Of a stretch of 64,000 nucleotides of DNA, positions 1 to 64,000 are shown one piece after another; the first letter of the stretch is position 1; the number at the start of each line of letters is the position of its first letter. Source of the DNA: Thermoleophilia bacterium UBA2241. Lineage in GTDB: Bacteria; Actinomycetota; Thermoleophilia; UBA2241. Made by a program: the position numbers and the translations under genes. Under the pieces are notes generated by a model. The model searched no databases. It was given only the letters and a program-made list of their open reading frames with translations, and was not told the origin of the DNA. Where the stretch lies: positions 38,663-102,662 of the forward strand of contig DDYF01000060.1 of the NCBI GenBank assembly GCA_002347645.1, read 5' to 3'.

Positions 1-40
1 CCTCGCCGAAGGCGCCCGCGAGGGCGGCCTGGTGTTCTGA
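1..40 (+). CDS. rplR: 50S ribosomal protein L18, C-terminal fragment (gene begins upstream of window)
   Basis: Frame 2 reads ...[12 protein letters not shown] with TGA at 38-40, directly upstream of rpsE as in the spc operon; AAGGAGAAGAGG RBS for rpsE follows. Confidence 0.5.
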
Positions 41-58
41 CAAGGAGAAGAGGACCCG

Positions 59-619
59 TTGGCTAGAGGATCATTCAACGAGGGCAGCGAGCTCAAGGAG
101 CGCGTGGTCGACATCAATCGCGTCGCCAAGGTCGTAAAGGGCGGCCGGAGGTTCTCGTTCACGGCCCTGGTGGTCGTCGGCGACGAGAACGGTCACGTCG
201 GCGCCGGCTATGGCAAGGCACGCGAGGTCCCTCTCGCCATCCAGAAGGCGATCGAGGACGCGAAGAAGAACCTGTTCACCGTCGCGCGCTTCAACACCAC
301 CATCACCCACCAGATCGTGGGCGAGTTCGGCGCCGCGCGCGTGCTGCTCAAGCCGGCGGCGCCCGGCACCGGCGTCATCGCCGCCGGCGGCGTGCGCGCC
401 GTGCTCGAGCTTGCCGGCGTGCGCGACATCCTGACCAAGTCGCTGGGCACGACCAACCCGATCAACCTGGTGCGGGCGACCGTCCAGGGCCTGCAGTCGC
501 TCAAGACGCCCGAGGGCGTCGCGCGCCTGCGCGGCATCTCGGTCGCCAAGGTCCTCGGTCGTGACGAGGCCGCCGAACCCGTGGCCGCCGAGACGGCGGC
601 ACCGGCAGGGGAGGTCTGA
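59..619 (+). CDS. rpsE: 30S ribosomal protein S5
   Basis: TTG start; [20 protein letters not shown]...GTGVIAAG hallmark S5 motifs; spc operon context. Confidence 0.93.
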
Positions 620-624
620 CCCGG

Positions 625-816
625 ATGGCGAAGCTCGAGATCAAGCAGACGAAGAGCGCGATCGGCCGGCTGCCGAAGCACCGCGGCACGCTGCGCGCGC
701 TGGGCCTGAAGCGTATCGGCCATACCGTGGTCCACGAGGACACCCCCGTGATCCGCGGCATGGTGAACCAGGTCGCGTACCTCCTCGAGGTCCGCGAGGT
801 GAGCAAGAAGTCGTGA
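625..816 (+). CDS. rpmD: 50S ribosomal protein L30
   Basis: 63 aa [35 protein letters not shown]; position after rpsE. Confidence 0.92.
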
Positions 817-817
817 C

Positions 818-1294
818 ATGACCGAACTCGGACTCCATAACCTGCGCCCCAACCCGGGCTCCACCAAGCAGACCAAGCGGCTCGGCCGCGGCAAGGGCAC
901 CGGCCAGGGCAAGACCGCGGGCAAGGGCCACAAGGGCTACAACGCCCGCTCGGGCGGCGGCGTGCGTCCCGGCTACGAGGGCGGTCAGATGCCGCTGTAC
1001 ATGCGCTTGGGCAAGCTGCGCGGCCCGCACATGAAGAAGAGCATGCCGATCGGACCGTTTCGCACGTCCTCCGTCCCGGTGAACGTCGGCCGCCTCGCCA
1101 AGGCCTTCGAGGCCGGCGCCGAAGTCACGCCCGAGGCGCTCGCGGAGAAGGGGATCATCAAGAACACCGGCACGCCGGTGAAGATCCTCGGTGGCGGCGA
1201 GCTCGACAAGGCGCTCACCGTGCGCATGCACCAGTTCTCGCAGACCGCGCGCGCCAAGATCGAGGCCGCCGGCGGCAAGGTCGCGATCATCTAG
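818..1294 (+). CDS. rplO: 50S ribosomal protein L15
   Basis: LRPNPGSTKQTKRLGRGKGTGQGKTAGKGHKG glycine/lysine-rich L15 N-terminus. Confidence 0.92.
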   Translation: MTELGLHNLRPNPGSTKQTKRLGRGKGTGQGKTAGKGHKGYNARSGGGVRPGYEGGQMPLYMRLGKLRGPHMKKSMPIGPFRTSSVPVNVGRLAKAFEAGAEVTPEALAEKGIIKNTGTPVKILGGGELDKALTVRMHQFSQTARAKIEAAGGKVAII

Positions 1295-1316
1295 ACGCGA
1301 CCGGAGGGGCGCGCCC

Positions 1317-2576
1317 GTGAACAACAAGCTCTGGCAGTCGCTCGCCAACTCCTGGAAGATCCCGGAGCTGCGCGCCAAGCTGCTCTTCACCGCGGCGATG
1401 GTCGCGATCTACCGCTTCGGCTGCTACGTCCCGACGCCGGGCATCGACATCGAGGCGCTGGAGGAGTTCTTCGCCAAGGGCGGCGCCGGCGTCGTCGGCT
1501 TCCTCGACCTGTTCTCCGGCGGAGCGCTGGGCAGGGTCGCGGTGTTCGCACTCGGGATCATGCCGTACATCACGGCGTCGATCATCATGCAACTGCTCAC
1601 CGTCGTGATCCCCAAGCTCGAGGAGCTGGCCAAAGAGGGAGAGCAGGGCCAGAAGGTCATCACCAAGTACACCCGCTGGCTCACGGTGGCGCTGGCTCTC
1701 ATGCAGTCGGTCGGGTACGTCTTCCTCTTCGAGCAGTACAATGCCCTCCCCGACCTCAACTACTGGCGCGCCGCGCTCATCGTGATCACGCTGGTCACCG
1801 GGGCCGTCGCCGTCATGTGGCTCGGCGAACTCATCACCGCCCGCGGGCTCGGCAACGGCATGTCGATCATGATCTTCATCAGCATCGTGTCGCGCATCCC
1901 TTCGGGCACCTCGAAGCTGTTCACCCAGAGCCCCGTCTCGATCGTGCTGTTCCTCGTCGTCGCGCTCGCGGTGGTCGTCGCCGTCATCTGGATCACGACT
2001 GGCGAGCGCCGCATCCCGGTGCAGTACGCCAAGCGCGTCGTCGGGCGCCGGATGATGGGCGGCCAGAGCACGTTCATCCCGCTCAAGGTCAACATGGCGG
2101 GCGTCATCCCCGTGATCTTCGCCTCGTCGGTGATGCTGATCCCGTCGACCTTCGCGCAGTTCGTCCCCGGCGGGTTCAGCGACTGGCTCACCAACGCGCT
2201 GAGCCCCAGCGGCATCGCCTACCTCATCGGCGAGGCGCTGCTCATCATCATCTTCACGTACTTCTATACGGCCGTGACGTTCAACCCGATCGACCAGGCC
2301 GACAACCTCAAGAAGTACGGCGGGTTCGTCCCCGGCGTCCGCCCGGGGCGGCCGACGGCGGAGTTCCTCGACCGCATCCTCACGCGGCTGACCTTCCCCG
2401 GGGCGCTCTTCCTGGCCGCGATCGCCGTGCTCCCGTGGTTCCTGTACCGCTTCATGGACGTGCCCTTCTACTTCGGCGGCACGTCCCTGCTCATCGTCGT
2501 CGGCGTGGCGCTGGACACCATGCGCCAGATGGAGGCGCAGCTGCTCATGCGCCACTACGAGGGCTTCCTCAAGTAG
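1317..2576 (+). CDS. secY: preprotein translocase subunit SecY
   Basis: GTG start at 1317 in frame with track ORF 1191..2576 (track ATG overlaps rplO); 10 TM segments, typical SecY N-terminus NNKLWQSLANSWKIPELRAKLLFT. Confidence 0.9.
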   Translation: MNNKLWQSLANSWKIPELRAKLLFTAAMVAIYRFGCYVPTPGIDIEALEEFFAKGGAGVVGFLDLFSGGALGRVAVFALGIMPYITASIIMQLLTVVIPKLEELAKEGEQGQKVITKYTRWLTVALALMQSVGYVFLFEQYNALPDLNYWRAALIVITLVTGAVAVMWLGELITARGLGNGMSIMIFISIVSRIPSGTSKLFTQSPVSIVLFLVVALAVVVAVIWITTGERRIPVQYAKRVVGRRMMGGQSTFIPLKVNMAGVIPVIFASSVMLIPSTFAQFVPGGFSDWLTNALSPSGIAYLIGEALLIIIFTYFYTAVTFNPIDQADNLKKYGGFVPGVRPGRPTAEFLDRILTRLTFPGALFLAAIAVLPWFLYRFMDVPFYFGGTSLLIVVGVALDTMRQMEAQLLMRHYEGFLK

Positions 2577-2610
2577 CCCCCGCCGGCCGTCGCCAATAGG
2601 AGGTCGGCAC

Positions 2611-3276
2611 GTGGCTTCTGACCAGCTGAACGTCATCCTGCTCGGCGCGCCCGGCGCCGGCAAGGGCACCCAGGCCGAGCGCATCGTGGCGGGCTATGGC
2701 CTGCCGCACATCTCCACGGGAGAGATGCTGCGCGCCGCGGTCGACCAGGGGACCGAGATGGGGCGCGCCGCGCAGCACTTCATGCAGGCGGGCGAGCTCG
2801 TGCCCGACGACGTCGTCATCGGCGTGGTGCGCGACCGGCTGGCCGAACCCGACACGCAGCGCGGCTTCTTGCTCGACGGCTTCCCCCGCACGCTCGAGCA
2901 GGCCGAACGCCTCGACGGCATCCTGGCCGATGCCGGGCGCGCCGTCACCCATGTCGTGCTCATCGACGTCCCCGAAGAGGAACTCGTCCAGCGCATCGCG
3001 GGGCGGCGCTCCTGCAGCGAGTGCGGCAAGCTGTACAACGTCACCTTCGACCCGCCCCGCCAGGAGGGCGTCTGCGACACCTGCGGCGCGGCGCTGATGC
3101 AGCGCGCCGACGATAACGAGCAGACCGTGCGCAACCGCTTGGCCGTCTACCGCGAGCAGACGGCGCCGCTCATCGGCTACTACGCGGGCAAGGGCGTGCT
3201 CGGCGAGGCCAAGGGCGGCGGCAAGCTGCCCAACGAGGTGTTCGAGCAGGTGGTCGGGATCCTCGGCGACGCGTGA
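2611..3276 (+). CDS. adk: adenylate kinase
   Basis: P-loop GAPGAGKGTQA, zinc lid CSECGKLYN...CDTCG. Confidence 0.93.
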   Translation: MASDQLNVILLGAPGAGKGTQAERIVAGYGLPHISTGEMLRAAVDQGTEMGRAAQHFMQAGELVPDDVVIGVVRDRLAEPDTQRGFLLDGFPRTLEQAERLDGILADAGRAVTHVVLIDVPEEELVQRIAGRRSCSECGKLYNVTFDPPRQEGVCDTCGAALMQRADDNEQTVRNRLAVYREQTAPLIGYYAGKGVLGEAKGGGKLPNEVFEQVVGILGDA

Positions 3277-3280
3277 GCTC

Positions 3281-4042
3281 TTGATCGTCCGCAAGTCCGC
3301 AGCTGAGGTCGCCCGCATCGCCGCCGCTGGGCGGGTGCTGGCCGACTGCCTCGACATGCTCGCCGGCATCGCGCGCCCGGGCGTGACCACGGCCGAGCTC
3401 GACCGGCGGGCGGAGTCCTTCATCCGCGCACGCGGTGGCGTGCCCACCTTTCTCGGCTACCGGGGCTTCCCGGGGTCGATCTGCGCGTCGCCGAACGACA
3501 TGGTCGTCCACGGTATCCCCGGCTCCTGCTCGGTGGCCGAAGGTGACTTGCTGAGCCTCGACGTGGGCGTGACCCTGGACGGGTACGTGGCCGACTCGGC
3601 GATCACCCTCGCGATGGGGACGGTCGACGCCGAGGCCCGGCGTCTCATGGACGTCACGCGCGAGTCGCTCGAAGCTGCGCTCGCAGAGTGTCGCGTCGGC
3701 CGTCGGCTCGGCGACGTGTCGCACGCGGTCCAGGAGGTCGTCGAGGCGGCGGGCTTCAACGTGGTGCGATCGCTCGTCGGGCACGGCGTCGGCCGGACGA
3801 TGCACGAAGACCCGCAGATCCCCAACTACGGCGACCCTGGTCGTGGGCCGCGCCTGCAAGAAGGCATGGTGTTCGCCATAGAGCCGATGGTGAACGCGGG
3901 CGGCCATGAGGTCTACGTGGCCGACGACGGCTGGAGCATCTACACGAGCGACGGCTCGCTCTCGGCCCATTCCGAGCACACGGTCGCGATCACGAAGGAC
4001 GGCCCGAAGGTGCTCACGCGGAGGAGCTCCGAGGCCGCGTGA
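3281..4042 (+). CDS. map: methionine aminopeptidase type I
   Basis: TTG start; metal-site motifs [16 protein letters not shown], typical secY-adk-map order. Confidence 0.9.
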
Positions 4043-4084
4043 GCAGGAGGCTGGGGGGCGGCGCGACGCGGGTTTGACGACGCT

Positions 4085-4114
4085 TGGACTGAGGCTGGCC
4101 GTTTGTGGTAATAT
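4085..4114 (+). promoter_or_regulatory. candidate internal promoter for infA-rpmJ-rpsM...: TTGGAC-18nt-TAATAT
   Basis: -35 TTGGAC 4085-4090, 18-nt spacer, -10 TAATAT 4109-4114, the only AT-rich patch in the map-infA gap. Confidence 0.4.
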
Positions 4115-4151
4115 ATCGGGCCGCTGTCCCGTGAGCCGCAAGACAGGGAGT

Positions 4152-4373
4152 ATGGCGAACAAAGAAGAAGCGATAGAGATCGAAGGCGAGGTCGTCGAGG
4201 CCCTCCCGAACACGATGTTCCGGGTCCTCCTCGACAACAATCACGAGGTCCTCGCCCACATCTCGGGCAAGATGCGCATGAACTACATCCGCATCTTGCC
4301 CGGCGATCGCGTAAAGGTCGAGCTCTCGCCGTATGACCTGACACGCGGGCGTATCACGTACCGGTTCAAGTAG
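4152..4373 (+). CDS. infA: translation initiation factor IF-1
   Basis: 73 aa [25 protein letters not shown]...; internal start of track ORF 3906..4373; RBS GGGAG. Confidence 0.93.
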
Positions 4374-4440
4374 AGAGCGGCCGTCAGCCGCCCCGCAAGG
4401 GGCCCGCGGCGGCCGCCGTTGCGCGTCAGCGAGGGTATCC

Positions 4441-4554
4441 ATGAAGGTCAGAGCGTCAGTCAAGGCGATGTGCGAGAAGTGCAAGGTCATCCGCCGGCAC
4501 GGTACCGTGCAGGTGATCTGCTCGAACCCGCGGCATCGGCAGAGGCAGGGGTAG
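4441..4554 (+). CDS. rpmJ: 50S ribosomal protein L36
   Basis: 37 aa [37 protein letters not shown] (C-x2-C...C-x5-H zinc ribbon); below ORF-track size cutoff. Confidence 0.92.
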
Positions 4555-4558
4555 GTCA

Positions 4559-4933
4559 ATGGCACGTATCGCCGGCGTCAACATCCCGCCGCAGAAGCGG
4601 GTCGAGATCGGTCTCACTTACATCTACGGCATCGGCCGCTCGACCTCGAACAAGGTCCTCGCGGTGGTCGGCATCGACGCGAACACGAAGGTCCGTGACC
4701 TCACCGAGGAGGAGATCCTTCGCCTCCGCGAGGCCATCGACCGCGAGGTCGAGGTCGAGGGCGACCTGCGCCGCGAGCGCTCGCAGAACATCAAGCGCCT
4801 GATGGACATCGGCTGCTACCGCGGCATTCGTCATCGCCGCGGCATGCCGGTCGACGGGCAGCGCACCAAGACCAACGCGCGCACGCGCAAAGGACCCAAG
4901 AAGACCGTCGGCGCACGCCGCAAGAAGGCGTGA
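4559..4933 (+). CDS. rpsM: 30S ribosomal protein S13
   Basis: [26 protein letters not shown]... Confidence 0.93.
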
Positions 4934-4968
4934 CGGGCGACCGCCAGAAGAAGCGCAAGGAGTAACGA

Positions 4969-5367
4969 GTGGCCAAGCCGCAGAGAGCCAAGGGACGCCA
5001 GCGCCGCCGGGTGCGCAAGAACATCGCCATCGGCCAGGCGCACATCAAGACCTCGTTCAACAACACGCTGGTGACGCTCACCGACAAGGAGGGCAACGTC
5101 ATCGCGTGGGAGAGCGCCGGATCGGTGGGCTTCAAGGGCTCACGCAAGAGCACGCCCTACGCTGCCCAGGTCACGGCCGAGTCGTGTGCGCGCAAGGGCA
5201 TGGAGCACGGCCTGCAGAAGGTCGAGGTCTTCGTCCGTGGCCCCGGCAGTGGCCGTGAGACGGCCGTGCGTTCGCTGCAGGCCGCTGGCCTCGAGGTCCT
5301 CGGCGTCAGAGACGTCACCCCGGTCCCGCACAACGGCTGTCGGCCGCGCAAGCGTCGCCGGGTCTAG
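4969..5367 (+). CDS. rpsK: 30S ribosomal protein S11
   Basis: [12 protein letters not shown]...[11 protein letters not shown] motifs. Confidence 0.93.
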
Positions 5368-5379
5368 GAAGGTCGAGTC

Positions 5380-6000
5380 GTGGCTAAAGACACCTCACCA
5401 CAGTGCAAGCAGTGCCGCCGCGAGAACGAGAAGCTCTTTCTCAAGGGCGAACGCTGCCTGACCGACAAGTGCTCCGTCGAGCGGCGGTCCTACGCGCCGG
5501 GCGAGCACGGGCGCGGGCGCATCAAGCAGTCCGAGTACCTGCTGCAGCTGCGCGAGAAGCAGAAGGCGCGGCGGTACTACCAGTTGCTCGAGAAGCAGTT
5601 CCACCAATACTACGAGACGGCGAGCCGCAAGCAGGGCATCACGGGCGAGAACCTGTTGCGCCTCCTTGAGATGAGGCTCGACAACGTCGTCTACCGTCTG
5701 GGCTTCGGCGCCTCCAGGCGCCAGGCGCGCCAGCTCGTGCGTCACGCCCACTTCCTGGTGAACGGCAAGAAGGTCGACATCCCATCCTACCAGGTGCGGC
5801 CCGACGACGTCGTGTCGCTGCGGCCCAACAGCAAGGCCATCGAGGAGGTGCGCGCCGCGACCGATCTCACGTCGTCGGTCGCTCCGTGGCTGCTGGCGGA
5901 CCACGACAACCTGACGGGCAAGGTCCTGCGCGCTCCCGAGCGCGACGAGATCGACACGCCCGTTCAGGAGCAGCTCATCATCGAGCTGTACTCCAAGTAG
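5380..6000 (+). CDS. rpsD: 30S ribosomal protein S4
   Basis: N-terminal C4 zinc knuckle [24 protein letters not shown]4 domain; alpha-operon position. Confidence 0.92.
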
Positions 6001-6046
6001 ACCGCCAACGCGACACACTGGCGACGACGACCTGACAGGAGGCCCG

Positions 6047-6994
6047 TTGCTTCAGTTCCAGATGCCCAACATCACGCGCGAGCAGCTCGCCAACAACCGG
6101 GCGCGCTTCGAGGTCGAACCCCTCGACCGTGGCTTCGGGCACACGTTCGGCAACGCGCTGCGCCGGGTCCTTCTCTCGTCGCTCGAGGGCGCCGCGGTGA
6201 GCTCCGTGAAGATCGAAGGTGTCGCCCACGAGTTCACGACCGTCAAGGGCGTGAAGGAGGACGTGACCGACGTCATCCTCAACCTCAAGGGTCTCGTCTG
6301 CCGCCTGCACGGCGAGATCGACGAGGTCCAGGTGCGGCTCTTCAAGGAAAAGCCCGGCAAGGTGGTCGCGGCCGACATCGACATCCCGGCCGAGCTCGAG
6401 ATCCTCAACCCCGACCACCAGATCGCGACGCTGTCGGACGGTGGCGCGCTTGAGATGACGCTCACCATTCGCCGCGGGACCGGGTACGTCTCGGCCGACG
6501 GCAACAAGATGCCCGACATGATCATCGGCGACATCCCGATCGACTCCATCTTCAGTCCCATCAAGCGGGTCGCGTACCACGTCGAGAGCGCGCGTGTCGG
6601 GCAGCGCACCGACTACGACAAGCTGATCATCGACATCACCACCAACGGCGCCCTCAACCCGGACGAGGCGCTGCGCCAGGCCGCCGAGATCCTGGTCGAC
6701 AGGTTGACGATGTTCACCGACCCGGACCGGACGCGGACGCCCGAGGACTACATGCTCGAGGGCGTGGGCGTCACCCCGGCTCCCGGCGGCATGGACGAGG
6801 TCCTCATCGAGGACCTCGAGCTGGGGGTGCGCTCATACAACTGCCTGAAGCGCGAGGGTATCCAGACCGTCGGCGACCTCGTCTCCAAGACAGAGGCCGA
6901 GCTGCTCAACATCCCCAACTTCGGCAAGAAGAGCATCGACGAGGTCAAGGACAAGCTTGCCGCGCGTGGCCTGTCTCTGCGGGGTGAGGAGTAA
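6047..6994 (+). CDS. rpoA: DNA-directed RNA polymerase subunit alpha
   Basis: TTG start; NTD and alpha-CTD ([18 protein letters not shown]) motifs. Confidence 0.93.
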
Positions 6995-7344
6995 TGCGTC
7001 ACCAGCGTTCCGGTCGCAAGTTCAACATGCCGCCAGACCAGCGGCGTTGCCTGCTGTCGGGCTTGGCCTGCCAGCTGCTCGAGCACGAGAAGATCAAGAC
7101 CGGCGAGGCGCGCGCCAAGGAGGTGCGGGGCATCGTCGAGCAGGCCATCACGCTGGGCAAGCGCAACGACCTCCACGCGCGCCGGCAGGCCGTTTCGCTG
7201 CTGCGTAACAAGAAGATCGTCTACAAGCTGTTCAGCGATGTGGCGCCGCGCTACGAGACGCGCAGCGGCGGCTACACGCGCATCGTGAAGCTCGGCCCCC
7301 GCCCCGGCGACGGCGCCGAGCAGGTGTACCTCGAGCTCGTGTAG
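6994..7344 (+). CDS. rplQ: 50S ribosomal protein L17
   Basis: [18 protein letters not shown]...GGYTRIVKLGPRPGD; start overlaps rpoA stop by 1 nt. Confidence 0.93.
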   Translation: MRHQRSGRKFNMPPDQRRCLLSGLACQLLEHEKIKTGEARAKEVRGIVEQAITLGKRNDLHARRQAVSLLRNKKIVYKLFSDVAPRYETRSGGYTRIVKLGPRPGDGAEQVYLELV

Positions 7345-7374
7345 GCGACGCGGCGACGCGAGGTTCGACGCGAA

Positions 7375-7406
7375 GGGGGGCGGGGGCCGAACGGCCCCCG
7401 CCCCCC
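7375..7406 (+). terminator. GC-rich stem-loop terminator after rplQ
   Basis: GGGGGGCGGGGGCC-GAAC-GGCCCCCGCCCCCC perfect 14-bp stem, followed by TTCG. Confidence 0.6.
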
Positions 7407-7486
7407 TTCGCCGTCTCCGCCTGTGGGAGTCTTCGGCCGGCGCCCGTCGCGGCCCCGCGGGACGCCTGCGGTAAGCTCTCCGGGAC

Positions 7487-9295
7487 ATGGCCGCCGACAT
7501 CGTCGCTCTTGAGAACGTACGCTTCCGCTACCCGGGGGTCGAGCGTGACGCGCTGGCGGGTCTCGACCTGACGATCGCCGAAGGAGAGACCCTCGCCGTG
7601 GTCGGGCCGAACGGTTCCGGCAAGTCGACGCTCGCGCGCCTTCTCGCCGGGCTCGCGGCTCCCACGGCAGGTCGTGTGGCCACCGCCTGCGGCTGCGATC
7701 TGCTGACGGCCTCCGGCCGCCTCGCTGCACGGCGCGAGGTAGGGATCCTCTTCCAGAACCCGGAGAACCAGCTCGTCGCGGAGCACGTGGAGGAGGACGT
7801 CGCCTTCGGCCTCGAGAACCTCGCCTGGCCGCCCGAGAGGATCCGTGAGCGCACGGCCGAGATGCTCGCCAGGTTCGACCTGGACGGCCTGCGGCGGCGG
7901 GAACCGCACCTGCTCTCCGGCGGCCAGAAGCAGCGCACCGCTCTCGCCGGGGTCCTCGCCATCCCTCGCCGCCTTCTCGTGCTCGACGAGCCCACGGCGA
8001 TGCTCGACGCCGACGGGCACGACGACGTGCTCGAGGCGGTGCGCCGTCTGCGTGCGAGCGGCATGACGATCGTCGTGGTCACGCAGGAGATGGACGAGGT
8101 CGGGATGGCCGACCGGGTGGTGGCGCTCGATCAGGGCAGCGTCCGGTTCGAGGGGCCGTGCGGCGACCTCTTTGGGCAGATGGGGCTCGTCCGCAGACTG
8201 CGCCTCGGACTGCCCGCCGCCGGCGAGGTCGCGCTCGCGCTCGCGAAGCGCGGGCACACGCTTGCGCGTCTCCCGCTGACGCTCGCCGAGCTCGTGACGG
8301 GCTACGAGTCGGGGGACGCCAGCGTGGGCGACCAGCTCTGGCTGGACGTGCGGGGAGAGGAGAGCGAGGCGCTCGGCGACGACGAGCGGGCGGGTGGCGA
8401 GGACGGAGGTCTGGCGGGCGGCGAGGGCTCCGAGGGTCCCGCCACGGCCCCGTCCGCCGTGCCGCAGCCGCTTCCGCGGACCGGGATGCCCCTTGCCGTC
8501 GAGGGTGTGTCGTTCGCGTACGACGAGGGAGGGAAGCCGATCCCGGCACTGCGAGACGTGAGCTTCGCGGTGGGGGCGGGGGCGGCGGTCGCCCTGTTGG
8601 GCCCCTCCGGGTCGGGCAAGTCGACGCTGTTGCAGGTGCTGCGCGGCCTCCTTGCGCCTGGCGAGGGTCGCGTCGTGCTCGACGGTGTCGCACAGGGCGA
8701 TGCCGATGCCGCGGCCCGGCAGCGCGAGGTCGGCCTGGTGTTCCAGACGCCGGAACTGCAGCTCTTCGCCGGCAGCGCGGCCGAGGACGTGGCGTTCGGG
8801 CCACGGCAGCTCGGCTGGAGCGACGACGTGGTCGAGGCGGCCGTCGAGGCCGCGATGGAGGTGGTCGGGCTGCCGCGTGCCGCCTTCGGCGCGCGGCACC
8901 CGTACTCGCTCTCCGGCGGCGAACAGCGCCGCCTGGCCCTTGCCGGGGTGCTCGCCATGCAGCCCCGGGCGCTGCTGCTCGACGAGCCCTTCGTGAACCT
9001 GGACCCCGGGTCCCGCAGCGAGTTGTCGGCCGTGCTCTGCCGGCTCGTCGCACGGGGGACGACGGTCGTGCTGGCCACGCATGACGTCGACGCCGCGTGG
9101 GCGCTCTGTCGGGAGGTCGTCGTTCTCGACGGCGGCCGCGTGGCGGCGACCGGACGCTGGGGCGGGCCGGATGGCGTCGTCGTCGACGCCCGGCTGGTGC
9201 CGCCGCCGTTCCTGGTCGAGCTGTGGCGGCGCTTGGGGCTCGTTGCGGCCGAGGCTCCCCGCACCGCGGAGCAGGCTGCGGAGGCTCTGGTGTGA
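7487..9295 (+). CDS. ecfA: ECF-transporter energy-coupling ATPase, fused tandem EcfA1-EcfA2
   Basis: Two complete ABC modules (GPNGSGKST/LSGGQKQR/LLVLDEP and GPSGSGKST/LSGGEQRR/LLLDEP) joined by acidic Gly-rich linker; rplQ-ecfAA'-ecfT-truA synteny. Confidence 0.85.
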   Translation: MAADIVALENVRFRYPGVERDALAGLDLTIAEGETLAVVGPNGSGKSTLARLLAGLAAPTAGRVATACGCDLLTASGRLAARREVGILFQNPENQLVAEHVEEDVAFGLENLAWPPERIRERTAEMLARFDLDGLRRREPHLLSGGQKQRTALAGVLAIPRRLLVLDEPTAMLDADGHDDVLEAVRRLRASGMTIVVVTQEMDEVGMADRVVALDQGSVRFEGPCGDLFGQMGLVRRLRLGLPAAGEVALALAKRGHTLARLPLTLAELVTGYESGDASVGDQLWLDVRGEESEALGDDERAGGEDGGLAGGEGSEGPATAPSAVPQPLPRTGMPLAVEGVSFAYDEGGKPIPALRDVSFAVGAGAAVALLGPSGSGKSTLLQVLRGLLAPGEGRVVLDGVAQGDADAAARQREVGLVFQTPELQLFAGSAAEDVAFGPRQLGWSDDVVEAAVEAAMEVVGLPRAAFGARHPYSLSGGEQRRLALAGVLAMQPRALLLDEPFVNLDPGSRSELSAVLCRLVARGTTVVLATHDVDAAWALCREVVVLDGGRVAATGRWGGPDGVVVDARLVPPPFLVELWRRLGLVAAEAPRTAEQAAEALV

Positions 9296-10074
9296 AGGCG
9301 GCGATCACGCAGTACTACCCGGCCGATTCGCCGCTGCACCGTGCCGATCCCCGGGCCAAGTTCGTCGCCGTCATGGCGTTGGCCGTGGCGTTGTTCACGC
9401 GCGACTCGTGGGCAGCGCTGGCCGTGTACGCGGTCGCCGGCGTCGTCGCCTTCGGCCTGAGCCGCGTGCCCCTGCGCTGGGTGTGGCGGGCGATGAAGCC
9501 CGTCCTCTGGCTCATCGCCCTGACCTTCGTCGCGCAGATCCTGTTCGCGCCGGGCGATCCGTTCTTCAGCCTCGGCCCCTTCGAGCTCTCGGGCGAAGGC
9601 CTTCGCCTCGCCGGGTTCCTGAGCGTGAGGCTGCTCGTGCTCATCCTCATCGGGTCGGCGCTCACGCTCACGACGCCGCCGGTGGCCCTGACGGACGCGC
9701 TTGCCTGGCTCGGACGGCCGCTGCGCAGGTTGCGGGTGCCGAGCGACGAGCTCGCCCTCATGATCACCCTCGCGCTGCGCTTCATCCCGACCCTGCTCGT
9801 AGAGCTCGACACGATCATGCGCGCGCAGCGCGCCCGGGGCGCCGACTTCTCCAGCGGCGGGCCGGTGCGCCGGGCGCGCGCGCTGATACCCGTGCTGGTG
9901 CCGCTGTTCGTGGTGAGCTTCCGGCGCGCCGACGACCTGGCGCTGGCGATGGAGGCGCGCTGCTACACGCCCGGCGCGCCGCGCACCCGCCTGCACCCTC
10001 TGCACGCTCGCCTCACGGACGCCTTCCTCCTCGCCGTCGTGGCGGCGGTCATCGTCCTGGCCTCGGTGATCTGA
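9292..10074 (+). CDS. ecfT: ECF transporter transmembrane (T) component
   Basis: GTG 9292 overlapping ecfA stop; CbiQ/EcfT-like TM protein with ARGAD motif region (RAQRARGAD). Confidence 0.8.
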   Translation: MKAAITQYYPADSPLHRADPRAKFVAVMALAVALFTRDSWAALAVYAVAGVVAFGLSRVPLRWVWRAMKPVLWLIALTFVAQILFAPGDPFFSLGPFELSGEGLRLAGFLSVRLLVLILIGSALTLTTPPVALTDALAWLGRPLRRLRVPSDELALMITLALRFIPTLLVELDTIMRAQRARGADFSSGGPVRRARALIPVLVPLFVVSFRRADDLALAMEARCYTPGAPRTRLHPLHARLTDAFLLAVVAAVIVLASVI

Positions 10075-10832
10075 TGGCCGGCGGCGACCTACGCCGGACG
10101 TTCCGTCTTGACCTGGCGTATGAAGGCACGCGCTTCAAGGGATGGGCGCGCCAGCCCGGCCTGCGCACCGTCCAGGGCGTGCTCGAGGACGCGCTCGCCA
10201 CGGTCCTGCGCGAGCCCGTCGGCGTGCGCGTCGCGGGGCGGACGGACGCCGGCGTACACGCGCTCGCGCAGGTCGCTTCGTTCTCGACGATGCGCGCCGA
10301 CGTCCGTCCCGATCGCCTGTGCCTCGGCCTCAACGCTCTGCTGCCCCCGGACGTTGCCGTGAGCGCCGTCACGCCGGCGGCCTCCGGGTTCGACGCGCGC
10401 GCCGCACGTGCGCGCACCTACAGGTATCGTCTGTGGCTCTCAACGGCGCGGCCGGTGCACGAGCGCGCCTACGTCTGGAACGTGCGTGGCGAGGTCGACA
10501 GGCGACTGTTGGACGAGGCGGCGAAGGCGCTCGTCGGCAAGCGCGACTTCGCCGCCCTCACGCCGTCGGCGCGCCTCTATCACACGTGCGTGCGCGAGGT
10601 GCGGCGTGCCGTCTGGGCGCCCGGTGGCGCCGCGTCCGAGCTCGTCTTCGAGATCACCGCCGGCAGCTTCCTGCACAACATGGTCAGGGTCGCCGTCGGC
10701 TCGATGGTCGACGTGGCGCAGGGGCGGATGACGATGCAGGGATTCGCGGCCGCACTCGAGGCGGGCGAGCGGCGCGCCATGGGGCAGACGGCGCCTCCGC
10801 GTGGCTTGGCCTTGGTGGATGTCGAGTACTGA
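10074..10832 (+). CDS. truA: tRNA pseudouridine(38-40) synthase
   Basis: ATG 10074 overlaps ecfT stop; catalytic GRTDAGVHA motif, YEGTRFKGW. Confidence 0.88.
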   Translation: MAGGDLRRTFRLDLAYEGTRFKGWARQPGLRTVQGVLEDALATVLREPVGVRVAGRTDAGVHALAQVASFSTMRADVRPDRLCLGLNALLPPDVAVSAVTPAASGFDARAARARTYRYRLWLSTARPVHERAYVWNVRGEVDRRLLDEAAKALVGKRDFAALTPSARLYHTCVREVRRAVWAPGGAASELVFEITAGSFLHNMVRVAVGSMVDVAQGRMTMQGFAAALEAGERRAMGQTAPPRGLALVDVEY

Positions 10833-10900
10833 GGGTCGCCTGGGCGGGGTGCGGCGCCCGCGCGTCGCCTGCGCTTGACCCGCGTCGCCTGTGCGCGGCG

Positions 10901-12259
10901 TCAATCCCCCAGGAAGCGCGAGAGGATGCGTTCCTTCTTCTCGTCTGACGGCGGCAGGACGTAGGCCGTGCCCCCGATGTAGGCGGGCTCGCCGGCCAGC
11001 ACCCAGTGGCGGCTCTTCGCGTCGTCGGCGCGGTACTTCACCCATGCGAGCGAGAGGAGTTGCGTCGTCGTGAGGTCCGTGTCGACGCCGCTCATGATCC
11101 GCCGCCCGATGTCGGGCAGCTTCGTGAAGTTCGAGGGCTGGGCGATCTTCTTCTGCAGCGCGCGCAGGAAGCGCTGCTGGCGCTGCGCCCGCTTGAAGTC
11201 GTTGTCGGCGTGGCGGATGCGCACGTACAGCATGGCGTACTTGCCGTCGAAGTGGTGCCACCCCTTCTTGAAGGTCACCTCACGGCGATTCGCCCCGGCG
11301 ACGGTGCTGACGGTCTCGGGGACGTAGAGGTCGATACCGCCCACCGCGTTGACGATGCGCGGGAAGCCCTTGAAGTTCACCACCATGACGTGGTTGATGG
11401 GGATGCCCACGTAGTCGCCCACCGTCTGCACCGCCAGCGCGGACCCGCCCCAGAACATCGCTTCGTTGATCTTCATGGCGCCACGCCCCGGCACCTCCAC
11501 CTTGGTGTCGCGAGGGATCGAGAGTTGGTTCACCGTGTGTGCGCGGGGGTCAAAGCGAAGCAGCATGATCGTATCGGAACGGGCGGGCTCGCCGGCCTTG
11601 CTGTCGGTGCCCAGGACGAGCACGGTCGTCGCGTTCCAGAGGAGCGGACCGTCGTTCGGCGTGAGGGCGGCGCGGGTGTCGGCGTCGATCCGGTCGTTGC
11701 TCCGCGACACGGCGCGGTCGAAGCGCTTGAAGCCCGGGTACCAGATGACGGTCAGCACGACCGCGGCGACCACGAGGATCGTGAGGAGTGCAAGGGGGAT
11801 GTGCCACCAGCGGAAGCGGCGGCGGCGCCGCGGTGGCACGACGTTCTTCGGCGTGCCGCGGGTCGGCGTGCCGCCGTCCGCCGCCGTCCCTTCGGCCGAG
11901 TAGCGGCGGTACTGTCCCCCTTCGCCGGTCCGCGGCTCGCCCCAGCTGAAGCGCTCGTCTTCGGCCGCGCGCGCCGGCCGGCGGCGGTCGCCGCCGGTGC
12001 GCCGCTCGTCTTCTGGCGATCGTCCGGGACTCGTCTTCCGCCGTTCGCCGCCGGGCGCGCGCCGCTCCCGGTCGGGCGCACGGTCAGACCGGGGCTCGCG
12101 CCCCGGGCGCAGACCGGCGAGCTCATCATCGAGCGCCCGCCGGCGACCGCTGCCGCGGTAGGTCCTCTCGTAGGGCTTGCGCCCGTTGTGGTCTTCGCTG
12201 CCCATCTTGACTGTGTCTCGCCCTCCTCCGCGGACGGGTCGCGGCGCGGTGCTCGACAT
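10901..12259 (-). CDS. LytR-CpsA-Psr (LCP) family cell-envelope phosphotransferase; Arg/Glu/Pro-rich cytoplasmic N-terminus, one TM
   Basis: LCP core motifs TVLVLGTDS...RSDTIMLLRFDP...NQLSIPRDT; alternative start M18 (12208) possible. Confidence 0.8.
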   Translation of the reverse strand: MSSTAPRPVRGGGRDTVKMGSEDHNGRKPYERTYRGSGRRRALDDELAGLRPGREPRSDRAPDRERRAPGGERRKTSPGRSPEDERRTGGDRRRPARAAEDERFSWGEPRTGEGGQYRRYSAEGTAADGGTPTRGTPKNVVPPRRRRRFRWWHIPLALLTILVVAAVVLTVIWYPGFKRFDRAVSRSNDRIDADTRAALTPNDGPLLWNATTVLVLGTDSKAGEPARSDTIMLLRFDPRAHTVNQLSIPRDTKVEVPGRGAMKINEAMFWGGSALAVQTVGDYVGIPINHVMVVNFKGFPRIVNAVGGIDLYVPETVSTVAGANRREVTFKKGWHHFDGKYAMLYVRIRHADNDFKRAQRQQRFLRALQKKIAQPSNFTKLPDIGRRIMSGVDTDLTTTQLLSLAWVKYRADDAKSRHWVLAGEPAYIGGTAYVLPPSDEKKERILSRFLGD

Positions 12260-12424
12260 GGTGGATGTCTGCGGGAGATCGGGCGCGAGGCTGCTTTAGG
12301 TACGCCTCGAAGGGGGGTGAATCCTCTGCTGGTATTGTACAACGAGCCTGAGCGAGGGCGCGCGGCGGCGTGCCGCGGGCGATGCTGGGCACGGGGAGGC
12401 AGGTGGGTGACGGGCAAGCCGGAC

Positions 12425-13432
12425 ATGCGACCGAGGACGCTGGTGGTCGCCGACGTCGGCGGGACGAAGACCGCGGTGGCGGTGGTGCGCGCGCGCCCGG
12501 CGCGCGGGGACGCGGCCGCCGCGCCGCCTCCTCCCGCCGTGCTTCGCCAGAGCGTCACGCCGACCGTCCAGTCGTCGTCGGAGGCCTGTCTCGCCAGTAT
12601 CGTGGAGTGCATCGGCGCCATGGTCTCGTGGGTGGAGCGGCGCGGTGGGGGCGCGCTCGACGCCATCGCCGTGGGCACCGCTTCCATGGTCGACTTCGCC
12701 GGGGGGAGGATCGTCGCGTCGGTGAACCTGCCCCTGCGCGACGTGCCTCTGCGCGACCTGCTGAGCGATCGCTTCAGTGTGCCCGTGGCGATCGATAACG
12801 ACGCGACGGTGGCCGCGCTCGGCGAGCACGAGTTCGGCGCCGGCGCCGGCACGCGCGAGATGCTCATGCTGACCCTGGGCACGGGCGTGGGCGGTGGGAT
12901 CATCGCGGGAGGGCGGCCGTACCGCGGCGCCAGCGGTGCGGCCGGCGAGCTGGGTCACGTTCTCGTGAGCGTCGAAGGACCGCCGTGTCCGGGAGCCGGG
13001 TGCCCGAACCACGGGTGTCTCGAGGCCTACGTCTCAGGGACGGCGATGGGCGCGGCGGCGCTGGGCGAGGCACAGGCGAAGCCGGCCTCGTCCCTGGGCC
13101 GCGCCCTGCTCGCCGGCGAGCCGCTGGACGGCGCGTTGCTCACGCGGCTCGCCCTCGCCGGCGACCCGGACGCCGTCGCCCTGGTGGAGCGCACCGGCGA
13201 GTACCTCGGGGCCGGGCTCGTCACGCTGGTCAACGTGTTCAACCCGGAGGTCGTCGTGATCGGGGGCGCCGCCGCCGCCGCCGGCGAGCTTCTGTTGGCG
13301 CCGGCGCGCAGCGTCCTCGCCGCCCGTGCCCTGCGGCCACAGCGCGACGAGGCGCGCGTCGTGCCGGCCCACTTCGGCACCGACGCCGGCATCGTCGGCG
13401 CCGCCGCGCTCGCGGTCACCGAGCTCTTCTGA
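12425..13432 (+). CDS. ROK-family sugar kinase (glucokinase-like)
   Basis: N-terminal ADVGGTKT, DNDATVAALGE, zinc motif CPGAGCPNHGCLEAY; internal start of 808-aa track ORF whose 5' part overlaps the LCP gene antisense. Confidence 0.8.
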   Translation: MRPRTLVVADVGGTKTAVAVVRARPARGDAAAAPPPPAVLRQSVTPTVQSSSEACLASIVECIGAMVSWVERRGGGALDAIAVGTASMVDFAGGRIVASVNLPLRDVPLRDLLSDRFSVPVAIDNDATVAALGEHEFGAGAGTREMLMLTLGTGVGGGIIAGGRPYRGASGAAGELGHVLVSVEGPPCPGAGCPNHGCLEAYVSGTAMGAAALGEAQAKPASSLGRALLAGEPLDGALLTRLALAGDPDAVALVERTGEYLGAGLVTLVNVFNPEVVVIGGAAAAAGELLLAPARSVLAARALRPQRDEARVVPAHFGTDAGIVGAAALAVTELF

Positions 13433-13516
13433 CCGCCTTGCCGCCGCCGCCTCGCGCGCGGGTCTTGGCCGTCCAGGCGGGTCGCGGCCGCGCAAGGCGC
13501 CCGTGCGGCGTCTTGA

Positions 13517-13777
<261 letters not shown>

Positions 13778-13783
13778 CCGCCG

Positions 13784-14680
13784 TCACAGGCTCGGTGACT
13801 CTTTGGGGCCGGCCCGCTGGGCCGGCCCTTCGCATCCCACGAGCTCGGGCTCTGCCCAGGCCAGCCGTTCGGCCATGATGCGCACCGCCTCAGGGTTGTT
13901 GTCGACGAGCAGAAACCGCCGGCCCAGGCGTGCCGCGGCCTCCCCGGTCGTGCCGCTGCCGGCGAAGAAGTCAAGGACCAGGTCCCCCGGCTCGGAGTGC
14001 ACGCGCACGATGCGCTCGAGCACGCGCAGCGGCTTCTGTGTCGGGTAGCCGGTCTTCTCCTTGCCGGTCGGGCTGACGATCGTGTTCCACCAGACGTCGG
14101 TGGGGGTCTTGCCCCGGGCGGCCTTGCGCGGGCCTACGAGCGCCGGCGCCATGTAGGGGATGCGGTCGATCTCGTCGTAGCGGAACACGTACCGTCTGGG
14201 GTCACGCGCGTACCAGTAGATCACGTCGTGCTTGGCGGGCCAGCGCGTCCTCGGTCGCCCGCCGTAGTCGTACGCCCAGACGATCTCGTTGACGAACGAG
14301 GACCGGCCGAAGACCTCGTCGAGCAGCACCTTGCAGTAATGTGCCTCGCGGGGATCGATGTGGAAGAACAGCGAGCCGTCCGCGGCGAGGACGCGCCGCG
14401 CCTCGGTGAGGCGCGGCGCAAGGAAGCCCAGGTAGTCGTCGTAGGCATCTCGCCAGGCGGTCGTGCTCAGCACGTACGTGCGGTAGCGTGCCTCCTGGAA
14501 CCCCGTGCGGTCGCCCGTCTCGTCGCGCACGGTGCGTACGCGCGTGCGCCGCTGTTCGCCGCCCGTGTTGAAGGGCGGGTCGATGTAGACGAGGCGCGCG
14601 AGGCCGTCGGGCAGCGCGCGCAGGACGTCGAGGTTGTCGCCGAGGACGATGCGTCCGCCGGCCGGGGCAGCGGCCTCCAT
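13784..14680 (-). CDS. DNA methyltransferase, beta-class amino-MTase (DPPF motif IV preceding FxGSG motif I), N6-adenine or N4-cytosine
   Basis: VYIDPPFNTG ... DLVLDFFAGSGTTGEAA; 298 aa; no nuclease neighbour. Confidence 0.8.
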   Translation of the reverse strand: MEAAAPAGGRIVLGDNLDVLRALPDGLARLVYIDPPFNTGGEQRRTRVRTVRDETGDRTGFQEARYRTYVLSTTAWRDAYDDYLGFLAPRLTEARRVLAADGSLFFHIDPREAHYCKVLLDEVFGRSSFVNEIVWAYDYGGRPRTRWPAKHDVIYWYARDPRRYVFRYDEIDRIPYMAPALVGPRKAARGKTPTDVWWNTIVSPTGKEKTGYPTQKPLRVLERIVRVHSEPGDLVLDFFAGSGTTGEAAARLGRRFLLVDNNPEAVRIMAERLAWAEPELVGCEGPAQRAGPKESPSL

Positions 14681-14704
14681 GGCCGCTAGTCTACTGCGCG
14701 CCCG

Positions 14705-14893
14705 TCACGCGGCGCGCGTCGATGGAGTCTGCGCCTCTCCCTCGCCGTTGGCGGGCTGCTCGACGGGCAGCTCCAGTTCGATCTCGACGCCCCCGCAGTA
14801 CGGGCAGGTGACGAGCTCGCCGAGGTCTTCCGTGAAGTCGTCGATCTCGAAGCGCGCGCCGCAGGACGCGCACACGGGTCCGGTGCACTGCAT
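14705..14893 (-). CDS. small Zn-ribbon protein (C-x2-C-x18-C-x2-C; FmdB/LysW-like)
   Basis: MQCTGPVCASCGARFEIDDFTEDLGELVTCPYCGGVEIELELPVEQP...; strong RBS AAAGGAG; 24 nt upstream of the MTase on same strand. Confidence 0.6.
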   Translation of the reverse strand: MQCTGPVCASCGARFEIDDFTEDLGELVTCPYCGGVEIELELPVEQPANGEGEAQTPSTRAA

Positions 14894-15057
14894 GACCGCT
14901 CCTTTCCCCTCCGTCGTCAACGTTCCCCCCCGAGGCCGGGCCAACCGCCGGCGCCGTTCACGCCTCTTCGTCCGGGCGCTGTCGTGCGAGAATGGACGGG
15001 GCGAGTGTGGCGCGGCGCCCCGCCGTGGAACGGCGGCCGGCTGCGCCGGGAGGTCGT

Positions 15058-15621
15058 ATGGGCGACGGAGGCCGGCACGGGTCTCACGGCGAAGACGCGC
15101 CGGTCCGGGTCCGCGAGGGCACGATCGACGACGCGGCGGCCATGGCACGGCTCATCAACGGGGTGATCGCCGAGGGCGCGCCGGTCCTTCTGACGGGGTC
15201 GTTCTCGAACGACGAGGAGCGCGACTTCCTCGCCACGCTGTCGCCGCGCGGCGGGTTCCACGTGGTCGAGCCGCGCGCGCCCGGCGCGGCGGCGGCCGAA
15301 GCCGCGCCTGTGATCGTCGCCGCTCAGGTCTTCGCGCCGTACGCCGCGGGCATGCCCGTCCACGACCACGTCGCCGTGATGGGGACGTGGGTCGACGCCG
15401 CGTGGCGCCGCCGCGGCCTCGGCCGCGCCCTCTGGGAGCGCACTGCCGCTGTGGCGCGCGAGCGCGGCTTCACGCGGGTGTTCACCGACGTGCGCGCCGA
15501 CAACTCCGCATCGCTGGCCTTCCACCGTACTCTCGGCTTCACCGTGGCCGGCGTGGCGCGTGGGCAGGCGGTCGTCGAGGGACGCGCCTACGACGTCGTC
15601 TTCATCGAAAGGGGCCTGTAG
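15058..15621 (+). CDS. GNAT-family N-acetyltransferase
   Basis: Acetyl-CoA motif RRRGLGRALWER; start chosen at ATG 15058 with GGGAGG RBS. Confidence 0.6.
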   Translation: MGDGGRHGSHGEDAPVRVREGTIDDAAAMARLINGVIAEGAPVLLTGSFSNDEERDFLATLSPRGGFHVVEPRAPGAAAAEAAPVIVAAQVFAPYAAGMPVHDHVAVMGTWVDAAWRRRGLGRALWERTAAVARERGFTRVFTDVRADNSASLAFHRTLGFTVAGVARGQAVVEGRAYDVVFIERGL

Positions 15622-16476
15622 ATGCTGTACGTCTGCGCGACACCCATCGGCAACCTGGGGGACGTCACGCCGCGCGTGGCGGAGGCGCTCGCCAAGGTCG
15701 GGCTGATCGCCGCCGAAGACACGAGGCACACGCGCAAGCTGCTGTCCCACCTGGGGGTCCACACGCCCTTGACCAGCCTCTTCAAGCACAACGAGGCGCA
15801 GAAGACGGAGGAGGTCCTGGCCCGCCTGCGTGAAGGCCACGACGTCGCCCTTGTCACCGACGCGGGGATGCCGGGTGTGCAGGACCCCGGCATGCGTCTG
15901 GTCACGCGGGCCATCGCGGAGGGCATCGCAGTGACGGTGCTGCCGGGTCCGTCGGCGGTGCTCGCCGCGCTCGTCGCGGCCGGCCTGGAGGGCGACGGGT
16001 TCCGGTTCGTGGGCTACTTGCCACGGCGCAGGGCGGAACTCGAAGCGGCGCTCTCCGGATGGCGACGCTGCGGCGGGTTGATCGTGGCGTTCGAGACCGG
16101 GCAGCGGCTCCCGGGCGCCCTGGCCGTGCTCGCGGCCCACGCCCCGGCGTTGCGCGCCGCGGTCTGCCGCGAGCTCACCAAGCTGCACGAGGAGGTCGTG
16201 CGTGGCACGCTGCACGAGCTGAGTGCGCGGTACCCGGTGAGCAGCCCAGATGCGACCCCCCTCGCCGGCGCCGTCCGCGGCGAGATGACGCTCGTCATCG
16301 ACCTCGGGCCGGCCCAGGAGGCGACGGCGCGTGCCGCCGAGCTGGCTACCGCCGCCGCCGCGACGCTGCTGGCCCGCGGGCTGAGCAAGCGCGACACCGC
16401 GGCGGCGTTACAGGTCTGCCTCGGCGTGCGGCACCGTGAGGCGGACCGCATCGCACGCGAGGCCGCGGGGCCCTGA
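15622..16476 (+). CDS. rsmI: 16S rRNA (cytidine1402-2'-O)-methyltransferase
   Basis: Tetrapyrrole-methylase fold, [16 protein letters not shown]...[12 protein letters not shown]. Confidence 0.85.
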
Positions 16477-16522
16477 ACGGCGCGTCCAGCCGCGGCGGGG
16501 CGCCGCCGCGACGCGCGCAGCC

Positions 16523-16551
16523 TTGGGTGCCCGCCGGCGTCGCTGCTACAA
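16523..16551 (+). promoter_or_regulatory. candidate promoter TTGGGT-18nt-TACAAT
   Basis: -35 TTGGGT 16523-16528, -10 TACAAT 16547-16552 region; followed by 15-mer shared with the mfd upstream region. Confidence 0.35.
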
Positions 16552-16619
16552 TCGCCGCACCGGATGCCGGCGGCGGACCGCCCATCGCCGGTCGGCGCTC
16601 GTCGAGGTCGGAGGTGGAC

Positions 16620-17519
16620 ATGGACCTGCTCGCCGCAGTCAAGGAACGGCTACTGCTGCTCGACGGAGCCATGGGTACGGAGCTCATGAGCCGCGGCTTC
16701 GCGCCCGGCCGGCCTCCCGAGGAGTGGAACGTGACGCGTCCCGGCGACGTCGCCGCCATCCACGCCGCGTACTACGCCGCGGGGTCGGACATCGTGCAGA
16801 CGAACACCTTCGGCGGCTCGCGCCACAAGCTGGCGGCCTACGACGCCGGCGACCGGGTCGCCGAGCTCAACGAGGCCGCCGCCCGTCTCGCGGTCGCGGT
16901 CCGCGACCGCGAGTGGCCCGGCCGCCTCGTCGCCGGCGACATCGGACCGACGGGCGTCTTCGTGTCGCCCATGGGCGACGCCGACCCCGACGATCTGCGC
17001 GACGGGTTCGCCGAACAGGCCGCCGCGCTCGCCGCCGCCGCCGTCGACCTGCTGCACATCGAGACGATGTTCGACCTGGCCGAGGCGCAGCTCGCCGTCG
17101 AGGGCGCGCGGCGGGCGGCTCCGGAGCTACCGGTGGTGGTCTCGCTTGCCTACAAGCCCACGCCGCGTGGGTTCCGGACCATGATGGGAGTCGACCCGCA
17201 GGCGGCCGCCGACGCGCTGCTCGCCGCGGGGGCGACCCTTGTGGGCTGCAACTGCGAGATCACCGCCGATCAGATGGGCGAGCTGGTCGAGGAGCTGCGC
17301 GAGGCCTCGGGCAGGCCCGTGGTCGCGCAGCCCAACGCGGGGGCGCCGCGGCTGGAAGACGGCGTCACGGTCTACGACGAGACGGCCGAGCACTTCGCCG
17401 GCGTGGTGGCCGGGTTCCCCGGCCACGGGGCCGGCATCGTCGGCGGCTGTTGCGGCACGACGCCGGCCTTCATCGCCGCCCTGGCGGCGAAGCTCGGGCG
17501 CGCCTCGGACGTGGCCTGA
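16620..17519 (+). CDS. homocysteine S-methyltransferase domain protein (stand-alone Hcy-binding Zn enzyme, MmuM/BHMT/MetH-N-like)
   Basis: [32 protein letters not shown] zinc-ligand motifs. Confidence 0.8.
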
Positions 17520-17539
17520 CCGGCGCGCCCGTGGACGAC

Positions 17540-18340
17540 ATGGTCGTCCAGGCCTTCCTGCTCACGCTGTTCGCAGGCTTGGCCACCGCCGTCGGCAGCG
17601 TGCTCGCCCTGTTCGCGCGCCGTACGAACACGCACGTCCTGTCCATAGCTCTCGGCTTCTCCGCGGGGGTCATGATCTACGTCTCGCTGGTCGAGATCCT
17701 GGCCAAGGGGCAAGCGGCCCTGGGTGAGGAACTCGGCGCCGAGACCGGGGGGTGGGTGGCACTCCTCGCCTTCCTCGGTGGCATCGTGCTCATCGCCACC
17801 ATCGACCGCCTGGTGCCGTCGTACGAGAACCCGCACGAGGCGCACCGGGTGGAGGAGATGAGCGAACGCGTGCCGGTCGCGCCGGAGCAACGCCTCTTGC
17901 GCATGGGCGTGCTGTCGGCGCTGGCCATCGCCATCCACAACTTTCCCGAGGGCCTGGCCACCTTCGTGGCGGCCCTCGACGACACCGCTCTTGGCGTCTC
18001 GATCGCCGTCGCCGTCGCCGTCCACAACGTCCCCGAGGGCGTCGCCGTATCGGTGCCCATCTACTACGCGACCGGCAGCCGTCGCCGGGCGTTCGTCTAC
18101 TCTGCGCTGAGCGGGCTCGCCGAGCCGGCGGGTGCGCTGATCGGCTACGTCTTCCTGCGCGCCTTCATGGGACCGGTCACCATGGGGCTCACCTTCGCCG
18201 TCGTCGCCGGCATCATGGTCTACGTGTCGCTCGACGAGTTGCTGCCGACGGCGCGCGAGTACGGCGAGCACCACCTGGCGATGGGCGGCCTGTTCGCCGG
18301 CATGGCGGTGATGGGCGCCAGCCTGCTGTTCTTTCTCTGA
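17540..18340 (+). CDS. zupT: ZIP-family zinc transporter
   Basis: 8 [10 protein letters not shown] and HNVPEGVA metal-binding motifs. Confidence 0.85.
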
Positions 18341-18359
18341 CGCCGGCCGTCAGTGCGGC

Positions 18360-18387
18360 GCCGCGTGGCGCCCTTCGGCCACGCGGT
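18360..18387. terminator. bidirectional stem-loop between convergent zupT and ureohydrolase genes
   Basis: GCCGCGTGGC-gcccttcg-GCCACGCGGT. Confidence 0.45.
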
Positions 18388-18411
18388 GGGCCGCGGCCGG
18401 CTCGGCCTAGC

Positions 18412-19374
18412 CTAGCCTGCCCGCTTCTGGAAGACAGCGCCGACCGTGTCGAGGATCAGGCGGGCGGCGTGCAGCGCTGTGAGCTGGGCCGGGGTGTCGT
18501 AGATGGGGGCCACCTCGACCATGTCCATCGCGATGACGTTCACGCGGGCGCAGACCGCGCGGATGATCGCCTTGGCCTCGTAGTAGGTGAAGCCGCCGGG
18601 CTCGGGTGTGCCCGTGCCCGGCGCGACCGCCGGGTCGAGGGCGTCGATGTCGAAGGTGAGGTAGGTGTCGACGCCGGGCTCGAGATGGGCGACAAGCTCC
18701 TCAGGCGTCATGCGTCTCGCCTGCTCGCACCAGAAGAGCCGTGCCCCGCGGCTCGTCATGCGGTCGAAGTCCATGTCGGGGCCATAGAGGCCGCGCAGGC
18801 CGAACTGGGTGATGCCGCTCAGGATTCCCTGCTCGTCGGCGCGGATCATCGGGCTACCGTGCGTGTACGGCTGCCCGCCCTCTTCCGGCCAGTAGTCGGT
18901 GTGCGTGTCGAAGTGGACGAGCTGGAAGGGCCTGCCGCCGCGGGCCGCGTGCACGGCCATGAGGCACGGCAACGTCACCGAGTGGTCGCCGCCGAGCGCG
19001 ACGGGGAAGAGGCCGGCCTCGATGATGGGGCGCAGGCGGGCGACGACCGCAGCGTGCCGCTCTTCGGGCGGCTGCGTCGGGCCGAGGATCACGTCGCCGG
19101 CGTCGACGAAGCGCACGCCGCCGAGCAGCTCGCGCGCCTTGCCCTCGCCGAGCTCGACGTCGAGGTAGGCGTCGCTGCCGGTGCGGTACGCCCAGAAGGC
19201 CGAGATGTCACGGATGCCGCGCGGCCCGAAGCGCGCGCCGCTGCGACAGGTCGTCGCCTCGTCGAAGGGGATGCCGAGGACGGCGATCTCGCCGTCGGCG
19301 AGCGTCGGGTCCTCGATGTAGGGTGCCTTGAGGAAGGTCGCGATGCCCGCGTACGGCATCTCGCCGTTGCCCAT
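18412..19374 (-). CDS. arginase/agmatinase-family ureohydrolase (agmatinase, guanidinobutyrase or similar)
   Basis: Mn-site motifs GGDHSVT, DAHTD-like HFDTHTDYW, DIDALDP. Confidence 0.8.
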   Translation of the reverse strand: MGNGEMPYAGIATFLKAPYIEDPTLADGEIAVLGIPFDEATTCRSGARFGPRGIRDISAFWAYRTGSDAYLDVELGEGKARELLGGVRFVDAGDVILGPTQPPEERHAAVVARLRPIIEAGLFPVALGGDHSVTLPCLMAVHAARGGRPFQLVHFDTHTDYWPEEGGQPYTHGSPMIRADEQGILSGITQFGLRGLYGPDMDFDRMTSRGARLFWCEQARRMTPEELVAHLEPGVDTYLTFDIDALDPAVAPGTGTPEPGGFTYYEAKAIIRAVCARVNVIAMDMVEVAPIYDTPAQLTALHAARLILDTVGAVFQKRAG

Positions 19375-19389
19375 GATGTCCTCCTCGCA

Positions 19390-19433
19390 GAGAATGACGC
19401 GGGCGGGGCTGCAGCCCCGCCCGCGTCATTCTC
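19390..19433. repeat. perfect 44-bp palindrome (22-bp arms) in the aminotransferase-ureohydrolase intergenic gap
   Basis: GAGAATGACGCGGGCGGGGCTGC|AGCCCCGCCCGCGTCATTCTC, reverse complement identical. Confidence 0.9.
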
Positions 19434-19463
19434 TCACGCGACCCCTGCGGGCCGCACGCCGGG

Positions 19464-20855
19464 TCAGCCCTCCTTGACGCCCTTGCCGAACGTCTTGGAG
19501 ACCTCGGCGACCGACTCCTCGACGATGTCGCAGCCTAGGGTGAAGAGCTCCGGCGGCATGTTGAGGGCCGGCGTCGGCCGGAACCAGTTGAACGCCGGCT
19601 CGTAGATCGGGATGACGCCGCGGCGCTCCATCGCGTAGACGACCTCGCGCGTGATGTCGTGCGCCGGCGTCTTGGAGTCCTTGTCCTCGACGAACTCGAC
19701 GCACTGGTAGCAGCCCTTCACGCGCACGTCGCCCACGACTTCGTACTTCTCCTTCATCGCGCCGAACTTCTGGAGGGCGATGCGCTCGATCTCCTTGACG
19801 TTGTCCAGCACCTTGTCGCGCTTGATGATCTCGATCATCTTGATGCCGACGGCGCACCCGACGGGCGAGCCGGCGAAGGTGCCGCCGGTGTACAGGTTGC
19901 CGGCGGGCTCGCTCATGTGGTCCGAGCCCAGGGTGTAGCAGATGGGGATCAGGCCTCCCGACGTGCCCTTGCCGAGCGAGAGCAGCTCACACTCGACGCC
20001 CGGGTACGCGTCGAGCAGGAACCACTCGCCGCAGCGCCCCATCCCCTCCTGGACCTCGTCGTTGTAGAAGATCCAGCCATGCTTCTTGCACAGGTCGGAG
20101 AGCCGCTTCGGCCACTCGGGCGGCGGGATCTGGATGCCGTTCTCACCCTGGATGAGCTCGACGGCGACGCCGGCGATGCTGTCGGGCGTCGCCTTGTAGC
20201 GCAGGATCATCTCCTCGATGTACTCGAGGCAGGCGACGTCGCAGGATGGGTAGTCGAGGTGGTACGGGCAGCGGTAGCAGGTGGGGAAGGGGACGTTGAT
20301 CCAGCCGCTCATGAACGGCTCGATGGCGTGGTTGTAGTGGGCGTTGTGCGGGCCCATGGCGCCGGTGCCGTAGTTGCCGCCGTGGAAGCTGCCCAGGAAG
20401 GTGATGACGAAGGGGCGGCCGGGTCCGGCGGCCTCGCGCATGATGCGCACGGCGTTCTCGACGACCTCGCTGCCGGTCGTGTCGTAGACGATCCGGCTGA
20501 GCGGCTCGGGGGCGATCTCCATGAGCTTCTCGGCGAGCTCGTACTGGTGCCAGACGGTCAGCGACGAGAGACATTCCGTGCCGTACTCCTTGAGGGCCGT
20601 GTGGGCGGCCTCGACGAGCTCGGGGTTGCCGCCGCCGAGCGGCGACGACGCCCAGCCGGCCAGCCAGTCGATGTAGCGGTTGCCGTCGACGTCTTCGAGG
20701 AACCAGCCGTCCCGGTAGCGCGAGACGAAGTGGCTCGGCGGCCACGCGCCGATGAGCGACACGCCGAGCATGATCTCCCCGGCGCGCTTGAACAGACGGG
20801 TGCTCTCCGGGCCCGGGGGTGGTGTCTTCACGCGGGGGCCGTCGAACTGTGCCAT
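19464..20855 (-). CDS. class-III (omega) aminotransferase, PLP-dependent
   Basis: Fold-type I class III layout, lysine motif LSLGKGTSGG, 463 aa. Confidence 0.8.
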   Translation of the reverse strand: MAQFDGPRVKTPPPGPESTRLFKRAGEIMLGVSLIGAWPPSHFVSRYRDGWFLEDVDGNRYIDWLAGWASSPLGGGNPELVEAAHTALKEYGTECLSSLTVWHQYELAEKLMEIAPEPLSRIVYDTTGSEVVENAVRIMREAAGPGRPFVITFLGSFHGGNYGTGAMGPHNAHYNHAIEPFMSGWINVPFPTCYRCPYHLDYPSCDVACLEYIEEMILRYKATPDSIAGVAVELIQGENGIQIPPPEWPKRLSDLCKKHGWIFYNDEVQEGMGRCGEWFLLDAYPGVECELLSLGKGTSGGLIPICYTLGSDHMSEPAGNLYTGGTFAGSPVGCAVGIKMIEIIKRDKVLDNVKEIERIALQKFGAMKEKYEVVGDVRVKGCYQCVEFVEDKDSKTPAHDITREVVYAMERRGVIPIYEPAFNWFRPTPALNMPPELFTLGCDIVEESVAEVSKTFGKGVKEG

Positions 20856-20858
20856 GGG

Positions 20859-21338
20859 TCAGCCTCCTGGTTCGCGGACGTCGGTCGCGGGCGACCACTG
20901 GTAGTTGTCTTTGAGGACCTTGAGCATGAGCAGCAGCTCGGCCTCCATGATGCCGGGGATCGGCCGGATGCGGTTCACGAGCAGGTCGTACAGCGCCTCA
21001 CGGTCGTGGCAGACGACGCCGACCGTGAGGTCGAAGCGCCCGGCGCAGATGCCGACGAAGTCGACCTCCGGCAGCGCGGCGATCTCTTGCGCCGCCTGCC
21101 GCAGCCGGTCGCCGGCGACGCGGATGTCGATCTGCGCCGACAGCAGCCCCAGGTCGAGCGGGCTCGAGGCGGCGACGATCTGGATGACCTTGCGCTTGAT
21201 GAGGCGCGAGACCCGCTGGCGGACGCTCGCCTCGGAGATGCCGAGGTCCTTGGCGATCCTCGTGTACGGACGGCGCCCGTCCTGCTGCAGGTGCGTGATG
21301 ATCTTCGCGTCGACGCTGTCGAGGCCGATGCCGCGCAT
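20859..21338 (-). CDS. Lrp/AsnC-family transcriptional regulator
   Basis: HTH DAKIITHLQQDGRRPYTRIAKDLGISEASV plus RAM domain. Confidence 0.85.
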   Translation of the reverse strand: MRGIGLDSVDAKIITHLQQDGRRPYTRIAKDLGISEASVRQRVSRLIKRKVIQIVAASSPLDLGLLSAQIDIRVAGDRLRQAAQEIAALPEVDFVGICAGRFDLTVGVVCHDREALYDLLVNRIRPIPGIMEAELLLMLKVLKDNYQWSPATDVREPGG

Positions 21339-21494
21339 TCTGCTCCTTTCCCCGCCCCATTCTACGAATCGGCGCAGCGAAAGGCCAGCGTTTCTGCGAT
21401 TTCGGCAGGCGCAGAGTAGCGGGAAGCCGTCCGGCGATAGGATGCGCAGCGAGGCGCGGCGCCGGCCGTGCCGCCCGGCGACAAGGAGACCAGC

Positions 21495-22064
21495 ATGAAG
21501 ATAGAGCGGAGGCCGACGACGGCGCTGCTGCCCAATCCCGTCGTCCTCGTGAGCGCCGCGGGTGGCGCCGGGGACGGCAACTTCCTCACCATCGCCTGGG
21601 TGGGGACGGTGTGCTCGTCGCCGCCGATGGTGAGCGTCGCCATCCGCCCGTCGCGCTACTCATACGACCTCGTCAGCGCCGCGCGCGAGTTCGTCGTCAA
21701 CATCCCGAACGCGGAGCAGCTCGAGGGGGTGGACGTCGCCGGCGTCTGGTCGGGCCGCGAGCACGACAAGTTCGCCGAGCTCGGGTTCACGGCCCTGTCG
21801 GCGACCAAGGTCGGCGCGCCGCTGATCGCCGAGTGCCCGGTCAACCTCGAGTGCGTGGTGCGTCACCAGCTGGCACTCGGGGCGCACGACCTGTTCATCG
21901 CCGAGATCGTGGCGACGCACTACGACGAGGAAGTGCTCGACAGTCGCGGTCGGCTCAAGCCCAATGCCCTGCACCCGTTCACGCTCGTCGGCGGTGAGTA
22001 CTGGTCGCTCGGCGAGCGTATCGGCCTGTACGGCGCCGCGGCCAAGGCGCGCGCGAAGGAGTGA
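21495..22064 (+). CDS. flavin reductase-like (FMN-binding split-barrel) protein
   Basis: VVLVSAAG...NFLTIAWVGTVCSSPPMVSV...GREHDKF motifs; RBS AAGGAG. Confidence 0.75.
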   Translation: MKIERRPTTALLPNPVVLVSAAGGAGDGNFLTIAWVGTVCSSPPMVSVAIRPSRYSYDLVSAAREFVVNIPNAEQLEGVDVAGVWSGREHDKFAELGFTALSATKVGAPLIAECPVNLECVVRHQLALGAHDLFIAEIVATHYDEEVLDSRGRLKPNALHPFTLVGGEYWSLGERIGLYGAAAKARAKE

Positions 22065-22089
22065 GGCCGGTCCTCCGGCCGGCGTTGCG

Positions 22090-23268
22090 TCAGGTCGGGG
22101 GTCCTCCGTGCAGACGGGCCGCCAGCCCCGCCAGAGCGAGGTCGCGGGCGTCCTCGGCGCTCGCCTCGGCCGCCCACCAGTGCGCGTCGAGCTCGGCGCC
22201 CTGCACGACTCGCCGATACAGCTCGGGGGTGGCTACGTAGTGGGCGCTGCGTCCTGCGCCCCGGCCGCACAGGAGGCCCGCGGCGACCATCTTGCCCAGG
22301 TCGTGCGACGCGGTGACACCCGACACGCCGGCCGTCCCGCGGTAGAAGCGGTTCGTGACGTCGCGCGCGAAGAAGGCGTCGTACAGCGCGTGGGTCGCGC
22401 GCTCCGCCAGCCCCAGATCGTGGACGGCGACGTCCTCGAGCACCGTCCAGAGGGCGCGCTCCGTGGCGTTGCGCAAGGAGAGCGCCTCGACCTGCGTCGC
22501 CTGCGCGACGACGTGGGCCTCGACGAACGGCGTGACGTCCGCGTCGGGGGCCCACGTGGAGCCAAGGCAGTCGAAGGCGCGGTAGTACTCGTCGGGGTGC
22601 CGGCCCCACCATTCCTCAAGGCTCGTGAACTGCGGCAGACGGTAGCCACCACGGTACATCGCCAGGGACGCCGCGATGCGCGCTGTGCGGCCGTTGCCGT
22701 CGACGAACGGGTGGATGCCGGCAAGTGAGACATGAACGATGGCCGCCTTCAGCGCTGCGGGCTCGGCGGCCTCGTCCATCCACGTGCAGACCTCCGCGAT
22801 CGCCCGCGGGACGACATCGGCCGTGGGTGGCAGGTAGACCCTGTCGCCGGACGCGCTGTTCGTCAGCCAGTTCTGCCCGGTGCGGAAGCGCCCGGCACCC
22901 CGGGAGTAGGCGCCCGCCAGCACCCGGTGATGGATGGCCGAGATCAGCTCCGCATGCCAGCCGAACGACTCGGCGTCGGCACGGGCAAGGACGAGGTGCA
23001 TCGCGTCTCGGTAGCCGCGCACGAGGTCGGCGTCGGCGTCGGCGACGCCGGCCGGCCGGTCGCCCGCGAGGATGCGGCGTGCCTCGTCGACGGTGACCGG
23101 CACGCCTTCGAGCATCGTGGACGCCGCCGTCGCCTCGGCCTCGAGGTCGCGACGGGTCCGACCCTTCCAGGTGCGGGGAAGGGGCCCCTGCGCGTCGAGG
23201 CGCGCGCGTAGCTCCTCGATGCGAGCGAGGGCATCGCTAGTGGCGGCGGTGAGCGCGAACCCGAACAC
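22090..23268 (-). CDS. Fic-family protein (AMPylator-type), class II with N-terminal inhibitory motif
   Basis: Active-site HPFVDGNGRTARI; N-terminal STMLEG fits [ST]xxxE[GN] inhibitory helix; C-terminal wHTH-like region. Confidence 0.8.
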   Translation of the reverse strand: MFGFALTAATSDALARIEELRARLDAQGPLPRTWKGRTRRDLEAEATAASTMLEGVPVTVDEARRILAGDRPAGVADADADLVRGYRDAMHLVLARADAESFGWHAELISAIHHRVLAGAYSRGAGRFRTGQNWLTNSASGDRVYLPPTADVVPRAIAEVCTWMDEAAEPAALKAAIVHVSLAGIHPFVDGNGRTARIAASLAMYRGGYRLPQFTSLEEWWGRHPDEYYRAFDCLGSTWAPDADVTPFVEAHVVAQATQVEALSLRNATERALWTVLEDVAVHDLGLAERATHALYDAFFARDVTNRFYRGTAGVSGVTASHDLGKMVAAGLLCGRGAGRSAHYVATPELYRRVVQGAELDAHWWAAEASAEDARDLALAGLAARLHGGPPT

Positions 23269-23289
23269 GACTGCACCTCCGAATCGTCA

Positions 23290-23301
23290 ACGATTAATCG
23301 T
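23290..23301. promoter_or_regulatory. AT-rich palindrome ACGATTAATCGT (nested ATCGT inverted repeats) in divergent Fic/metG promoter region
   Basis: ATCGTcaACGATtaATCGT at 23284-23301 in the only AT-rich stretch of the gap; TAGAAT -10-like box at 23369. Confidence 0.4.
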
Positions 23302-23385
23302 ATAAACACTAACGCGATTATATAGAAAGCCACGGAATCTGTCGAGCGGGCGGGGGACGGCCGGGCGCAGTAGAATAGCCGTCCG

Positions 23386-24918
23386 ATGCGTTACTACGTC
23401 ACCACGCCCATCTACTACGTCAACGCCGAGCCTCACCTCGGGCACGCCTACACGACCATCGCCGCCGACATCCTCGCCCGCTACCACCGCCAGAAGGGCG
23501 ACGACGTCTTCTTCCTCACCGGGACGGACGAGCACGGCACGAAGATCGCCCAGGCGGCCGAGCAGCGCGGGCTCACGCCGCGCGCCCACGTCGACGAGAT
23601 GGCGCCCAAGTTCCGCGAGCTAGCGCGCACGCTCAACGCCAGCAACGACTTCTTCATCCGCACCACCGACCCCGAGCACGAGGCCTTCGTGCAGGGGTTC
23701 GTCGAGAAGCTGCGCGCCGCCGGCGACATCGAGAAGCGCACCTACGGCGGCCTGTACTGCACGCAGTGCGAGGGTTTCTGGTACGAGCGCGACCTGGCGC
23801 CCGACGGCACCTGTCCCGACCACGGGACAAAGCCGACGTGGGTCGAGGAAGAGAACTACTACTTCCTCCTCTCGAAGTACCAGGACCGGCTGAGCGAGTT
23901 CTTCCGCGCCAACCCCGGCTTGGTGAAGCCGAAGTCGCGCTACAACGAGGCGCTGTCGTTCATCGAGCAGGGCCTCGAGGACATCAGCATCAGCCGCTCG
24001 AGCATCACCTGGGGCGTGCCCGTGCCGTGGGACACCGAGCAGGTCATCTACGTGTGGGTCGACGCCCTCATCAACTACCTCTCGGCGCTCACGTACGCGC
24101 GGCCGGGTGAGGACCTCGTTGACCGCTACTGGCCGGTCGTCTACCACCTGCTCGGCAAGGACATCCTCAAGTTCCACGCCGTGATCTGGCCCGCCCTCCT
24201 CTGGAGCGCCGGCTACGAGGCGCCGACGGGCGAGACCATCCACGGGTATCTGTTGATGGGCGGCGAGAAGATGAGCAAGACGCGCGGCAACGTGCTCGAC
24301 CCGTTCGCCGTCATGGAGACCTACGGGCTCGACGCCCTGCGCTTCTACTTGTTCAGAGAGGTGGCGTTCGGGCTCGACGGCACGATATCGCTGGAGGGGT
24401 TCGAGCAGCGTTACACGAACGAGCTCGCCAACGAGCTCGGCAACCTCGTGAGCCGCAGCGTGTCGATGATTGGCAAGTACCGCGAGGGGAGAATCCCTCA
24501 AGCTGGACCTGAGGGTGACGGTTTAGCCGGGGTGGCGGCCGAGGGCGAGGCGATGGTGCGCGCCGCCGGCGCGCACTTCGACGCCGTCGAGATCACGGCC
24601 GCCCTGGAGAGTGTCTGGGAGTACGTGCGGCGCCTCAACAAGCTGGTCGAAGAAGAGGCGCCGTGGAAGCTGGCCAAGGACGAGACGCAGGCCGGGCGCC
24701 TGGACGCCGTGCTGCGTGCCCTGGCGGCCGGCCTGCGTCTCGTCGCCCTGACCCTCTATCCGGTCGTGCCGGACACGGCGGTCGAGATCCTGCGCCGCCT
24801 CGGGCAGCCCAACGGCGATGCCGACCTTCTGCTCGAGGGCGCCGTCTGGGACGGGCTCGTGGCGGCGGCGGTCGACGTCGCTCCGCCGCTCTTCCCGCGC
24901 ATCGAGAAGAGCGCCTGA
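23386..24918 (+). CDS. metG: methionine--tRNA ligase (short form, no C-terminal tRNA-binding domain)
   Basis: HLGHAYTT (HIGH), KMSKTRGN (KMSKS), zinc knuckle CTQCEGF...CPDHG. Confidence 0.92.
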   Translation: MRYYVTTPIYYVNAEPHLGHAYTTIAADILARYHRQKGDDVFFLTGTDEHGTKIAQAAEQRGLTPRAHVDEMAPKFRELARTLNASNDFFIRTTDPEHEAFVQGFVEKLRAAGDIEKRTYGGLYCTQCEGFWYERDLAPDGTCPDHGTKPTWVEEENYYFLLSKYQDRLSEFFRANPGLVKPKSRYNEALSFIEQGLEDISISRSSITWGVPVPWDTEQVIYVWVDALINYLSALTYARPGEDLVDRYWPVVYHLLGKDILKFHAVIWPALLWSAGYEAPTGETIHGYLLMGGEKMSKTRGNVLDPFAVMETYGLDALRFYLFREVAFGLDGTISLEGFEQRYTNELANELGNLVSRSVSMIGKYREGRIPQAGPEGDGLAGVAAEGEAMVRAAGAHFDAVEITAALESVWEYVRRLNKLVEEEAPWKLAKDETQAGRLDAVLRALAAGLRLVALTLYPVVPDTAVEILRRLGQPNGDADLLLEGAVWDGLVAAAVDVAPPLFPRIEKSA

Positions 24919-24940
24919 GCCGGCGCGAGGCGCGCCGCCC

Positions 24941-25744
24941 ATGTCCGACCACAGCGACGTGCGCACGAGCGCCATGCCGACCGGCCTGATCGACTCCCAC
25001 TGCCACCTCGAGCTGCTGCGTGACACCGAGGGTGACCTCGCCGCAGCTTGGCAGACGGGGCTCGAGGCGATCGTGACCATCGGCTTCGACCTCGGCTCGT
25101 CGCGCAAGGCGGCCGCCTTCGCTCGCCGGTACGAGCGCGTGCATGCGGTGGTGGGTCTGTACCCGCACGAGGCCGACAAGCTCGACGACGCGCTGCTCGC
25201 GGAACTCGAGCGGTTGACGCGCGAGCCCAAGGTGGTCGCCGTCGGCGAATGCGGCCTGGACTACTTCCACGATCGCTGTCCGCACGACGTCCAGCGGCGT
25301 GCCTTCTCGGCCCAGATCGACCTGGCCAGGCGCGCCGGCTTGGTGCTCGTCGTTCACACCCGGGAGGCGGCCGCCGACACCATGCGCGTGCTCGCCGAGG
25401 AGGCCGCCGGCCTGACCGTCGTGCTGCACTGCTTCTCGCTCCCCGGCCACGTCGACGAGTGCAACGCGCGCGGCTACTACCAGTCGTTTGCCGGCAACGT
25501 CACGTACAAGAAGGCCGAGGATCTGCGCGCCGCGGCCGCGGCCGTGCGCGACGACCTGCTGCTGGTCGAGACCGACGCGCCCTACCTGACCCCGGTGCCC
25601 CACCGCGGCAAGCCGAACCAGCCGGCCTGGGTGGCGGCCACCGCGGCGGTCGTCGCCGAGGCCCGTGGCTGGACGCTGGAGCGGACTGCCTCGGTCACCA
25701 CGGCCAACGCGCGGCGCGCCTTCGGCCTGCCGGCAGCGGGCTGA
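24941..25744 (+). CDS. tatD: TatD-family metal-dependent hydrolase/DNase
   Basis: IDSHCHLE, VGECGLDY, VVHTREA, ETDAPYL motifs. Confidence 0.85.
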   Translation: MSDHSDVRTSAMPTGLIDSHCHLELLRDTEGDLAAAWQTGLEAIVTIGFDLGSSRKAAAFARRYERVHAVVGLYPHEADKLDDALLAELERLTREPKVVAVGECGLDYFHDRCPHDVQRRAFSAQIDLARRAGLVLVVHTREAAADTMRVLAEEAAGLTVVLHCFSLPGHVDECNARGYYQSFAGNVTYKKAEDLRAAAAAVRDDLLLVETDAPYLTPVPHRGKPNQPAWVAATAAVVAEARGWTLERTASVTTANARRAFGLPAAG

Positions 25745-25747
25745 GCG

Positions 25748-26692
25748 ATGCCCGCCGACCGCGACCGGCCGCCCAGGCCGCGCCCGCTGCACCGCTACGG
25801 CCAGAACCACCTCGTCGACCGCCGCGTGCTCGACGCGATCCTGCGACAGGCCGCGGTGCGGCCCGACGAGGTCGTCCTCGAGGTAGGGGCCGCCGACGGC
25901 CTGCTCACGCGGCCGCTGCTCGAGAGGGCGCGAACCGTGCACGCCTTCGAGGTCGATCGCCGTTACGCGTCGCGTCTTGAGCGGCTGGCCGCCGGGGCGC
26001 CGGGGTTGCGCGTCCATCTCGAGGACGCGCTCAAGGCGCGCCTCGGCGAGCTTGACCCGCAACCGACCGCGCTGGTCGCCAACCTCGCCTACAACATCGC
26101 CATCCCGCTGGTCATGACGACCGTCGCGCAGGTACCCTCGATACGGCGCTGGGCGATCATGGTGCAGAAGGAACTTGGGGAGCGGCTGTTCGCCGTCCCC
26201 GGGACCAAGGCCTACGCCGCGGTGTCGGTGCTCACCCAGTTCAACTGCGAGCTGGAACGGGCGCGGCCGGTGGCGCGCAGCGCCTTCCGGCCGCGCCCGA
26301 ACGTCGAGTCCGCCTTCGTCAGCTTCGCGCGCAGGGTCGCCGCGAGTGACGGAACATGGCTCGTCGGCACGCAACCGCTCGACCGCGACGGCTACGCCGT
26401 CGTCGAGAGGCTCGTCCGCCGCGCCTTCGCCCAGCGGCGCAAGCAGCTCGCGACCTCGCTCGCGGGCGCCGATCCCGGAGCGCCGTCCGTCCCGGCTCCG
26501 GCCGGGGAGGGCGCGGCGCCCGTGACGTCTGGCGTGGGCGCCGCGCCGTCGGGCGGTCACACGATCGGGCGTGCCGACGTGGCCAGGGCCCTGGAGGCGG
26601 TCAGCGCGAGCCCGACGGCGCGTCCCGAGGAGCTTGACCCCGAGCGCTGGCTCGCCTTCGCGCGCGCCTTGGGCTGGCTGGCGACATCGTGA
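25748..26692 (+). CDS. rsmA: 16S rRNA (adenine1518/1519-N6)-dimethyltransferase with Ala/Pro-rich C-terminal extension
   Basis: GQNHLVD, EVGAADGLLT, NLAYNIA motifs. Confidence 0.88.
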   Translation: MPADRDRPPRPRPLHRYGQNHLVDRRVLDAILRQAAVRPDEVVLEVGAADGLLTRPLLERARTVHAFEVDRRYASRLERLAAGAPGLRVHLEDALKARLGELDPQPTALVANLAYNIAIPLVMTTVAQVPSIRRWAIMVQKELGERLFAVPGTKAYAAVSVLTQFNCELERARPVARSAFRPRPNVESAFVSFARRVAASDGTWLVGTQPLDRDGYAVVERLVRRAFAQRRKQLATSLAGADPGAPSVPAPAGEGAAPVTSGVGAAPSGGHTIGRADVARALEAVSASPTARPEELDPERWLAFARALGWLATS

Positions 26693-26708
26693 GAGACGCG
26701 CAACGGGG

Positions 26709-27758
26709 ATGACGGTGGAGATGAACGGCACGCTCGACGCGGTCGAGGTCGCAGCGCCCGCCAAGGTCAACCTTGCGCTGCTCGTCGGACCGCTGCGACC
26801 CGACGGCTTCCACGAGCTCGCCTCCCTGATGGTGCCGGTGACGCTCGGCGATCTGGTCGTCGTGCGGCGCACACCCGGTGAGGACCTCGTCGTCGACTGT
26901 GCGGTGTGCCCCGGCGAGCGGAACCTTGCGGCGCGTATGGTGCGCGAGCTCGAGGCGCGCCTCGAGCGCCGCTTCGAGGTCGCCGTCGACGTGCACAAGC
27001 AGATCCCCGTGGGCGCCGGCCTCGCCGGTGGAAGCTCGGATGCCGCGGCGACGCTCGTCGCGCTCGAGCGTCTCTTCGAGCTCGACCTCTCGCCGCGGTT
27101 GCGCTACGAGGTCGCAGCGGCGGTCGGCTCCGACGTCCCCTTCTTCCTCTGGCCCGGGGCGCAGTTGGCCATGGGACGCGGGCAGCTGCTCAAGGATGTC
27201 GGCCTGGTGGCCCCGCTCAGCTTGGTGATCGCCGTCCCCGAGGTGTCGCTCTCCACGGCCGCCGTCTACGGCTGGAGGGACGAGGACGTCCGGGTGACCT
27301 TGCCCGACTTCGTTCCTCGGGCGCGGATGCTGTCGAGCCGCGTCGCCGCCGCGCGCACCCTGCATGACATCGCCGCGCTGGTCGAGAACGACCTCGAGGC
27401 GAGCGTCGTCGCGCGCCGCCCCGAGGTGGGCGCCCTGCGCGACCGCCTGCTCGCCGAGGGGGCGGCTGCGGCGGCCATGACCGGCAGCGGGTCCGCCGTC
27501 TTCGGCCTCTTCACCGACGTCGAGGCCGCGAGCCGCGCGCGATCGCGGCTGCTCGCGGCCTCACGCGACGCCTCGCCGGACGCGGGCGGCGTCTTGCCGC
27601 CCGGGCGCGTCTTCTGCGTCACCGACCTGCAGGCCGCCCCGGAGGACGGCGCGCACCCGTGGGCCGGCGTGCGGCCCGCGGCGCCCTCGGGCGCTCCCCG
27701 GCGCAAACCGCGACCGGCTCGCCGGCGGCCCTCGGGGCGCCCTCCCGGCGCAAGTTGA
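26709..27758 (+). CDS. ispE: 4-diphosphocytidyl-2-C-methyl-D-erythritol kinase with Pro/Arg-rich C-terminal tail
   Basis: PAKVNLAL, GHMP motif PVGAGLAGGSSDAAA; rsmA-ispE synteny. Confidence 0.88.
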   Translation: MTVEMNGTLDAVEVAAPAKVNLALLVGPLRPDGFHELASLMVPVTLGDLVVVRRTPGEDLVVDCAVCPGERNLAARMVRELEARLERRFEVAVDVHKQIPVGAGLAGGSSDAAATLVALERLFELDLSPRLRYEVAAAVGSDVPFFLWPGAQLAMGRGQLLKDVGLVAPLSLVIAVPEVSLSTAAVYGWRDEDVRVTLPDFVPRARMLSSRVAAARTLHDIAALVENDLEASVVARRPEVGALRDRLLAEGAAAAAMTGSGSAVFGLFTDVEAASRARSRLLAASRDASPDAGGVLPPGRVFCVTDLQAAPEDGAHPWAGVRPAAPSGAPRRKPRPARRRPSGRPPGAS

Positions 27759-27784
27759 CCCCCGCGCCGGGCGGCTGGTATACA
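27755..27784 (+). promoter_or_regulatory. candidate promoter TTGACC-18nt-TATACA for the LKR operon (overlaps ispE stop)
   Basis: -35 TTGACC 27755-27760, -10 TATACA 27779-27784; would give a ~310-nt leader. Confidence 0.4.
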
Positions 27785-27830
27785 CGGGTAGAGAGCGATC
27801 GACGCACCGTCCCCGGATGGGGCGGTGACT

Positions 27831-28052
27831 TCCCGAGGGGGTGTGATAGCTGACCAGGCGGCAGTCGGTCGGTCGTCACGCGCCTGGTGGCATCGTCCCA
27901 TCGCGTTCGCGCTGATCTCCCCTCGAGCTCGACCGTCGCGGACGTCGTCTGTCCACTGCGTGGCGCTTGCGCGGCGTCCACGCGCACCGCTCCCGACCCG
28001 CCTGCCCGTCATGTTCTCGCGCGACCCTTTTCGGGAGGTGTGATAGCTGACC
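27831..28052 (+). repeat. two copies of GAGG(G)GTGTGATAGCTGACC in the LKR leader (27831-27855 and 28029-28052)
   Basis: 15-nt core GTGTGATAGCTGACC identical in both copies, 197 nt apart. Confidence 0.85.
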
Positions 28053-28102
28053 GACCTTCCAGCTGATCGCAGCACGTCATCATCCGCACTGGAGGGCTGA
28101 TC

Positions 28103-29422
28103 ATGCGCAACGTAGGTATCCGCAGGGAGGACAAGGACGTCTGGGAGGCCCGCGTCCCGCTCGTTCCCGGCGACGTGAAGGATCTGATCGCGCGCGGCGA
28201 CGTGGCGGTCGCTGTGCAGCCGTCGGCGCAGCGCGTGTTCGCCGACCGCGAGTTCGCCGGCGCCGGCGCTGCCGTCGCCGAAGATCTCGGCGACTGCGAC
28301 ATCGTGCTCGCCGTCAAGGAGATCCCTGTCGACTTCTTCCGGGCTGGCAAGACGTACGTCTTCTTCTCGCACACGATCAAGGGGCAGCCGTACAACATGG
28401 CGATGCTGCGCCGCATGATGGAGCTCGGCTGCCAGCTTCTCGACTACGAGCGTATCGTCGACGAGCGCAACGCACGCCTCATCTCGTTCTCGCGCTTCGC
28501 CGGCCTTGCGGGCGCCGTCGACACGCTCTGGGCGCTGGGCCGGCGCCTCGAGTGGGAGGGTCTGTCGCCGAACCCGTTCGCCGAGCTGGAGCAGACGTAC
28601 ACCTACGGCACGCTCGACGGCGCGCTCGACGCGGTCGCCCGGTGCGAAGAGCGCCTCGCGGCCCACGGCGCGCCCGAGGCGCTCGGCCCCCTGGTGATCG
28701 GCGTGGCTGGTGACGGGCGCGTCTCACGCGGCGCCCAGGAGGTCATCGCCGCGCTCGATCCCCTGGTGGTGGCGCCGGACGAGCTCGAGACGGTCGCCGC
28801 CGGTCGGCCCTCGGGTCGCCGGGCGTACGAGGTCGTCTTTCGCGAAGAGGACATGGTCGCGCGGAAGCCGGAGGAGCCCTCGGCCGCCGGCGCCTTCGAC
28901 GTCCGCGACTACTACGAGCACCCGGAGCGCTACGCAGGCAGGTTCGCGCGCTTCCTGCCCATGCTGCCGGTCCTGATCAACGCGATCTACTGGGAGGAGC
29001 GCTACCCGCGCCTGGTCACCAAGGCCGACGCGCGCGCTCTCTGGGCGGGTGGCGCGCGCCCGCGCCTGACGGTGATCGGCGACGTGAGCTGCGACATCGG
29101 CGGCTCCGTCGAGCTCACCGTCAAGGAGACGCACGTCGGTGACCCCGTCTACGTGTACGACCCGCTCACGGACGAGGTCCACGACGGGTTCGCCGGCCGG
29201 GGCCCGGTCGTCCTCGCCGTCGGCAACCTGCCCTGCGAGCTGCCGCGCGACGCCTCCGAGACCTTCAGCTCGGTGCTCGCCACTTTCATGCCGGCGCTCG
29301 TCGCCGCCGACTTCTCGGCTCTCTTCGACGAGCTCGCCCTGCCGGACGAGCTCAGGAGGGCGCTGATCCTGCACCACGGCGAGCTCACACCGGACTACGC
29401 CTACTTGAGGAGCTTCGTATGA
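28103..29422 (+). CDS. lysine-ketoglutarate reductase / saccharopine dehydrogenase (L-lysine-forming), AlaDH/PNT fold, LKR-domain-like
   Basis: GIRREDKDVWEARVPLVP, KTYVFFSHTIKGQPYNM, EHPERYAGRF, INAIYWEERYPRLV, CDIGGSVE, GNLPCELP, all matching the LKR half of eukaryotic AASS. Confidence 0.75.
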   Translation: MRNVGIRREDKDVWEARVPLVPGDVKDLIARGDVAVAVQPSAQRVFADREFAGAGAAVAEDLGDCDIVLAVKEIPVDFFRAGKTYVFFSHTIKGQPYNMAMLRRMMELGCQLLDYERIVDERNARLISFSRFAGLAGAVDTLWALGRRLEWEGLSPNPFAELEQTYTYGTLDGALDAVARCEERLAAHGAPEALGPLVIGVAGDGRVSRGAQEVIAALDPLVVAPDELETVAAGRPSGRRAYEVVFREEDMVARKPEEPSAAGAFDVRDYYEHPERYAGRFARFLPMLPVLINAIYWEERYPRLVTKADARALWAGGARPRLTVIGDVSCDIGGSVELTVKETHVGDPVYVYDPLTDEVHDGFAGRGPVVLAVGNLPCELPRDASETFSSVLATFMPALVAADFSALFDELALPDELRRALILHHGELTPDYAYLRSFV

Positions 29423-30798
29423 AGAGGGTTCTCGTGCTCGGCGCGGGCATGGTCGCGCGCCCGCTCGTCTCCTGCCTGCTGGCGCGCGACGACCTTGAAG
29501 TCACCGTGGCCGACGTCGACAGTGGGCGGGCGGCCGCGCTGACTGCCGGCGCTCCCCGCGGCCGCGGGGTCGCGCTCGACGCCCGCGACACGGCGGCGGT
29601 GGGCGCGCTGCTGGACGACTGCGACCTGCTGGTGAGCCTGCTGCCGCCTGAGTTCGAGCCCGCGGTCACGCGGCTCGCCGTGGCCCGACGCAGGAGCATG
29701 GTGAGCGCGTCGCCGCGCGGCGAGGCCGGGATGGACGCGCTCGCCGGCGAGGCACACGCCGCCGGCATCGCGCTCATGCCCGAGGTTGGCCTGGATCCGG
29801 GTCTCGACCACATGGCGATCGCCCGCATGGTCGCGCGCGTGAGGGCGCGCGGCGGCCGGGTGCTGTCCTGCCGCTCCTACTGCGGCGGGCTTCCCGCGCC
29901 CGAGGCGAACACCAACTGCTGGGACTACAAGTTCTCCTGGAACCCCAAGGGCGCGGTGGAGGCCTCGCTCTTCGACGCCCGCTATCTGCGTGACGGGCGC
30001 GAGGTCTACGTCCCCAACACGGAGCTCTTCACGAAGCACTGGCTGGTCCCGATCCCCGGCTTCGACGAGCTCGAGGCGCACTTCAACGGCGACTCACTGC
30101 CGTACGTGGGCATCTACGGTCTGGACGGCGTGCGCGACCTCGTGCGCGCCACGCTGCGCTACCCGGGCTGGGCGTTCACGATGCGCCAGGTGCAGAAGCT
30201 CGCCTACAACTCGACCACCGAGCTGCCGGACGCCCCGGCGACGTACGCCGCCCTCACGCGCCGGCTCGCCGGCCTCGCCGAGGGCGAGGACCTGGTCACC
30301 GGCCTGGCCCGCGTGCTCGACGTCGACGCGCAGTCGGCGGTGATCGAGCGCCTCGTCTGGCTGGGTCTCACCGCCGACGACCCCATCGTCTGGAGCGACG
30401 GCCAGGAGCGCACGCCGCTCATGGCGCTCGCGGAGCGGATGTTCGAGAAGATGATGTTCGCCCCGGGCGAGCGCGACCTCTCGGTGCTGCACAACGAGGT
30501 CGTCGCGGCGCTCCCGGCCGGCGGATGCGAGCGCTCGACGGCGACGCTCGTCGCGTACGGCGACCCCGGCGGCGACTCGTCCATGGCGCTCACCGTCGGC
30601 ACCCCCGCGGCGATCGCCGCCACGTTGCTGCTCGACGGCCGGATCCCCGAGACGGGCCTGGTGATGCCCGTCAAGCCCCACATCTACGAACCGATCCTCG
30701 ATGCGATGGCCGCCCGGGGCGTCGTGTTCGACGAGCGGACGGAGCCGCTGCCCGTCTCCGGCAGCGGCTCCGCGTCCGCACAGGAGGCGATGTCATGA
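29419..30798 (+). CDS. saccharopine dehydrogenase (L-glutamate-forming) family protein, paralog A
   Basis: VLVLGAGMVARP Rossmann, GLDPGLDHM, SYCGGLPAPE, YKFSWNP; ATGA overlap with LKR stop. Confidence 0.75.
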   Translation: MKRVLVLGAGMVARPLVSCLLARDDLEVTVADVDSGRAAALTAGAPRGRGVALDARDTAAVGALLDDCDLLVSLLPPEFEPAVTRLAVARRRSMVSASPRGEAGMDALAGEAHAAGIALMPEVGLDPGLDHMAIARMVARVRARGGRVLSCRSYCGGLPAPEANTNCWDYKFSWNPKGAVEASLFDARYLRDGREVYVPNTELFTKHWLVPIPGFDELEAHFNGDSLPYVGIYGLDGVRDLVRATLRYPGWAFTMRQVQKLAYNSTTELPDAPATYAALTRRLAGLAEGEDLVTGLARVLDVDAQSAVIERLVWLGLTADDPIVWSDGQERTPLMALAERMFEKMMFAPGERDLSVLHNEVVAALPAGGCERSTATLVAYGDPGGDSSMALTVGTPAAIAATLLLDGRIPETGLVMPVKPHIYEPILDAMAARGVVFDERTEPLPVSGSGSASAQEAMS

Positions 30799-32129
30799 AG
30801 AAGGTCCTGGTCCTCGGCGCGGGCATGGTGTCGCGCCCGCTGGTGCGGTACCTGCTCGACCACGGGGGCATCGAGGTCACGGTCGCCACGCGGACCGTTG
30901 CCAAGGCGCAGGCGGTGCTCGAAGGGCACGAGCGCGGAGCGGCCGTCGCCCTCGACGCGCGCGACGACGAGCGGGTACGCCGCCTCGTCGCGGCGGCCGA
31001 CCTGACCGTGAGCCTGCTGCCGCCGGCGATGCACGTCGCCGTCGCGAAGCACGCCCTCGAGGCGCGGCGGCACTTCCTGACGACCTCGTACGTGAGTCCG
31101 GAGATGAAGGCGCTGGACGGCGCCGTGCGCGAGGCGGGCCTCACCTTCCTGAACGAGGTCGGTCTCGACCCCGGCATCGACCACATGTCTGCTCTGCGCA
31201 TCATCCACGGCATCCAGGGCCGTGGCGGCAAGGTCGTCTCGTTCCGCTCCTACTGCGGCGCGCTGCCGGCGCCCGAGGCCGACACCAACCCGTGGGGCTA
31301 CAAGTTCTCCTGGGCACCGCGAGGGGTGATCCTCGCGGGGCGCAACAGCGCGCGCTACCTCGAGGACGGCGAGGAGCGGACGCTCCCCGGCGAGCGTCTC
31401 TTCTCGCGCCACTGGCTGGTCGACGTGAAGGGCTTCGGCGAGTTCGAGGCCTACTACAACCGCGACTCCATGCCCTACGTCGAGACGTATGGGCTGGCCG
31501 GCGTGCGCGACATGTTCCGCGCCACCCTGCGGTACCCCGGGTGGAGCCACACCATGCAGAAGCTCGCCGACCTGGGGTACTTCGACCTCGGCGACCTCGC
31601 TGAACCTCCCGTCACGTACGCCGGTCTGACCGCGCTGCTGGCTCAGGTGGCGGCCGGCGACGACCTGGCCGCGAGGGTGGCCGAGGTCCTCGACGTCGAC
31701 CCGTCGTCGGAGGCGATCACGCGCATGTCGTGGCTCGGCCTGCTCACCGGCGACCCGATCCCGTGGGACGACCTCCCGACCCGTTCGCCGCTCGACGCGC
31801 TCGCCTCGCGCATGCTCGCGTTGATGCCGCTCGAGAAGGGCGAACGCGACCTCTGCGTCATGCAGCACGAGATCATCGGCGAGTACGCCTCCGGGACGCG
31901 CGAGACGGTCACGTCGACCCTCGTGTCCTTCGGCGAACCGGACGGCGATTCGGCCATCGCGCGGACCGTCGGGCTGCCGGCCGCGATCGGCGCAGCGATG
32001 GTCCTCGACGGCCGCATCGACGAGCCCGGCGTCTTGATCCCGGTCGCCCCGGCGGTCTACGACCCCATCCTCGACGAGCTCGCCGCCTCCGCCGGGGTGG
32101 TCTTTCGCGAGCGCGCCACCGTGGTCTGA
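30795..32129 (+). CDS. saccharopine dehydrogenase (L-glutamate-forming) family protein, paralog B
   Basis: Same motif set (GLDPGIDHM, SYCGALPAPE, YKFSWAP, TLRYPGW); ATGA overlap with paralog A. Confidence 0.75.
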   Translation: MKKVLVLGAGMVSRPLVRYLLDHGGIEVTVATRTVAKAQAVLEGHERGAAVALDARDDERVRRLVAAADLTVSLLPPAMHVAVAKHALEARRHFLTTSYVSPEMKALDGAVREAGLTFLNEVGLDPGIDHMSALRIIHGIQGRGGKVVSFRSYCGALPAPEADTNPWGYKFSWAPRGVILAGRNSARYLEDGEERTLPGERLFSRHWLVDVKGFGEFEAYYNRDSMPYVETYGLAGVRDMFRATLRYPGWSHTMQKLADLGYFDLGDLAEPPVTYAGLTALLAQVAAGDDLAARVAEVLDVDPSSEAITRMSWLGLLTGDPIPWDDLPTRSPLDALASRMLALMPLEKGERDLCVMQHEIIGEYASGTRETVTSTLVSFGEPDGDSAIARTVGLPAAIGAAMVLDGRIDEPGVLIPVAPAVYDPILDELAASAGVVFRERATVV

Positions 32130-32210
32130 CCAGGGCGCGGTGGTACAATCACCTGCCGCGCGCGGCCGCGGCGTGTGCCGCGGGGCCGCCCCGGCGCGAC
32201 GAGAGCACGG

Positions 32211-32285
32211 TGGGGCGTAGCCAAGTGGTAAGGCACCGGGTTTTGGTCCCGGCATCCGGAGGTTCGAATCCTCCCGCCCCAGCCA
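32211..32285 (+). tRNA. tRNA-Gln (anticodon TTG), CCA encoded
   Basis: Cloverleaf: acceptor TGGGGCG/CGCCCCA, anticodon stem CCGGG/CCCGG with loop TTTTGGT, T-arm GGAGG-TTCGAAT-CCTCC. Confidence 0.85.
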
Positions 32286-32331
32286 CCGCCCTCGCCGCGC
32301 ACACACTCTGGGCAACGACACAGGTGGGCAC

Positions 32332-33753
32332 ATGGCCGACGAGGTGAGCACCGAGTCCAGCAGGTTGGCGATCGTCATCCTCGCCGCGGGCCTCGGCACG
32401 CGGATGAAGTCGGACGTGCCCAAGGTGCTGCACGAGGTGTGTGGCCGGCCGATGCTCGCCTATGTCATGGACGCAGCTCTCGGCCTCTCACCCGAGCGTA
32501 TCGTGGTTGTCACCGGCCCCGAGCAGGACGCCATCCCCGAGATCCTTCCCTCGGGCTGCGAGCGCGCCATCCAGACGGAGCGTCGCGGTACCGGCGACGC
32601 CGTGCGTGCCGGCCTCGAACCTCTGGTCGGCTTCGCCGGTGACGTCGTCGTTCTCATGGGCGACGCGCCGCTCGTCGACGGGCCGTTCGTGAGCGGCCTC
32701 GTCGCCGCCCACCGCGCGGCGGGTTCGCGCGCGACTGTGGCCACGGCCGTCCTCGACGAGCCGGGGCACTACGGGCGTGTGGTCCGTGCCGCCGGCGGGG
32801 GTGTCGAGCGCATCGTCGAGGCGCGCGACACGTCGCCCGACGAGCTCGCGCTCACCGAGGTGAACACCGGCTTCTACGTGTTCGACGCGACGCTCCTTCG
32901 CGGCATCCTGCCGCGCCTGCGGCCCGACAACACCCAGGGCGAGCTCTACCTCACCGACGCCGTGCACCTGGCGATCGCCGACGGGGTGCCGGTGACGGGC
33001 TTCGTCGTCGCCGACGCCGAGGTGATGCTGGCCATCAACTCCCGGGTGGAGCTGGCCGACGTGAACGCGATCATGCGCCGGCGCCTGCTCAGGCGACTGA
33101 TGCTCGCCGGCGTCACCGTCGAGGACCCGCAGACCACCTACGTCGACTGGGGCGTCGAGGTGGGGCGCGACACCGTCGTGCTGGCCGACACACACCTGCT
33201 GGGGCGCACGACGGTCGGCGCGGCGTGTGAGATCGGCCCCGGTTCCTTCCTGCGCAACGCGTTCGTCGGTGACCGGGCGAGCGTGGCGCGCTCGCACCTC
33301 GTGGACTGCGTGGTCGGCTCGGGCTGCTCGGTCGGCCCGTTCGCCTCGATCCGTCCCAACACGGTGCTGGCCGAGGGCGCCCGTGCGGGTACCTTCGTCG
33401 AGATCAAGAACAGCCGTATCGGCGAGGGGAGCAGGGTGCCGCACCTGAGCTACGTCGGCGACGCCGTCGTGGGCCGCAACAGCAACATCGCGGCGGGCAA
33501 CATCACCGCCAACTACGACGGCGACGAGAAGCACCCGACGACGATCGGCAACGACGTGCGCACCGGAAGCGACACGACCTTCGTGGCGCCGGTCACCGTC
33601 GGCGACGGCGCCTACACGGCGGCCGGCTCGGTGATCACCGAGGACATCCCGGCGGGCGCGCTCGGCGTAGCGCGTGCCCGGCAGCAGAATCTGCCGGGGT
33701 ACGCCCAGCGCCGTAGCGCCCGCCACCGGGAGCCGCAGGAAGGGCAGAGCTGA
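32332..33753 (+). CDS. glmU: bifunctional UDP-GlcNAc pyrophosphorylase / GlcN-1-P N-acetyltransferase
   Basis: LAAGLGTRMKSDVPKVLH, C-terminal left-handed beta-helix hexapeptide repeats. Confidence 0.9.
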   Translation: MADEVSTESSRLAIVILAAGLGTRMKSDVPKVLHEVCGRPMLAYVMDAALGLSPERIVVVTGPEQDAIPEILPSGCERAIQTERRGTGDAVRAGLEPLVGFAGDVVVLMGDAPLVDGPFVSGLVAAHRAAGSRATVATAVLDEPGHYGRVVRAAGGGVERIVEARDTSPDELALTEVNTGFYVFDATLLRGILPRLRPDNTQGELYLTDAVHLAIADGVPVTGFVVADAEVMLAINSRVELADVNAIMRRRLLRRLMLAGVTVEDPQTTYVDWGVEVGRDTVVLADTHLLGRTTVGAACEIGPGSFLRNAFVGDRASVARSHLVDCVVGSGCSVGPFASIRPNTVLAEGARAGTFVEIKNSRIGEGSRVPHLSYVGDAVVGRNSNIAAGNITANYDGDEKHPTTIGNDVRTGSDTTFVAPVTVGDGAYTAAGSVITEDIPAGALGVARARQQNLPGYAQRRSARHREPQEGQS

Positions 33754-33826
33754 GCCCGGGCCGGCGCCGTCGCTCCCTCTGGTAAACTCACCTTTCGGTC
33801 GTCGTAACGTCGAGGAAGGGATAACC

Positions 33827-34822
33827 GTGGCCGACTCGTCCTGCTGCGTCATCGCCACCCAGAAGCGGCTCATGCTCGTCGCGGGGCGCAGCAACCCGGC
33901 GCTCGCCGAGAAGATCGCCGACAAGCTCGACATCACGCTGGGCAAGGTGCTGCTCAAGACGTTCGCCAACGGCGAGATCTACGCGCGCTACGAAGAGAAC
34001 ATCCGTGGCGCCGACCTCTTCATCGTCCAGTCGCCGTCAGACCGCCTGAACGACGAGGTCATGGAGCTCCTCATCCTCATCCAGGCCGCCAAGCTGGCCT
34101 CGGCGAGGCGCGTGACGGCCGTCACGCCGTACTACCCGTACGCGCGCCAAGACAAGAAGAGCGCCGCTCGCGAGCCCATCACGGCGCGCCTCATGGCGAC
34201 CCTGCTCGAGGCGGCCGGCGCCGACCGCGTCCTGACCATGGACCTGCACCAGGGGCAGATCCAGGGCTTCTTCGAGATCCCGGTCGACCACATGACGGCG
34301 GTGCCCATGCTCGCCGATTACTTCCGCTTCAAGGGCTTCGACCCCGCCGACCTCGTGGGCGTCTCCGCCGACGCCGGCGGCGTGAAGCTCGTCAAGCGCT
34401 TCATCAACCACCTGCCGGGCGCCGACCTCGCCGTTCTCACCAAGATGCGTCCCGAGCACAACCGCGCCGAGACGATGCACTTCATCGGCAACGTACAGGG
34501 CAAGGTCGCGATCGTGGTGGACGACATGATCGATACCGCCGGGTCGATCACCAACGCCGTCGACACGCTGTACCAGAACGGCGCCCGCGAGGTCTACGTC
34601 GTCGCGACCCACGGCATCTTCAGCCCCCCGGCGCTCGAGCGTATCGCGGCCTCGCCGGTCAAGGAGGTCGTCGTCACCGACACGCTGACCGTCGAGCTCG
34701 GCCCCGCGGACGACAAGATCAAGATCCTCAGCGTCGCCGACACGCTCGCGGCGACCATCCGGAACGTGTTCGAGGACAAGTCGGTGAGCGAGCTGTTCGC
34801 CGGCGAGAACCAGCTCTTCTAG
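33827..34822 (+). CDS. prs: ribose-phosphate pyrophosphokinase
   Basis: GTG start with GAGGAAGGG RBS; PRPP-binding VDDMIDTAGS, glmU-prs synteny. Confidence 0.88.
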   Translation: MADSSCCVIATQKRLMLVAGRSNPALAEKIADKLDITLGKVLLKTFANGEIYARYEENIRGADLFIVQSPSDRLNDEVMELLILIQAAKLASARRVTAVTPYYPYARQDKKSAAREPITARLMATLLEAAGADRVLTMDLHQGQIQGFFEIPVDHMTAVPMLADYFRFKGFDPADLVGVSADAGGVKLVKRFINHLPGADLAVLTKMRPEHNRAETMHFIGNVQGKVAIVVDDMIDTAGSITNAVDTLYQNGAREVYVVATHGIFSPPALERIAASPVKEVVVTDTLTVELGPADDKIKILSVADTLAATIRNVFEDKSVSELFAGENQLF

Positions 34823-34834
34823 CAGGAGACCACC

Positions 34835-35500
34835 ATGGAGAAAGTCAAGCTCGTCGTGCAGCACCGCGAGGCGGCCGGCAGCCGCGCCGCCCGCAGGCTG
34901 CGCCGTGAGGGCCGCATCCCCGGCGTCATGTACGGGTACGGCAAGCCCGCGACGCTGCTCTCGGTCGAGCCGACCGCGCTGCGCGCGGCGCTCTCGACCG
35001 GCGCCGGCACTCACGCCGTCCTCGAGGTCGTCTTCGAGGACCAGAAGAAGGTCCATCGCGCCATCGTCAAGGAGATGGAGCTCGACCGCGTCAAGCACAC
35101 GGTGACGCACATCGACCTCGAGGAGGTCCGCCTCGACGAGGTCATCGAGACCAAGGTCGCGGTGCACTTCGAGGGCCTGGCCAAGGGTGTGAAGATGGGC
35201 GGCATGGTCGACGAGACGACGCGCGAGGTCACCCTCAAGGGGATCGTCACGAGCATCCCCGAGCACCTGGTGGTGGACATCAGCGAGCTGGGTATCGGTG
35301 ACGCCGCGCACGTCGGCGACCTGCAGGTCCCCGAAGGGCTCGAGGTGCTGGACGATCCCGAGACCGTGCTCTGCAGCGTCCTGCTGCCGCGTAAGGCCGA
35401 GGTCGAGGAAGAGGCCGAGGAGGGCGTCGAGGAGGCGGCCGAAGAGGCGCCTGCCGAGCCCGAGGTCATCTCGAAGCACAAGGAAGAAGAAGAGGACTGA
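34835..35500 (+). CDS. rplY: 50S ribosomal protein L25 / general stress protein Ctc, acidic C-terminal tail
   Basis: L25 beta-barrel N-domain plus Ctc-type C-domain; prs-ctc-pth synteny. Confidence 0.85.
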   Translation: MEKVKLVVQHREAAGSRAARRLRREGRIPGVMYGYGKPATLLSVEPTALRAALSTGAGTHAVLEVVFEDQKKVHRAIVKEMELDRVKHTVTHIDLEEVRLDEVIETKVAVHFEGLAKGVKMGGMVDETTREVTLKGIVTSIPEHLVVDISELGIGDAAHVGDLQVPEGLEVLDDPETVLCSVLLPRKAEVEEEAEEGVEEAAEEAPAEPEVISKHKEEEED

Positions 35501-35506
35501 GGCGTG

Positions 35507-35545
35507 GCGCGGGGCCGGCCGGGCGTGCGCCGGCCGGCCCCGCGC
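35507..35545 (+). terminator. stem-loop terminator after rplY
   Basis: GCGCGGGGCCGGCCGG-gcgtgcg-CCGGCCGGCCCCGCGC, 16-bp perfect stem, followed by CGCCTTTGCC. Confidence 0.6.
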
Positions 35546-35587
35546 CGCCTTTGCCCGCCTCTCGCCCCGACTACCACGTCACACCTC

Positions 35588-36181
35588 ATGGCCCTCCGTT
35601 CGCAGCCTCACAGGCACGCCGACCTCCTCGTCGTCGGCCTGGGCAATCCCGGACCGGCGTACGAGAACACGCGGCACAACGCCGGCTACCTGGTCGTGCA
35701 CGAGCTGGCGCGCCGGCACGGCGTCCCACGCGCGAAGCGCGGCTACGAGGGGCGCTTCGCGATGGGCCGCATCGCCGGCCGGGACGTCGCCCTGCTGCAG
35801 CCGACCACGTGGATGAACGACTCGGGCCGCAGCGTGGCCGCCGCCCTGCGTGCGCTCAAGCTGCCGCTCGAAAGATTGCTGGTCGTACACGACCACATCG
35901 ACCTGCCGTTCGGCAGGCTGCGCCTCGCGCCCGGCGGCGGCTCCGGCGGGCACAACGGCCTCAAGAGCGTCATGGGGCTGATCGGCGCCGACTTCCACCG
36001 CCTGCGGGTGGGCGTCGACCGCCCCGCGAGCTACGACCCGGACGTCGTCGCCGACTACGTCACGGCGCCCTTTGCCGAGAGCCGGACGGAGGTCGAGGAG
36101 CTGGTCGCGCGCGCGACGGACGCCGTGGAGCTCTGGATAGAGCTCGGCATGGACGAGGCCGCGACCCGGGTCAACGGCTGA
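35588..36181 (+). CDS. pth: peptidyl-tRNA hydrolase
   Basis: LLVVGLGNPGPAYENTRHNAGY, GGHNGLKS. Confidence 0.9.
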   Translation: MALRSQPHRHADLLVVGLGNPGPAYENTRHNAGYLVVHELARRHGVPRAKRGYEGRFAMGRIAGRDVALLQPTTWMNDSGRSVAAALRALKLPLERLLVVHDHIDLPFGRLRLAPGGGSGGHNGLKSVMGLIGADFHRLRVGVDRPASYDPDVVADYVTAPFAESRTEVEELVARATDAVELWIELGMDEAATRVNG

Positions 36182-36215
36182 CGCGGCGACCCTGCGGCCC
36201 TGCGGCGCGGGCCTC

Positions 36216-37553
36216 CTACAGGCCCGACTTGGCCAACGCCACCGCGATGCGGTCCTGGGCGCGGTGCGCGTACCAGGTGTTGACGGCGTCGCCGTTCATG
36301 AGCATGGCGACGATCACCCTGTGACCGGCCGCGCTCGTGACGTATCCGGAGAGGTTGCTGGCGATACGCAGGTGCCCCGTCTTGCCGCGGAAGTTGCCCT
36401 CGGCCGCGGTGTTGCGCATGCGCTTCTTGAGTGTGCCGTCACGGCCGGCGATGGTGAGCGAACGATAGAAGGAGTCGTAGTCTCCGCGCGCGGTCATGAC
36501 GCGCAGGAGCTTGACGATGCCTGCCGCCGACAGCCGGTTCTGGTAGCTCAGGCCCGAGCCGTCGGCGAGGCGGAACATCTCGTCGGTGAGCCCGAAGGCC
36601 CGCATGGTCGCGCGCGAGACGCGGAGGCCTGCGGCCGTGGTGCCTGCGGCGCGGAAGTCTTTGCCGAGGCCCTTCACCAGCGTCTCGGCGAAGAAGTTGT
36701 CGCTCTGCTTGTTCAGCGTCTTGAGCAGGGTCTTGAGCGGCGCCGACTCGACGGTGACCGTGAGGTACGCCCCGTCGGGCACGGCGCCGCGGCGCGCCCC
36801 GCCGGTGACCTCGATGCCGGCGTCTTCGAGCGCGTCGAGGAGCCGCCGCGCCGCGTAGCGCGCGGGATTGTCGACGCGCTCGCCGTTGCGCAGACCCTCG
36901 TTGACGGAGAGCGCCGAGAGCGGGCCGCAGTCGTCCTTAAGACCCGGCTTCCAGCTCGAGACGGTACGGCGGTCATCGAACCACGTGTCGTCGCCCACGA
37001 CGCGTCCCACGATCTTCGTGACCCCGATCGCCTTGAGGTGGGCCACGAACGTGAGCGGCGAGGCCGTCCTGATGTGCAGGCGGTTCTTCTGGAAGGCCGG
37101 CATGGAGAGGCTGGGGTCGCCGTAGCCCTTGACGTAGATGCTGCCCCGCACGACGCCGATGTCGAAGGGCTGGCTCGCATACCTCGCCGGCAAGTAGAGC
37201 TCGGTCTTGAAACGGTGGTCGGGCCCCCAGCGGAACAGAGCCGTGGTGGCCGTGACGAGCTTCATGTTGGAGGCCGGGGCGAGGAGCGTCCTCGTGTTGC
37301 GCGCGTACGTGGGCCGGCGGGCGCCGTCGGTCCAGACCGAGACGGCGGTGCGCGCGCCGCCGAACCCGTTGTCGGTGAGGATGCCGGTGATACGCGCGCC
37401 GATGCCGGCGTGGGCCGGCGCGACCGCGCCGGCCCACGCCGGAGCGATGACGGCCAGCGTGAGGGCGACGAGCAGGACGAGTCGCGTGAGGGTGAGCCGG
37501 CGAAGGTGGCGCATGCGCATACCTTCGCCCTCGTGCCCGCGAGGCCTGCTCAT
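36216..37553 (-). CDS. D-alanyl-D-alanine carboxypeptidase/endopeptidase, PBP4 (peptidase S13) family, secreted
   Basis: SxxK ASNMK, SDN KQSDNF, KTG GKTGHL, DGSGLS; signal peptide after M12 (alternative start 37520). Confidence 0.8.
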   Translation of the reverse strand: MSRPRGHEGEGMRMRHLRRLTLTRLVLLVALTLAVIAPAWAGAVAPAHAGIGARITGILTDNGFGGARTAVSVWTDGARRPTYARNTRTLLAPASNMKLVTATTALFRWGPDHRFKTELYLPARYASQPFDIGVVRGSIYVKGYGDPSLSMPAFQKNRLHIRTASPLTFVAHLKAIGVTKIVGRVVGDDTWFDDRRTVSSWKPGLKDDCGPLSALSVNEGLRNGERVDNPARYAARRLLDALEDAGIEVTGGARRGAVPDGAYLTVTVESAPLKTLLKTLNKQSDNFFAETLVKGLGKDFRAAGTTAAGLRVSRATMRAFGLTDEMFRLADGSGLSYQNRLSAAGIVKLLRVMTARGDYDSFYRSLTIAGRDGTLKKRMRNTAAEGNFRGKTGHLRIASNLSGYVTSAAGHRVIVAMLMNGDAVNTWYAHRAQDRIAVALAKSGL

Positions 37554-38275
37554 CGGGCCGCCTTGCGGACGCTGACGATGAGATCGGCGAGATCGTTGAC
37601 GGCGCGGCTGAGCCCCTTGCGGGTGATGGTCTGCGTGGTCGCGTTCCAGCCGCCCGCGTTGTAGGCCCGCACGAGCTTGCCGTAGTACTGGTGGACGTAC
37701 GTGGCCGCGCGGACCGCCGGCGCCCGGGCCCCTGACCGCACCTGGATGCCGTTGAAGCGCACCCAGCTGCGGTGCTCGCCCTTCTCGTCGGTCCGCGCGT
37801 TGGCGGCCTGCTCGTGCCGCGCGTGCATGCGGGCTTCGCGGGCGCTGCTGTCGGTGTGCGTCGGGTTGCAGATGTCGGCGTAGTAGTGCGAGAGCAGACC
37901 GAAAGTGTAGCTGGCCCCGCGCGGGTCGTTGGCGGCCAGCCGGCGAGCAGCGTTGACGAACAGCTTCTGGACGCGGTCGGGAGCGTCGCCGTAGGACTGC
38001 GCGCCCCAGACGTCGTAGACGTGGTGGTAGGTGTCGCGCAACTTCGTGTCGGGGTTGTCGGTGGCGCGCAGCGCGGTGCCCAGGCGGAGCCAGTCGCAGC
38101 CGCGCTTCTCGGCCAGCCGATTCGCTTCGAACAGGATCCAGTCGTGGGTGCCGAAGCCGTTACCCCCGTCGCCACCGTTGGACCACGCGCCGGCCGGCGC
38201 CGGAATGACGGCCGGGAGCCACAGCGTGACGACGGCCGCGAGCGTGGCCAGTACGAGGCGGGAGGCCATGGTCAT
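37550..38275 (-). CDS. secreted zinc-dependent phospholipase C / S1-P1 nuclease-fold protein
   Basis: Signal peptide then mature W...THDWI (Trp1/His14 Zn ligands of B. cereus PLC), HYYADICNPTH matching PLC HYLGDVNQPMH; stop overlaps PBP4 start (ATGA). Confidence 0.55.
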   Translation of the reverse strand: MTMASRLVLATLAAVVTLWLPAVIPAPAGAWSNGGDGGNGFGTHDWILFEANRLAEKRGCDWLRLGTALRATDNPDTKLRDTYHHVYDVWGAQSYGDAPDRVQKLFVNAARRLAANDPRGASYTFGLLSHYYADICNPTHTDSSAREARMHARHEQAANARTDEKGEHRSWVRFNGIQVRSGARAPAVRAATYVHQYYGKLVRAYNAGGWNATTQTITRKGLSRAVNDLADLIVSVRKAAR

Positions 38276-38415
38276 CGGTCTGCTCCGTCGGTGTGACGCA
38301 TCGCTGCCCATTCTATCGTCAGGCGCTGACGGACCTTCGACCGGGCGAGCAGGTACAATCGCCGCACCCCGGCGGGCACGTCCCGGCGGGGTGTCGGCCA
38401 TGGGCGGAGGTCCAG

Positions 38416-42051
<3,636 letters not shown>

Positions 42052-42083
42052 GTCCTGACGTCTACCCCCTGGAGAGAGACCAC

Positions 42084-43118
42084 ATGAAACGACTCGTCTT
42101 GGCCGCAGCCCTCCTCGTGCTGCTGGCCGTCGTGGTGAGCACGGCCGCCTGCGGCGGCAACGAGGTCCCCGCGGGGGCGATCGCCGCCGTCGGCGACGGC
42201 GTCGTCACCCAGGAGCAGTTCGAAGAGATTATGACCCAGGCCAAGGCCCAGTACGCCTCGACCGAAGGCGCACCGGAGTTCCCCGAAGAGGGCACGCCGA
42301 CGTACAACCAGCTGGTCGCCAGCATCGTCAACTACCTGGTGCAGAACGAGCTCATCACGCAGCAGGCGGCCGAGTTCGACGTGAACGTCACCGACGAGGA
42401 GCTCACCGAGCGCCTCGCGCAGGTCACCGAGTCCGTGGGCGGCGAGAAGAAGCTCAACCAGCTGCTCAAGCAGCAGAGCGTGACCATGGAACAGCTCAAG
42501 GAGCAGCTCCGCGCCTCGATGCTGGCCGACGAGGTCAAGCAGAAGGTCATGGAAGACGTCGAGATCAGCGACGAGAAGATCAAGGAGTACTTCGAGAACC
42601 CCGACAACGCCGCGCAGTTCCAGCAGGCCGAGACGCGCGACACGCGCCACATCCTCACCGAGACCAAGGAGCAGGCCGCAGAGGCCCGCGCGCTGCTGGC
42701 GGCGGACTCCAGTGACGAGAACTGGAAGAAGGTCGCCAAGGAGTACTCGACCGACCCGGGCTCCAAGGAATCGGGCGGGTCGCTCGGCGCCGTCTCGCAG
42801 GGCCAGATGGTCGCGGGGTTCGAGAAGGCCACGTGGAAGCTCGACGTGGACGACATCTCGCAGCCCGTCAAGACGCAGTTCGGCTGGCACGTCATCCAGG
42901 TCACGAAGATCACCGAGGCCACGAAGCAGACCCTCGAAGAGGCCAAGGAGACCATCCGCCAGATGCTCCTCTACCAGGAGCAGTCGACCGCCTGGACCGA
43001 CTGGTTCGAGCAGGCCAAGAAGGACGCCGACATCGTGTACGCGGACGGTTTCAACCCCGACAAGCTGACGGTCGCCCCATCTCCCGAGGCGTCGCCCAGC
43101 GCGACCGCGACCGAGTAG
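42084..43118 (+). CDS. PrsA/SurA-like lipoprotein foldase with PpiC (parvulin) domain
   Basis: Lipobox VSTAAC, parvulin motifs HILTETKEQA...FGWHVIQV. Confidence 0.75.
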   Translation: MKRLVLAAALLVLLAVVVSTAACGGNEVPAGAIAAVGDGVVTQEQFEEIMTQAKAQYASTEGAPEFPEEGTPTYNQLVASIVNYLVQNELITQQAAEFDVNVTDEELTERLAQVTESVGGEKKLNQLLKQQSVTMEQLKEQLRASMLADEVKQKVMEDVEISDEKIKEYFENPDNAAQFQQAETRDTRHILTETKEQAAEARALLAADSSDENWKKVAKEYSTDPGSKESGGSLGAVSQGQMVAGFEKATWKLDVDDISQPVKTQFGWHVIQVTKITEATKQTLEEAKETIRQMLLYQEQSTAWTDWFEQAKKDADIVYADGFNPDKLTVAPSPEASPSATATE

Positions 43119-43160
43119 ACCCTGCGTGAACGGCCGGCCCTCCCGTCCCGTGCGACAGGG

Positions 43161-45679
<2,519 letters not shown>

Positions 45680-45742
45680 GGGAGAAGGACGGCTCGAGCG
45701 GGTACCCTAGGGCACGACCAGAGCCCCGAAGGAGTCGTCACG

Positions 45743-46537
45743 ATGTACTGCCCCCACTGCGGGACGGACGCCGCCGAGGCCAAGTTCTGCCCCGAGTGCG
45801 GTGCCGATCTCAACGCCGTGCGCGCCGCCAAGGACGCCGCGGGACCCGCCGCCCCGCCTGGGCCCGGCGGGCCCGGCGGCGACGGCGCGCCGCCGCCCGC
45901 CCGCCCCGCCACCGGACCGTCCCGCGGCCCGTCCGCGCGCCTGCTGTGGATCGTCGTCGCGGTGGTCGCCGCGGCGGTCGTCGGCGTCGTGCTGCTCACG
46001 CAGCTGGGCGCCGGGGACGCGGACGACGGGGCGACGACGGCGCACGAGGACGCCGGCAACGGTGCGGTGACCGCGGTCGAGGCCGACACGAGTGGCGGCT
46101 ACGCCGAACTGGTCGAGCGCGCCAATGGACTGTTCGACCAGGGCGACACGCTCTTCCAGCAGAGCCAGATCGATCAGGGCGCCCAGTACTTCGCTGCGGC
46201 CGCGGCCGTGTACGCCGCGGCCTGGGAGAAGAAGCCCGGCGACCCGAACGTGGGCACCGACTGGGCCACGGCGCTCTTCTACAGTGGCGACATGCAGGGC
46301 GCCGTCGAGCGCATCGAGGTCGTCCTCCAGAAGGACCCGGAGTTCCAGACGGCCTGGTTCAACAAGGGCAACTACCTGGCCCACCTGGCGCGCATGAGCG
46401 AGCAGATGGGCGTGGCCAAGGACGCGAAGCGGCAGTACGAGCAGGCCCGCCAGGCTTACGTCAAGGCCGCCGCGCTCGACCCAGCGTCGGAGGTCGGCAA
46501 GGAGGCGGACCGCCGTCTCCAGGACCTGCCGGACTGA
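45743..46537 (+). CDS. membrane-anchored Zn-ribbon / TPR-like protein (hypothetical)
   Basis: N-terminal CPHCG...CPECG ribbon, Pro/Gly linker, one TM (LLWIVVAVVAAAVVGVVLL), C-terminal TPR-like helices. Confidence 0.55.
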   Translation: MYCPHCGTDAAEAKFCPECGADLNAVRAAKDAAGPAAPPGPGGPGGDGAPPPARPATGPSRGPSARLLWIVVAVVAAAVVGVVLLTQLGAGDADDGATTAHEDAGNGAVTAVEADTSGGYAELVERANGLFDQGDTLFQQSQIDQGAQYFAAAAAVYAAAWEKKPGDPNVGTDWATALFYSGDMQGAVERIEVVLQKDPEFQTAWFNKGNYLAHLARMSEQMGVAKDAKRQYEQARQAYVKAAALDPASEVGKEADRRLQDLPD

Positions 46538-46541
46538 GGTC

Positions 46542-48083
46542 GTGACCCCGCCCGCGGAGGGGAGCGCGCAAGGGCCGGGTGGCCTGCGGCGTACCAAGAT
46601 CGTCGCGACGCTGGGTCCTGCGACGAGCGCTGCGCACACCGTCGCGGCGATGGTCGCGGCGGGTCTTGACGTCGCCCGCGTGAACCTCGCCCACGGGCGC
46701 CTCGACGAGCACCGGGCGGCCATCGCCGCCGTGCGCGCCGCGGCCGCCGCGGCGGGCCGCGAGGTCGGCGTCATGATCGACCTGCCCGGGCCCAAGCTCC
46801 GCCTCGGTGGCGTAGACGCTCCGCTATCACTCACGTTCGACCAGAAGGTGAGACTTTCTGCGCAGTCCGGGGCGGAAGCGGACGCAGGCGTGGTCGCGGC
46901 TTGCCCCGACGGCTGCGTCGTCCTGCCGGTGACGTTCCCGGAGCTCCTCGCCCACCTCGCTCCCGGGCAGCGCGTGCTGGTCGACGACGGCGCCGTCGAG
47001 TTGGTCGTCACCGAGGCAACGACGACCGGGCGTGCGCCGGGCGGGCCGCTGCTGCGGGTCGTCGTCCCAGGGGTGGTGTCGTCCAGCAAGGGCGTGAACC
47101 TGCCCGACACGCCGCTGCCCGTCCCGGCGCTCACGGCGCGCGACGAGGAGCTGCTGCGTTTCGGGGTGGATGAGGACGTCGACCTGGTCGCGCTGTCGTT
47201 CGTGCGCGCGGCGGAGGATGTGCGCCGGCTGCGTGCTCTCGTCGCGGAGGCCGGCGGCGACCAGCTGGTCGTGGCCAAGATCGAGAAGCGCGACGCGCTG
47301 GCGGCTATCGACGACATCGTCGCCGCCGCGGACGCTGTGATGGTCGCGCGCGGCGACCTCGGTGTCGAGATCCCGCCCGCCGAGGTCCCGCTGTGGCAGA
47401 AGCGCATCGTGGCGCTCGCCCGGGCGTGCGGCAAGCCGGTGATCACGGCGACCCAGATGCTCCAGTCGATGGTCGCCGCGCCGCGGCCGACGCGCGCCGA
47501 GGCGAGCGACGTCGCCAACGCCATCCTCGACTCGACCGACGCCGTGATGCTCTCGGGAGAGACGGCGGTCGGCGCGTTTCCCGTCGAGGCCGTGCGGACC
47601 ATGGCCGAGATCGCCACGACGGTCGAGGCCGAGATCGTGGCGGGGACCGCGCCGGACGCGCCGCCGCGGGAGGCGGACGCGCCGCCGGACGATGCGGCGT
47701 GTCTCGTCACGGCGTCCGGCCGCGTCACTGCGGCCATCAGCTCGGGCGCCTGCGACGTGGCGTGCAGGGTCGGCGCCGCGGCGATCGTCACGGCGACCGT
47801 GTCCGGCACCATGGGGCGGGCGGTCGCCCGCCACAGGCCGCCGCAGCCCGTCGTCGCCCTGACGCCGCGGCGCCGCACGGCGCGCCAGCTCGCCCTCAGC
47901 TGGGGTGTGCTGCCCGTGCTCGACGAGCCCGTGCACGAACTTGACGACCTGATGGCCGAGGCGGCGGCGAGCGTGCGCGGCGCGGGGTTGGGGCGCGCCG
48001 GCGACACGATCGTCATCACCTGCGGCATGCACGTCTTCGAGTCGGGCGGCACGAACCTGATCAAGACGCACGTCCTCGAGTGA
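46542..48083 (+). CDS. pyk: pyruvate kinase
   Basis: GTG start; TKIVATLGPA, MVARGDLGVEIP, C-terminal allosteric domain. Confidence 0.9.
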   Translation: MTPPAEGSAQGPGGLRRTKIVATLGPATSAAHTVAAMVAAGLDVARVNLAHGRLDEHRAAIAAVRAAAAAAGREVGVMIDLPGPKLRLGGVDAPLSLTFDQKVRLSAQSGAEADAGVVAACPDGCVVLPVTFPELLAHLAPGQRVLVDDGAVELVVTEATTTGRAPGGPLLRVVVPGVVSSSKGVNLPDTPLPVPALTARDEELLRFGVDEDVDLVALSFVRAAEDVRRLRALVAEAGGDQLVVAKIEKRDALAAIDDIVAAADAVMVARGDLGVEIPPAEVPLWQKRIVALARACGKPVITATQMLQSMVAAPRPTRAEASDVANAILDSTDAVMLSGETAVGAFPVEAVRTMAEIATTVEAEIVAGTAPDAPPREADAPPDDAACLVTASGRVTAAISSGACDVACRVGAAAIVTATVSGTMGRAVARHRPPQPVVALTPRRRTARQLALSWGVLPVLDEPVHELDDLMAEAAASVRGAGLGRAGDTIVITCGMHVFESGGTNLIKTHVLE

Positions 48084-48155
48084 CCGCGCCGCCCGGCGGT
48101 GTCCGGCGGCGTCCTCGAACGACCGCGGCGCGTGCCGTTGCGTGGCGCCCTCGCG

Positions 48156-48704
48156 ATGGCTCGCGGCAGGGACCGCGGCACCGGGGCGCGAACTAGTGGG
48201 GGCGACCAGGGGCGGGCGAGGCCCGTCCACACCCCCGAGCGAAAGGACGGCGTGGCGGGCGCGGCATCGGTGGCAACCTCACGACGCGGCACTCGCCGGT
48301 CGTCCTCTCGCGCTTCGACCCGGCCGTCGTTCAGCCTCAAGCCCGGGCGCGTCATCCTCGTCCTTCTGCTGCTCGCCGCGGTGGGGCTCTACGTGGGTCC
48401 GCTGCGCGACTTCTTCGCCCAGCAGGACCGCTACCACGAGGCTGTCGCGGCCCTCGACGAGGCGAAGGTGCAGTACGCCGCGCTCGAGAAGCAGGCGGAG
48501 CGCCTCGGCACGAAGGCCTACATCGCCCAGCGTGCGCGTGAAGACAGCCTGCTCGTCCCGCCGGGGACGGAGGTGTTCGTCGTCAAAGGGCTTCCCGGAG
48601 AGGACGAGAACGTGCGCGTGACGCTGCCGGACGCGACGCCGACGACGAGCTCCGTCAGCGTCCTCGACCGCCTAGAGGACCTCTGGCGCACCCTGAGCGA
48701 GTGA
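48156..48704 (+). CDS. septum formation initiator family protein (FtsB/DivIC-like)
   Basis: Arg-rich N-tail, TM, coiled coil; position equivalent to Rv1024 in eno-Rv1024-Rv1025-ppx synteny; start uncertain (48099/48156). Confidence 0.6.
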   Translation: MARGRDRGTGARTSGGDQGRARPVHTPERKDGVAGAASVATSRRGTRRSSSRASTRPSFSLKPGRVILVLLLLAAVGLYVGPLRDFFAQQDRYHEAVAALDEAKVQYAALEKQAERLGTKAYIAQRAREDSLLVPPGTEVFVVKGLPGEDENVRVTLPDATPTTSSVSVLDRLEDLWRTLSE

Positions 48705-48738
48705 GGCCGGCGCGGGGCCTGCTACCCTAGGACCCGCC

Positions 48739-49365
48739 ATGAGTGCACGGCCCGCGATGAGTGCACGGCCCGCCACCAGAGTCGACGCCACGAGAAGGCG
48801 ACGGCTGGTCGCCGCCGGCGACCTGGCGGTCGTCGCCGGCCAGCTCGGCCGTCGCCCGCACCCCATGAGTCGCGTCGTGCGCCGGTGTCCCTTCGGCTAC
48901 CCGGCCGTCGTCGAGACGTTGCCCGCGGACGATGCCGGCCGACCCTTCCCGACGCTCTTCTACGCGACCTGTCCGACGCTGGCGGCGGCGGTCGGCGCGC
49001 TGGAGAGCGCCGGCGGCGTGCGCCGGTTCGAGCGGCGGACGCGTGCCGACGAGGAGCTTGCACGATCGGTGGCGGCGGCGACGCGGCAGGTCCGCCGCCG
49101 CCGCCGCGACCTCGCGGCCGCATACGGCCTCGCCGCCGTCGACGACGGCGCCTCGCTGCGCGCGGGCATCGCGGGCGTCGCCGACCCGCACAGGCTCAAG
49201 TGCCTGCATGCGCACGCGGCGCACGCGCTGGCGCACCCCGGCTATTTGCTCGGCATGTCCGTGCTGGCCGAGGCGGGGCAGCTGTGGTGCGACGACCGGC
49301 GCTGCGCCGTATGGGCCGACGAGGCTTCCGCGCGGCGCCACACATCCGGCAGGCAAGCGCCGTGA
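48739..49365 (+). CDS. DUF501 family protein
   Basis: CPFGYPAVVETLP...PFPTLFYATCP; Rv1025-equivalent position; 18-bp tandem duplication at 48739-48774 makes start uncertain. Confidence 0.65.
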   Translation: MSARPAMSARPATRVDATRRRRLVAAGDLAVVAGQLGRRPHPMSRVVRRCPFGYPAVVETLPADDAGRPFPTLFYATCPTLAAAVGALESAGGVRRFERRTRADEELARSVAAATRQVRRRRRDLAAAYGLAAVDDGASLRAGIAGVADPHRLKCLHAHAAHALAHPGYLLGMSVLAEAGQLWCDDRRCAVWADEASARRHTSGRQAP

Positions 49366-50315
49366 AGCTCGCCGTCGTCGATCTCGGCACGAACACGTGC
49401 CGCCTGCTGCTTGCCGAGGTGCAGGACGGGGCGTTCGTGCGTCGCGAGGTGCGCGAGACGCACGTCGTGCGCCTCGCCACCTACGCCGCCCGGATCGCCG
49501 CCTACACCCCGGATCGCCGCCTCCTGGTCGCCACCAGCGTCCTCCGCGACGCCACGGACGGCGCGGCCTTCCTCACCGGGATCACGCGCGACTTCGGCCT
49601 GCCGCACCGCGTGATCGGCGGGGAGGAGGAGGCGCGCCTCGCCTTTCGCGGGGTGACCGCATGGCTGGCCGGCGAGGATGCTCGCCGCACGGCCGACGCC
49701 GAGGTCGCCGTCGTCGACATCGGCGGCGGCAGCACGGAGTTCGCCGTCGGCCGGCCCGGCCTGCCGCCGCGCTTCGTGCGCAGCCTCGACATGGGTGCCG
49801 TTCGCCTGACCGAGCGCTTCTTCGCCGCCGACCCGCCGACCGGCGCGCAGTGGCACGACGCCGTCCGCTTCGTCGACGGACTGCTCCGGGCCGGCATCCC
49901 GCCCGGCGTGCGCGCCTCCGCCGGAGTCTTCGTCGGGGTGGCCGGCACCTTCACGACCCTCGTCGCCCACGAGCTGGGCATGCGCGTGTACGAACCGGAA
50001 CGAGTGCACGGCCGAACGCTGACCGCCGTTCAGATCGACCGCGCCATCGACCTCTTCCGCGGCCTGACGAGCGCCCAGCGGGGCGCCCTGCCCGGCATCC
50101 AGAAGGGGCGCGAGGACGTGATCCTGGCTGGCGCCCTCATCGCGCGGGCGGCCTGCCGCGCCTTCGGCGCCCAGGCCGCCCTCGTCAGCGAGGACGACAT
50201 CCTCGAGGGCGTCGCCCTGTGGCTCGCCGACGGGCTGCCTGCCCTCACGCCCGCGAGGACGCCTGAGCCGCCCACAGCACCGTCCACCGTACCGCCCGCC
50301 ATGCCGCGCGCGTAG
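49362..50315 (+). CDS. Ppx/GppA-family exopolyphosphatase / pppGpp phosphohydrolase
   Basis: GTG 49362 overlapping DUF501 stop; ASKHA motifs VVDLGTNTCRLL, VDIGGGSTEF. Confidence 0.85.
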   Translation: MKLAVVDLGTNTCRLLLAEVQDGAFVRREVRETHVVRLATYAARIAAYTPDRRLLVATSVLRDATDGAAFLTGITRDFGLPHRVIGGEEEARLAFRGVTAWLAGEDARRTADAEVAVVDIGGGSTEFAVGRPGLPPRFVRSLDMGAVRLTERFFAADPPTGAQWHDAVRFVDGLLRAGIPPGVRASAGVFVGVAGTFTTLVAHELGMRVYEPERVHGRTLTAVQIDRAIDLFRGLTSAQRGALPGIQKGREDVILAGALIARAACRAFGAQAALVSEDDILEGVALWLADGLPALTPARTPEPPTAPSTVPPAMPRA

Positions 50316-50350
50316 CCTGACCAGGCGACGCCTCGCATCCAGCTCGGCCG

Positions 50351-50391
50351 TAGCCTGCGGCGACAACGCCGTGCGCCGCCGCCGCAGGCTA
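50351..50391 (+). terminator. stem-loop after ppx
   Basis: TAGCCTGCGGCG-(17 nt)-CGCCGCAGGCTA, 12-bp perfect arms. Confidence 0.45.
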
Positions 50392-50462
50392 ACCCGGCCT
50401 TGCGACTCCTCGCCCCCGGCGGTACCGTGAAGGGGTACCTGGGGCCGAAGAAGGAGGGCCAG

Positions 50463-51725
50463 ATGCACCGCTCGTCGCACGTTCAACGCTGCCTGCTGGC
50501 GCTCGCCGTGGCGCTGCTGCTCGCGCTTGGCGCGGCGCCGGCCGCACCGGGCGCTGGCTCCCAGTCCGCCGCGCCATGGACCTTCATGGTCTACCTCGAC
50601 GGCGACAACAACCTCGACGCGTGGGGCGCCTACACGCTCGACCTGATGGCTCAAGGTCTCGCCGCCGGGGATTACGGCAACGTCGCCATACCCGTCCTGT
50701 ACGACCACTACGGCGACGGCGGCGCCGAGCAGGGCATCGTCACCGCCGAGGGCTTCGTCAAGCTCGCCGACGTGCCCGAGCCCGACATGTCGTCGGGAGA
50801 CACGCTCGCCGCCTTCCTTGAATGGGCGATGGAGGGATGGCCGGCCGAGCGCTACGTGCTCGACGTGTGGGACCACGGCGCCGGCTGGTACTACCTGTGC
50901 TCCGACAGCACGACGCAGGCGCAGGAGAGCGACGATCCCCTGCACGGCCGGATGCTGGTCGACGAGCTGGCCCGCGGCATCCGCGCCGGGGAGGCCGCGG
51001 TGGGGCGGCCCGTCGATATGGTCCTCTTCGAGGCCTGCAATATGGGCATGGTCGAGGTGAGCTATGAGCTGGGCGGCCTCTGCGACGTCATGGTCGGCAC
51101 TGAACTGACGCAAGACTACGAGGGCATCCCGTGGGAGCGCACCATGGCGACGCTCGACGCGACCCCGGGCCTCGCGACGATGGGCCTCGGCAAGGCCATG
51201 TGCGACGACCTCGTCTGGTCGTACCAGACGCAGAACAAGGACGCCAGCATGATCGCCGCGCTGTCGGCGATCGACATGTCGGCGCAGGAGGAGCTGGTCG
51301 CCGCCCTGGATGGTCTCGCCGTGTCCCTCGCGTCGAACATGAAGGCATGGCGGGGCGCCGTGGGCGGCGCCGCCGGCGCGGCACGCAACCAGATGGGCTT
51401 CGGCGGCGTCAGCGGCTACTTCTGGTTCGCCGACGCCTACCGGTTCGCCGACGAGGTGGGCAAGAGGATCGCCGACGCCCGGGTCGACCGCTGGTGTGTG
51501 CGCGTGAAGGCGGCGGTGGCGAACGGTCTGTACACGGCCACCGGGAAGAATCTGGTGGGCAAGTGCTACGGCCTCAGTATCGCCTTCCCGCCCAGCCTCT
51601 CGGCCTACAACGTCGCCTGTTGGCCTATCTTCGACTACGCCGGCTGCGGTCTCGACTTCACCGCCGACACGCACTGGGACGAGATGCTCCGCGCCTACTA
51701 CGGGGCGAAAGCCAAGCACCGCTGA
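50463..51725 (+). CDS. secreted clostripain-like cysteine peptidase (family C11)
   Basis: Signal peptide; WTFMVYLDGDNNLD hallmark, catalytic dyad context DHGAGW (His) and FEACNMG (Cys); RBS AAGGAGGG. Confidence 0.7.
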   Translation: MHRSSHVQRCLLALAVALLLALGAAPAAPGAGSQSAAPWTFMVYLDGDNNLDAWGAYTLDLMAQGLAAGDYGNVAIPVLYDHYGDGGAEQGIVTAEGFVKLADVPEPDMSSGDTLAAFLEWAMEGWPAERYVLDVWDHGAGWYYLCSDSTTQAQESDDPLHGRMLVDELARGIRAGEAAVGRPVDMVLFEACNMGMVEVSYELGGLCDVMVGTELTQDYEGIPWERTMATLDATPGLATMGLGKAMCDDLVWSYQTQNKDASMIAALSAIDMSAQEELVAALDGLAVSLASNMKAWRGAVGGAAGAARNQMGFGGVSGYFWFADAYRFADEVGKRIADARVDRWCVRVKAAVANGLYTATGKNLVGKCYGLSIAFPPSLSAYNVACWPIFDYAGCGLDFTADTHWDEMLRAYYGAKAKHR

Positions 51726-51748
51726 GCGCGTCTATACTCACCTCGCGT

Positions 51749-51838
51749 GCCGGAGTGGCGGAACTGGCAGACGCGGGGGACTTAAAATCCTCTGCCGCCC
51801 CGTGCGGCGTCCGGGTTCGAACCCCGGCTCCGGCACCA
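51749..51838 (+). tRNA. tRNA-Leu (anticodon TAA), long variable arm, CCA encoded
   Basis: Acceptor GCCGGAG/CTCCGGC, anticodon loop CTTAAAA, extra arm, T-arm CCGGG-TTCGAAC-CCCGG. Confidence 0.8.
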
Positions 51839-51957
51839 CGATCCCGCTGGTCACCGGATGCTGGCGGCATGTCTCTATCGCCCCGTTGCGGCAGGCGTAG
51901 GATGCTACCGTCACCTTGAGCCGACTTGGTGTGCTTCTCCACCGGGAAGGGGTCTAG

Positions 51958-53337
51958 ATGAAACGCTCGCTTGCCTCTCTCGCTCTCCTTGCCTCCCTCG
52001 TCCTCCTCGCCGCCAGCGCCCCGCTCCTCTGCGGCCTCGCGCAGCCGCCCGCGGCCGCGGCGGTGAGCTTCGCCGCCAAGGCCGACTTCGGCGTGGGTCA
52101 CGGACCCAGATCGATCGCCGTCGCCGACCTCAACCGCGACGGTGCCAAGGACCTGGCGACGGCCGACTGCTTCGCCGACACCGTCAGCGTGCTTCCCGGC
52201 GACAGCAGTGGCCGGTTCGATCTCAGGAGCACCTTCGCCACGGGCGACTACCCCGTGGCGGTCGCCGTCGGCGACTTCCTCGAGGACCGCTGGCGCGACT
52301 TGGTGACGGCCGACGTAAACAGCGACGCGGCTGCTCTCCTGTTCGGCAGCGGCTTCGGCTTTCACCCGTTCGCCGAGACCGGCGTCGGCGACGCGCCGTT
52401 GGCGGTCGTCGCGGTCGACGTCGATCGCGACGGCAACACCGACCTGCTGACGGCCAACTACTTCGTCGACACCGTCAGCGTGCTGCTCGGGACCGGCGCC
52501 GGCGGCTTCTCCGTCAGGACCGATTTCGCGGTCGACGACGGACCGATGTCGATTGCCGTCGCCGACTTCGACCGTGACGGCGCCAGGGACCTCGTCACGG
52601 CCAACTACGGCGACGACACAGTCACCCTGCGCTTCGGCGACGGCCGCGGCGGCTTCCCGCTCACGATGTACCGCATCGTCGGCGACGGTCCCAGATCGAT
52701 CGCCGTTGCGGACTTCAACGGCGACGGTGCGATGGACTACGCGACCGCCAATGAGCTGGCGAACTCGGTCACCGTGCGGCTCGGCGACGGGAGCGGTGGC
52801 TTCTCCCCGAGAACCGACGTGCCCACCGGCCAGGGCCCGTACGGTATTGCCGTGTCCGACTTCAACGGCGACCGTGCGAAGGACTTGGCGACGGCCAATC
52901 TGGACGTCGACACCGTCAGTGTGCTGATGGGCGACGGTCGCGGGGGTTTCGGCGCGGCCAACGCGTTCGGCGTGGGCGACGGTCCCTGGGCGGTAGCCGC
53001 TGCCGACGTCGACGGCGACGGCAAGCCAGACCTGGTGACGGCCAACCACTATGCCGACACCGTGAGCCTGCTGCTCAACACCTGCCGGCCGCGGATCGTC
53101 TCGCTCTCCCCGACGGCCTCCTGGGCGGGCGCCACGGTGACGATCAAGGGCTGGGGCTTCGGCGCCAAGCGTGGCACGAGCAAGGTCACCTTCGGCCACA
53201 AGGCGGTGACGAAGTACGTCTCGTGGTCGAAGGCGAGGATCAAGGTCAAGGTGCCGGCGATGTCCGTCGGCCGCAAGGCCGTCCGCGTGAGGACCGAGGA
53301 CGGCCGCAGCAACGCCAGGTACTTCAGCGTGCGCTGA
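51958..53337 (+). CDS. secreted FG-GAP-repeat beta-propeller protein with C-terminal IPT/TIG-like domain
   Basis: Signal peptide; seven repeats with Ca-binding-like D-x-[DN]-x-D-G (DLNRDGAKDL, DFNGDGAMDY ...); C-terminal Ig-like beta domain. Confidence 0.7.
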   Translation: MKRSLASLALLASLVLLAASAPLLCGLAQPPAAAAVSFAAKADFGVGHGPRSIAVADLNRDGAKDLATADCFADTVSVLPGDSSGRFDLRSTFATGDYPVAVAVGDFLEDRWRDLVTADVNSDAAALLFGSGFGFHPFAETGVGDAPLAVVAVDVDRDGNTDLLTANYFVDTVSVLLGTGAGGFSVRTDFAVDDGPMSIAVADFDRDGARDLVTANYGDDTVTLRFGDGRGGFPLTMYRIVGDGPRSIAVADFNGDGAMDYATANELANSVTVRLGDGSGGFSPRTDVPTGQGPYGIAVSDFNGDRAKDLATANLDVDTVSVLMGDGRGGFGAANAFGVGDGPWAVAAADVDGDGKPDLVTANHYADTVSLLLNTCRPRIVSLSPTASWAGATVTIKGWGFGAKRGTSKVTFGHKAVTKYVSWSKARIKVKVPAMSVGRKAVRVRTEDGRSNARYFSVR

Positions 53338-53461
53338 AAGGACGGGGCCACACGCCTACCCTCAGCTAGAGGTCGAGGGTGGAGGGAGCGCTGGCGGGGC
53401 AGCCGCTCACGCCGATCTCCGCCACGAGGCACAAGCTCGCCTCCGTCGCTCGTGCGGAAGT

Positions 53462-53501
53462 GTTGCCATCGCTGGCAACGCATGTTGCCGACTCAGGCAA
53501 C
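53462..53501. promoter_or_regulatory. two adjacent 18-bp palindromes GTTGCC-N6-GGCAAC (53462-53479, 53484-53501)
   Basis: GTTGCCatcgctGGCAAC gcat GTTGCCgactcaGGCAAC, 57 nt upstream of ORF 53558. Confidence 0.8.
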
Positions 53502-53557
53502 AAGCGTCGTTCCGTCCGCTATGCATGATTGACTCAGGGCGTTGCATTTGACGCTGC

Positions 53558-54553
53558 ATGGCCGGCGAGACGCCCTACGCGGTGACGCAGGCCTCGGATC
53601 CGTCGAGCTACACCGGCAAGACGCGGGTCTCGGTCCTCAAGACCGTCGACGGGATGCCCTTCAGCGGGCCGGAGCTCACGTTCCAGCTCCGCCAGGGCGC
53701 CTCGATGACGTCGCTCGGCACGGTCCTCGAGGAGAAGAAGGCCAACGTCGGCAACGGCGGGCTCGTGAAGTTCGACACGCTGCTCCTGCCCGGGACCTAT
53801 CAGTTCGTGGAGCTGATCCCGGAGCACTACGTCCCCAGCTACGTGTGGGGCGACTATGGTGTCGAATGGTTCAGGCCCGGTTACGAGCCCGGCGAGGGCG
53901 GCGAGGACCCGGTGATCTGGGTCGCCGTCAACTTCACCGTGAACGCCGACGGCACGATCGACTTCCAGAACGGTCAGCAGCTCGTGCAGCCCGGCGACAG
54001 CATCGACATCGACAACCAGACCGGCCAGATGCCGTTCACCATCGGCTACTGGAAGAACCACTCGTCGGCCGCGGCCAACAACGGCGGCCAGGAGCCGGTG
54101 CTCGACCAGATGCTCTACAAGGCCACACAGGCCGGCCAGACCATCCAGATCGGCACGCTGCCGCTGCCGGGAGGGGCCACGCCTGACGATGCCGGTGCAT
54201 CGGCGCTCAAGGCGACCAGGCTGCTCAACAAGTCCACCGTGGTAACGAACAAGAAGAAGGCCAGCGACCCGTGCTGGAACCTGGCGGCGCAGCTGATGGG
54301 CTACCGGCTGAACCAGCCGTTCGGCGCCTGGATGAACCCGACGGCGGACCTCGCCGCTTCCACCTCGCAGACGATGCTTGTGAACGTCAAGTTCAACGGC
54401 GAGAGCTACACGAAGTTCTCGACCAACAAGACGACAGTGGCCCAGTGGACCGCCAACATGAACTACCTGGCGAAGACGCTCGACGCCTACAACAACGGCA
54501 CGCTGCCCCTGGGGCAGGCGCTCGTGATGCCGTACCCGAACGTCGGCTACTGA
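53558..54553 (+). CDS. hypothetical protein (no confidently recognised family; N-terminal prealbumin/Cna-B-like stretch)
   Basis: 331 aa, Asn/Thr/Gln-rich, LLLPGTYQFVELIPEHYVPSY resembles Cna-B-type fold; no signal peptide; native-like GC3. Confidence 0.5.
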   Translation: MAGETPYAVTQASDPSSYTGKTRVSVLKTVDGMPFSGPELTFQLRQGASMTSLGTVLEEKKANVGNGGLVKFDTLLLPGTYQFVELIPEHYVPSYVWGDYGVEWFRPGYEPGEGGEDPVIWVAVNFTVNADGTIDFQNGQQLVQPGDSIDIDNQTGQMPFTIGYWKNHSSAAANNGGQEPVLDQMLYKATQAGQTIQIGTLPLPGGATPDDAGASALKATRLLNKSTVVTNKKKASDPCWNLAAQLMGYRLNQPFGAWMNPTADLAASTSQTMLVNVKFNGESYTKFSTNKTTVAQWTANMNYLAKTLDAYNNGTLPLGQALVMPYPNVGY

Positions 54554-54593
54554 GCGTCGGACCAGCCGCGTGACGCGGCAGCGCTGAACGCCG

Positions 54594-54625
54594 AGGGGGG
54601 GCGGGCCGCAAGGCCCGCCCCCCTC
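54594..54625. terminator. bidirectional stem-loop between convergent genes
   Basis: GAGGGGGGCGGGCC-gcaa-GGCCCGCCCCCCTC followed by CTCTCTCT. Confidence 0.6.
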
Positions 54626-54652
54626 CTCTCTCTGCCATCGCCAGAGCGCGGC

Positions 54653-55159
54653 TCAGCCGCGCTGCGGCGAGACGTCGATCTCGCTCGTCACCCAACCGCC
54701 GTGGGAATCGCCCTCGATCGGCGTGACCTGCTCGTCGTCGACGTAGCAGGCGTCCATGCGGGCGGGGATGAAGGCCACGTAGCCGGCGAGCTCCTCGTAG
54801 CCCGCCGCCGGCCACGGGTGCTCCCAGGCGGCGTCGCGCGCCAGACGGTCGCCGACCCTGACGTCGAAGTAGGCCGCCATGCCCCGGAACACGCACCAGG
54901 TGTGCAGGCCGGAGCGCACGAGCCGGTCGCGGCGCAGGTCGGCCGAGGGGATGAAGTAGAGCGGCGGCCGCCCGGTCTCGAGAAAGCGCAGGGCGCGCCG
55001 CGTGTCGGCGACCACGAGGCCGCTCAGCATGACCCACGCGCGCCGCGTCGTGCGCTCCACGCGCGGAGGGCGCGGGTACTCCCAGACAGATTCGCCCCCC
55101 GACCCGGAGAGCGGCCGGCCGGGCACGTCTCTCCACGTCCTGTCGTCCGTCGAGTCCAT
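54653..55159 (-). CDS. DUF427-like protein
   Basis: SVWEYPRPP...PPLYFIP...TWCVFRGMAAYFDV pattern recalled for DUF427; assignment from memory only. Confidence 0.4.
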   Translation of the reverse strand: MDSTDDRTWRDVPGRPLSGSGGESVWEYPRPPRVERTTRRAWVMLSGLVVADTRRALRFLETGRPPLYFIPSADLRRDRLVRSGLHTWCVFRGMAAYFDVRVGDRLARDAAWEHPWPAAGYEELAGYVAFIPARMDACYVDDEQVTPIEGDSHGGWVTSEIDVSPQRG

Positions 55160-55254
55160 GCCTCCCCGGCCTTTACACGCCTCTGCACGCAGCCTAGCAT
55201 GGTGTGAAGTCCGGCGTGCAGAGGGCGGCCCACCCGCCCGGTCAGGAGGAGCAC

Positions 55255-56154
55255 ATGCTCTGGGTCACTCTCGGCGTAGTTGTCGTCATCGTGGCGCTTC
55301 TCGCCGGCGGCATCCGCATCGTGCGGCCCACGCACCGCGGACTCGTAGAGCGGCTGGGCAAGTACAACCGCTTCTCGAACCCCGGCTTCCACTGGATCAT
55401 CCCGCTCATCGAGCAGATGTACCAGGTCGACATCCGCGAGACGCTGGTCGAGGCGCAGCCGCAGACGATCATCACCAACGACAACCTCAACGCGCGCGTC
55501 GACGCGCAGGTCTACCTCAAGGTCAAGCCGGACGAAGAGAACGTCAAGGCGTCGCAGTACAACGTCGCCAACTACGAGTACCAGATCGTCAATCTGGCGC
55601 GCACGACCCTGAGGAACATCATCGGCACGCTCAGCCTCAAGTCGGCGAACAGCGAGCGCGGCCGCATCAACGACGAGCTTCGCCGCACGCTGCGCGTCGA
55701 GACGGCCAGCTGGGGCATCGAGATCCTGCGCACTGAGCTGAAGGAGATCGACCCGCCGGCGGACGTGCAAGACACCATGAACAAGGTCGTCAAGGCCGAG
55801 AACGAGAAGATCGCCGCCATCGACTACGCGACGGCCACCGAGACACAGGCCGACGGCGCGCGCCGCGCCTCGATCAAGCAGGCCGAGGGGGTCAAGCGCG
55901 CGCGCGTCCTGCAGGCCGAGGGCGAGGCCGAGGCCATCAAGCTGGTCAACGAGGCCGCGGACAAGTACTTCGTCGGCAACGCCCAGGTGCTGCGCCGCCT
56001 CGAGATGGTGGAGCGCGCGCTGCGCGACAACGCGAAAGTGGTGGTGCCCGGCGGGACCGAGCTGGTCAACGTCATCGGCGACCTCGGCGGCGTCCTGCCG
56101 CTGGGCAAGCCGGCCGGCGCCGCGGCGAAGCCGGCGGCGCCGGCGAAGAAGTAG
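55255..56154 (+). CDS. SPFH/band-7 (stomatin/prohibitin-like) membrane protein
   Basis: N-terminal TM then SPFH domain, C-terminal coiled coil and Ala/Lys/Pro tail; RBS AGGAGGAG. Confidence 0.8.
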   Translation: MLWVTLGVVVVIVALLAGGIRIVRPTHRGLVERLGKYNRFSNPGFHWIIPLIEQMYQVDIRETLVEAQPQTIITNDNLNARVDAQVYLKVKPDEENVKASQYNVANYEYQIVNLARTTLRNIIGTLSLKSANSERGRINDELRRTLRVETASWGIEILRTELKEIDPPADVQDTMNKVVKAENEKIAAIDYATATETQADGARRASIKQAEGVKRARVLQAEGEAEAIKLVNEAADKYFVGNAQVLRRLEMVERALRDNAKVVVPGGTELVNVIGDLGGVLPLGKPAGAAAKPAAPAKK

Positions 56155-56178
56155 GGGGCGGGCGGGGGGCTGTCGCCC

Positions 56179-56640
56179 CTAGTCGCGCAGCGGCACGATC
56201 AGCAGCGGCACCCGGCTGCGATGCACGAGCCGGTACGAGGTCGAGCCCAGCAGCGCGCCGGAGATCGCGCCCTCGCCGTGCGTGCCGACGGCGATGAAGT
56301 CGGCCTGGTGTCTGCCGGCCGCGTCGAGCAGAGCGTCGACCGCGTGCTCGGCGGCGACCTCGATCTCGGCCTCGACGCCGGCGCTGCGCAGCTCGACCGC
56401 CGCCTCCTCCGCCTGGGCGCGCGCCGACTGCTCCAGCATGTCCACGTGCTGCTGGAGCTCTGGCCCCATGAGCATCGGCGACGTGGTCATGCCGGGTGGC
56501 ACGTACCCCACGCTGAGCGGGTAGGCGACCACCACGACGACTTTGCCGCCGCGCGTCTCTTGGAGGATGTCGGTGCAGCGCGCGAGTGCGGCCTTCGCAC
56601 ACGCCGAGCCGTCGTAGCCGAGCACGATGGTGAGTGCCAT
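56179..56640 (-). CDS. uspA: universal stress protein
   Basis: UspA fold, ATP-binding GTHGEGAISGALLGST. Confidence 0.8.
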   Translation of the reverse strand: MALTIVLGYDGSACAKAALARCTDILQETRGGKVVVVVAYPLSVGYVPPGMTTSPMLMGPELQQHVDMLEQSARAQAEEAAVELRSAGVEAEIEVAAEHAVDALLDAAGRHQADFIAVGTHGEGAISGALLGSTSYRLVHRSRVPLLIVPLRD

Positions 56641-56798
56641 GGCGCCTCCCTTCGTCGAAGACCCTCGACCTCTGCCTGAGGGTCATGCTTGCCCTGCATA
56701 CCCTCGAGGTACCAGCGACGCCGGGGGTTTCGCCCGGCGGCCTCGAGCGGGGCTTCCACCTGCGGCCTCGAGCAACGGCTCCGAAGGTCCCGTGCCTG

Positions 56799-57656
56799 CT
56801 ACATACCCTGTTTCGCGGCCACGTCCTCATGGCGCCAGAGCAGGCCGCGGCCGGGGGCGAAGAGGAAGGCGAACACGAACAGCGCCGTGGCTGTGAGCAC
56901 GATCGCGGCGCCCGAGGCCACGTCGGCGTAGTAGCTCACGTACAGACCGACGAGGCTCGACAGGACGCCGAGCGCGGCCGCCACGGCCATCATCGCCGGC
57001 AGGCGGCGCGTCAGCAGCGACGCCGTGGCCGCCGGAGTGACGAGCATGGCGGCCACCAGGCCGACGCCCACCGTCTGCAGCGAGACGACGATGGTCAGGG
57101 CCAGCAGCACCAGCATGAGCGCGCGCATGAGCTCGGGCCGGCGCCCGAGCGTGTGCGCGAGCACCGGGTCGAACGCCGCCAGCACGAACTCCTTGTAGAG
57201 CGCGAAGAGGACGACGAGCACCAGCGTCGTCAGCCCCGCGGTCAGCCACAGGTCGGTGGCCGTCACACCGAGGACGTTGCCGAAGAGGATGTGCGTGAGG
57301 TCGGTCGCGTACGTGCCCGCCGTGCTGATGAGCAGTACGCCGAGCGAGAGCGCGGCGGCGAACAGGATGCCGATCGCCGTGTCTTCGCGGACCGTCCCGC
57401 CGCGCGAGAAGAAGCCGATGCCGAAGGCCACGACGAGCGCGGCGACGAGGGCGCCGGCCACGAGGTTCGCGCCCAGAAGGTAGGCGATCGCGATGCCGGG
57501 GAGGACGGCGTGCGCCAGCGCGTCGCCGAGAAAGGCCATCGAGCGCAGGACGACGAAGCAGCCGAGCACCGAGCACACGACGCCGACGATCAGCGATGCC
57601 GCCAGGGCGCGTTGCATGAAGAGCAGCGTGAACGGTTCCGCCAGCCAGTCGGTCAC
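56799..57656 (-). CDS. znuB: Mn/Zn ABC transporter permease (ABC-3 family)
   Basis: GTG 57656 overlapping znuC stop; multi-TM ABC-3 permease. Confidence 0.8.
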   Translation of the reverse strand: MTDWLAEPFTLLFMQRALAASLIVGVVCSVLGCFVVLRSMAFLGDALAHAVLPGIAIAYLLGANLVAGALVAALVVAFGIGFFSRGGTVREDTAIGILFAAALSLGVLLISTAGTYATDLTHILFGNVLGVTATDLWLTAGLTTLVLVVLFALYKEFVLAAFDPVLAHTLGRRPELMRALMLVLLALTIVVSLQTVGVGLVAAMLVTPAATASLLTRRLPAMMAVAAALGVLSSLVGLYVSYYADVASGAAIVLTATALFVFAFLFAPGRGLLWRHEDVAAKQGM

Positions 57657-58456
57657 GGGGCGTGTCCTTCGGCCCCGGTGCCGCCGTGGCCGGGGCAGCA
57701 CTGGTCGATGACGACCATGTCGTCGAGGAAGAGCGCCTGCCCGCCGAAGGCGGCGGTGACGTGCGGCGGCGTGAAGACCTCGGCCGGCGGGCCGTAGGCG
57801 ACCAGCCGGCCGTTCAGCAGCGCGACCAGCTCGAAGCGCTGCGACGCGGTCTGCATGTCGTGGGTCGAGACGAGCACCGTGATCCCCTCGGCGCGCAGGC
57901 GGGCGAGCAGCGCGAGGACCTCCTCCTTGGCGCGCGCGTCGACGCCCGTGAACGGCTCGTCGAGGAGCAGCACGTGCGGCTCCTGGGCGAGCGCGCGGGC
58001 GAGAAAGGCGCGCTGCTGCTGCCCGCCCGAGAGCTCGCCGATCGGGCGGCCGGCGAGGTCGGTGATGCCGAGCTGCTCGAGGCTCCGGCGCACGGCCTCG
58101 CGGTCGGCCGGCCTCGGCCGCTTCAACGGCCCGAGCCGGCCGTAGCGGCCCATCATCACGACGTCGGCCACCGTCACGGGGAAGCGCCAGTCGACCTCCT
58201 CGCGCTGGGGGACGTAGGCGACCGGGTCTGTCTGGTCGTTCGGCGGCCGCCCGTGGATGAGCACCCGGCCGCCGCGCGGGCGCAGCAGCCCGACCATCGC
58301 CTTGAACAGCGTCGACTTGCCCGCGCCGTTGGGCCCGACGACGGCGACCTGCGCCCCGTGGGGGACGACGAAGGACACGTCGTTCAAGGCCGGGGCACCG
58401 TTGTAGCCGACCGTCAGCCCCTCGATGAGCAAGACGCCAGACCCGTTGCCGCTCAT
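57653..58456 (-). CDS. znuC: Mn/Zn ABC transporter ATP-binding protein
   Basis: GPNGAGKST, LSGGQQQRAFLA, LLLDEP. Confidence 0.85.
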   Translation of the reverse strand: MSGNGSGVLLIEGLTVGYNGAPALNDVSFVVPHGAQVAVVGPNGAGKSTLFKAMVGLLRPRGGRVLIHGRPPNDQTDPVAYVPQREEVDWRFPVTVADVVMMGRYGRLGPLKRPRPADREAVRRSLEQLGITDLAGRPIGELSGGQQQRAFLARALAQEPHVLLLDEPFTGVDARAKEEVLALLARLRAEGITVLVSTHDMQTASQRFELVALLNGRLVAYGPPAEVFTPPHVTAAFGGQALFLDDMVVIDQCCPGHGGTGAEGHAP

Positions 58457-59364
58457 CGCAGCGCCTCGACGATCTTCCGCGTGTCGTACTTCATCATCGC
58501 GATGTAGGTGGCGGCCCCGCCCCCCGGTCCGCTCAGGGAGTGGTCGCGCAGGTCGTCCACCACGGTGATGCCCGTCTCGGCGGCGATCTGCGTCGCGAGA
58601 TCGGGGCTCTGACCGAGCTCGACGAACACCGCCTTCGCGCCGGTCTCGCGCACGGCGCGCGTGAGCTCAGCGAGCTGTCGTGCCGTGGGCTCTTCCGCGG
58701 TGCCGACGCTGGGGATCACGGCGCCGACCACGGCGAACCCGTAGCGGTCGGCGTAGTAGCCGTGGCTGACATGGTTCATGACGAGCAGCCGCTGGTCGGC
58801 GGGGACGGTCTCGACCTGCGCCGCGATCCAGTGGTCGAGGGCGCGCAGTTCGTCGACATAGGCGGCCGCGTTCGCCTCGTACACGGCCGTCCCGTCCGGG
58901 TCGGCCGCGGCGAACGCGTCGCGGATGGTCGCCACGTAGCTCTCGACCAGAGTGGGGTCGAGCCAGAAGTGCGGGTCGGGCTCGTGGGCAGTGCCTCCCG
59001 GCTCGCCCGACTGGGGGGTGCGCGTCGTCAGGCCGGCCGAGGCCTCGACGACGCGCACGTCGCCGCCGGCCGCTCGCACCGCCTCTTCGAGCGTGCGCTC
59101 GAGGCCGGCGCCGTTGACGATGAAGAGGTCGGCGCCGGCGATGTCGGTCAGGTCGCGCGGCGTGAGCTCGAAGCTGTGCAGGTCGGCGTCGCGCGGCACC
59201 AGCGCGCGGACCGCGAAGCGGTCGCCGGCGACCTGCTGGGCGATGTCGGCGAGAAAGGTCGCCGAAGCGACGACGTCCAGGCGGCCGCCCTGCGCGGCAT
59301 CGTCCTCGCCGCATCCGGCCGCCGCCGCCAGCAGCGCCAGGCCGCAGAGCACGGCGAGGAACAT
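58453..59364 (-). CDS. znuA: Zn/Mn ABC transporter substrate-binding lipoprotein (TroA/ZnuA family)
   Basis: Lipobox LLAAAAGC; cluster-9 SBP metal-ligand His context (DLHSFE, HEPDPHFWLDP). Confidence 0.8.
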   Translation of the reverse strand: MFLAVLCGLALLAAAAGCGEDDAAQGGRLDVVASATFLADIAQQVAGDRFAVRALVPRDADLHSFELTPRDLTDIAGADLFIVNGAGLERTLEEAVRAAGGDVRVVEASAGLTTRTPQSGEPGGTAHEPDPHFWLDPTLVESYVATIRDAFAAADPDGTAVYEANAAAYVDELRALDHWIAAQVETVPADQRLLVMNHVSHGYYADRYGFAVVGAVIPSVGTAEEPTARQLAELTRAVRETGAKAVFVELGQSPDLATQIAAETGITVVDDLRDHSLSGPGGGAATYIAMMKYDTRKIVEALR

Positions 59365-59383
59365 GCGCACGCCCCGCCGCGTT

Positions 59384-59440
59384 CGCCTCACGCCCGGCCT
59401 GCGCCTCACGTCCGGCCTGCGCCTCACGCCTTGGCCCGCC
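59384..59440. repeat. 2.5 tandem copies of 18-bp unit CGCCTCACG(C/T)CCGGCCTG between zur and znuA (third copy overlaps zur 3' end)
   Basis: 59384-59401, 59402-59419, partial 59420-59440. Confidence 0.8.
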
Positions 59441-59891
59441 GACGTGCGGGTCTGCCGCGGTCCGGCGCCGCGCCGCACTCGGCGCAGAGCCCGCTCAGTT
59501 GCAGGAAGTGCCCGGTGATGCGGTAGCCCGTCTCGCGGCTCGCCGCGGCGAGCACGACGGCCATGTCGCAGTCGGTGAACTCGGTGACGCGGCCGCACGC
59601 GCTGCAGACGACGGAATGCCCGTGCTCGGCCGAGGCGGGGACGAGGCGCTCACAGCCGGATGGCCCGTGGATCCGTCGCAACGCGCCGATCTCGTCGAGC
59701 AGTTCGAGTGTCCGGTAGACGGTGGTGAGGCCGAGGTCGGGGCAGGAGGCCCGGGCCTGCTGGAACACGTCCAGTGGGCTGAGGCACGACCGCGACGCCG
59801 CGACGGCGTCGACGACGGCACGACGCTGCCGGGTCAGCCGAAGACCGCGCGCGGCGAGCTCAGCGACGACCGCGTCCGCATCCAGCGCCAT
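59424..59891 (-). CDS. zur: Fur-family zinc uptake regulator
   Basis: Fur fold with HGHSVVCSACG and CAEC zinc sites; directly upstream of znuACB on same strand. Confidence 0.8.
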   Translation of the reverse strand: MALDADAVVAELAARGLRLTRQRRAVVDAVAASRSCLSPLDVFQQARASCPDLGLTTVYRTLELLDEIGALRRIHGPSGCERLVPASAEHGHSVVCSACGRVTEFTDCDMAVVLAAASRETGYRITGHFLQLSGLCAECGAAPDRGRPARRRAKA

Positions 59892-59915
59892 GCCGTGTGC
59901 ATCCCTTCCTGAAAG

Positions 59916-59930
59916 TGAAAACCGTTTTCA
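59916..59930. promoter_or_regulatory. Zur box TGAAAACCGTTTTCA (7-1-7 palindrome) 25 nt upstream of zur start
   Basis: Perfect palindrome matching actinobacterial Zur/Fur-box half sites TGAAAA...TTTTCA. Confidence 0.7.
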
Positions 59931-59979
59931 AGAGGAGTGCAGGGTAGCACGCGGGCGGGGGCGGCACAACGTGTGCGCG

Positions 59980-60726
59980 TCAGTCCTTGCGCGCGAGCGG
60001 GCAGGCGGCGATGCAGATGCCGCAGATGTGACGTGTGAACGCCGTGTGGTTCGCGTTCATGTAGCGGTCGCAGGCGGCGGCGTCGAAGAGGTCGTCGCGG
60101 CTCATGCCGGCGCGCCAGTCGACGTCGCGCCCACACCCGGCGGGGCAGGCGGCGACGCAGGCCCGGCAGGCGCCGCAGAGGCCCTCGGTCACCGGGTCGC
60201 CGGGAGGCAGCTCCAGGTCGGTGAACACGGTGGCCAGGCGAACGGCCGGACCGAACTGCGATGAGACGAAGAGCGCCGTCTTGCCGATCCAGCCGAGCCC
60301 TGCCCGTGTCGCCGCCGACTTGTGCGAGAAGAAGGCGCCGGGGTCGGCGACGGCGCGAGAGGCGTCCTCGGCCGTCGCAGGCAGGGCGACGGCCCGGCAG
60401 CCGCGCTCGCGCAGCAGGTCGGCGAGCGCCTCCGTGGCGGCGTTGAGGGCGGTGTTGAGGCGGTCGTACTCGTCGCAGTACTCCTGGGTGGGGCCGTTCC
60501 GGATGCCGCGCACGACGGCGGGCCTGACGCTCATGAGGATCGGCAGGGCGCGCGGCAGGTCCGGAGCACCCGGGAGGGACGGGTCGTTGCCCGCCACGCC
60601 CCACGCCTCGACGCCCTGCGCGCGCAGGAACTGGCCGATGACGTGTCGATCGAGCGTGTTGATCATCTCGTTGAGATCCCGTCGACGACGGCGTCGTCCA
60701 CTCGGGGCCCGTGTCCATGCTCGCAT
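59980..60726 (-). CDS. QueG/reductive-dehalogenase-like 4Fe-4S protein, short form (no N-terminal cobalamin domain)
   Basis: GLGWIGKTALFV plus two ferredoxin-like motifs CGACRACVAACP and CGICIAACP; alternative start 60666 after an Arg6 run. Confidence 0.45.
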   Translation of the reverse strand: MRAWTRAPSGRRRRRRDLNEMINTLDRHVIGQFLRAQGVEAWGVAGNDPSLPGAPDLPRALPILMSVRPAVVRGIRNGPTQEYCDEYDRLNTALNAATEALADLLRERGCRAVALPATAEDASRAVADPGAFFSHKSAATRAGLGWIGKTALFVSSQFGPAVRLATVFTDLELPPGDPVTEGLCGACRACVAACPAGCGRDVDWRAGMSRDDLFDAAACDRYMNANHTAFTRHICGICIAACPLARKD

Positions 60727-60886
60727 CCCGACGTCCCGCGCCGCAATGGACCCGCGAGCCGACGAGGCTCGTGCGGCTTAGCCGTTCTGGACAGCCGCGT
60801 GCCTCACGCCGACGGAAGTGAGGGTTTATCCCTATCAAAAGAGTGTAAACTACGGTCCAGGCGACCTGCGAGAGGAGGTGAGATCG

Positions 60887-60949
60887 ATGGGACCTGTCCC
60901 TTACCTGTACTACTGGGTGAAGCGCGAAGAGCGTCGGCGCCGCAGGTAG
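60887..60949 (+). CDS. candidate 20-codon small ORF MGPVPYLYYWVKREERRRRR
   Basis: RBS GAGGAGGTG 6-8 nt upstream, AT-rich promoter-like GTTTAT-16-TAAACT at 60825-60852, hairpin 60992-61024 downstream. Confidence 0.25.
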   Translation: MGPVPYLYYWVKREERRRRR

Positions 60950-60991
60950 ACGACGAGCGATGAACGCTGAAACCGACATCAGCTTGACGGC

Positions 60992-61024
60992 GAGGGGGAC
61001 GGTCCCGATGGGACCGTCCCCCTC
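60992..61024. terminator. perfect 15-bp stem / 3-nt loop hairpin immediately downstream of copA stop
   Basis: GAGGGGGACGGTCCC-GAT-GGGACCGTCCCCCTC. Confidence 0.6.
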
Positions 61025-61050
61025 TCGCGCGCGGGGCCGGCCCGCGATCG

Positions 61051-63600
61051 TCACCGTCCCGGGCGGAAGCGCCGCAGACGCAGGCTGTTGCTGACCACGG
61101 TGAGGCTCGAGAGCCCCATGGCCGCCGCGGCGAAGATGGGGTCCAGCAGCACGCCGAAGCCGGGGTAGAAGACGCCCGCGGCCAGCGGGATGAGCGCGAC
61201 GTTGTACGCGAAGGCCCAGAAGAGGTTCTGCTTGACCACCCTGATGGTGCGTCGCGACAGCTCCACCGCTGTCGCGACGCCGTTCAGGTCGCCCGACACG
61301 AGGGTGACGTCGCCGGCCTCGAGGGCCACGTCGGCGCCGGTGCCGATCGCGATGCCGACGTCGGCCTGCGCCAGCGCCGGCGCGTCGTTGATGCCGTCCC
61401 CGACCATGGCGACGCGCTTGCCGTCCTCCTGCAGCTCCTTGACCCGTGCCGCCTTCTGCTCGGGGAGGACCTCGGCGAGCACGTGCGTGATGCCCACCTC
61501 GCCGGCGATCGCCTGCGCGGCGCGCCGGTCGTCGCCGGTCAGCATGACGACGTCGAGCCCGAGCGCGCGCAGGCGCTGGATGGCCGACGCAGAGGCAGGC
61601 TTGACGGTGTCGGCGGCCGCGATCAGCGCCGCCGCGCGGCCGTCGACCGAGACGCCCACGATGGTGTTGCCGGCCGCCAGCAGCTCGTCGACGGCCGCGT
61701 CGCGCGGCAGGTCGACGAGGCGGCCGCTGCCGACGACCACGTCGCGGCCTTCGACCGTGGCGCGGATGCCGTGCCCGGCGAGCGCCTCGAAGCGGTCGGC
61801 CGCGGGCGGTTCCAGGCCGCGTTCAGCGGCGGCGGCGAGCAGCGCGGCGGCGAGCGGGTGCTCGCTGCCGCGCTCGGCCGCCGCCGCCAGGCGCACGACC
61901 TCGTCCTCGCTCAGGGGCGCCCGGCCGTCGGCGGCTGCGCCTCCCGGCGCGCCGCCCTCCGCGTCCGGCAGGATCACGTCGGTGACGCGCGGCTTGCCTT
62001 CGGTGATCGTCCCCGTCTTGTCGAGCACGACGGTGTCGAGCTTGTGGGCGGTCTCGAGCGAGGCGCCGTCGCGGATCAGGATGCCGTGCTCGGCGCCCTT
62101 GCCGGTGCCGACCATGATCGCCGTCGGGGTCGCCAGGCCCAGGGCGCAGGGGCACGCGATCACGAGGACGGCGACGAAGTTGAGCAGGGCGTACGTGAGC
62201 GCGGGTTCGGGGCCGAAGACCAGCCACACGACGAGCGTGACCGTGGCGATGCCGATGACCGCGGGCACGAAGTAGCCGGCGATGACGTCGGCGAGGCGCG
62301 CGATCGGCGGCTTGGACCCCTGTGCCTGCTCGACCAGGCGCACGATCTGCGCCAGCGCCGTCTCGCTCCCCACGCGGGTGGTGCGGAAGGTGAAGCTGCC
62401 CGTGGTGTTGAGCGTGCCGCCGATGACCTCGGCGCCGGGCTCCTTGAGCACGGGGATCGGCTCGCCGGTCAGCATCGCCTCGTCGACCGCCGAGCCGCCC
62501 TCGACGACCTCGCCGTCGACCGGCACCTTCTCGCCGGGGCGCACGCGCACGAGGTCGCCGGCGACGACGGCGGCGATCGGCACGTCGACCTCGCCGCCGT
62601 CGCGCACGACGCGCGCCGTGCGCGGCTGCAGGCCGATGAGTTTGCGCACCGCCTCACCGGTCTGGCCCTTGGCGCGCGCCTCGAGCATCCGGCCGAACAG
62701 GATCAGGGTGATGATGAACGCCGCCGAGTCGAAGTACATCGGCTCGCCGAGGCCCTCGTGCCGGAACCAGCCCGGGAACAGCACGCCGGCGACGCTGTAG
62801 AAGTACGCCGCCGACGAACCCATCGCGATCAGCGTGTTCATGTTGGTGCTCAAGCCGTGCCGCAGGCCCGCCCACGCCGCCCGGTAGAACTGCGCCCCCA
62901 CCCAGAACTGTACCGGCGTGGCCAGCGCCCAGAGCAGGTAGCCGTTGCTGAGCCAGTCGGGCAGGAAGGGGAACCAGTGGGGCTGCATCGTGCCGGCGAA
63001 CACGACGACGCTGAGGACGAAGCCCACGACGACCTTGCGCTTCAGGGCACGGTAGGCGGCGGCACGGGCCGCCTGCTCGGCGTCGAGGGCCGCCTCCGTG
63101 GCCTCGACGCCCCCGTTCGCCGCCGCGCCAGCCGGTGCTGCGGCCGCGCCGCCGGCGACCGCCTCGGCCGCCGCGCCTCCGGCCACGTCGTAGCCGGCGG
63201 CGTGCACGGCCGCGACGAGGCGCGCCCGGTCCGTCTCGCCGGGCACGTAGGTCACGGTGGCCTTCTCCGTCGCGAGGTTCACCTCGGCGTCGACGACGCC
63301 CGGCGCCTTCCTGAGGGCGCGCTCGACGCGGCTCACGCAGCTGGCGCAGGTCATTCCCAGGATCGGCAAGGTCTCGCGCCGCGTCACGACGTCGTAGCCG
63401 GCCTTCTGCACTGTCGCGACCAGGTCGTGCGCCGAAAGCAGGGCCGGGTCGAAGACCACGGTCGCCCTCTCGGTCGCGAAGTTGACGCTCGCGTCGTCGA
63501 CGCCCTCGAGCCCGCGCAGGGCGCGCTCGGTGCGCGCCACGCAGCTCGCGCACGTCATGCCCTCGATCGGCAGGTCCAGTGTCGTCGTGTCGTCCCGCAT
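61051..63600 (-). CDS. copA: copper-translocating P1B-type ATPase with two N-terminal HMA domains
   Basis: Two GMTCASCV metal-binding domains, CPC ([10 protein letters not shown]), [15 protein letters not shown]. Confidence 0.9.
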
Positions 63601-63687
63601 CTCGATCTCGTCTGACCTCGTCGTGTCCGTCGCCGCGGCGCCCTGCGTCGGGCACCTCTCAGGATGTTCCCCGTGTCGCCCAGCCTC

Positions 63688-63704
63688 ATACCCCCCGGGA
63701 GTAT
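63688..63704. promoter_or_regulatory. CsoR/RcnR-type operator-like site ATACCCCCCGGGAGTAT upstream of copA
   Basis: AT-flanked C6/G3 tract (ATAC-C6...GTAT pseudo-palindrome) 84-100 nt upstream of copA start. Confidence 0.4.
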
Positions 63705-63742
63705 CGCGGCGGCGGCTGTCGGAAATGGACTATCATCGGGGC

Positions 63743-64000
63743 ATGCCCGAATTGCCGGAAGTAGAGGTGTGCGCGCGAGGCCTCGCTCGCCTCGTGAACG
63801 GTTATCGCGTCGACGAGGCGCGCTGCACCCAGGCCGGCCGCATCGTCAATCCCAAGGGCGATGCCGCGGCGTGGGTCGCCGGTCTCGCCGGACGCACCCT
63901 GGTGGACGTCGCGCGGCGCGGCAAGCGCCTCATCTTGCGGCTCGACGACGACCGCGCTTTGGTGTTTGGCTTCGGCCTGTGGGCCGAGGTCACGGTCTCG
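63743..64000 (+). CDS. formamidopyrimidine-DNA glycosylase (Fpg/Nei family), 5' part; continues beyond window
   Basis: MPELPEVEV N-terminus with catalytic Pro2/Glu3. Confidence 0.75.
   Translation, partial: MPELPEVEVCARGLARLVNGYRVDEARCTQAGRIVNPKGDAAAWVAGLAGRTLVDVARRGKRLILRLDDDRALVFGFGLWAEVTVS

Follow-up and report, generated by a model that had tools for sequence, protein, structure and literature searches.

Three co-directional genes lie next to each other on the minus strand of the window (the whole 64-kb stretch of DNA that was analysed) and form an operon that encodes an Lrp/AsnC-family regulator, a class-III aminotransferase and an agmatinase-family ureohydrolase (Table 1). An earlier note on this DNA had described this gene context, including a gap of 89 nt between the aminotransferase and ureohydrolase genes, and the description was verified by gene calls and domain matches. 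The stop codon of the regulator gene is separated by 3 nt from the aminotransferase ATG, and the ureohydrolase passes the cutoff of the NCBIfam agmatinase equivalog TIGR01230 (182.7 bits, cutoff 174.3). A 461-aa gene at 1191-2576 was considered as a paralogue of the aminotransferase and ruled out, as the two show no similarity.

The 89-nt gap is largely taken up by two hairpin-forming sequences, the larger of which is a perfect palindrome. Direct sequence comparison confirmed that GAGAATGACGCGGGCGGGGCTGCAGCCCCGCCCGCGTCATTCTC, at 19390-19433, is identical to its own reverse complement, as had been proposed for a palindrome of 44 bp; the symmetry grows by one further pair on each side (A19389/T19434), which brings the full length to 46 bp with arms of 23 nt and a spacer of 0. 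The predicted fold energy of this sequence is -46.5 kcal/mol as RNA and -30.1 kcal/mol as DNA. The stem consists of a GC-rich core and AU-richer outer 7-9 pairs (AGAGAAUGA / UCAUUCUCU); its 14-bp core is nearly all GC (GACGCGGGCGGGGC), and in the outer part AGAGAAU is paired with AUUCUCU. Dinucleotide shuffles of the window gave 0 arm matches even at 3 or fewer mismatches, and a back-of-envelope estimate at about 71% GC composition puts the chance expectation at ~1e-7 perfect 23-nt arms per 64 kb. The fold of the whole junction has a z-score of -5.0 against shuffles.

Read along the mRNA, the junction consists of UGA, 5 nt, the small hairpin (19458-19435), the large hairpin (19434-19389), GC, GAGGAGG, ACAUC and AUG. 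The large hairpin thus begins 29 nt past the aminotransferase stop, and its 3' end lies 2-3 nt from GAGGAGG and about 14-15 nt from the agmatinase ATG. The distance of 16 nt that had been given between palindrome and ribosome-binding site needs correction, as ~15 nt is the distance to the ATG. An attenuator switch based on alternative pairing of the 5' arm with the small hairpin ahead of it was considered and rejected, no alternative pairing being found to rival the main stem.

Table 1. Coordinates of the features at the operon junction and of other perfect hairpins in the window.
Feature	Position	Strand	Location	Remarks
Lrp/AsnC-family regulator gene	20859..21338	-	first gene of the operon	gene call
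Class-III aminotransferase gene, 463 aa	19464..20855	-	upstream cistron	PF00202; no NCBIfam equivalog cutoff reached
Aminotransferase stop codon TGA	19464..19466	-		protein of 463 aa here, 461 aa in close homologues
Window-only segment, 98 nt	19375..19472	-		relatives have the 3-nt stop codon only; net +95 nt
Smaller imperfect hairpin, ~10 pairs including G-U, loop GCAG	19435..19458	-	between stop codon and palindrome	-16.0 kcal/mol
Perfect 46-bp palindrome	19389..19434	-		in the mRNA, 21-bp stem and UGCA loop
Agmatinase Shine-Dalgarno sequence GAGGAGG	19380..19386	-	2 nt past the hairpin, 5 nt ahead of the ATG	
Agmatinase-family (arginase-fold) ureohydrolase gene, 320 aa	18412..19374	-	downstream cistron	PF00491; TIGR01230
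Perfect hairpin with 20-bp stem (GCGAAGGGGGGCGGGGGCCG / loop AA..)	7370-7411		25 nt past the rplQ (L17) stop, end of ribosomal-protein cluster	-49.3 kcal/mol; no U-tract
Perfect 15-bp GC hairpin	60992-61024		26 nt past a heavy-metal P-type ATPase gene	
Perfect 12-bp GC hairpin	54596-54623		between convergent genes, 42 and 29 nt past their two stops	

Three observations were made on the surroundings of the operon. The flavin reductase and metG neighbours are split by a Fic-domain gene (22090-23268, minus strand) in the window only; the same two genes are adjacent in the related loci L001, L006, L162 and L002, the last of which has a Fic gene at another place in the locus, and the gene of the window looks like a variable or inserted one. 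On the plus strand, an ORF at 16436-18340 would encode 634 aa, of which the ZupT/ZIP match covers residues 369-633 only, and a GC3-based gene call picks a separate gene at 16527-17519 within this region; ZupT itself probably starts at an internal position of the 634-aa ORF. Between the convergent stops of the agmatinase and ZupT genes (18331-18401, minus strand) imperfect GC hairpins are predicted; a search of this segment gave a sub-threshold match to the Rfam Actino-ugpB RNA (26.9 bits, gathering threshold 42.5, E = 0.054) that is probably due to chance.

Comparison with orthologous junctions and age of the spacer

The junction was compared with six orthologous ones (L001, L006, L007, L160, L162 and L163), whose proteins are 77-92% identical to those of the window and which were counted as six independent lineages. 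The closest homologues of the agmatinase and the aminotransferase were found on metagenomic contigs, some of them from Thermoleophilia or Actinomycetota MAGs. In 6/6 of these junctions the aminotransferase stop directly abuts the agmatinase start with no spacer between them, the sequence reading ...AAG TAG/ATG GGC AAC... (TAA/GTG in L163), and the two genes likewise follow each other without a spacer in L161, a more distant and frameshifted locus with 61% identity. From its sequence, this stop/start abutment is read as translational coupling. Since all six relatives have abutted genes where the window has 98 nt, the spacer together with its palindrome is, on this comparison of sequences, a derived, lineage-specific insertion and not a conserved feature of the operon; the earlier note had overlooked that the whole spacer, as judged from the aligned junctions, is an insertion that breaks an ancestral abutment.

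The inserted segment contributes two codons (Glu-Gly) and the new TGA to the aminotransferase gene, both hairpins, and the new GAGGAGG ribosome-binding site. In the window the Shine-Dalgarno sequence is predicted to be unpaired with a probability of 0.74 and the start codon with one of 0.79, against 0.27-0.74 (0.48 or lower in 4/5) and 0.13-0.38, respectively, in the abutted relatives.

Other arrangements were found among the compared loci. In L002-L005 there is no aminotransferase gene, and the Lrp gene is followed by 28 nt and then by an agmatinase gene with its own GAAGGAGGAC ribosome-binding site (for example L002 3499-4966). The downstream neighbours also differ among the loci. A 434-aa predicted protein (P0144) contains both PF00202 and PF00491 and looks like an aminotransferase C-terminus fused to an agmatinase, as loss of the abutted TAG/ATG stop would give.

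One further contig, L008 (GCA_038318055.1), begins 50 nt upstream of the agmatinase with GC-rich non-coding sequence (TGCGGCCCCGCCCGCC..., then AGGAGGACATG). It was examined as a sister sharing the insert and rejected: its agmatinase is 89% identical to that of the spacer-less L001 and 86% to that of the window, and L163, its mate in the 90%-identity cluster, has the TAA/GTG abutment. Because L008 is closer to L001 and L163 is abutted, the likeness of L008 to the insert (GCCCCGCCCGC, AGGAGGACAT) is attributed to GC-rich sequence and the Shine-Dalgarno consensus. Positions 1-50 of L008 are possibly a different spacer variant, perhaps with another hairpin where the assembly broke.

An assembly or amplification artefact of a metagenome-assembled contig is the least probable of the explanations weighed here and is hardly credible. 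The source does appear to be metagenome-assembled, the palindrome was seen on a single contig, and L008 breaks off in GC-rich sequence a short way upstream of the agmatinase gene. However, a sequencing read is longer than the 46 bp of the palindrome, the genes on either side are intact and in collinear order, and unique, non-palindromic insert sequence on both sides supplies a working stop and ribosome-binding site; foldback artefacts invert long flanks, and no such inversion is present at the junction.

The perfection of the arms bears on the age of the palindrome. Divergence between the window and its nearest relatives at four-fold-degenerate sites of the aminotransferase gene is ~0.27-0.29, from which ~8 neutral changes are predicted in 46 nt on the branch of the window since the split, against 0 observed, an age estimate that rests on one sampled sequence. 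As no decay is seen despite ~8 expected changes, the palindrome should either have arisen well after the split or have been kept free of changes by selection or template-switch correction. A single template switch during replication is enough to make a perfect stem or to restore one (PMC8794818, PMC5941160), and the perfect arms may come from such an event. The palindrome resembles inverted repeats of template-switch origin in having perfect arms where several neutral changes would be expected and in being a stem that is new in one lineage. It differs from them in that the donor and the switch points are not reconstructable here, no close sister carrying the precursor.

A young and selectively neutral insertion, arisen for example by replication slippage or template switching and devoid of any regulatory role, is the main rival to a function at the RNA level and is considered somewhat unlikely; it would persist simply because the new stop and ribosome-binding site keep both genes functional. 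It would account for an element that occurs in one sampled lineage only and is absent from the six orthologous junctions, and perfect arms are the expected trace of a very recent event; a perfect stem can be produced at once by template switching (PMC8794818). The locus is moreover in flux, with the aminotransferase lost in L002-L005, the Fic gene inserted in the window and differing downstream neighbours. On the other hand, the insert also provides a stop codon in frame, the smaller hairpin and a ribosome-binding site that is close to consensus, unpaired and rightly spaced, all of which suggests selection; its position past the stop matches that of other terminator-like hairpins, and an mRNA stem of -46 kcal/mol is unlikely to be wholly without effect.

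A combination of the two views, in which a newborn intercistronic regulatory hairpin would have uncoupled the abutted junction through one template-switch or insertion event, its stem having since been kept perfect by selection or repeated correction, is regarded as rather improbable on the sequences compared. If true, it would provide a natural case of operon-internal terminators or stabilisers, and of differential cistron expression, arising de novo.

Further copies and DNA-level alternatives

Short palindromic insertions may also belong to mobile or repeat families. Within the 64-kb window no second copy was detected, either with 3 or fewer mismatches in 22 nt or by short-word BLAST of the 98-nt insert, which besides the insert itself returned one 16-nt GC-rich match (27664-27679, E = 0.02) that was taken as chance. 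An 18-mer taken from the arm was matched exactly at 69 places among 185,579 species-representative genomes and in 82 metagenome contigs, numbers that are roughly at chance level; none of these matches is a palindromic copy, since each is confined to one strand, where a palindrome would be matched on both, and they come from unrelated taxa and do not extend into the palindrome. The 32-nt core had 0 matches in viral contigs, plasmid and phage collections gave no match, and nothing comparable to the palindrome was seen in ~55 kb of related loci. Many identical copies, the finding that the earlier note had named as speaking against a specific element, were thus absent from what was covered, namely the 64-kb window of the source genome and the public collections. 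At the borders of the insert, which read AAG/GAGGGC and GACATC/ATG, there is no target-site duplication, and the element has neither terminal inverted repeats beyond the palindrome itself nor the GTAG head recognised by a RAYT transposase.

From these searches, membership in an abundant REP-like family appears unlikely. REP, ERIC and MIRU elements are typically intergenic between co-directional genes. Insertion into the operon junction of a mobile palindromic element of low copy number, similar to REP, MITE or PATE, would fit this habit, as well as the status of the spacer as an insertion relative to the orthologous loci, and the part of the source genome that was searched was the 64-kb window only, out of a contig of at least 225 kb. 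It is nevertheless improbable, given that neither the window nor the public collections of genomes, metagenomes, viruses, plasmids and phages yielded a further copy, that related loci are devoid of comparable palindromes, and that a clear target-site duplication, additional terminal inverted repeats and the GTAG head are all missing. The likeness to REP/BIME, ERIC, MIRU and MITE sequences lies in a short palindromic insert at a co-directional operon junction in one lineage only, and the unlikeness in the lack of copies and of these hallmarks. MIRUs, in addition, have a small ORF that bridges the stop and start codons, whereas the insert of the window has none: an ATG in the 5' arm was examined by eye as a candidate and rejected, being out of frame with the agmatinase and lacking a usable ribosome-binding site.

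The earlier note had also proposed a site for a dimeric regulator, with the adjacent Lrp/AsnC protein as candidate binder. A DNA operator for such a factor, or else an internal promoter, has in its favour the dyad symmetry, the regulator gene in the same operon and the weak resemblance of the outer arm TGAGAGAAT to an extended -10 element, in which GAGAAT keeps A2 and T6 of the -10 hexamer and TG stands one base upstream. This explanation is nonetheless very improbable. The palindrome is absent from L001, L006, L160 and L162, all of which keep the Lrp gene, and also from L007 and L163, whose contigs end short of the Lrp gene. It lies within the operon, 14 nt ahead of a start codon and away from any promoter-like site, and a promoter scan at the junction found nothing. 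Lrp-type sites are short and AT-rich, and operators of dimeric factors typically extend over far fewer base pairs than a continuous GC-rich palindrome of 46 bp. Conservation in the non-coding sequence of the operon is instead found upstream of the Lrp gene, in the motifs ATTCGTAGAATG and GGAATCGCAG. An Lrp site at the palindrome is not supported.

That the arm duplicates the promoter region of the operon itself (AGAATG..GGGCGGGG) was rejected as well, the similarity being non-significant with 1095/1936 control windows scoring at least as high. As to the region upstream of the Lrp/AsnC gene itself (21339-21470, minus strand), alignment revealed two motifs conserved in 7/7 compared loci: ATTCGTAGAATG, with a TAGAAT that is -10-like, lies ~25 nt ahead of the Lrp ATG, and GGAATCGCAG ~35 nt further upstream. 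Both are sequence-based candidates for the operon promoter and an autoregulatory operator.

Terminator-like hairpins and a proposed function in the mRNA

With a minimum length of 12 bp, 11 perfect stems were counted in the window, that of the palindrome being the longest. The palindrome had been described as far longer and more perfect than the other hairpins of the window; it is indeed the longest perfect palindrome, although not by far, and the stem past rplQ, probably an operon terminator, is predicted to be more stable. Other perfect GC hairpins of the window recur 25-42 nt past stop codons, a range that includes the 29 nt of the palindrome, which has the same form as they do, its 5' arm being rich in G, its 3' arm rich in C and its loop 4 nt long. 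This recurrence suggests that hairpins followed by poor U-tracts are a regular feature of gene ends in the genome of the window, and the palindrome looks like one more terminator-type hairpin, lying inside an operon.

A GC-rich RNA hairpin just past a stop codon, as an intrinsic terminator has, is present at the junction, with a stem of 21-23 bp located 29 nt past the TGA. The 9 nt past the full stem (GCGAGGAGG) contain no U; past the 14-bp GC core the sequence is AUUCUCU, with 4 U in 7. A scan for consensus terminators at the junction made no call. Rfam at a permissive threshold returned sub-threshold matches only (mir-598, 28 bits with a gathering threshold of 69; sX6, 14.8 with 40), and neither a guanidine riboswitch nor any other was found in the Rfam search of the junction. 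Guanidine riboswitches are associated with ureohydrolase-type genes.

The RNA polymerase of mycobacteria requires a U-tract and does not terminate in vitro at hairpins lacking one; it tolerates imperfect U-tracts better than the E. coli enzyme, and NusG helps (Czyz et al., PMC3993855). With AUUCUCU as a suboptimal U-tract, partial termination at the palindrome is therefore plausible. The palindrome resembles the intrinsic terminators of high-GC actinobacteria in its GC stem, its 4-nt loop, a position 25-30 nt past a stop and an AU-richer base (AGAGAAU/AUUCUCU), and it shares with bidirectional terminators, whose U-tract is paired to an A-tract, the AU-richer stem base that flanks a GC core. 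It differs from intrinsic terminators in a stem that is unusually long and perfect and in a U-tract that is poor and fully paired in the final fold; the next cistron, furthermore, begins 14 nt downstream, so that it would be a partial terminator at most.

In a second class of known elements, stem-loops between cistrons cause the segments of an operon mRNA to differ in stability; the REP hairpins of malE-malF in E. coli and the hairpins of the puf operon in Rhodobacter are examples. The co-directional operon and the stable stem-loop within its 89-nt gap have the structure of an intercistronic stabiliser or processing hairpin. As in malE-malF and puf, the palindrome separates two genes of a single operon and lies close behind the 3' end of the upstream one, and by analogy it would be expected to block 3'-to-5' decay and favour the upstream message. 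The REP family of which the malE-malF element is a member has many copies, whereas the palindrome had no other copy in anything searched.

The best explanation, held tentatively and with slightly less than even confidence, is a lineage-specific intercistronic RNA stem-loop that would serve as a leaky terminator, a stabiliser of mRNA 3' ends or both, with independent initiation replacing translational coupling. Of the functions put forward in the earlier note, an attenuator or a processing or stability element, those at the RNA level fit best with a hairpin placed 29 nt past the stop and an unpaired ribosome-binding site.

In the proposed model, the palindrome constitutes the core of a 98-nt spacer inserted at an ancestrally abutted aminotransferase-agmatinase junction, and on the operon mRNA it would form a very stable stem-loop past the aminotransferase stop. 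During transcription a 14-bp GC stem could form and be followed by the imperfect U-tract AUUCUCU, making up a leaky intrinsic terminator. By analogy with known stabilisers, a stem of -46 kcal/mol should impede 3'-to-5' exonucleases whether or not it terminates transcription, and the upstream Lrp-aminotransferase message would be stabilised behind this barrier. On readthrough transcripts the agmatinase would be translated from its own strong, unpaired GAGGAGG and not by coupling. The net result would be that the output of the two cistrons is unlinked, probably with less agmatinase than aminotransferase.

The structure of the palindrome, its position, its insertion status, the accessible ribosome-binding site and the absence of other copies in everything searched are observed; the terminating or stabilising activity and the effect on expression ratios are what we infer. 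Several points weigh against a functional RNA stem-loop. Full termination would silence the agmatinase, whose start lies 14 nt past the stem, and there is no canonical U-tract past the full stem. The element occurs in one genome only, and neither covariation nor conservation supports a function. A very recent neutral insertion, finally, would look equally perfect.

If the palindrome had no function, it would be an ordinary intergenic hairpin of one uncultured genome. If it is functional, the abutted operon of the relatives and the 98-nt hairpin spacer with an independent ribosome-binding site in the window would represent a natural before-and-after pair, which could be used to measure how far an inserted stem-loop rebalances the expression of two cistrons in a high-GC actinobacterium. 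It would also bear on an unsettled issue, namely whether a GC hairpin with a poor U-tract brings about termination in such organisms or does no more than stabilise the RNA.

Follow-up and report, generated by a model that had tools for sequence, protein, structure and literature searches.

What controls the genes of the saccharopine route of lysine catabolism in the Thermoleophilia, soil actinobacteria that are mostly uncultured? To our knowledge the regulation of this route in bacteria is essentially uncharacterised, and we know of no studied RNA regulators in the Thermoleophilia; the literature yielded no RNA element either for the genes of this pathway or for members of this class. The question is raised by one locus of Thermoleophilia bacterium UBA2241, analysed here as a stretch of 64,000 nt (the window, whose coordinates are used throughout), in which genes of the pathway appear to lie behind a long leader with a repeated sequence in it. 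The original prediction for this locus offered a riboswitch, an attenuator or paired regulator sites as readings of the leader. For comparison, leaders were gathered from genome and metagenome contigs (L001, L091, L095, L096, L002, L092 and L097), the closest LKR genes being found in uncultured Thermoleophilia.

The operon and its putative promoter

The features that define the operon and the two ends of its leader are as follows.

27755-27784, plus strand: putative promoter, TTGACC (27755-27760), an 18-nt spacer and a TG-extended TATACA (27779-27784); conserved hexamers
28091-28105, plus strand: Shine-Dalgarno GGAGGG (28091-28096) and the LKR ATG at 28103; conservation
28103-29422, plus strand: LKR-type gene; Pfam domains and a PDB match to the AASS LKR domain
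29419-30798, plus strand: SDH-type gene, its start overlapping the LKR stop; Pfam domains and PDB matches

In the PDB search the LKR product aligned along its whole length with the human AASS LKR domain (E 1e-72), and the SDH product likewise with the SDH enzymes of yeast (E 1.7e-67) and human (E 2.8e-65). Judged by these alignments, the homology of the two genes to the LKR half and the SDH half of human AASS is genuine, and the earlier label of an LKR operon is sound. A second Sacchrp_dh gene follows and runs to 32129, giving a tandem saccharopine-dehydrogenase-family pair; its true start is probably near 30800, since the listed ORF (30525-32129) overlaps the first gene by 270 nt. A tRNA gene (32211-32282) lies downstream of the tandem genes, at the end of the region 29419-32282.

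The ORF upstream of the leader holds its earlier ispE label, as it carries GHMP-kinase domains (Pfam). In the window (27650-27758) this ispE-type ORF continues about 35 codons past the stop used in L001 and L095 (GGG TGA after ...VTDLQA...) and ends within the TTGACC hexamer, an extension that probably reflects loss of the stop or has no function.

A sigma70-like TTGACC-18-TATACA motif had been placed over the ispE stop, and it is present there. A simple promoter scan left it uncalled because TATACA lacks the final T. In the leader alignment, TTGACC and the whole of CTGGTATACAC are invariant in the window, L001, L091 and L095, with a variable spacer in between, a footprint that supports the proposed promoter. 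Promoter-like counterparts occur in the L002 clade (TGATAGGCT) and in L097 (TTGACG-17-TATAGG), at the same distance from the hairpin described below as P2; in every case, the window type included, the -10 element is 45-50 nt upstream of it. Transcription is predicted to start near 27791, giving a leader of about 310-312 nt, and LKR would be transcribed from this promoter. At the other end of the leader, all homologues keep GGAGG followed by the ATG, together with the N-terminus MR.(V/I)GIRRED.

One repeat copy is the arm of a hairpin

Between these two ends the leader holds the following features.

27805-27827, plus strand: P1, a hairpin of variable sequence that follows the predicted start and precedes P2 (CACCGUCCC...GGGGCGGUG); predicted fold
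27837-27886, plus strand: hairpin P2, with 5' arm 27837-27855, loop 27856-27866 and 3' arm 27867-27886; fold and conservation
27926-27997, plus strand: about 72 nt specific to the window, including a GC-rich hairpin (27957-27990); alignment, boundaries approximate
28011-28043, plus strand: 10-codon uORF MFSRDPFREV; present in the sequence, its stop within copy 2
28034-28052, plus strand: repeat copy 2, GGAGGTGTGATAGCTGACC; the 5' arm of P2 only, with no 3' arm after it

The repeat finder returned GGGGGTGTGATAGCTGACC (27837-27855) and the sequence of copy 2 as a 19-nt repeat, 95% identical and 197 nt apart. When one indel is allowed the repeat reaches 27831-27855 and 28029-28052 (25 and 24 nt), which confirms the two copies as originally delimited. 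Each copy has a further short block downstream of it (TTCGCGCTGATC at 27906-27917 and TTCCAGCTGATC at 28057-28068), and the exact 16-mer GGTGTGATAGCTGACC has no third site in the 64 kb with up to three mismatches allowed. Given that 27700-28110 is 100% identical in two independent public assemblies (L093 and L094), copy 2 is no assembly artefact. Copy 1 is the 5' arm of P2, a hairpin of the form GGGGGTGTGATAGCTGA-loop-GGTCGGTYGTCRCG with a core of 13 bp that extends to 19-22 bp, and it is conserved along with about 30 nt downstream.

The conserved core GTGATAGCTGA (27843-27853 and 28040-28050) contains TGA, TAG and TGA, placing stops in two of three frames, and is preceded by a Shine-Dalgarno-like G run; relative to copy 1, a G-to-A change gives copy 2 a canonical GGAGG. 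A small ORF through P2 was considered and rejected: the GTG ATA GCT GAC frame stops after four codons in L002, and lengths differ everywhere.

Hairpins at the position of P1 are predicted in all six LKR leaders, each of unrelated sequence, and are individually weak (z -0.9 to -2.2), for which reason P1 was rejected as a significant structure. L097 has no P1; instead a stem, GCGAUGUCGUG/CACGACAUUGC, encloses P2. The stretch 27926-27997 lies between a block ending in GCGCTGATC, conserved among the four closest relatives, and an island, CCGCCTGCC. Neither the leader alignment nor a comparison by eye offers it a counterpart in L001, L091 or L095, and it is either an insertion in the window or a deletion in its closest relatives; the helix 27957-27990 appears in the predicted fold of the window's leader.

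P2 is conserved and travels with LKR

P2 lies upstream of LKR in seven contigs of one Thermoleophilia clade (L001, L091, L095, L096, L002, L092 and the window type). Its identity to the window's copy is 94-96% in L001, L091 and L095 and 76-80% in L002 and L092, whereas the leader downstream of it is only 28-40% identical. Conservation of this kind, above the surrounding non-coding background (76-96% versus 28-40%), is what one would expect of a structured cis-regulatory RNA. The comparative alignment of LKR leaders to which the original prediction had looked thus bears out copy 1, as part of P2, and finds copy 2 and the uORF nowhere else.

The known set comprises nine copies from three lineages. 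A search of the window and 99 related loci with a covariance model built from these nine found no further copies; there is one full copy in the 64 kb and one in each related locus of 3-7 kb. In a neighbour-joining tree the LKR proteins encoded behind P2 (P0001, P0002, P0006, P0011 and P0012) surround a clade whose genes lack it, and this paraphyly indicates that P2 is ancestral in the LKR lineage and was replaced once. It has been retained while the LKR proteins diverged to 71% identity. The gene upstream changes, from ksgA-ispE in the window and L002 to a divergent SH3-domain gene in L092, and P2 stays, which shows that P2 goes with LKR.

The sister clade without P2 has a different leader and promoter and adjoins ferredoxin/AFOR genes.

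L081:2330-2503, L083:2335-2505, L088:880-1050, L089:950-1128 and L220:500-679: leaders of the sister clade that lacks P2

These leaders have a conserved layout of their own, in which a G-run hairpin comes after a GGTWCATAATG -10 region, and share with the window only the proximal block ATCATCCGCACTGGRGGG (about 28078-28096). In L002 (2960-3003) and L092 (1040-1083), whose leaders are otherwise unalignable, there is a common proximal block GCTTCCT...ATCACCCCGG(G)AGG; an anti-SD-like AUCACCCC within it has two possible pairing partners, the Shine-Dalgarno sequence and the 5' arm of P2.

P2 folds on one strand

P2 also has a strand-specific stable fold, again as one would expect of a structured cis-regulatory RNA. 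The MFE in the window is -33.3 kcal/mol, with a z of -3.9 on the plus strand versus -1.3 on the minus strand; homologues reach z values of -3.9 to -5.3 on the plus strand, stabilities range from -24 to -33 kcal/mol, and the fold is significant on the plus strand only. The covariance model gives 77.7 bits on the plus strand and 15.6 bits on the minus strand of the window, and each copy 65-84 bits as against at most 25 bits on the reverse strand.

The pattern of substitution points the same way. Over the nine sequences, 95% of cells are paired, the loop is free in sequence and length, and three G.U pairs are invariant. Every difference in the arms is a G-C/G.U or U.G/U-A exchange that pairs solely as plus-strand RNA, and lineage differences in the 3' arm, all C-to-U or G-to-A, keep pairing in that strand's RNA. 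Among 22 pairs (nine sequences, three lineages), nine are invariant, ten have changed on one side (G-C/G.U) and one, in the apical mini-helix, on both sides; with a single such pair, covariation support is minimal. A mismatch, A27848.C27874, occurs in the window alone, the other eight copies having A-U. In full-length leaders of five homologues P2 is predicted to form with a probability of 0.96-0.99.

At about 100 nt the promoter-P1-P2 unit is compact, and no other part of the leader is conserved between clades. Together with the stability of P2, this could suggest a short independent sRNA starting near 27791 and running via P1 to P2 as a U-tail-less ("I-shaped") actinobacterial terminator, with LKR transcribed by read-through or from another promoter; duplication of the unit as a module in L097 (see below) would also suit it. 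However, no copy of P2 is followed by a U tract, a terminator scan of 27500-28300 found no terminator-like site, the unit always points toward, and lies close to, a downstream gene, and a terminator stem would be expected to covary, not to keep its sequence. We consider an sRNA quite improbable.

A second context for P2

A metagenome pattern scan found P2 twice in L097, a 1-kb contig of lower G+C.

L097:1-214 and L097:631-841, inverted: two copies of a unit of promoter, leader and P2, 416 nt between them, promoters facing outward

This inverted duplication of a 214-nt unit is 89-95% identical and has diverged; its two P2 copies differ in loop sequence and by stem changes that preserve pairing. 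The right unit lies upstream of a signal-peptide ORF (ATG at 952) and not of LKR. A downstream AUCACAUCUCC in L097 can pair with the 5' arm of P2.

An inverted duplication in an unrelated contig is compatible with mobility, and the two arms of P2 have a common half-site, GTGAYARCYGAC, in an element conserved in sequence rather than structure. These features are what one would look for if P2 acted as DNA, either as an inverted-repeat operator for a transcription factor or as a REP/MITE/IS200-like mobile hairpin settled in leaders. Against the operator, the arms are 10 nt apart in L097 and 13 nt apart in LKR leaders, a difference of 3 bp that a rigid dimer would not tolerate and a hairpin loop would; moreover, three asymmetries between the arms and the changes in the 3' arm make G.U on the plus strand and A.C on the other, which accounts for the gap between 77.7 and 15.6 bits. 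Variable spacing and one-directional G.U asymmetry thus argue against a dimeric operator on double-stranded DNA. Against mobility stand a position fixed relative to the promoter and the vertical inheritance indicated by the LKR tree; and whereas a REP- or MITE-like hairpin would be expected many times per genome, at sites unrelated to promoters, the stretches scanned have a single full copy in the 64 kb of the window and in each related locus of 3-7 kb. Searches of viral, phage and plasmid sequence did not turn up P2: in viral contigs the gapped P2 pattern had no match and the 14-mer matches were down to chance, none with the 3' arm; plasmids and phages gave nothing meaningful; and protein databases, searched as a proxy for a nucleotide search, held no spuriously called ORFs across P2. 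Action at the level of DNA is therefore quite unlikely. The spacing and asymmetry of the arms fit a hairpin formed in RNA and used as a portable regulatory module, and the duplication in L097, in front of divergent transcription units of which one is not LKR, has the pattern of a module that is shared.

Copy 2 and the uORF are private to the window

Copy 2 lies 51 nt upstream of the LKR ATG and is absent from all seven leaders that bear copy 1 (L001, L091, L095, L096, L002, L092 and L097); the covariance model does not recognise it. It looks like the product of a partial duplication, recent and confined to this genome, of the 5' arm of P2. The sequence just 5' of it, GCGACCCTTTTCGGG, is homologous to GCGACCCGTTTCCGGG of L095 and resembles the 5' flank of copy 1, TTCCCGAGGG, and on these grounds the simplest origin is a microhomology-mediated copying of the 5' arm into a pre-existing site, probably by template switching at the microhomology TTCCCGAGG / TTTTCGGGAGG.

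The uORF (ATG TTC TCG CGC GAC CCT TTT CGG GAG GTG TGA) is present as originally placed, ending in the second copy. The leader alignment shows it conserved in none of the relatives, its ATG being TCG in the homologous stretch of L095 (CGTCTCGTCC versus CGTCATGTTC); no purine-rich Shine-Dalgarno sequence precedes it and it has no lysine codons. An attenuator finds no support in a uORF without lysine codons whose ATG is missing in relatives, in a region without a terminator-like site. Paired regulator sites fare no better, given that the seven related leaders have copy 1 alone. What stands of the original set of readings is a conserved, strand-specific RNA structure behind a conserved promoter.

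A variant of these ideas would have copy 2 compete with copy 1 for the 3' arm (27867-27879), perhaps coupled to the uORF, or would treat the two copies as paired operators. Copy 2 is indeed complementary to the 3' arm (an inverted repeat), the uORF stop falls inside it, and it borders a long-range pairing, 27828-27873 with 27986-28039, that the window's full-length leader is predicted to favour over P2. The predicted probability of P2 is 0.0004 in that leader and 0.013 in that of L092, and in both it would be a non-equilibrium structure, the window's fold being tipped away from P2, according to the model, by the A.C mismatch and the flank of copy 2. However, the gap between the long-range fold and P2 amounts to 4-5 kcal/mol of about 143, which is inside the error of the energy model, and P2 would form first during transcription; for both reasons we treat this fold as an unproven curiosity. 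Further, copy 2 pairs with the 3' arm with a probability of 0 in the predicted ensemble, its own region (28028-28075) has no significant local fold (z -1.4), the region lacks a terminator and the uORF lysine codons, and every relative that has kept P2 and the operon does without copy 2 and the uORF. A two-copy mechanism is therefore very unlikely, and the duplication and the uORF are a private and probably neutral event.

P2 and known leader RNAs

At gathering score, Rfam returned only two tRNAs in the whole window. Over 27500-28400 at E<=10, with the lysine family RF00168 included, there were six noise matches (miRNA, snoRNA, CRISPR-DR and similar), far below gathering, one of them a miRNA family matched spuriously by a small hairpin around copy 2. 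The scan thus agrees with the original inspection by eye, which had matched the leader confidently to neither the L-box nor any other riboswitch, and with no match P2 is not an L-box. The L-box and the window's leader are alike in being structured leaders on lysine-metabolism operons, but the former folds as a junction of five helices and represses genes for biosynthesis and transport, whereas P2 is a plain hairpin on a catabolic operon.

Could P2, perhaps with flanking leader, nevertheless be a new riboswitch aptamer that switches the catabolic operon on in response to lysine, saccharopine, 2-aminoadipate semialdehyde or pipecolate? Its place in the leader of a lysine-catabolic operon and its strong, strand-specific and sequence-constrained conservation would suit this. 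In small hairpin-type riboswitches a non-canonical binding pocket lies within the hairpin, and the invariant alternating G.U / A-U pairs of P2 could form one. The NAD+-I (nadA), xanthine (NMT1) and HMP-PP (thiS) riboswitches are of similar size, with a conserved core in what seems an extended stem, but they are Rfam families in which internal loops or bulges are conserved, while P2 is nearly all paired and matches none. It has no junction, conserved bulges or supported pseudoknot.

Nor is there a conserved expression platform common to the clades, although in the L002 clade an anti-SD/SD hairpin (AUCACCCC..GGAGG) could be one. Complementarity between the P2 loop and downstream sequence is no better than in shuffles, and a pseudoknot of the loop with a downstream island was rejected because it rose above shuffles in no sequence; the loop/island pairs GGCAG/CUGCC in the window's four closest relatives and GGAAG/CUUCC in the L002 clade look compensatory. 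Duplexes between the 5' arm and downstream sequence are likewise mostly no better than shuffles, those with anti-SD-like sequence, which would make a three-part translational switch, having shuffle-level energies in six of eight leaders; the other two are L002 (0.03) and L097a (0.04). Finally, the P2 of L097 stands before a signal-peptide gene and not LKR. We therefore regard a new riboswitch as unlikely. Lysine as the effector is a guess from gene context; in L097 the hairpin stands upstream of a different gene.

Parallels are also offered by leader hairpins that bind proteins. RAT elements, which are bound by PRD antiterminators (LicT/SacY) and measure about 29 nt in all, ribosomal-protein autoregulatory leaders and the operator hairpin of phage MS2 are, like P2, single hairpins of conserved sequence, and such a hairpin can be reused before several operons of one organism. 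P2 differs in its length (19-22 bp, much longer than a RAT), in overlapping no terminator, in lying about 220 nt from the start codon and in having no cognate protein known or encoded nearby, and it shares no sequence similarity with any Rfam leader. It is thus apparently an undescribed leader RNA element of a known kind, a cis-regulatory leader hairpin, with no family match. P2 could instead be a processing site or, as discussed above, a mobile DNA hairpin. The RNase III stems of E. coli pnp, rnc and proU are comparable in presenting about two helical turns of dsRNA near the 5' end of an mRNA, but RNase III sites conserve shape, whereas P2 conserves 40 nt of sequence.

A candidate docking site in the leader

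We suggest that the region is the 5' leader, of about 310 nt, of the saccharopine-pathway (LKR-SDH) operon, with its own conserved promoter, and that P2, some 45 nt from the start of the transcript, is an RNA element of long standing whose sequence is constrained and which would serve as a sequence-specific docking site for a trans-acting regulator. Most likely this regulator would be an RNA-binding protein, and once bound at P2 it may set how well the downstream message is translated or how stable it is. Copy 2 and the uORF would stand outside the conserved mechanism. Invariant arms with three invariant G.U pairs, a free loop, a plain hairpin shape and reuse of the unit lead us to favour a docking site, likely for a protein. 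P2 is best read as a new, narrowly distributed cis-regulatory leader hairpin, probably the recognition site of a trans-acting factor. The data establish the repeat, the conservation of P2, its strand specificity, its distribution and its absence from Rfam; we infer transcription from the proposed promoter, the RNA-level function of P2, what kind of factor binds it and in which direction it regulates, and for the package as a whole (own promoter, P2 docking a trans-acting factor, copy 2 private) we would give a probability of roughly 0.45, somewhat short of even odds.

A more ambitious version would make P2 the sensing core of an undescribed class of regulatory RNA in Thermoleophilia, whether riboswitch or operator for an RNA-binding regulator, that turns on the saccharopine pathway and at least one other operon, the extra 5' arm in the window making its leader bistable; this we hold to be doubtful.

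The private status of the duplication and the uORF spares effort on an attenuator model. A 50-nt hairpin that has stayed nearly invariant amid randomised surroundings and has been reused elsewhere offers instead a concrete, small and testable candidate for RNA control.

Follow-up and report, generated by a model that had tools for sequence, protein, structure and literature searches.

A bacterial saccharopine-pathway module with a lineage-specific second saccharopine dehydrogenase whose substrate pocket appears rebuilt

The stretch of DNA analysed here (the window, 64 kb), from a source described as a soil actinobacterium, carries three plus-strand genes between ispE and a tRNA gene, which we call LKR, SDHa and SDHb. 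They and their flanks are laid out as follows.

27759..28102, + strand: spacer between ispE and LKR, 344 nt; presumed promoter/leader region of the operon
28103..29422, + strand: LKR, 439 aa; monofunctional AASS-type lysine-ketoglutarate reductase (saccharopine dehydrogenase, L-lysine-forming chemistry)
29419..30798, + strand: SDHa, 459 aa; Pfam Sacchrp_dh_NADP and Sacchrp_dh_C
30795..32129, + strand: SDHb, 444 aa; canonical saccharopine dehydrogenase (L-glutamate-forming)
32211..32285, + strand: tRNA-Gln(ttg), called by ARAGORN and Rfam; downstream boundary of the module

The three open reading frames lie where the preliminary description of this DNA had placed them, and the ATGA overlaps can be read in the sequence at 29419-29422 (LKR/SDHa) and 30795-30798 (SDHa/SDHb), the length of SDHb being counted from an internal ATG of the listed 30525 open reading frame. 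Shine-Dalgarno-like sites precede LKR (GGAGGG, 28091-28096), SDHa (GAGGAG, 29407-29412) and SDHb (AGGAGG, 30782-30787), and the GC3 of 0.88-0.95 is in the range of real genes in the source genome. SDHa and SDHb share 52% identity along their whole length, and DNA-level repeats at a spacing of 1373-1376 nt across the two genes confirm a tandem duplication. This three-gene layout is not a chance pattern.

The spacer upstream of LKR contains one 19-mer twice (27837-27855 and 28034-28052) and a highly stable hairpin at 27815-27905 (-56.7 kcal/mol, z -5.6) that is also found after ispE in loci L082, L090 and L091; the spacer has no Rfam match and neither a sigma-70 nor a terminator consensus. On the other side, the tRNA-Gln gene begins 81 nt past the SDHb stop codon. 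Its proximity had been taken as compatible with horizontal acquisition, a suggestion that loses its footing here, since the tRNA is part of a conserved tRNA-Gln-glmU-prs block and occupies the same place before glmU in L082, L090 and L091, the order SDHb-tRNA-Gln-glmU is conserved in relatives, the GC content of the module equals that of its flanks, and no att-like repeats were found around the module. Separate evidence indicates that the module has been exchanged between related lineages.

Profile searches assign LKR to AlaDh_PNT_N (2.5e-23) and AlaDh_PNT_C and the other two genes to Sacchrp_dh_NADP and Sacchrp_dh_C (E-values of 5e-63 and 3.5e-80 for genes 2 and 3), as had been anticipated, and the motifs quoted earlier for LKR and for the SDHs are all present in the translations. 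The top PDB match of LKR is the LKR domain of human AASS (8dda, 1e-72, residues 5-437), while alanine dehydrogenase structures match N-terminal residues 4-104 only (1.5e-7) and the fungal Lys1 type matches at the N-terminus only (4e-11). Human K93, H111, R39, R146, K114 and Q116 correspond to K72, H90, R17, R125, K93 and Q95 of LKR, and the catalytic Lys/His and substrate-binding Arg/Arg/Lys/Gln are invariant in 16 prokaryotic homologues, which together with the end-to-end match bears out the identification of gene 1 as the LKR half of AASS. Because human Arg267, the NADPH-2'-phosphate residue, is replaced by an invariant Glu in prokaryotic LKRs, these enzymes are predicted to use NADH.

The best matches of both SDHs are the fungal LYS9 and Magnaporthe saccharopine reductases (1E5Q, 2AXQ). 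SDHb finds the Magnaporthe enzyme at 6e-94, yeast Lys9 at 1.3e-93 and the human AASS SDH domain at 8e-76, and it retains Y100, R224, R247, D126 and C155 (residue positions of the SDHs are in Magnaporthe numbering). SDHa matches Lys9 at 1.7e-67 and the AASS SDH at 2.8e-65, with 231 and 219 bits to the fungal LYS9/Magnaporthe enzymes, and its AF2 model (pLDDT 94) has the same three-domain fold as the fungal saccharopine reductases and a TM of 0.88-0.93 to the human AASS SDH (5l78). With PDB matches from 1e-64 to 1e-94, genes 2 and 3 can be taken, as first described, for glutamate-forming SDHs of the Lys9/AASS type, and the basic reading of the locus as a split saccharopine pathway stands.

It might still be argued that none of the genes encodes a lysine enzyme, and that they specify an alanine dehydrogenase or transhydrogenase together with carboxy(nor)spermidine, homospermidine or lysine-6-dehydrogenase enzymes, as these share Pfam superfamilies with the present genes (AlaDh_PNT and PF16653) and PF16653 members are frequently misannotated as saccharopine dehydrogenase (PMC10413350, PMC10599626). 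LKR, however, scores 33 bits with the NCBIfam alaDH model (cut-off 392) and 20 bits with PntA (cut-off 383), and carboxyspermidine (CASDH) and homospermidine (HSS) structures give no sequence match to SDHa or SDHb even at E<=10, L-lysine 6-dehydrogenase (LysDH, 1e-8) being the sole PF16653 exception. The CASDH and HSS structures reach a TM of 0.55-0.68 with the SDHa model, compared with 0.84-0.88 (TMq) for SDH structures. The nearest kin of the three genes are not the families that the preliminary description had named as the ones that would overturn it, and at the level of homology this alternative is already refuted and its probability negligible.

The animal and plant AASS resembles the module in that LKR (1e-72) and SDHb (8e-76) are homologous to its two halves from end to end and keep the catalytic Lys/His and the arginines that bind carboxylates in either domain, and in that the reaction order, LKR before SDH, is the same. 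It differs in being one bifunctional protein, where the module has separate polypeptides, and in lacking a counterpart of SDHa. Monofunctional LKR and SDH are reportedly also the subject of Serrano et al. (2012, FEBS Lett) and Neshich et al. (2013, ISME J) in Ruegeria (Silicibacter) pomeroyi. As described, that organism offers a likeness in its split saccharopine pathway for bacterial lysine catabolism, and a difference in that one SDH and a separate lysine 6-dehydrogenase route are described there, in contrast to the two SDHs here. Two later papers cite the monofunctional R. pomeroyi enzymes, with lkr being SPO3307, as experimentally verified (PMC4334477, PMC9490328).

The route had been thought only sporadic in bacteria. 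At the gene level it is common: LKR is encoded by at least 597 species genomes, which span many phyla of bacteria and archaea, and in 66 of the 80 best loci it is followed immediately, on its own strand, by a single SDHb-type gene. Among these best loci, the downstream SDH is nearer to SDHb than to SDHa in every such case outside L002, which shares the context of the window, and the SDHb type stands alone beside LKR in 65 other loci. The recurrent neighbours in the same set of 80 include aminotransferases, a P6C dehydrogenase that adjoins the pair in four loci (NF050084, 793 bits, over its cut-off) and, likewise in four, a nearby lysine 2,3-aminomutase (TIGR03820). The 64-kb window itself encodes neither a P6C dehydrogenase nor a pipecolate enzyme nor a transporter for lysine.

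From these neighbours we infer a catabolic direction. The opposite direction, in which semialdehyde and glutamate would be joined to saccharopine and split to lysine and 2-oxoglutarate as at the end of the alpha-aminoadipate pathway, with the two SDHs dividing synthesis and degradation between them, seems improbable. Both reactions are reversible, and SDHb of the window is slightly nearer to the fungal biosynthetic enzymes (318 bits to Lys9/saccharopine reductase versus 259 to human AASS) and has a fungal-like NADP motif. LKR, however, is of the AASS type over its full length and not of the Lys1 type, and no homocitrate, homoaconitase or aminoadipate-reductase genes are among the recurrent neighbours of the 80 best loci. 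In close relatives an aldehyde:ferredoxin oxidoreductase and 2-oxoacid:ferredoxin oxidoreductase cluster lies between SDHa and LKR-SDHb, and the alpha-aminoadipate pathway known from prokaryotes relies on LysW carriers and is not known to pass through saccharopine. The earlier proposal of a reverse role for one of the SDHs is, on the strength of the neighbours in other genomes, disfavoured.

What sets the locus apart is SDHa. In a neighbour-joining tree the SDHa clade (bootstrap 100), as well as SDHa together with its more distant relatives (97), is nested among Thermoleophilia SDHb-type sequences; SDHa is a duplicate of SDHb made within this class. The clade forms one 50%-identity cluster in a search of 1.84 billion representatives (772 bits, the next match scoring 462), and no tandem SDH paralog was reported in the literature searched. 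The gene has been held under strong purifying selection since the duplication, with the lowest dN/dS of the three (SDHa 0.24-0.25, SDHb 0.26-0.28, LKR 0.28-0.35). Linkage to LKR and SDHb is found in at least five contexts: an SDHa-type gene adjoins them in the window/L002 context and in L086, L088 and L089; in L090 and L091 it is transcriptionally separate but still no more than 7 kb away.

SDHa replaces about 23 near-invariant family residues, and the clade-specific changes include Y100P, R224G, R177K/M, V101R, N121P, Y221H and H361N. Position 224 is Gly in all 14 clade members, Tyr100 has become Pro in 12 of the 14, and Arg101 is gained and invariant, with R247 kept; Tyr100, Arg224 and Arg177 lie in the active-site region of the fungal enzymes. 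By human cryo-EM, Arg703 and Arg726 are the main saccharopine binders, the carboxylate held by each being left unstated (PMC13174811). These map, with three anchor checks, to NR*DS (R224) and TLR*Y (R247). In the 1E5Q model, Tyr100 is found beside the amine of the glutamate (PMC6264447). Arg224 may, according to a QM/MM paper, be the holder of the glutamate alpha-carboxylate; should it hold the aminoadipate end, it would be the other half-site that is lost. Among 339 homologues, loss of R224 is compensated by an arginine at 185 in 22 of 25 cases, and only proteins of the SDHa lineage (the clade, the more distant relatives P0135 and P0136, and P0158) have no basic residue at either position. 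With arginine absent at both family positions and Tyr100 also lost, the saccharopine carboxylate pocket of SDHa is, as judged from the alignment, rebuilt, which lends real support to the earlier suggestion that one SDH copy might use a different substrate. P0137, P0138 and P0142, from more distant trios, retain R224, so the arginine loss postdates the duplication and was not the original reason for two copies.

A less likely possibility, to which we give perhaps a fifth of the weight, is that SDHa is a true saccharopine dehydrogenase isozyme in which Arg101 stands in for Arg224, the copies differing only in kinetics, cofactor or regulation. SDHa has kept its fold and core residues, Arg101 does not vary within the clade, and the swap of arginine from 224 to 185 is tolerated in 22 sequences, including L041, where such an SDH is the sole one next to an LKR. 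Mutants of yeast Lys9 at Y99, D126 and C154 (Vashishtha et al.) reportedly show modest losses only, so single residues may be non-essential. Against this, Arg101 outside SDHa always occurs together with Arg224 (P0275, P0293, P0346, P0362) and is no known substitute, Tyr100 is lost as well, and the near-invariant positions changed together go far beyond a simple swap. The cofactor version would assign NAD to SDHa and NADP to SDHb in this genome. The beta2-end motifs of the window do differ, VADVD in SDHa, with an acidic residue that parallels human Asp512, an NADH contact, and VATRT in SDHb, resembling VACRT of the NADPH-using fungal enzymes. In sister genomes, however, SDHb has VADVE and the motif fails to split the two copies, so that the idea of a different cofactor for one of them fits this genome only.

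SDHa might also have become a non-catalytic or regulatory partner, forming a heterodimer with SDHb or docking SDHb on the LKR tetramer much like the fused AASS. The losses among its substrate-binding residues, its strict linkage to LKR and SDHb and the ATGA coupling, which suggests matched expression, would fit such a role, as would the human SDH domain, a dimer on an LKR tetramer (PMC13174811). We nevertheless consider it unlikely, because the core is retained (GxGxxG, D126-P127, H131, C155, K171-F-S-W174, R243 and R247) and much of it is invariant, namely the glycines G8 and G10 that bind the dinucleotide (in the window, GAGMVARP), H131, C155, KFSW and the D126-P127 pair, which in the human enzyme contacts the carboxamide of the nicotinamide. 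Such conservation would be unusual for a pseudoenzyme. That SDHa has a lower dN/dS than either LKR or SDHb, and that it is transcribed separately in L090 and L091, so that coupling is not obligatory, also speak against it.

Our results lead us to propose that LKR, SDHa and SDHb make up a single operon with the ordinary split module of prokaryotes as its base, and that SDHa is probably an active, neofunctionalised paralog with a different job; we put this reading as a whole at roughly 60%. LKR would condense L-lysine with 2-oxoglutarate and reduce the imine to saccharopine, which SDHb would oxidise to glutamate and 2-aminoadipate 6-semialdehyde, a compound in equilibrium with piperideine-6-carboxylate (P6C). 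As its pocket lacks the arginine and Tyr100 while the core is kept, SDHa may be an active NAD(P)-dependent enzyme that performs the same lysine-derived C6 imine/amine chemistry without a glutamate partner. Its substrate is the most tentative part of this proposal: most plausibly, SDHa would reduce the P6C/semialdehyde imine made by SDHb, with pipecolate or a new N6-substituted lysine as the product.

The superfamily offers parallels. Carboxyspermidine, carboxynorspermidine and carboxyaminopropylagmatine dehydrogenases and L-lysine 6-dehydrogenase belong to PF16653 with SDHa and share the chemistry of SDH, an NAD(P)H-dependent reductive condensation of semialdehyde and amine or its reverse, and there is precedent for a few signature residues retuning the amine partner (PMC10599626). 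These switched members are distant, with a TM of 0.65-0.68, and SDHa, which branched recently from true SDH, falls outside their clades. The fungal LYS9/saccharopine reductases, its closer likeness, are biosynthetic and use NADPH. The novelty of the locus is the lineage-specific extra SDH copy, the LKR-SDHb pair being an ordinary bacterial lysine-breakdown module; if our reading is true, SDHa would be a saccharopine-family enzyme retuned to a non-saccharopine substrate within a lysine operon.

The three genes at this locus form an operon of an AASS-type lysine-ketoglutarate reductase (LKR), a canonical saccharopine dehydrogenase (SDHb), and a constrained, pocket-remodelled paralog of the latter (SDHa), and it is this duplicated, remodelled enzyme that is new here. 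The three-gene arrangement of the preliminary description was borne out, as the reading frames and the ATGA overlaps at both the LKR/SDHa and the SDHa/SDHb junctions were recovered and every peptide motif it had quoted was found in the translations. Each of the three starts has a Shine-Dalgarno-like site 7 to 8 nt upstream, and the GC3 of the three genes (0.88 to 0.95) is typical for real genes in this genome of 70 to 73% GC. Features are listed below in window numbering.

18412-21338, minus strand: agmatinase-family ureohydrolase (TIGR01230 above cut-off), class-III aminotransferase, and AsnC/Lrp regulator
27815-27905: very stable hairpin just after ispE (-56.7 kcal/mol, z -5.6)
28103-29422, plus strand: LKR ORF, 439 aa
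29419-30798, plus strand: SDHa ORF, 459 aa
30795-32129, plus strand: SDHb ORF, 444 aa, from an internal ATG of the listed 30525 ORF
32211-32285: tRNA-Gln(ttg), 3' of SDHb

Core housekeeping genes lie on both sides, a ribosomal-protein cluster with secY, adk, map, and rpoA at 1-7344 and glmU, prs, rplY, pth, mfd, and eno at 32332-45679, which places the operon in the conserved chromosomal backbone rather than in an island; most of these flanking genes were named by eye from translations, with glmU to pth backed by Pfam in the syntenic locus L082 (L-numbers denote loci with homologues in other genomes). The agmatinase, aminotransferase, and AsnC/Lrp block is also kept in L082, about 7 kb upstream of the operon. 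Its class-III aminotransferase (19464-20855) was considered as a downstream-pathway gene and set aside, being 25 to 29% identical to the LKR-SDH-linked aminotransferases and fitting no NCBIfam equivalog. Searches of the window by tblastn gave no match to lysine 2,3-aminomutase or to a dehydrogenase of piperideine-6-carboxylate (P6C), the compound in equilibrium with 2-aminoadipate 6-semialdehyde (AASA).

Similarity and residues together assign gene 1 as an AASS-type LKR. The protein consists of the Pfam domains AlaDh_PNT_N and AlaDh_PNT_C, and residues 5-437 of its 439 align with residues 27-464 of the human AASS LKR domain (1e-72), the best match among solved structures; this full-length correspondence includes the C-terminal helix, and the LKR C terminus is required for activity (PMC9490328). 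Similarity to yeast Lys1 (4e-11) and alanine dehydrogenase (1.5e-7) is confined to the N-terminal third, and an identity as alanine dehydrogenase or transhydrogenase alpha was rejected (NCBIfam, 33 bits against a cut-off of 392 and 19.6 against 383). The catalytic pair K93/H111 of human LKR (K77/H96 in yeast) and its saccharopine-binding residues R39, R146, K114, and Q116 (PMC13174811) correspond to K72, H90, R17, R125, K93, and Q95 of the window protein, all of them invariant in an alignment of 16 prokaryotic LKR homologues. Human Ser266 and Arg267, which contact the NADPH 2'-phosphate (PMC13174811), align with R247 and E248, and this glutamate is likewise invariant among the 16, so that NADH rather than NADPH use is predicted for the whole prokaryotic LKR group; we infer a preference for NADH, a matter of cofactor choice and not of reaction class.

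Both downstream genes encode Sacchrp_dh_NADP and Sacchrp_dh_C domains (Pfam). SDHb matches yeast Lys9, Magnaporthe saccharopine reductase, and the human AASS SDH domain over its full length with 318, 317, and 259 bits (E-values to saccharopine reductase, Lys9, and AASS SDH of 6e-94, 1.3e-93, and 8e-76), and it keeps both saccharopine-binding arginines (R224 and R247; SDH numbering follows the Magnaporthe enzyme, 1E5Q), Tyr100, D126-P127, and the motifs NRDS, TLRY, TTSY, and GLDPG. SDHa, likewise over its full length, gives 219, 231, and 224 bits with the same three references, and its AlphaFold2 model (pLDDT 94, pTM 0.90) superposes on the human SDH domain 5l78 with TM scores of 0.88/0.93, whereas lysine 6-dehydrogenase reaches 0.65 and carboxyspermidine dehydrogenase 0.67; carboxyspermidine dehydrogenase (CASDH) and homospermidine synthase (HSS) structures score 0.55 to 0.68 versus 0.84 to 0.88 (TMq) for SDH structures. 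By homology and fold, then, SDHa is a member of the saccharopine dehydrogenase family by descent. An identity of the two SDHs as carboxy(nor)spermidine dehydrogenase or homospermidine synthase was rejected, since CASDH and HSS structures were unmatched even at E<=10. The preliminary description had named an affinity of gene 1 to alanine dehydrogenase and of the other two genes to carboxynorspermidine/homospermidine enzymes as the outcome that would overturn it; the structure matches are of the AASS/Lys9 type, and we consider it hardly credible that the three proteins belong to the wrong family and are not lysine enzymes at all.

The LKR-SDHb pair by itself is of an already known type, genomically common and ordinary. 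The saccharopine route is established in Ruegeria pomeroyi, according to the passages in PMC9490328, PMC4334477, and PMC7253579 that cite Serrano 2012 and Neshich 2013. In a scan of one genome per species, at least 597 genomes encode an LKR relative, and the phyla among the matches listed include Chloroflexota, Thermoplasmatota, Ignavibacteria, Zixibacteria, Bipolaricaulota, Cloacimonadota, Acidobacteriota, and Myxococcota. The idea of a split saccharopine pathway stands, with an AASS-type LKR and a canonical SDHb, but its supposed sporadic occurrence in bacteria does not at the gene level: uncultured bacteria and archaea carry the module far more widely than one would expect from the few cases characterised so far. 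Among the best 80 LKR loci (of at least 597), an SDH gene lies directly downstream on the same strand in 66, another 6 end at a contig edge, and 6 have LKR without an adjacent SDH (L003, L004, L050, L051, L072, and L075), which leaves L026 and L031. With the exception of L002, the single SDH of these 80 loci is always nearer SDHb (about 400 to 480 bits) than SDHa (about 230 to 330). The pair has a P6C (aminoadipate-semialdehyde) dehydrogenase in its neighbourhood in 4 of the 80 loci (NF050084, 793 bits; cut-off, 730), lysine 2,3-aminomutase in 4 (TIGR03820, 785 bits), and class-III aminotransferases in about 16, and these recurrent neighbours tie it to lysine.

An aminotransferase of this class directly follows the pair in the Chloroflexota loci L006, L021, L029, L049, and L068; that of L006, the one member of this set scanned with profiles, is of the ornithine-aminotransferase type (TIGR01885 above cut-off). 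LKR-SDH pairs are also common in uncultured archaea and many candidate bacterial phyla, with Thermoplasmatota and other archaeal MAGs represented by L005, L012, L013, L023, L028, L043, L053, L056, L058, and L069.

What sets SDHa apart is its substrate pocket. In family alignments of 123 and later 339 SDH members, about 23 replacements mark the SDHa clade at positions conserved to 85% or more elsewhere, including H81E, T97S, Y100P, N121P, A134I, F151C, P167C, G169D, S175N, R177M/K, V179A, N185F, G216D, Y221H, R224G, H361N, R396L, and L400T, and an arginine invariant in the clade is gained at position 101. SDHa keeps the GxGxxG glycines, D126-P127, H131, C155, K171-F-S-W174, R243, and R247; R247, D126-P127, and the dinucleotide-binding glycines are invariant in a 19-sequence SDHa-type alignment, so that the second arginine and the nicotinamide contacts are in place. 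Residue roles were drawn from PMC6264447 and PMC13174811. In human SDH, Arg703 and Arg726 bind saccharopine, Asp604/Pro605 contact the nicotinamide carboxamide, and Asp512 contacts the NADH adenosine (PMC13174811), and by HMMER alignment (chain index + 429, verified on Y490, D512, and D604) Arg703 is the arginine of N-R-D-S (R224) and Arg726 that of T-L-R-Y (R247). QM/MM calculations on 1E5Q have Arg224 and Tyr78 hydrogen-bonding the glutamate carboxylate, with Tyr100 next to the glutamate amine (PMC6264447). Position 224 is glycine in 14/14 SDHa clade members, and position 100 is proline in the window SDHa and in 12/14 of the clade, whereas Tyr100, the tyrosine of the TSY motif that SDHa lacks, is present in 102/104 and 141/149 other homologues.

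R224 is not universal in the family, yet its loss appears from the alignment to be compensated by R185: arginine occupies position 185 in 22 of 25 non-SDHa sequences without R224 but in only 4 of the much larger R224 group, and N185 accompanies R224 in 236 of the 339 family sequences. One such R224-less, R185-bearing protein is the sole SDH beside LKR in L041. This either/or covariation, of which we found no mention in the literature searched, suggests that side chains at 185 and 224 may reach the same carboxylate site. The window SDHa combines Gly224 with Phe185 and thus has the Arg703 equivalent at neither place; among the 339 sequences, a basic residue is absent from both positions only in the SDHa clade and in the homologues P0135, P0136, and P0158. 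Without this arginine, SDHa is not classed as a functional saccharopine dehydrogenase, and the earlier suggestion that one copy uses a different substrate gains from the loss of both the Arg703 equivalent, at 224 and 185 alike, and Tyr100. SDHa might instead be a saccharopine dehydrogenase isozyme in which Arg101 takes the place of Arg224, but Arg101 occurs elsewhere in just four unrelated sequences, each of which also has R224, so that it is not a documented substitute, and we regard this explanation as unlikely.

A different cofactor for one of the copies had also been proposed. In the window genome, the beta2 strand ends in VADVD in SDHa and in VATRT in SDHb, the arginine of the latter aligning with human Asp512 (NADH contact) and with Arg34 of the fungal NADPH enzymes, and these motifs fit a split between a putative NAD-dependent SDHa and NADP-dependent SDHb in this genome. 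In sister genomes, however, SDHb carries VADVE, acidic like SDHa, so cofactor choice does not define the two paralogs, and a cofactor split was rejected as the general reason for having two SDHs.

SDHa is confined to a narrow lineage and is maintained there, always together with LKR and SDHb. The order LKR-SDHa-SDHb is shared by only 1 of the 80 best loci, L002, from an uncultured Thermoleophilia MAG whose synteny with the window is complete between about 16 and 38 kb, and it was found with an SDHa-type gene in three more unrelated contexts (L086, L088, and L089); L090 and L091 have the arrangement ispE-SDHa-[7-kb inverted cluster]-LKR-SDHb-tRNA-Gln-glmU. The clade comprises about 14 clusters at 72 to 85% identity in a collection of 5.8 billion proteins, which also holds more distant relatives at 53 to 59% (P0135-P0138 and P0142). 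SDHa was missing from the homologue search because the representative of its 90% cluster is a 52-aa fragment. In an exhaustive search of 1.84 billion 50%-identity representatives the whole group is a single representative (772 bits; next match, 462). In a neighbor-joining tree, whose deep branching order is approximate, the clade has a bootstrap of 100 (97 with the distant relatives) and is placed among Thermoleophilia SDHb-type sequences, a nesting that argues for duplication within the lineage and fast divergence rather than import of a distant family. Among orthologues of the window, L082, and L091, dN/dS is 0.24 to 0.25 for SDHa, 0.26 to 0.28 for SDHb, and 0.28 to 0.35 for LKR, and neighbouring housekeeping genes have values in a similar range. 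Against this background of constraint and retained residues, a role for SDHa as a non-catalytic partner appears improbable.

The more divergent LKR-SDHa-like-SDHb trios of L088 and L086 lie near ArgR-family repressors (L088:1-9936 and L086:8137-8619), and that of L088 also near alanine dehydrogenase, an amino-acid ABC transporter, an Octopine_DH-family gene, an Ala_racemase_N PLP enzyme, and a PLP decarboxylase, neighbours that hint at basic-amino-acid or opine metabolism. The 7-kb inverted cluster between SDHa and LKR-SDHb (L090:1749-8390 and L091:9412-16205, in relatives whose MetG is 97% identical to that of the window) carries genes for an aldehyde:ferredoxin oxidoreductase, a 2-oxoacid:ferredoxin oxidoreductase of three subunits, an NAD(P)H oxidoreductase resembling GltD, a ThiS-like protein, and ferredoxins. 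This cluster, which the window lacks, could serve ferredoxin-linked oxidation of aminoadipate semialdehyde and 2-oxoadipate.

Our results lead us to propose that LKR would convert lysine and 2-oxoglutarate to saccharopine, that SDHb would convert this to AASA/P6C and glutamate, and that SDHa would act downstream of both. SDHa would retain NAD(P) binding and the C6 imine chemistry, while the carboxylate held by Arg224, the glutamate-side one by the QM/MM assignment, would no longer be clamped; loss of this clamp points to an imine or amine that derives from lysine and lacks the glutamyl moiety, and the constant linkage of SDHa to LKR and SDHb is most simply explained if SDHa uses their product. 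We put the probability of this general proposal, which is drawn from sequence, at about 0.6. A more specific version, held only tentatively, is that one soil actinobacterial lineage has derived from saccharopine dehydrogenase a new activity, a glutamate-independent C6 imine reductase/dehydrogenase acting on the SDHb product. Candidate reactions are reduction of the cyclic imine P6C to L-pipecolate, at the same carbon as in the reverse SDH reaction, a lysine 6-dehydrogenase-type activity, or condensation of AASA with a different amine to an undescribed N6-substituted lysine, and any single one of these substrates taken alone is doubtful. That the operon runs in the biosynthetic direction, as the preliminary description had allowed for one SDH copy, seems to us very improbable.

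The tRNA-Gln downstream had been taken as compatible with horizontal acquisition, a view that we abandon: the tRNA precedes glmU also in L082, L090, and L091, GC content is flat across the locus, and no att-like direct repeats were found there, so the tRNA reflects conserved synteny. In mycobacteria, too, ksgA lies next to ispE and tRNA-Gln next to glmU-prs. Between the window (23386-32129) and L091, MetG, RsmA, and IspE are 97, 92, and 87% identical, but LKR, SDHa, and SDHb only 74 to 78%, dS rises about threefold (0.19-0.34 in flanking genes, 0.49-0.59 in the saccharopine genes), and gene order differs, so that exchange or rearrangement of the module among related Thermoleophilia has evidently taken place here, the shift being a signature of recombination or replacement between related lineages.

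The hairpin after ispE is conserved in L082 (~9770-9850), L091 (~7860-7940), and L090 (~230-300), and changes that preserve pairing can be made out by eye. The 5' arm of the hairpin, GG[G/A]GGTGTGATAGCTGACC, recurs 197 nt downstream (28034-28052), immediately ahead of the LKR ribosome-binding site, a repeat present in this genome but not in L082, L090, or L091. A riboswitch or leader RNA upstream of LKR was rejected, as Rfam matched only the two tRNAs at its gathering thresholds and, at E<=1, nothing credible between 27600 and 28200, and no promoter or terminator consensus was found in 27500-32500. The hairpin could be a terminator or attenuator, a new RNA, or a scar of locus rearrangement.

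SDHa offers a clean, datable case of neofunctionalisation, with one duplication, in one lineage, followed by strong constraint and defined pocket changes, in which the missing arginine is one that the rest of the family keeps, in place or moved to a second position. The prediction is that SDHa does not turn over saccharopine as SDHb does and that Gly224Arg together with Pro100Tyr should restore such activity; the case also offers a handle on how the amine-partner site is retuned in this superfamily. If the enzyme does have a new activity, the operon would be a three-step route from lysine to an osmolyte or specialised metabolite rather than simple catabolism. Should its product be pipecolate or a new derivative of lysine, the finding would matter for osmoprotection in Thermoleophilia and for the way in which they handle nitrogen.

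Follow-up and report, generated by a model that had tools for sequence, protein, structure and literature searches.

Two perfect palindromes that are built from one and the same half-site and lie side by side ahead of a gene raise the question of what recognises them, and whether it does so in DNA or in RNA. They stand in contig DDYF01000060.1 of Thermoleophilia bacterium UBA2241, within the window analysed here, a continuous stretch of 64,000 nucleotides (64 kb).

Identical half-sites in non-coding DNA

The features at the centre of the analysis are as follows.
53462..53479, no strand: palindrome 1, GTTGCCatcgctGGCAAC / GTTGCCATCGCTGGCAAC, GTTGCC-atcgct-GGCAAC (direct reading and repeat finder)
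53484..53501, no strand: palindrome 2, GTTGCCgactcaGGCAAC / GTTGCCGACTCAGGCAAC, GTTGCC-gactca-GGCAAC (direct reading and repeat finder)
53478..53507: extended palindrome 2, with 12-bp arms ACGCaTGTTGCC / GGCAACAaGCGT and one A/A mismatch (repeat finder)
53338..53557: non-coding spacer of 220 bp from the FG-GAP gene to the ORF (no codon-position GC periodicity)
53451..53557: locally AT-rich, non-coding stretch of 107 bp with both palindromes, 58% GC (composition)

The preliminary description had placed two 18-bp palindromes here, 4 bp apart; their coordinates and sequences are exact, and they do lie 57-96 nt 5' of the ATG at 53558, the earliest start codon in the frame of the ORF. Palindrome 1 is also perfect as a 7-4-7 repeat (GTTGCCA tcgc TGGCAAC), and palindrome 2, with a T before and an A after it, extends to 7-6-7; according to the repeat finder a T precedes both. 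The extended form of palindrome 2 (53478-53507) shares 2 bp with the 3' end of palindrome 1. The loop of palindrome 2 (53490-53497) consists of the octamer GACTCAGG; a second copy, 41 bp downstream at 53531-53538, has behind it a lone GTTGCA (53541-53546) that resembles a half-site.

GTTGCC-N6-GGCAAC, with at most one mismatch allowed, matches the 64-kb window twice, both matches being those of the twin, where shuffled sequences lead one to expect 0.20; when three mismatches are allowed, the extra matches are GC-rich coding look-alikes only. The free choice of motif was corrected for by a census of all perfect 6-bp arms with spacers of 0-12 bp over the 64-kb window, and among the roughly 900 palindromes so collected the recurrence of the same arm and spacer within 60 bp is unique to this twin. 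The twin palindromes are not due to chance. When they are aligned as 22-bp units, the leading T and the half-sites are alike at 13 of 13 positions, the spacers at two of six and the trailing flank at none of three, and the half-site sequence is all that the two have in common. Unlike spacers and flanks around identical half-sites point to specific sequence recognition, rather than to recent duplication or to mere pairing of stems; a recent tandem duplication is disfavoured because it would have preserved the spacers. From start to start the units are 22 bp apart, about 2.1 turns of the helix, so that the two dyads share one face of the DNA.

The DNA around the palindromes is non-coding. Position-3 GC, read in the frame of the ORF, is 0.59 in the spacer (53338-53557) versus 0.95 inside the ORF, and blastn found no DNA homology of the spacer to relatives, plasmids or phages. 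The stretch 53451-53557 is a local AT maximum, with 58% GC against 71% for the genome. Since it carries no codon-position GC signal and has this low GC content in a 71% GC genome, the palindrome-bearing stretch behaves like intergenic, regulatory-type DNA.

The flanking genes and the islet at tRNA-Leu(UAA)

The spacer separates two genes on the same strand.
51958..53337, + strand: FG-GAP gene, encoding FG-GAP repeats, an IPT/TIG domain and a signal peptide, preceded by the Shine-Dalgarno sequence GGGAAGGGG
53558..54553, + strand: downstream ORF, 331 aa (ORF list, homologue alignment, structure prediction)

The downstream ORF had been called an orphan, which is wrong: 42 homologues were found, and alignment shows them to be 70-240 residues longer at the N-terminus, where they carry CLIPPER/DUF11-type repeats. 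These homologues belong to larger genes in unrelated contexts; on long contigs the module encoded by the ORF is the terminal part of very large CLIPPER/SpaA-repeat surface proteins, and a protein identical to the ORF product, present on a 225-kb contig and in the Logan assembly of SRR1313243, was found only on identical contigs. The ORF protein has no match in Pfam or NCBIfam. Its residues 1-18 are predicted to be disordered, and the first 20 or so align with the tail of the preceding repeat domain; residues 21-155 are predicted to form a CnaB-like beta-sandwich that matches CnaB/pilin domains, and residues 160-312 a helical domain with an invariant TIGxWKN (predicted structure and alignment), for which a search gave no good PDB fold match and no Pfam model. 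This C-terminal helical domain, of about 150 residues, also has conserved LLNKS and DxYNN motifs. The TIGxWKN helical domain, which has no Pfam model and closes CLIPPER/SpaA-repeat surface proteins in many metagenomes, is thus an uncharacterised domain family. No signal peptide was found in the ORF protein, unlike in the upstream FG-GAP/TIG protein. Thus, judged from its sequence, the ORF appears to be an N-terminally truncated, export-less surface-protein module whose coding statistics are intact. The homologues of the FG-GAP protein show at most 48% identity and are not syntenic, and no convincing terminator was seen 3' of the FG-GAP gene.

Signals for expression of the ORF were sought in the spacer. 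A consensus scan, limited to promoters of the sigma-70 type, found none before the ORF. The hexamers TTGACT (53529), TTGCAT (53542) and TTGACG (53548) in 53451-53557 are -35-like, and a weak -10-like CATGAT stands at 53524-53529, 23 nt downstream of the palindromes, and belongs to no scored promoter; the sole TANNNT hexamer of the spacer, TACCCT, is at 53357, 100 nt upstream of the palindromes. Direct reading revealed no Shine-Dalgarno sequence 5' of the ATG at 53558. The same scan detects TTTACA-17-TAGCAT (55172-55204) before an SPFH/Band_7 gene; this element ends 4 nt short of the initial GTG of that gene, which points to an mRNA without a leader.

Both genes and the spacer belong to an islet that was delimited by comparison with three relatives (L196, L197 and L199).
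51749..51838, + strand: tRNA-Leu(UAA)
51841..54585: lineage-specific islet of about 2.8 kb, with the FG-GAP gene, the palindrome spacer and the ORF (comparison with L196, L197 and L199)
Window, 51749-54650: 3' of tRNA-Leu(UAA), FG-GAP/TIG gene, palindrome spacer, ORF, DUF427 gene
L196, 5610-6002: 3' of tRNA-Leu(UAA), 300 bp, then the DUF427 gene
L197, 7070-7274: 3' of tRNA-Leu(UAA), 116 bp, then a Band_7 gene
L199, 6252-6960: 3' of tRNA-Leu(UAA), lower-GC DNA and an ATPase-like ORF without a Pfam match
54593..54625: GC-rich hairpin GGGGGGGCGGGCC-GCAA-GGCCCGCCCCCC, -35 kcal/mol, between the convergent ORF and DUF427 gene (folding)

The window belongs to the core chromosome, with genes for ribosomal proteins, SecY, Adk, RpoA, MetRS, Mfd, enolase and pyruvate kinase. 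The syntenic relatives were located via pyruvate kinase, which is 56% identical to its counterparts in MAGs annotated as Thermoleophilia and 71-75% identical to those of closer relatives. The gene order PK - DivIC - DUF501 - Ppx - tRNA-Leu(UAA) is common to the window and all three relatives; homology to each of them stops at the 3' end of the tRNA (window 51840/51841) and returns, to the right of the islet, near the GC-rich hairpin. The islet is absent from all three (3/3), and its GC content is 65-70%, versus 71-78% in the flanks. With four contents in four genomes, the 3' flank of tRNA-Leu(UAA) is an integration hot spot. The islet is like tRNA-linked genomic islands in that it was inserted precisely where the tRNA gene ends on its 3' side, the contents vary in four related genomes and GC is slightly lower; it is unlike them in its size of only about 2.8 kb and in lacking an integrase, mobility genes and a direct repeat of the tRNA end, no att repeat of at least 14 nt having been found. 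The longest tRNA-derived repeat, 13 nt within the SPFH gene, is consistent with chance. The hairpin at 54593-54625 is probably a bidirectional terminator; part of it is conserved in L196, which assigns it to the resident flank. On the other side, 5' of the tRNA, the gene for a clostripain-family (C11) peptidase is complete in the window (50400-51725) and in L199 (4715-6037), and in L196 it is a 329-bp 3' relic (5165-5493) called as an ORF of 102 aa.

A candidate operator and its counterparts elsewhere

We tentatively favour the reading that the twin palindromes are a tandem operator for a dimeric DNA-binding protein. What we infer from the arrangement (binding by a protein, the identity of that protein, the sign of regulation and the present use of the site) is worded conditionally in what follows. 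Each 6-N6-6 inverted repeat would bind one dimer of a sequence-specific protein on double-stranded DNA; one factor that recognises the half-site is the simplest reading, because selection for pairing alone needs no common stem sequence. The binder would most likely be a helix-turn-helix (HTH) protein, whose gene either lies in another part of the genome or disappeared along with the donor DNA. Two dimers, on the same face of the helix and with dyads 22 bp apart, could touch each other, and the bound protein would control transcription into the 331-aa ORF. Possibly, control is exerted at a weak downstream promoter, and taking CATGAT at 53524 for the -10 element would put the dyads near -42 and -64; alternatively, the bound protein might block read-through from the FG-GAP gene.

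The twin is a fresh instance of a familiar type of feature. Phage lambda and 434 OR, E. coli hipBA and the paired sites of the TetR family are tandem palindromic operators for HTH dimers, and in such classic systems the regulator is usually autoregulated. The likeness lies in perfect inverted repeats whose spacer length is fixed and which recur after some two turns of the helix, in non-coding DNA ahead of a gene; the difference is that in the lambda/434 OR, hipBA and TetR-type systems the regulator gene is adjacent and the promoter overlaps the sites, whereas here no regulator is linked, no promoter is recognisable and the gene that follows is a truncated surface-protein module. The regulators encoded in the window are two.
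59424-59891: Fur-family gene, heading the znuA/ABC operon, 6 kb from the palindromes
20859-21659: Lrp/AsnC gene, 32 kb from the palindromes

As had been stated, no regulator gene is adjacent: none lies within 6 kb, and these two are the only regulators in the 64 kb. Neither is linked to the palindromes by any of the data here. The earlier proposal of an operator for a dimeric regulator has therefore stood in part: the non-random occurrence, the identical half-sites and the helical phasing hold, whereas a sigma-70-type promoter, a linked regulator and a second site were not found. The operator reading is weakened by the want of a sigma-70-type promoter, a ribosome-binding site, a linked regulator and a second site, no further site with up to one mismatch being present in the 64-kb window and none with up to two mismatches in the non-coding DNA of the related loci (about 28 kb, syntenic). 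It is also weakened by the downstream ORF, which is truncated and has no export signal, so that there may be little to regulate, and by the location in a recently acquired islet that the relatives lack. The presumed target encodes only part of a surface protein, cut off at the N-terminus and without a signal peptide, and the operator may thus be a relic without present function. A sequence TCGCCATGCTGGCAAC just after the tRNA in L199 was rejected as a counterpart of palindrome 1, its score of 23 being below the 95th percentile of shuffled sequences (24).

Counterparts were sought in 185,579 species genomes, scanned for pairs of GTTGCC-N6-GGCAAC with gaps of 0-30 bp. The scan returned 59 stretches, none from the source genome, in unrelated classes: coding tandem repeats, dispersed hairpins, alphaproteobacterial tandem units of 21 or 24 nt, and intergenic arrays beside HTH genes. 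A viral scan for twin sites gave six unrelated matches. The HTH genes beside the arrays encode an XRE protein (L018), HipB with HipA (L022), Rep-O (L036), HTH_36 proteins (L015 and L059) and AlpA-like proteins (L017 and L026); because they are of different families, these neighbours do not name the factor. In L018, a Thermoleophilia MAG (CAZIGT010000185.1), positions 555-710 hold two pairs of 6-N6-6 palindromes, one of GTCGCC-N6-GGCGAC and GTCGCC-N6-GACAAC, the other of GTTGCC-N6-GGCAAC twice, upstream of a 148-aa XRE/HTH_31 gene (- strand) and just downstream of what its translation shows as an apparent proS; this is likely an autoregulated operator array. In L022, an Ilumatobacter MAG, three GTTGCCAATATTGGCAAC sites at 61-260, copies of GTTGCCAAT(A/G)TTGGCAAC, precede a hipB-like HTH gene followed by hipA, and are probably HipB operators with the half-site of the window. 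Repeated palindromes preceding an XRE gene or a hipB-hipA pair make L018 and L022 the direct analogues of the twin; no homologue of the XRE protein of L018 or the HipB protein of L022 is encoded in the window. In L026, which is an alphaproteobacterial MAG, TTGCCAG-N4-CTGGCAA palindromes follow one another four times in tandem, at intervals of 22 bp, between ParA-like and AlpA/HTH_17 genes (5485-5575); they look like a centromere or an operator array, from either an integrative element or a plasmid. That this array and the window have the period of 22 bp in common is probably a coincidence, as the array is the sole gap-4 match among many classes. The occurrence of the repeated palindrome beside HTH genes in unrelated genomes shows GTTGCC-N6-GGCAAC, with this half-site and spacing, to be workable as a protein target, though no single factor is thereby named.

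If the twin is a working operator, it and its regulator would be a new pair for an actinobacterial lineage that is related to Thermoleophilia, branches deeply, is uncultured and is little known; it would also show host control of a freshly acquired surface-protein islet, which is useful but routine regulatory biology. A statistically striking pair of palindromes is insufficient by itself, and the context, a foreign islet and a truncated target, also counts.

Several known elements with a superficial likeness to the twin were considered and set aside. Integron attC core sites read RYYYAAC ... GTTRRRY, and TGGCAAC and GTTGCCA/G are unlike them; nor is there an integrase. A sigma-54 promoter (TGGCAC-N5-TTGC) is rejected on the gap between the GG and GC elements, which is 11 nt at the junction TGGCAACGCATGTTGCC against the 10 required; Actinobacteria are not known to possess RpoN. 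A dif/Xer site and CRISPR were ruled out on spacing or consensus, and an origin of the spacer or the ORF from plasmids or phages was discarded when blastn and tblastn gave no match. A literature search on the motif retrieved nothing bacterial, and only the eukaryotic RFX X-box, GTTGCC N1-3 GGCAAC (PMC2375033). The X-box has identical half-site hexamers in the same inverted orientation, but its spacer is 1-3 nt as against 6 nt here and it is bound by winged-helix RFX factors of eukaryotes; the likeness in sequence is coincidental and no evidence of a relationship.

Alternative readings

An action in RNA is an unlikely alternative to the tandem operator. The palindromes would then be tandem stem-loops of an intercistronic RNA, serving as a terminator or attenuator that lacks a U-tract, or as a site that stabilises or processes the 3' end of the FG-GAP transcript. 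Co-transcription is plausible, because there is no strong terminator after the FG-GAP gene and no promoter was found before the ORF, and the hairpins are reasonably stable when folded as RNA (-14.1 and -17.9 kcal/mol, z-scores -4.3 and -5.7); the 131-nt region as a whole folds better than its shuffles (z = -2.5). Like intrinsic terminators and stabiliser hairpins, the twin offers two stable stem-loops between co-oriented genes, of which the upstream one has no other terminator. Unlike them, it has short and identical stems and no U-tract, and the resident terminator hairpin at 54593-54625, at -35 kcal/mol, far exceeds it in stability. An intrinsic, Rho-independent terminator is rejected in particular, since a scan of 53200-53700 gave no terminator-like site and neither hairpin is followed by a T/U tract, the tails being AAGCGUCGUUCCG and GCAUGUUGCC. 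An Rfam scan of 51500-55500, at E-values up to 5, returned tRNA-Leu as its only significant match and no RNA family at the palindromes. A purely structural constraint leaves identical stems with differing loops unexplained.

The location in the islet bears on a further reading, which we consider rather improbable: that the palindromes are what remains of the operators, iterons or recombination-directionality sites of the donor, an integrative element for instance, whose protein is gone and which have no present function. They do lie within an islet of about 2.8 kb placed 3' of tRNA-Leu, where the three relatives carry different cargo, next to a truncated ORF and with no linked regulator; elsewhere, the neighbours of the repeated palindrome (Rep-O, HTH_36, AlpA-like and ParA-like) are those of mobile elements. 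However, there is no integrase and no att repeat of at least 14 nt in the islet, the spacer is unlike plasmids and phages, and the survival of four perfect half-sites requires either very recent acquisition or ongoing selection.

It is distinctly improbable that the twin belongs to a repeat family of the REP, BIME or MITE type, whose hairpins are scattered about by a stem-recognising transposase. Twin hairpins are abundant elsewhere. In Pseudonocardiaceae/Mycobacteriales MAGs a dispersed repeat of about 100 nt with conserved flanks, which looks MITE- or REP-like, reaches at least 12 copies in one Pseudonocardiaceae MAG (L009, L020, L021, L030, L031, L037, L046, L049, L053, L061, L065 and others). 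A metagenome scan gave, among the matches listed (L076-L195), more than 100 low-GC tandem GTTGCC-N6-GGCAAC units from few samples (JGI samples Ga0209780, Ga0209363, Ga0056123 and Ga0049094), repeating every 21 or 23 bp, their flanks and loops conserved. Against membership in such a family, the twin is a single locus in the 64 kb of the window and the approximately 28 kb of relatives. In the Pseudonocardiales repeat, moreover, the loops complement each other and form one long hairpin, GGA-GTTGCC-ACAGAC-GGCAAC-TT..AA-GTTGCC-GTCTGT-GGCAAC-TCC, which is not so here, and the conserved loops and flanks of the low-GC families are unrelated to the site in the window.

Two readings are very improbable. 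A gene fragment for the 331-aa module, without a promoter of its own, might have been captured behind the FG-GAP gene, with the twin at the join as the recognition structure of an integrase-independent or trans-acting cassette insertion at the tRNA-Leu hot spot; the twin would be loosely like integron attC in this role, but its sequence is another and no recombinase is linked. A neutral accident, whether of chance or of decayed upstream coding repeats of the surface-protein gene, can draw on a weak tblastn alignment of the closest homologue that runs in frame from 53468 over a stop codon and on into the ORF ('IAGNACC' versus 'LAGDADC') and on the presence of GTTGCC...GGCAAC in coding tandem repeats (V-A-x-x-G-N) elsewhere, but it is largely refuted by a chance expectation far below 1 and a 22-bp period that is not a multiple of 3, and relic coding DNA is ruled out because DNA similarity of the ORF to relatives starts only at about 53589 and the spacer shows no codon-position GC in the frame of the ORF.

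Elsewhere in the window, a DNA methyltransferase gene (N6_N4_Mtase, 13784-14704, - strand), with no restriction partner among the window genes scanned against Pfam, and a gene for a Fic-domain protein (22090-23286, - strand) are each found amid housekeeping genes.
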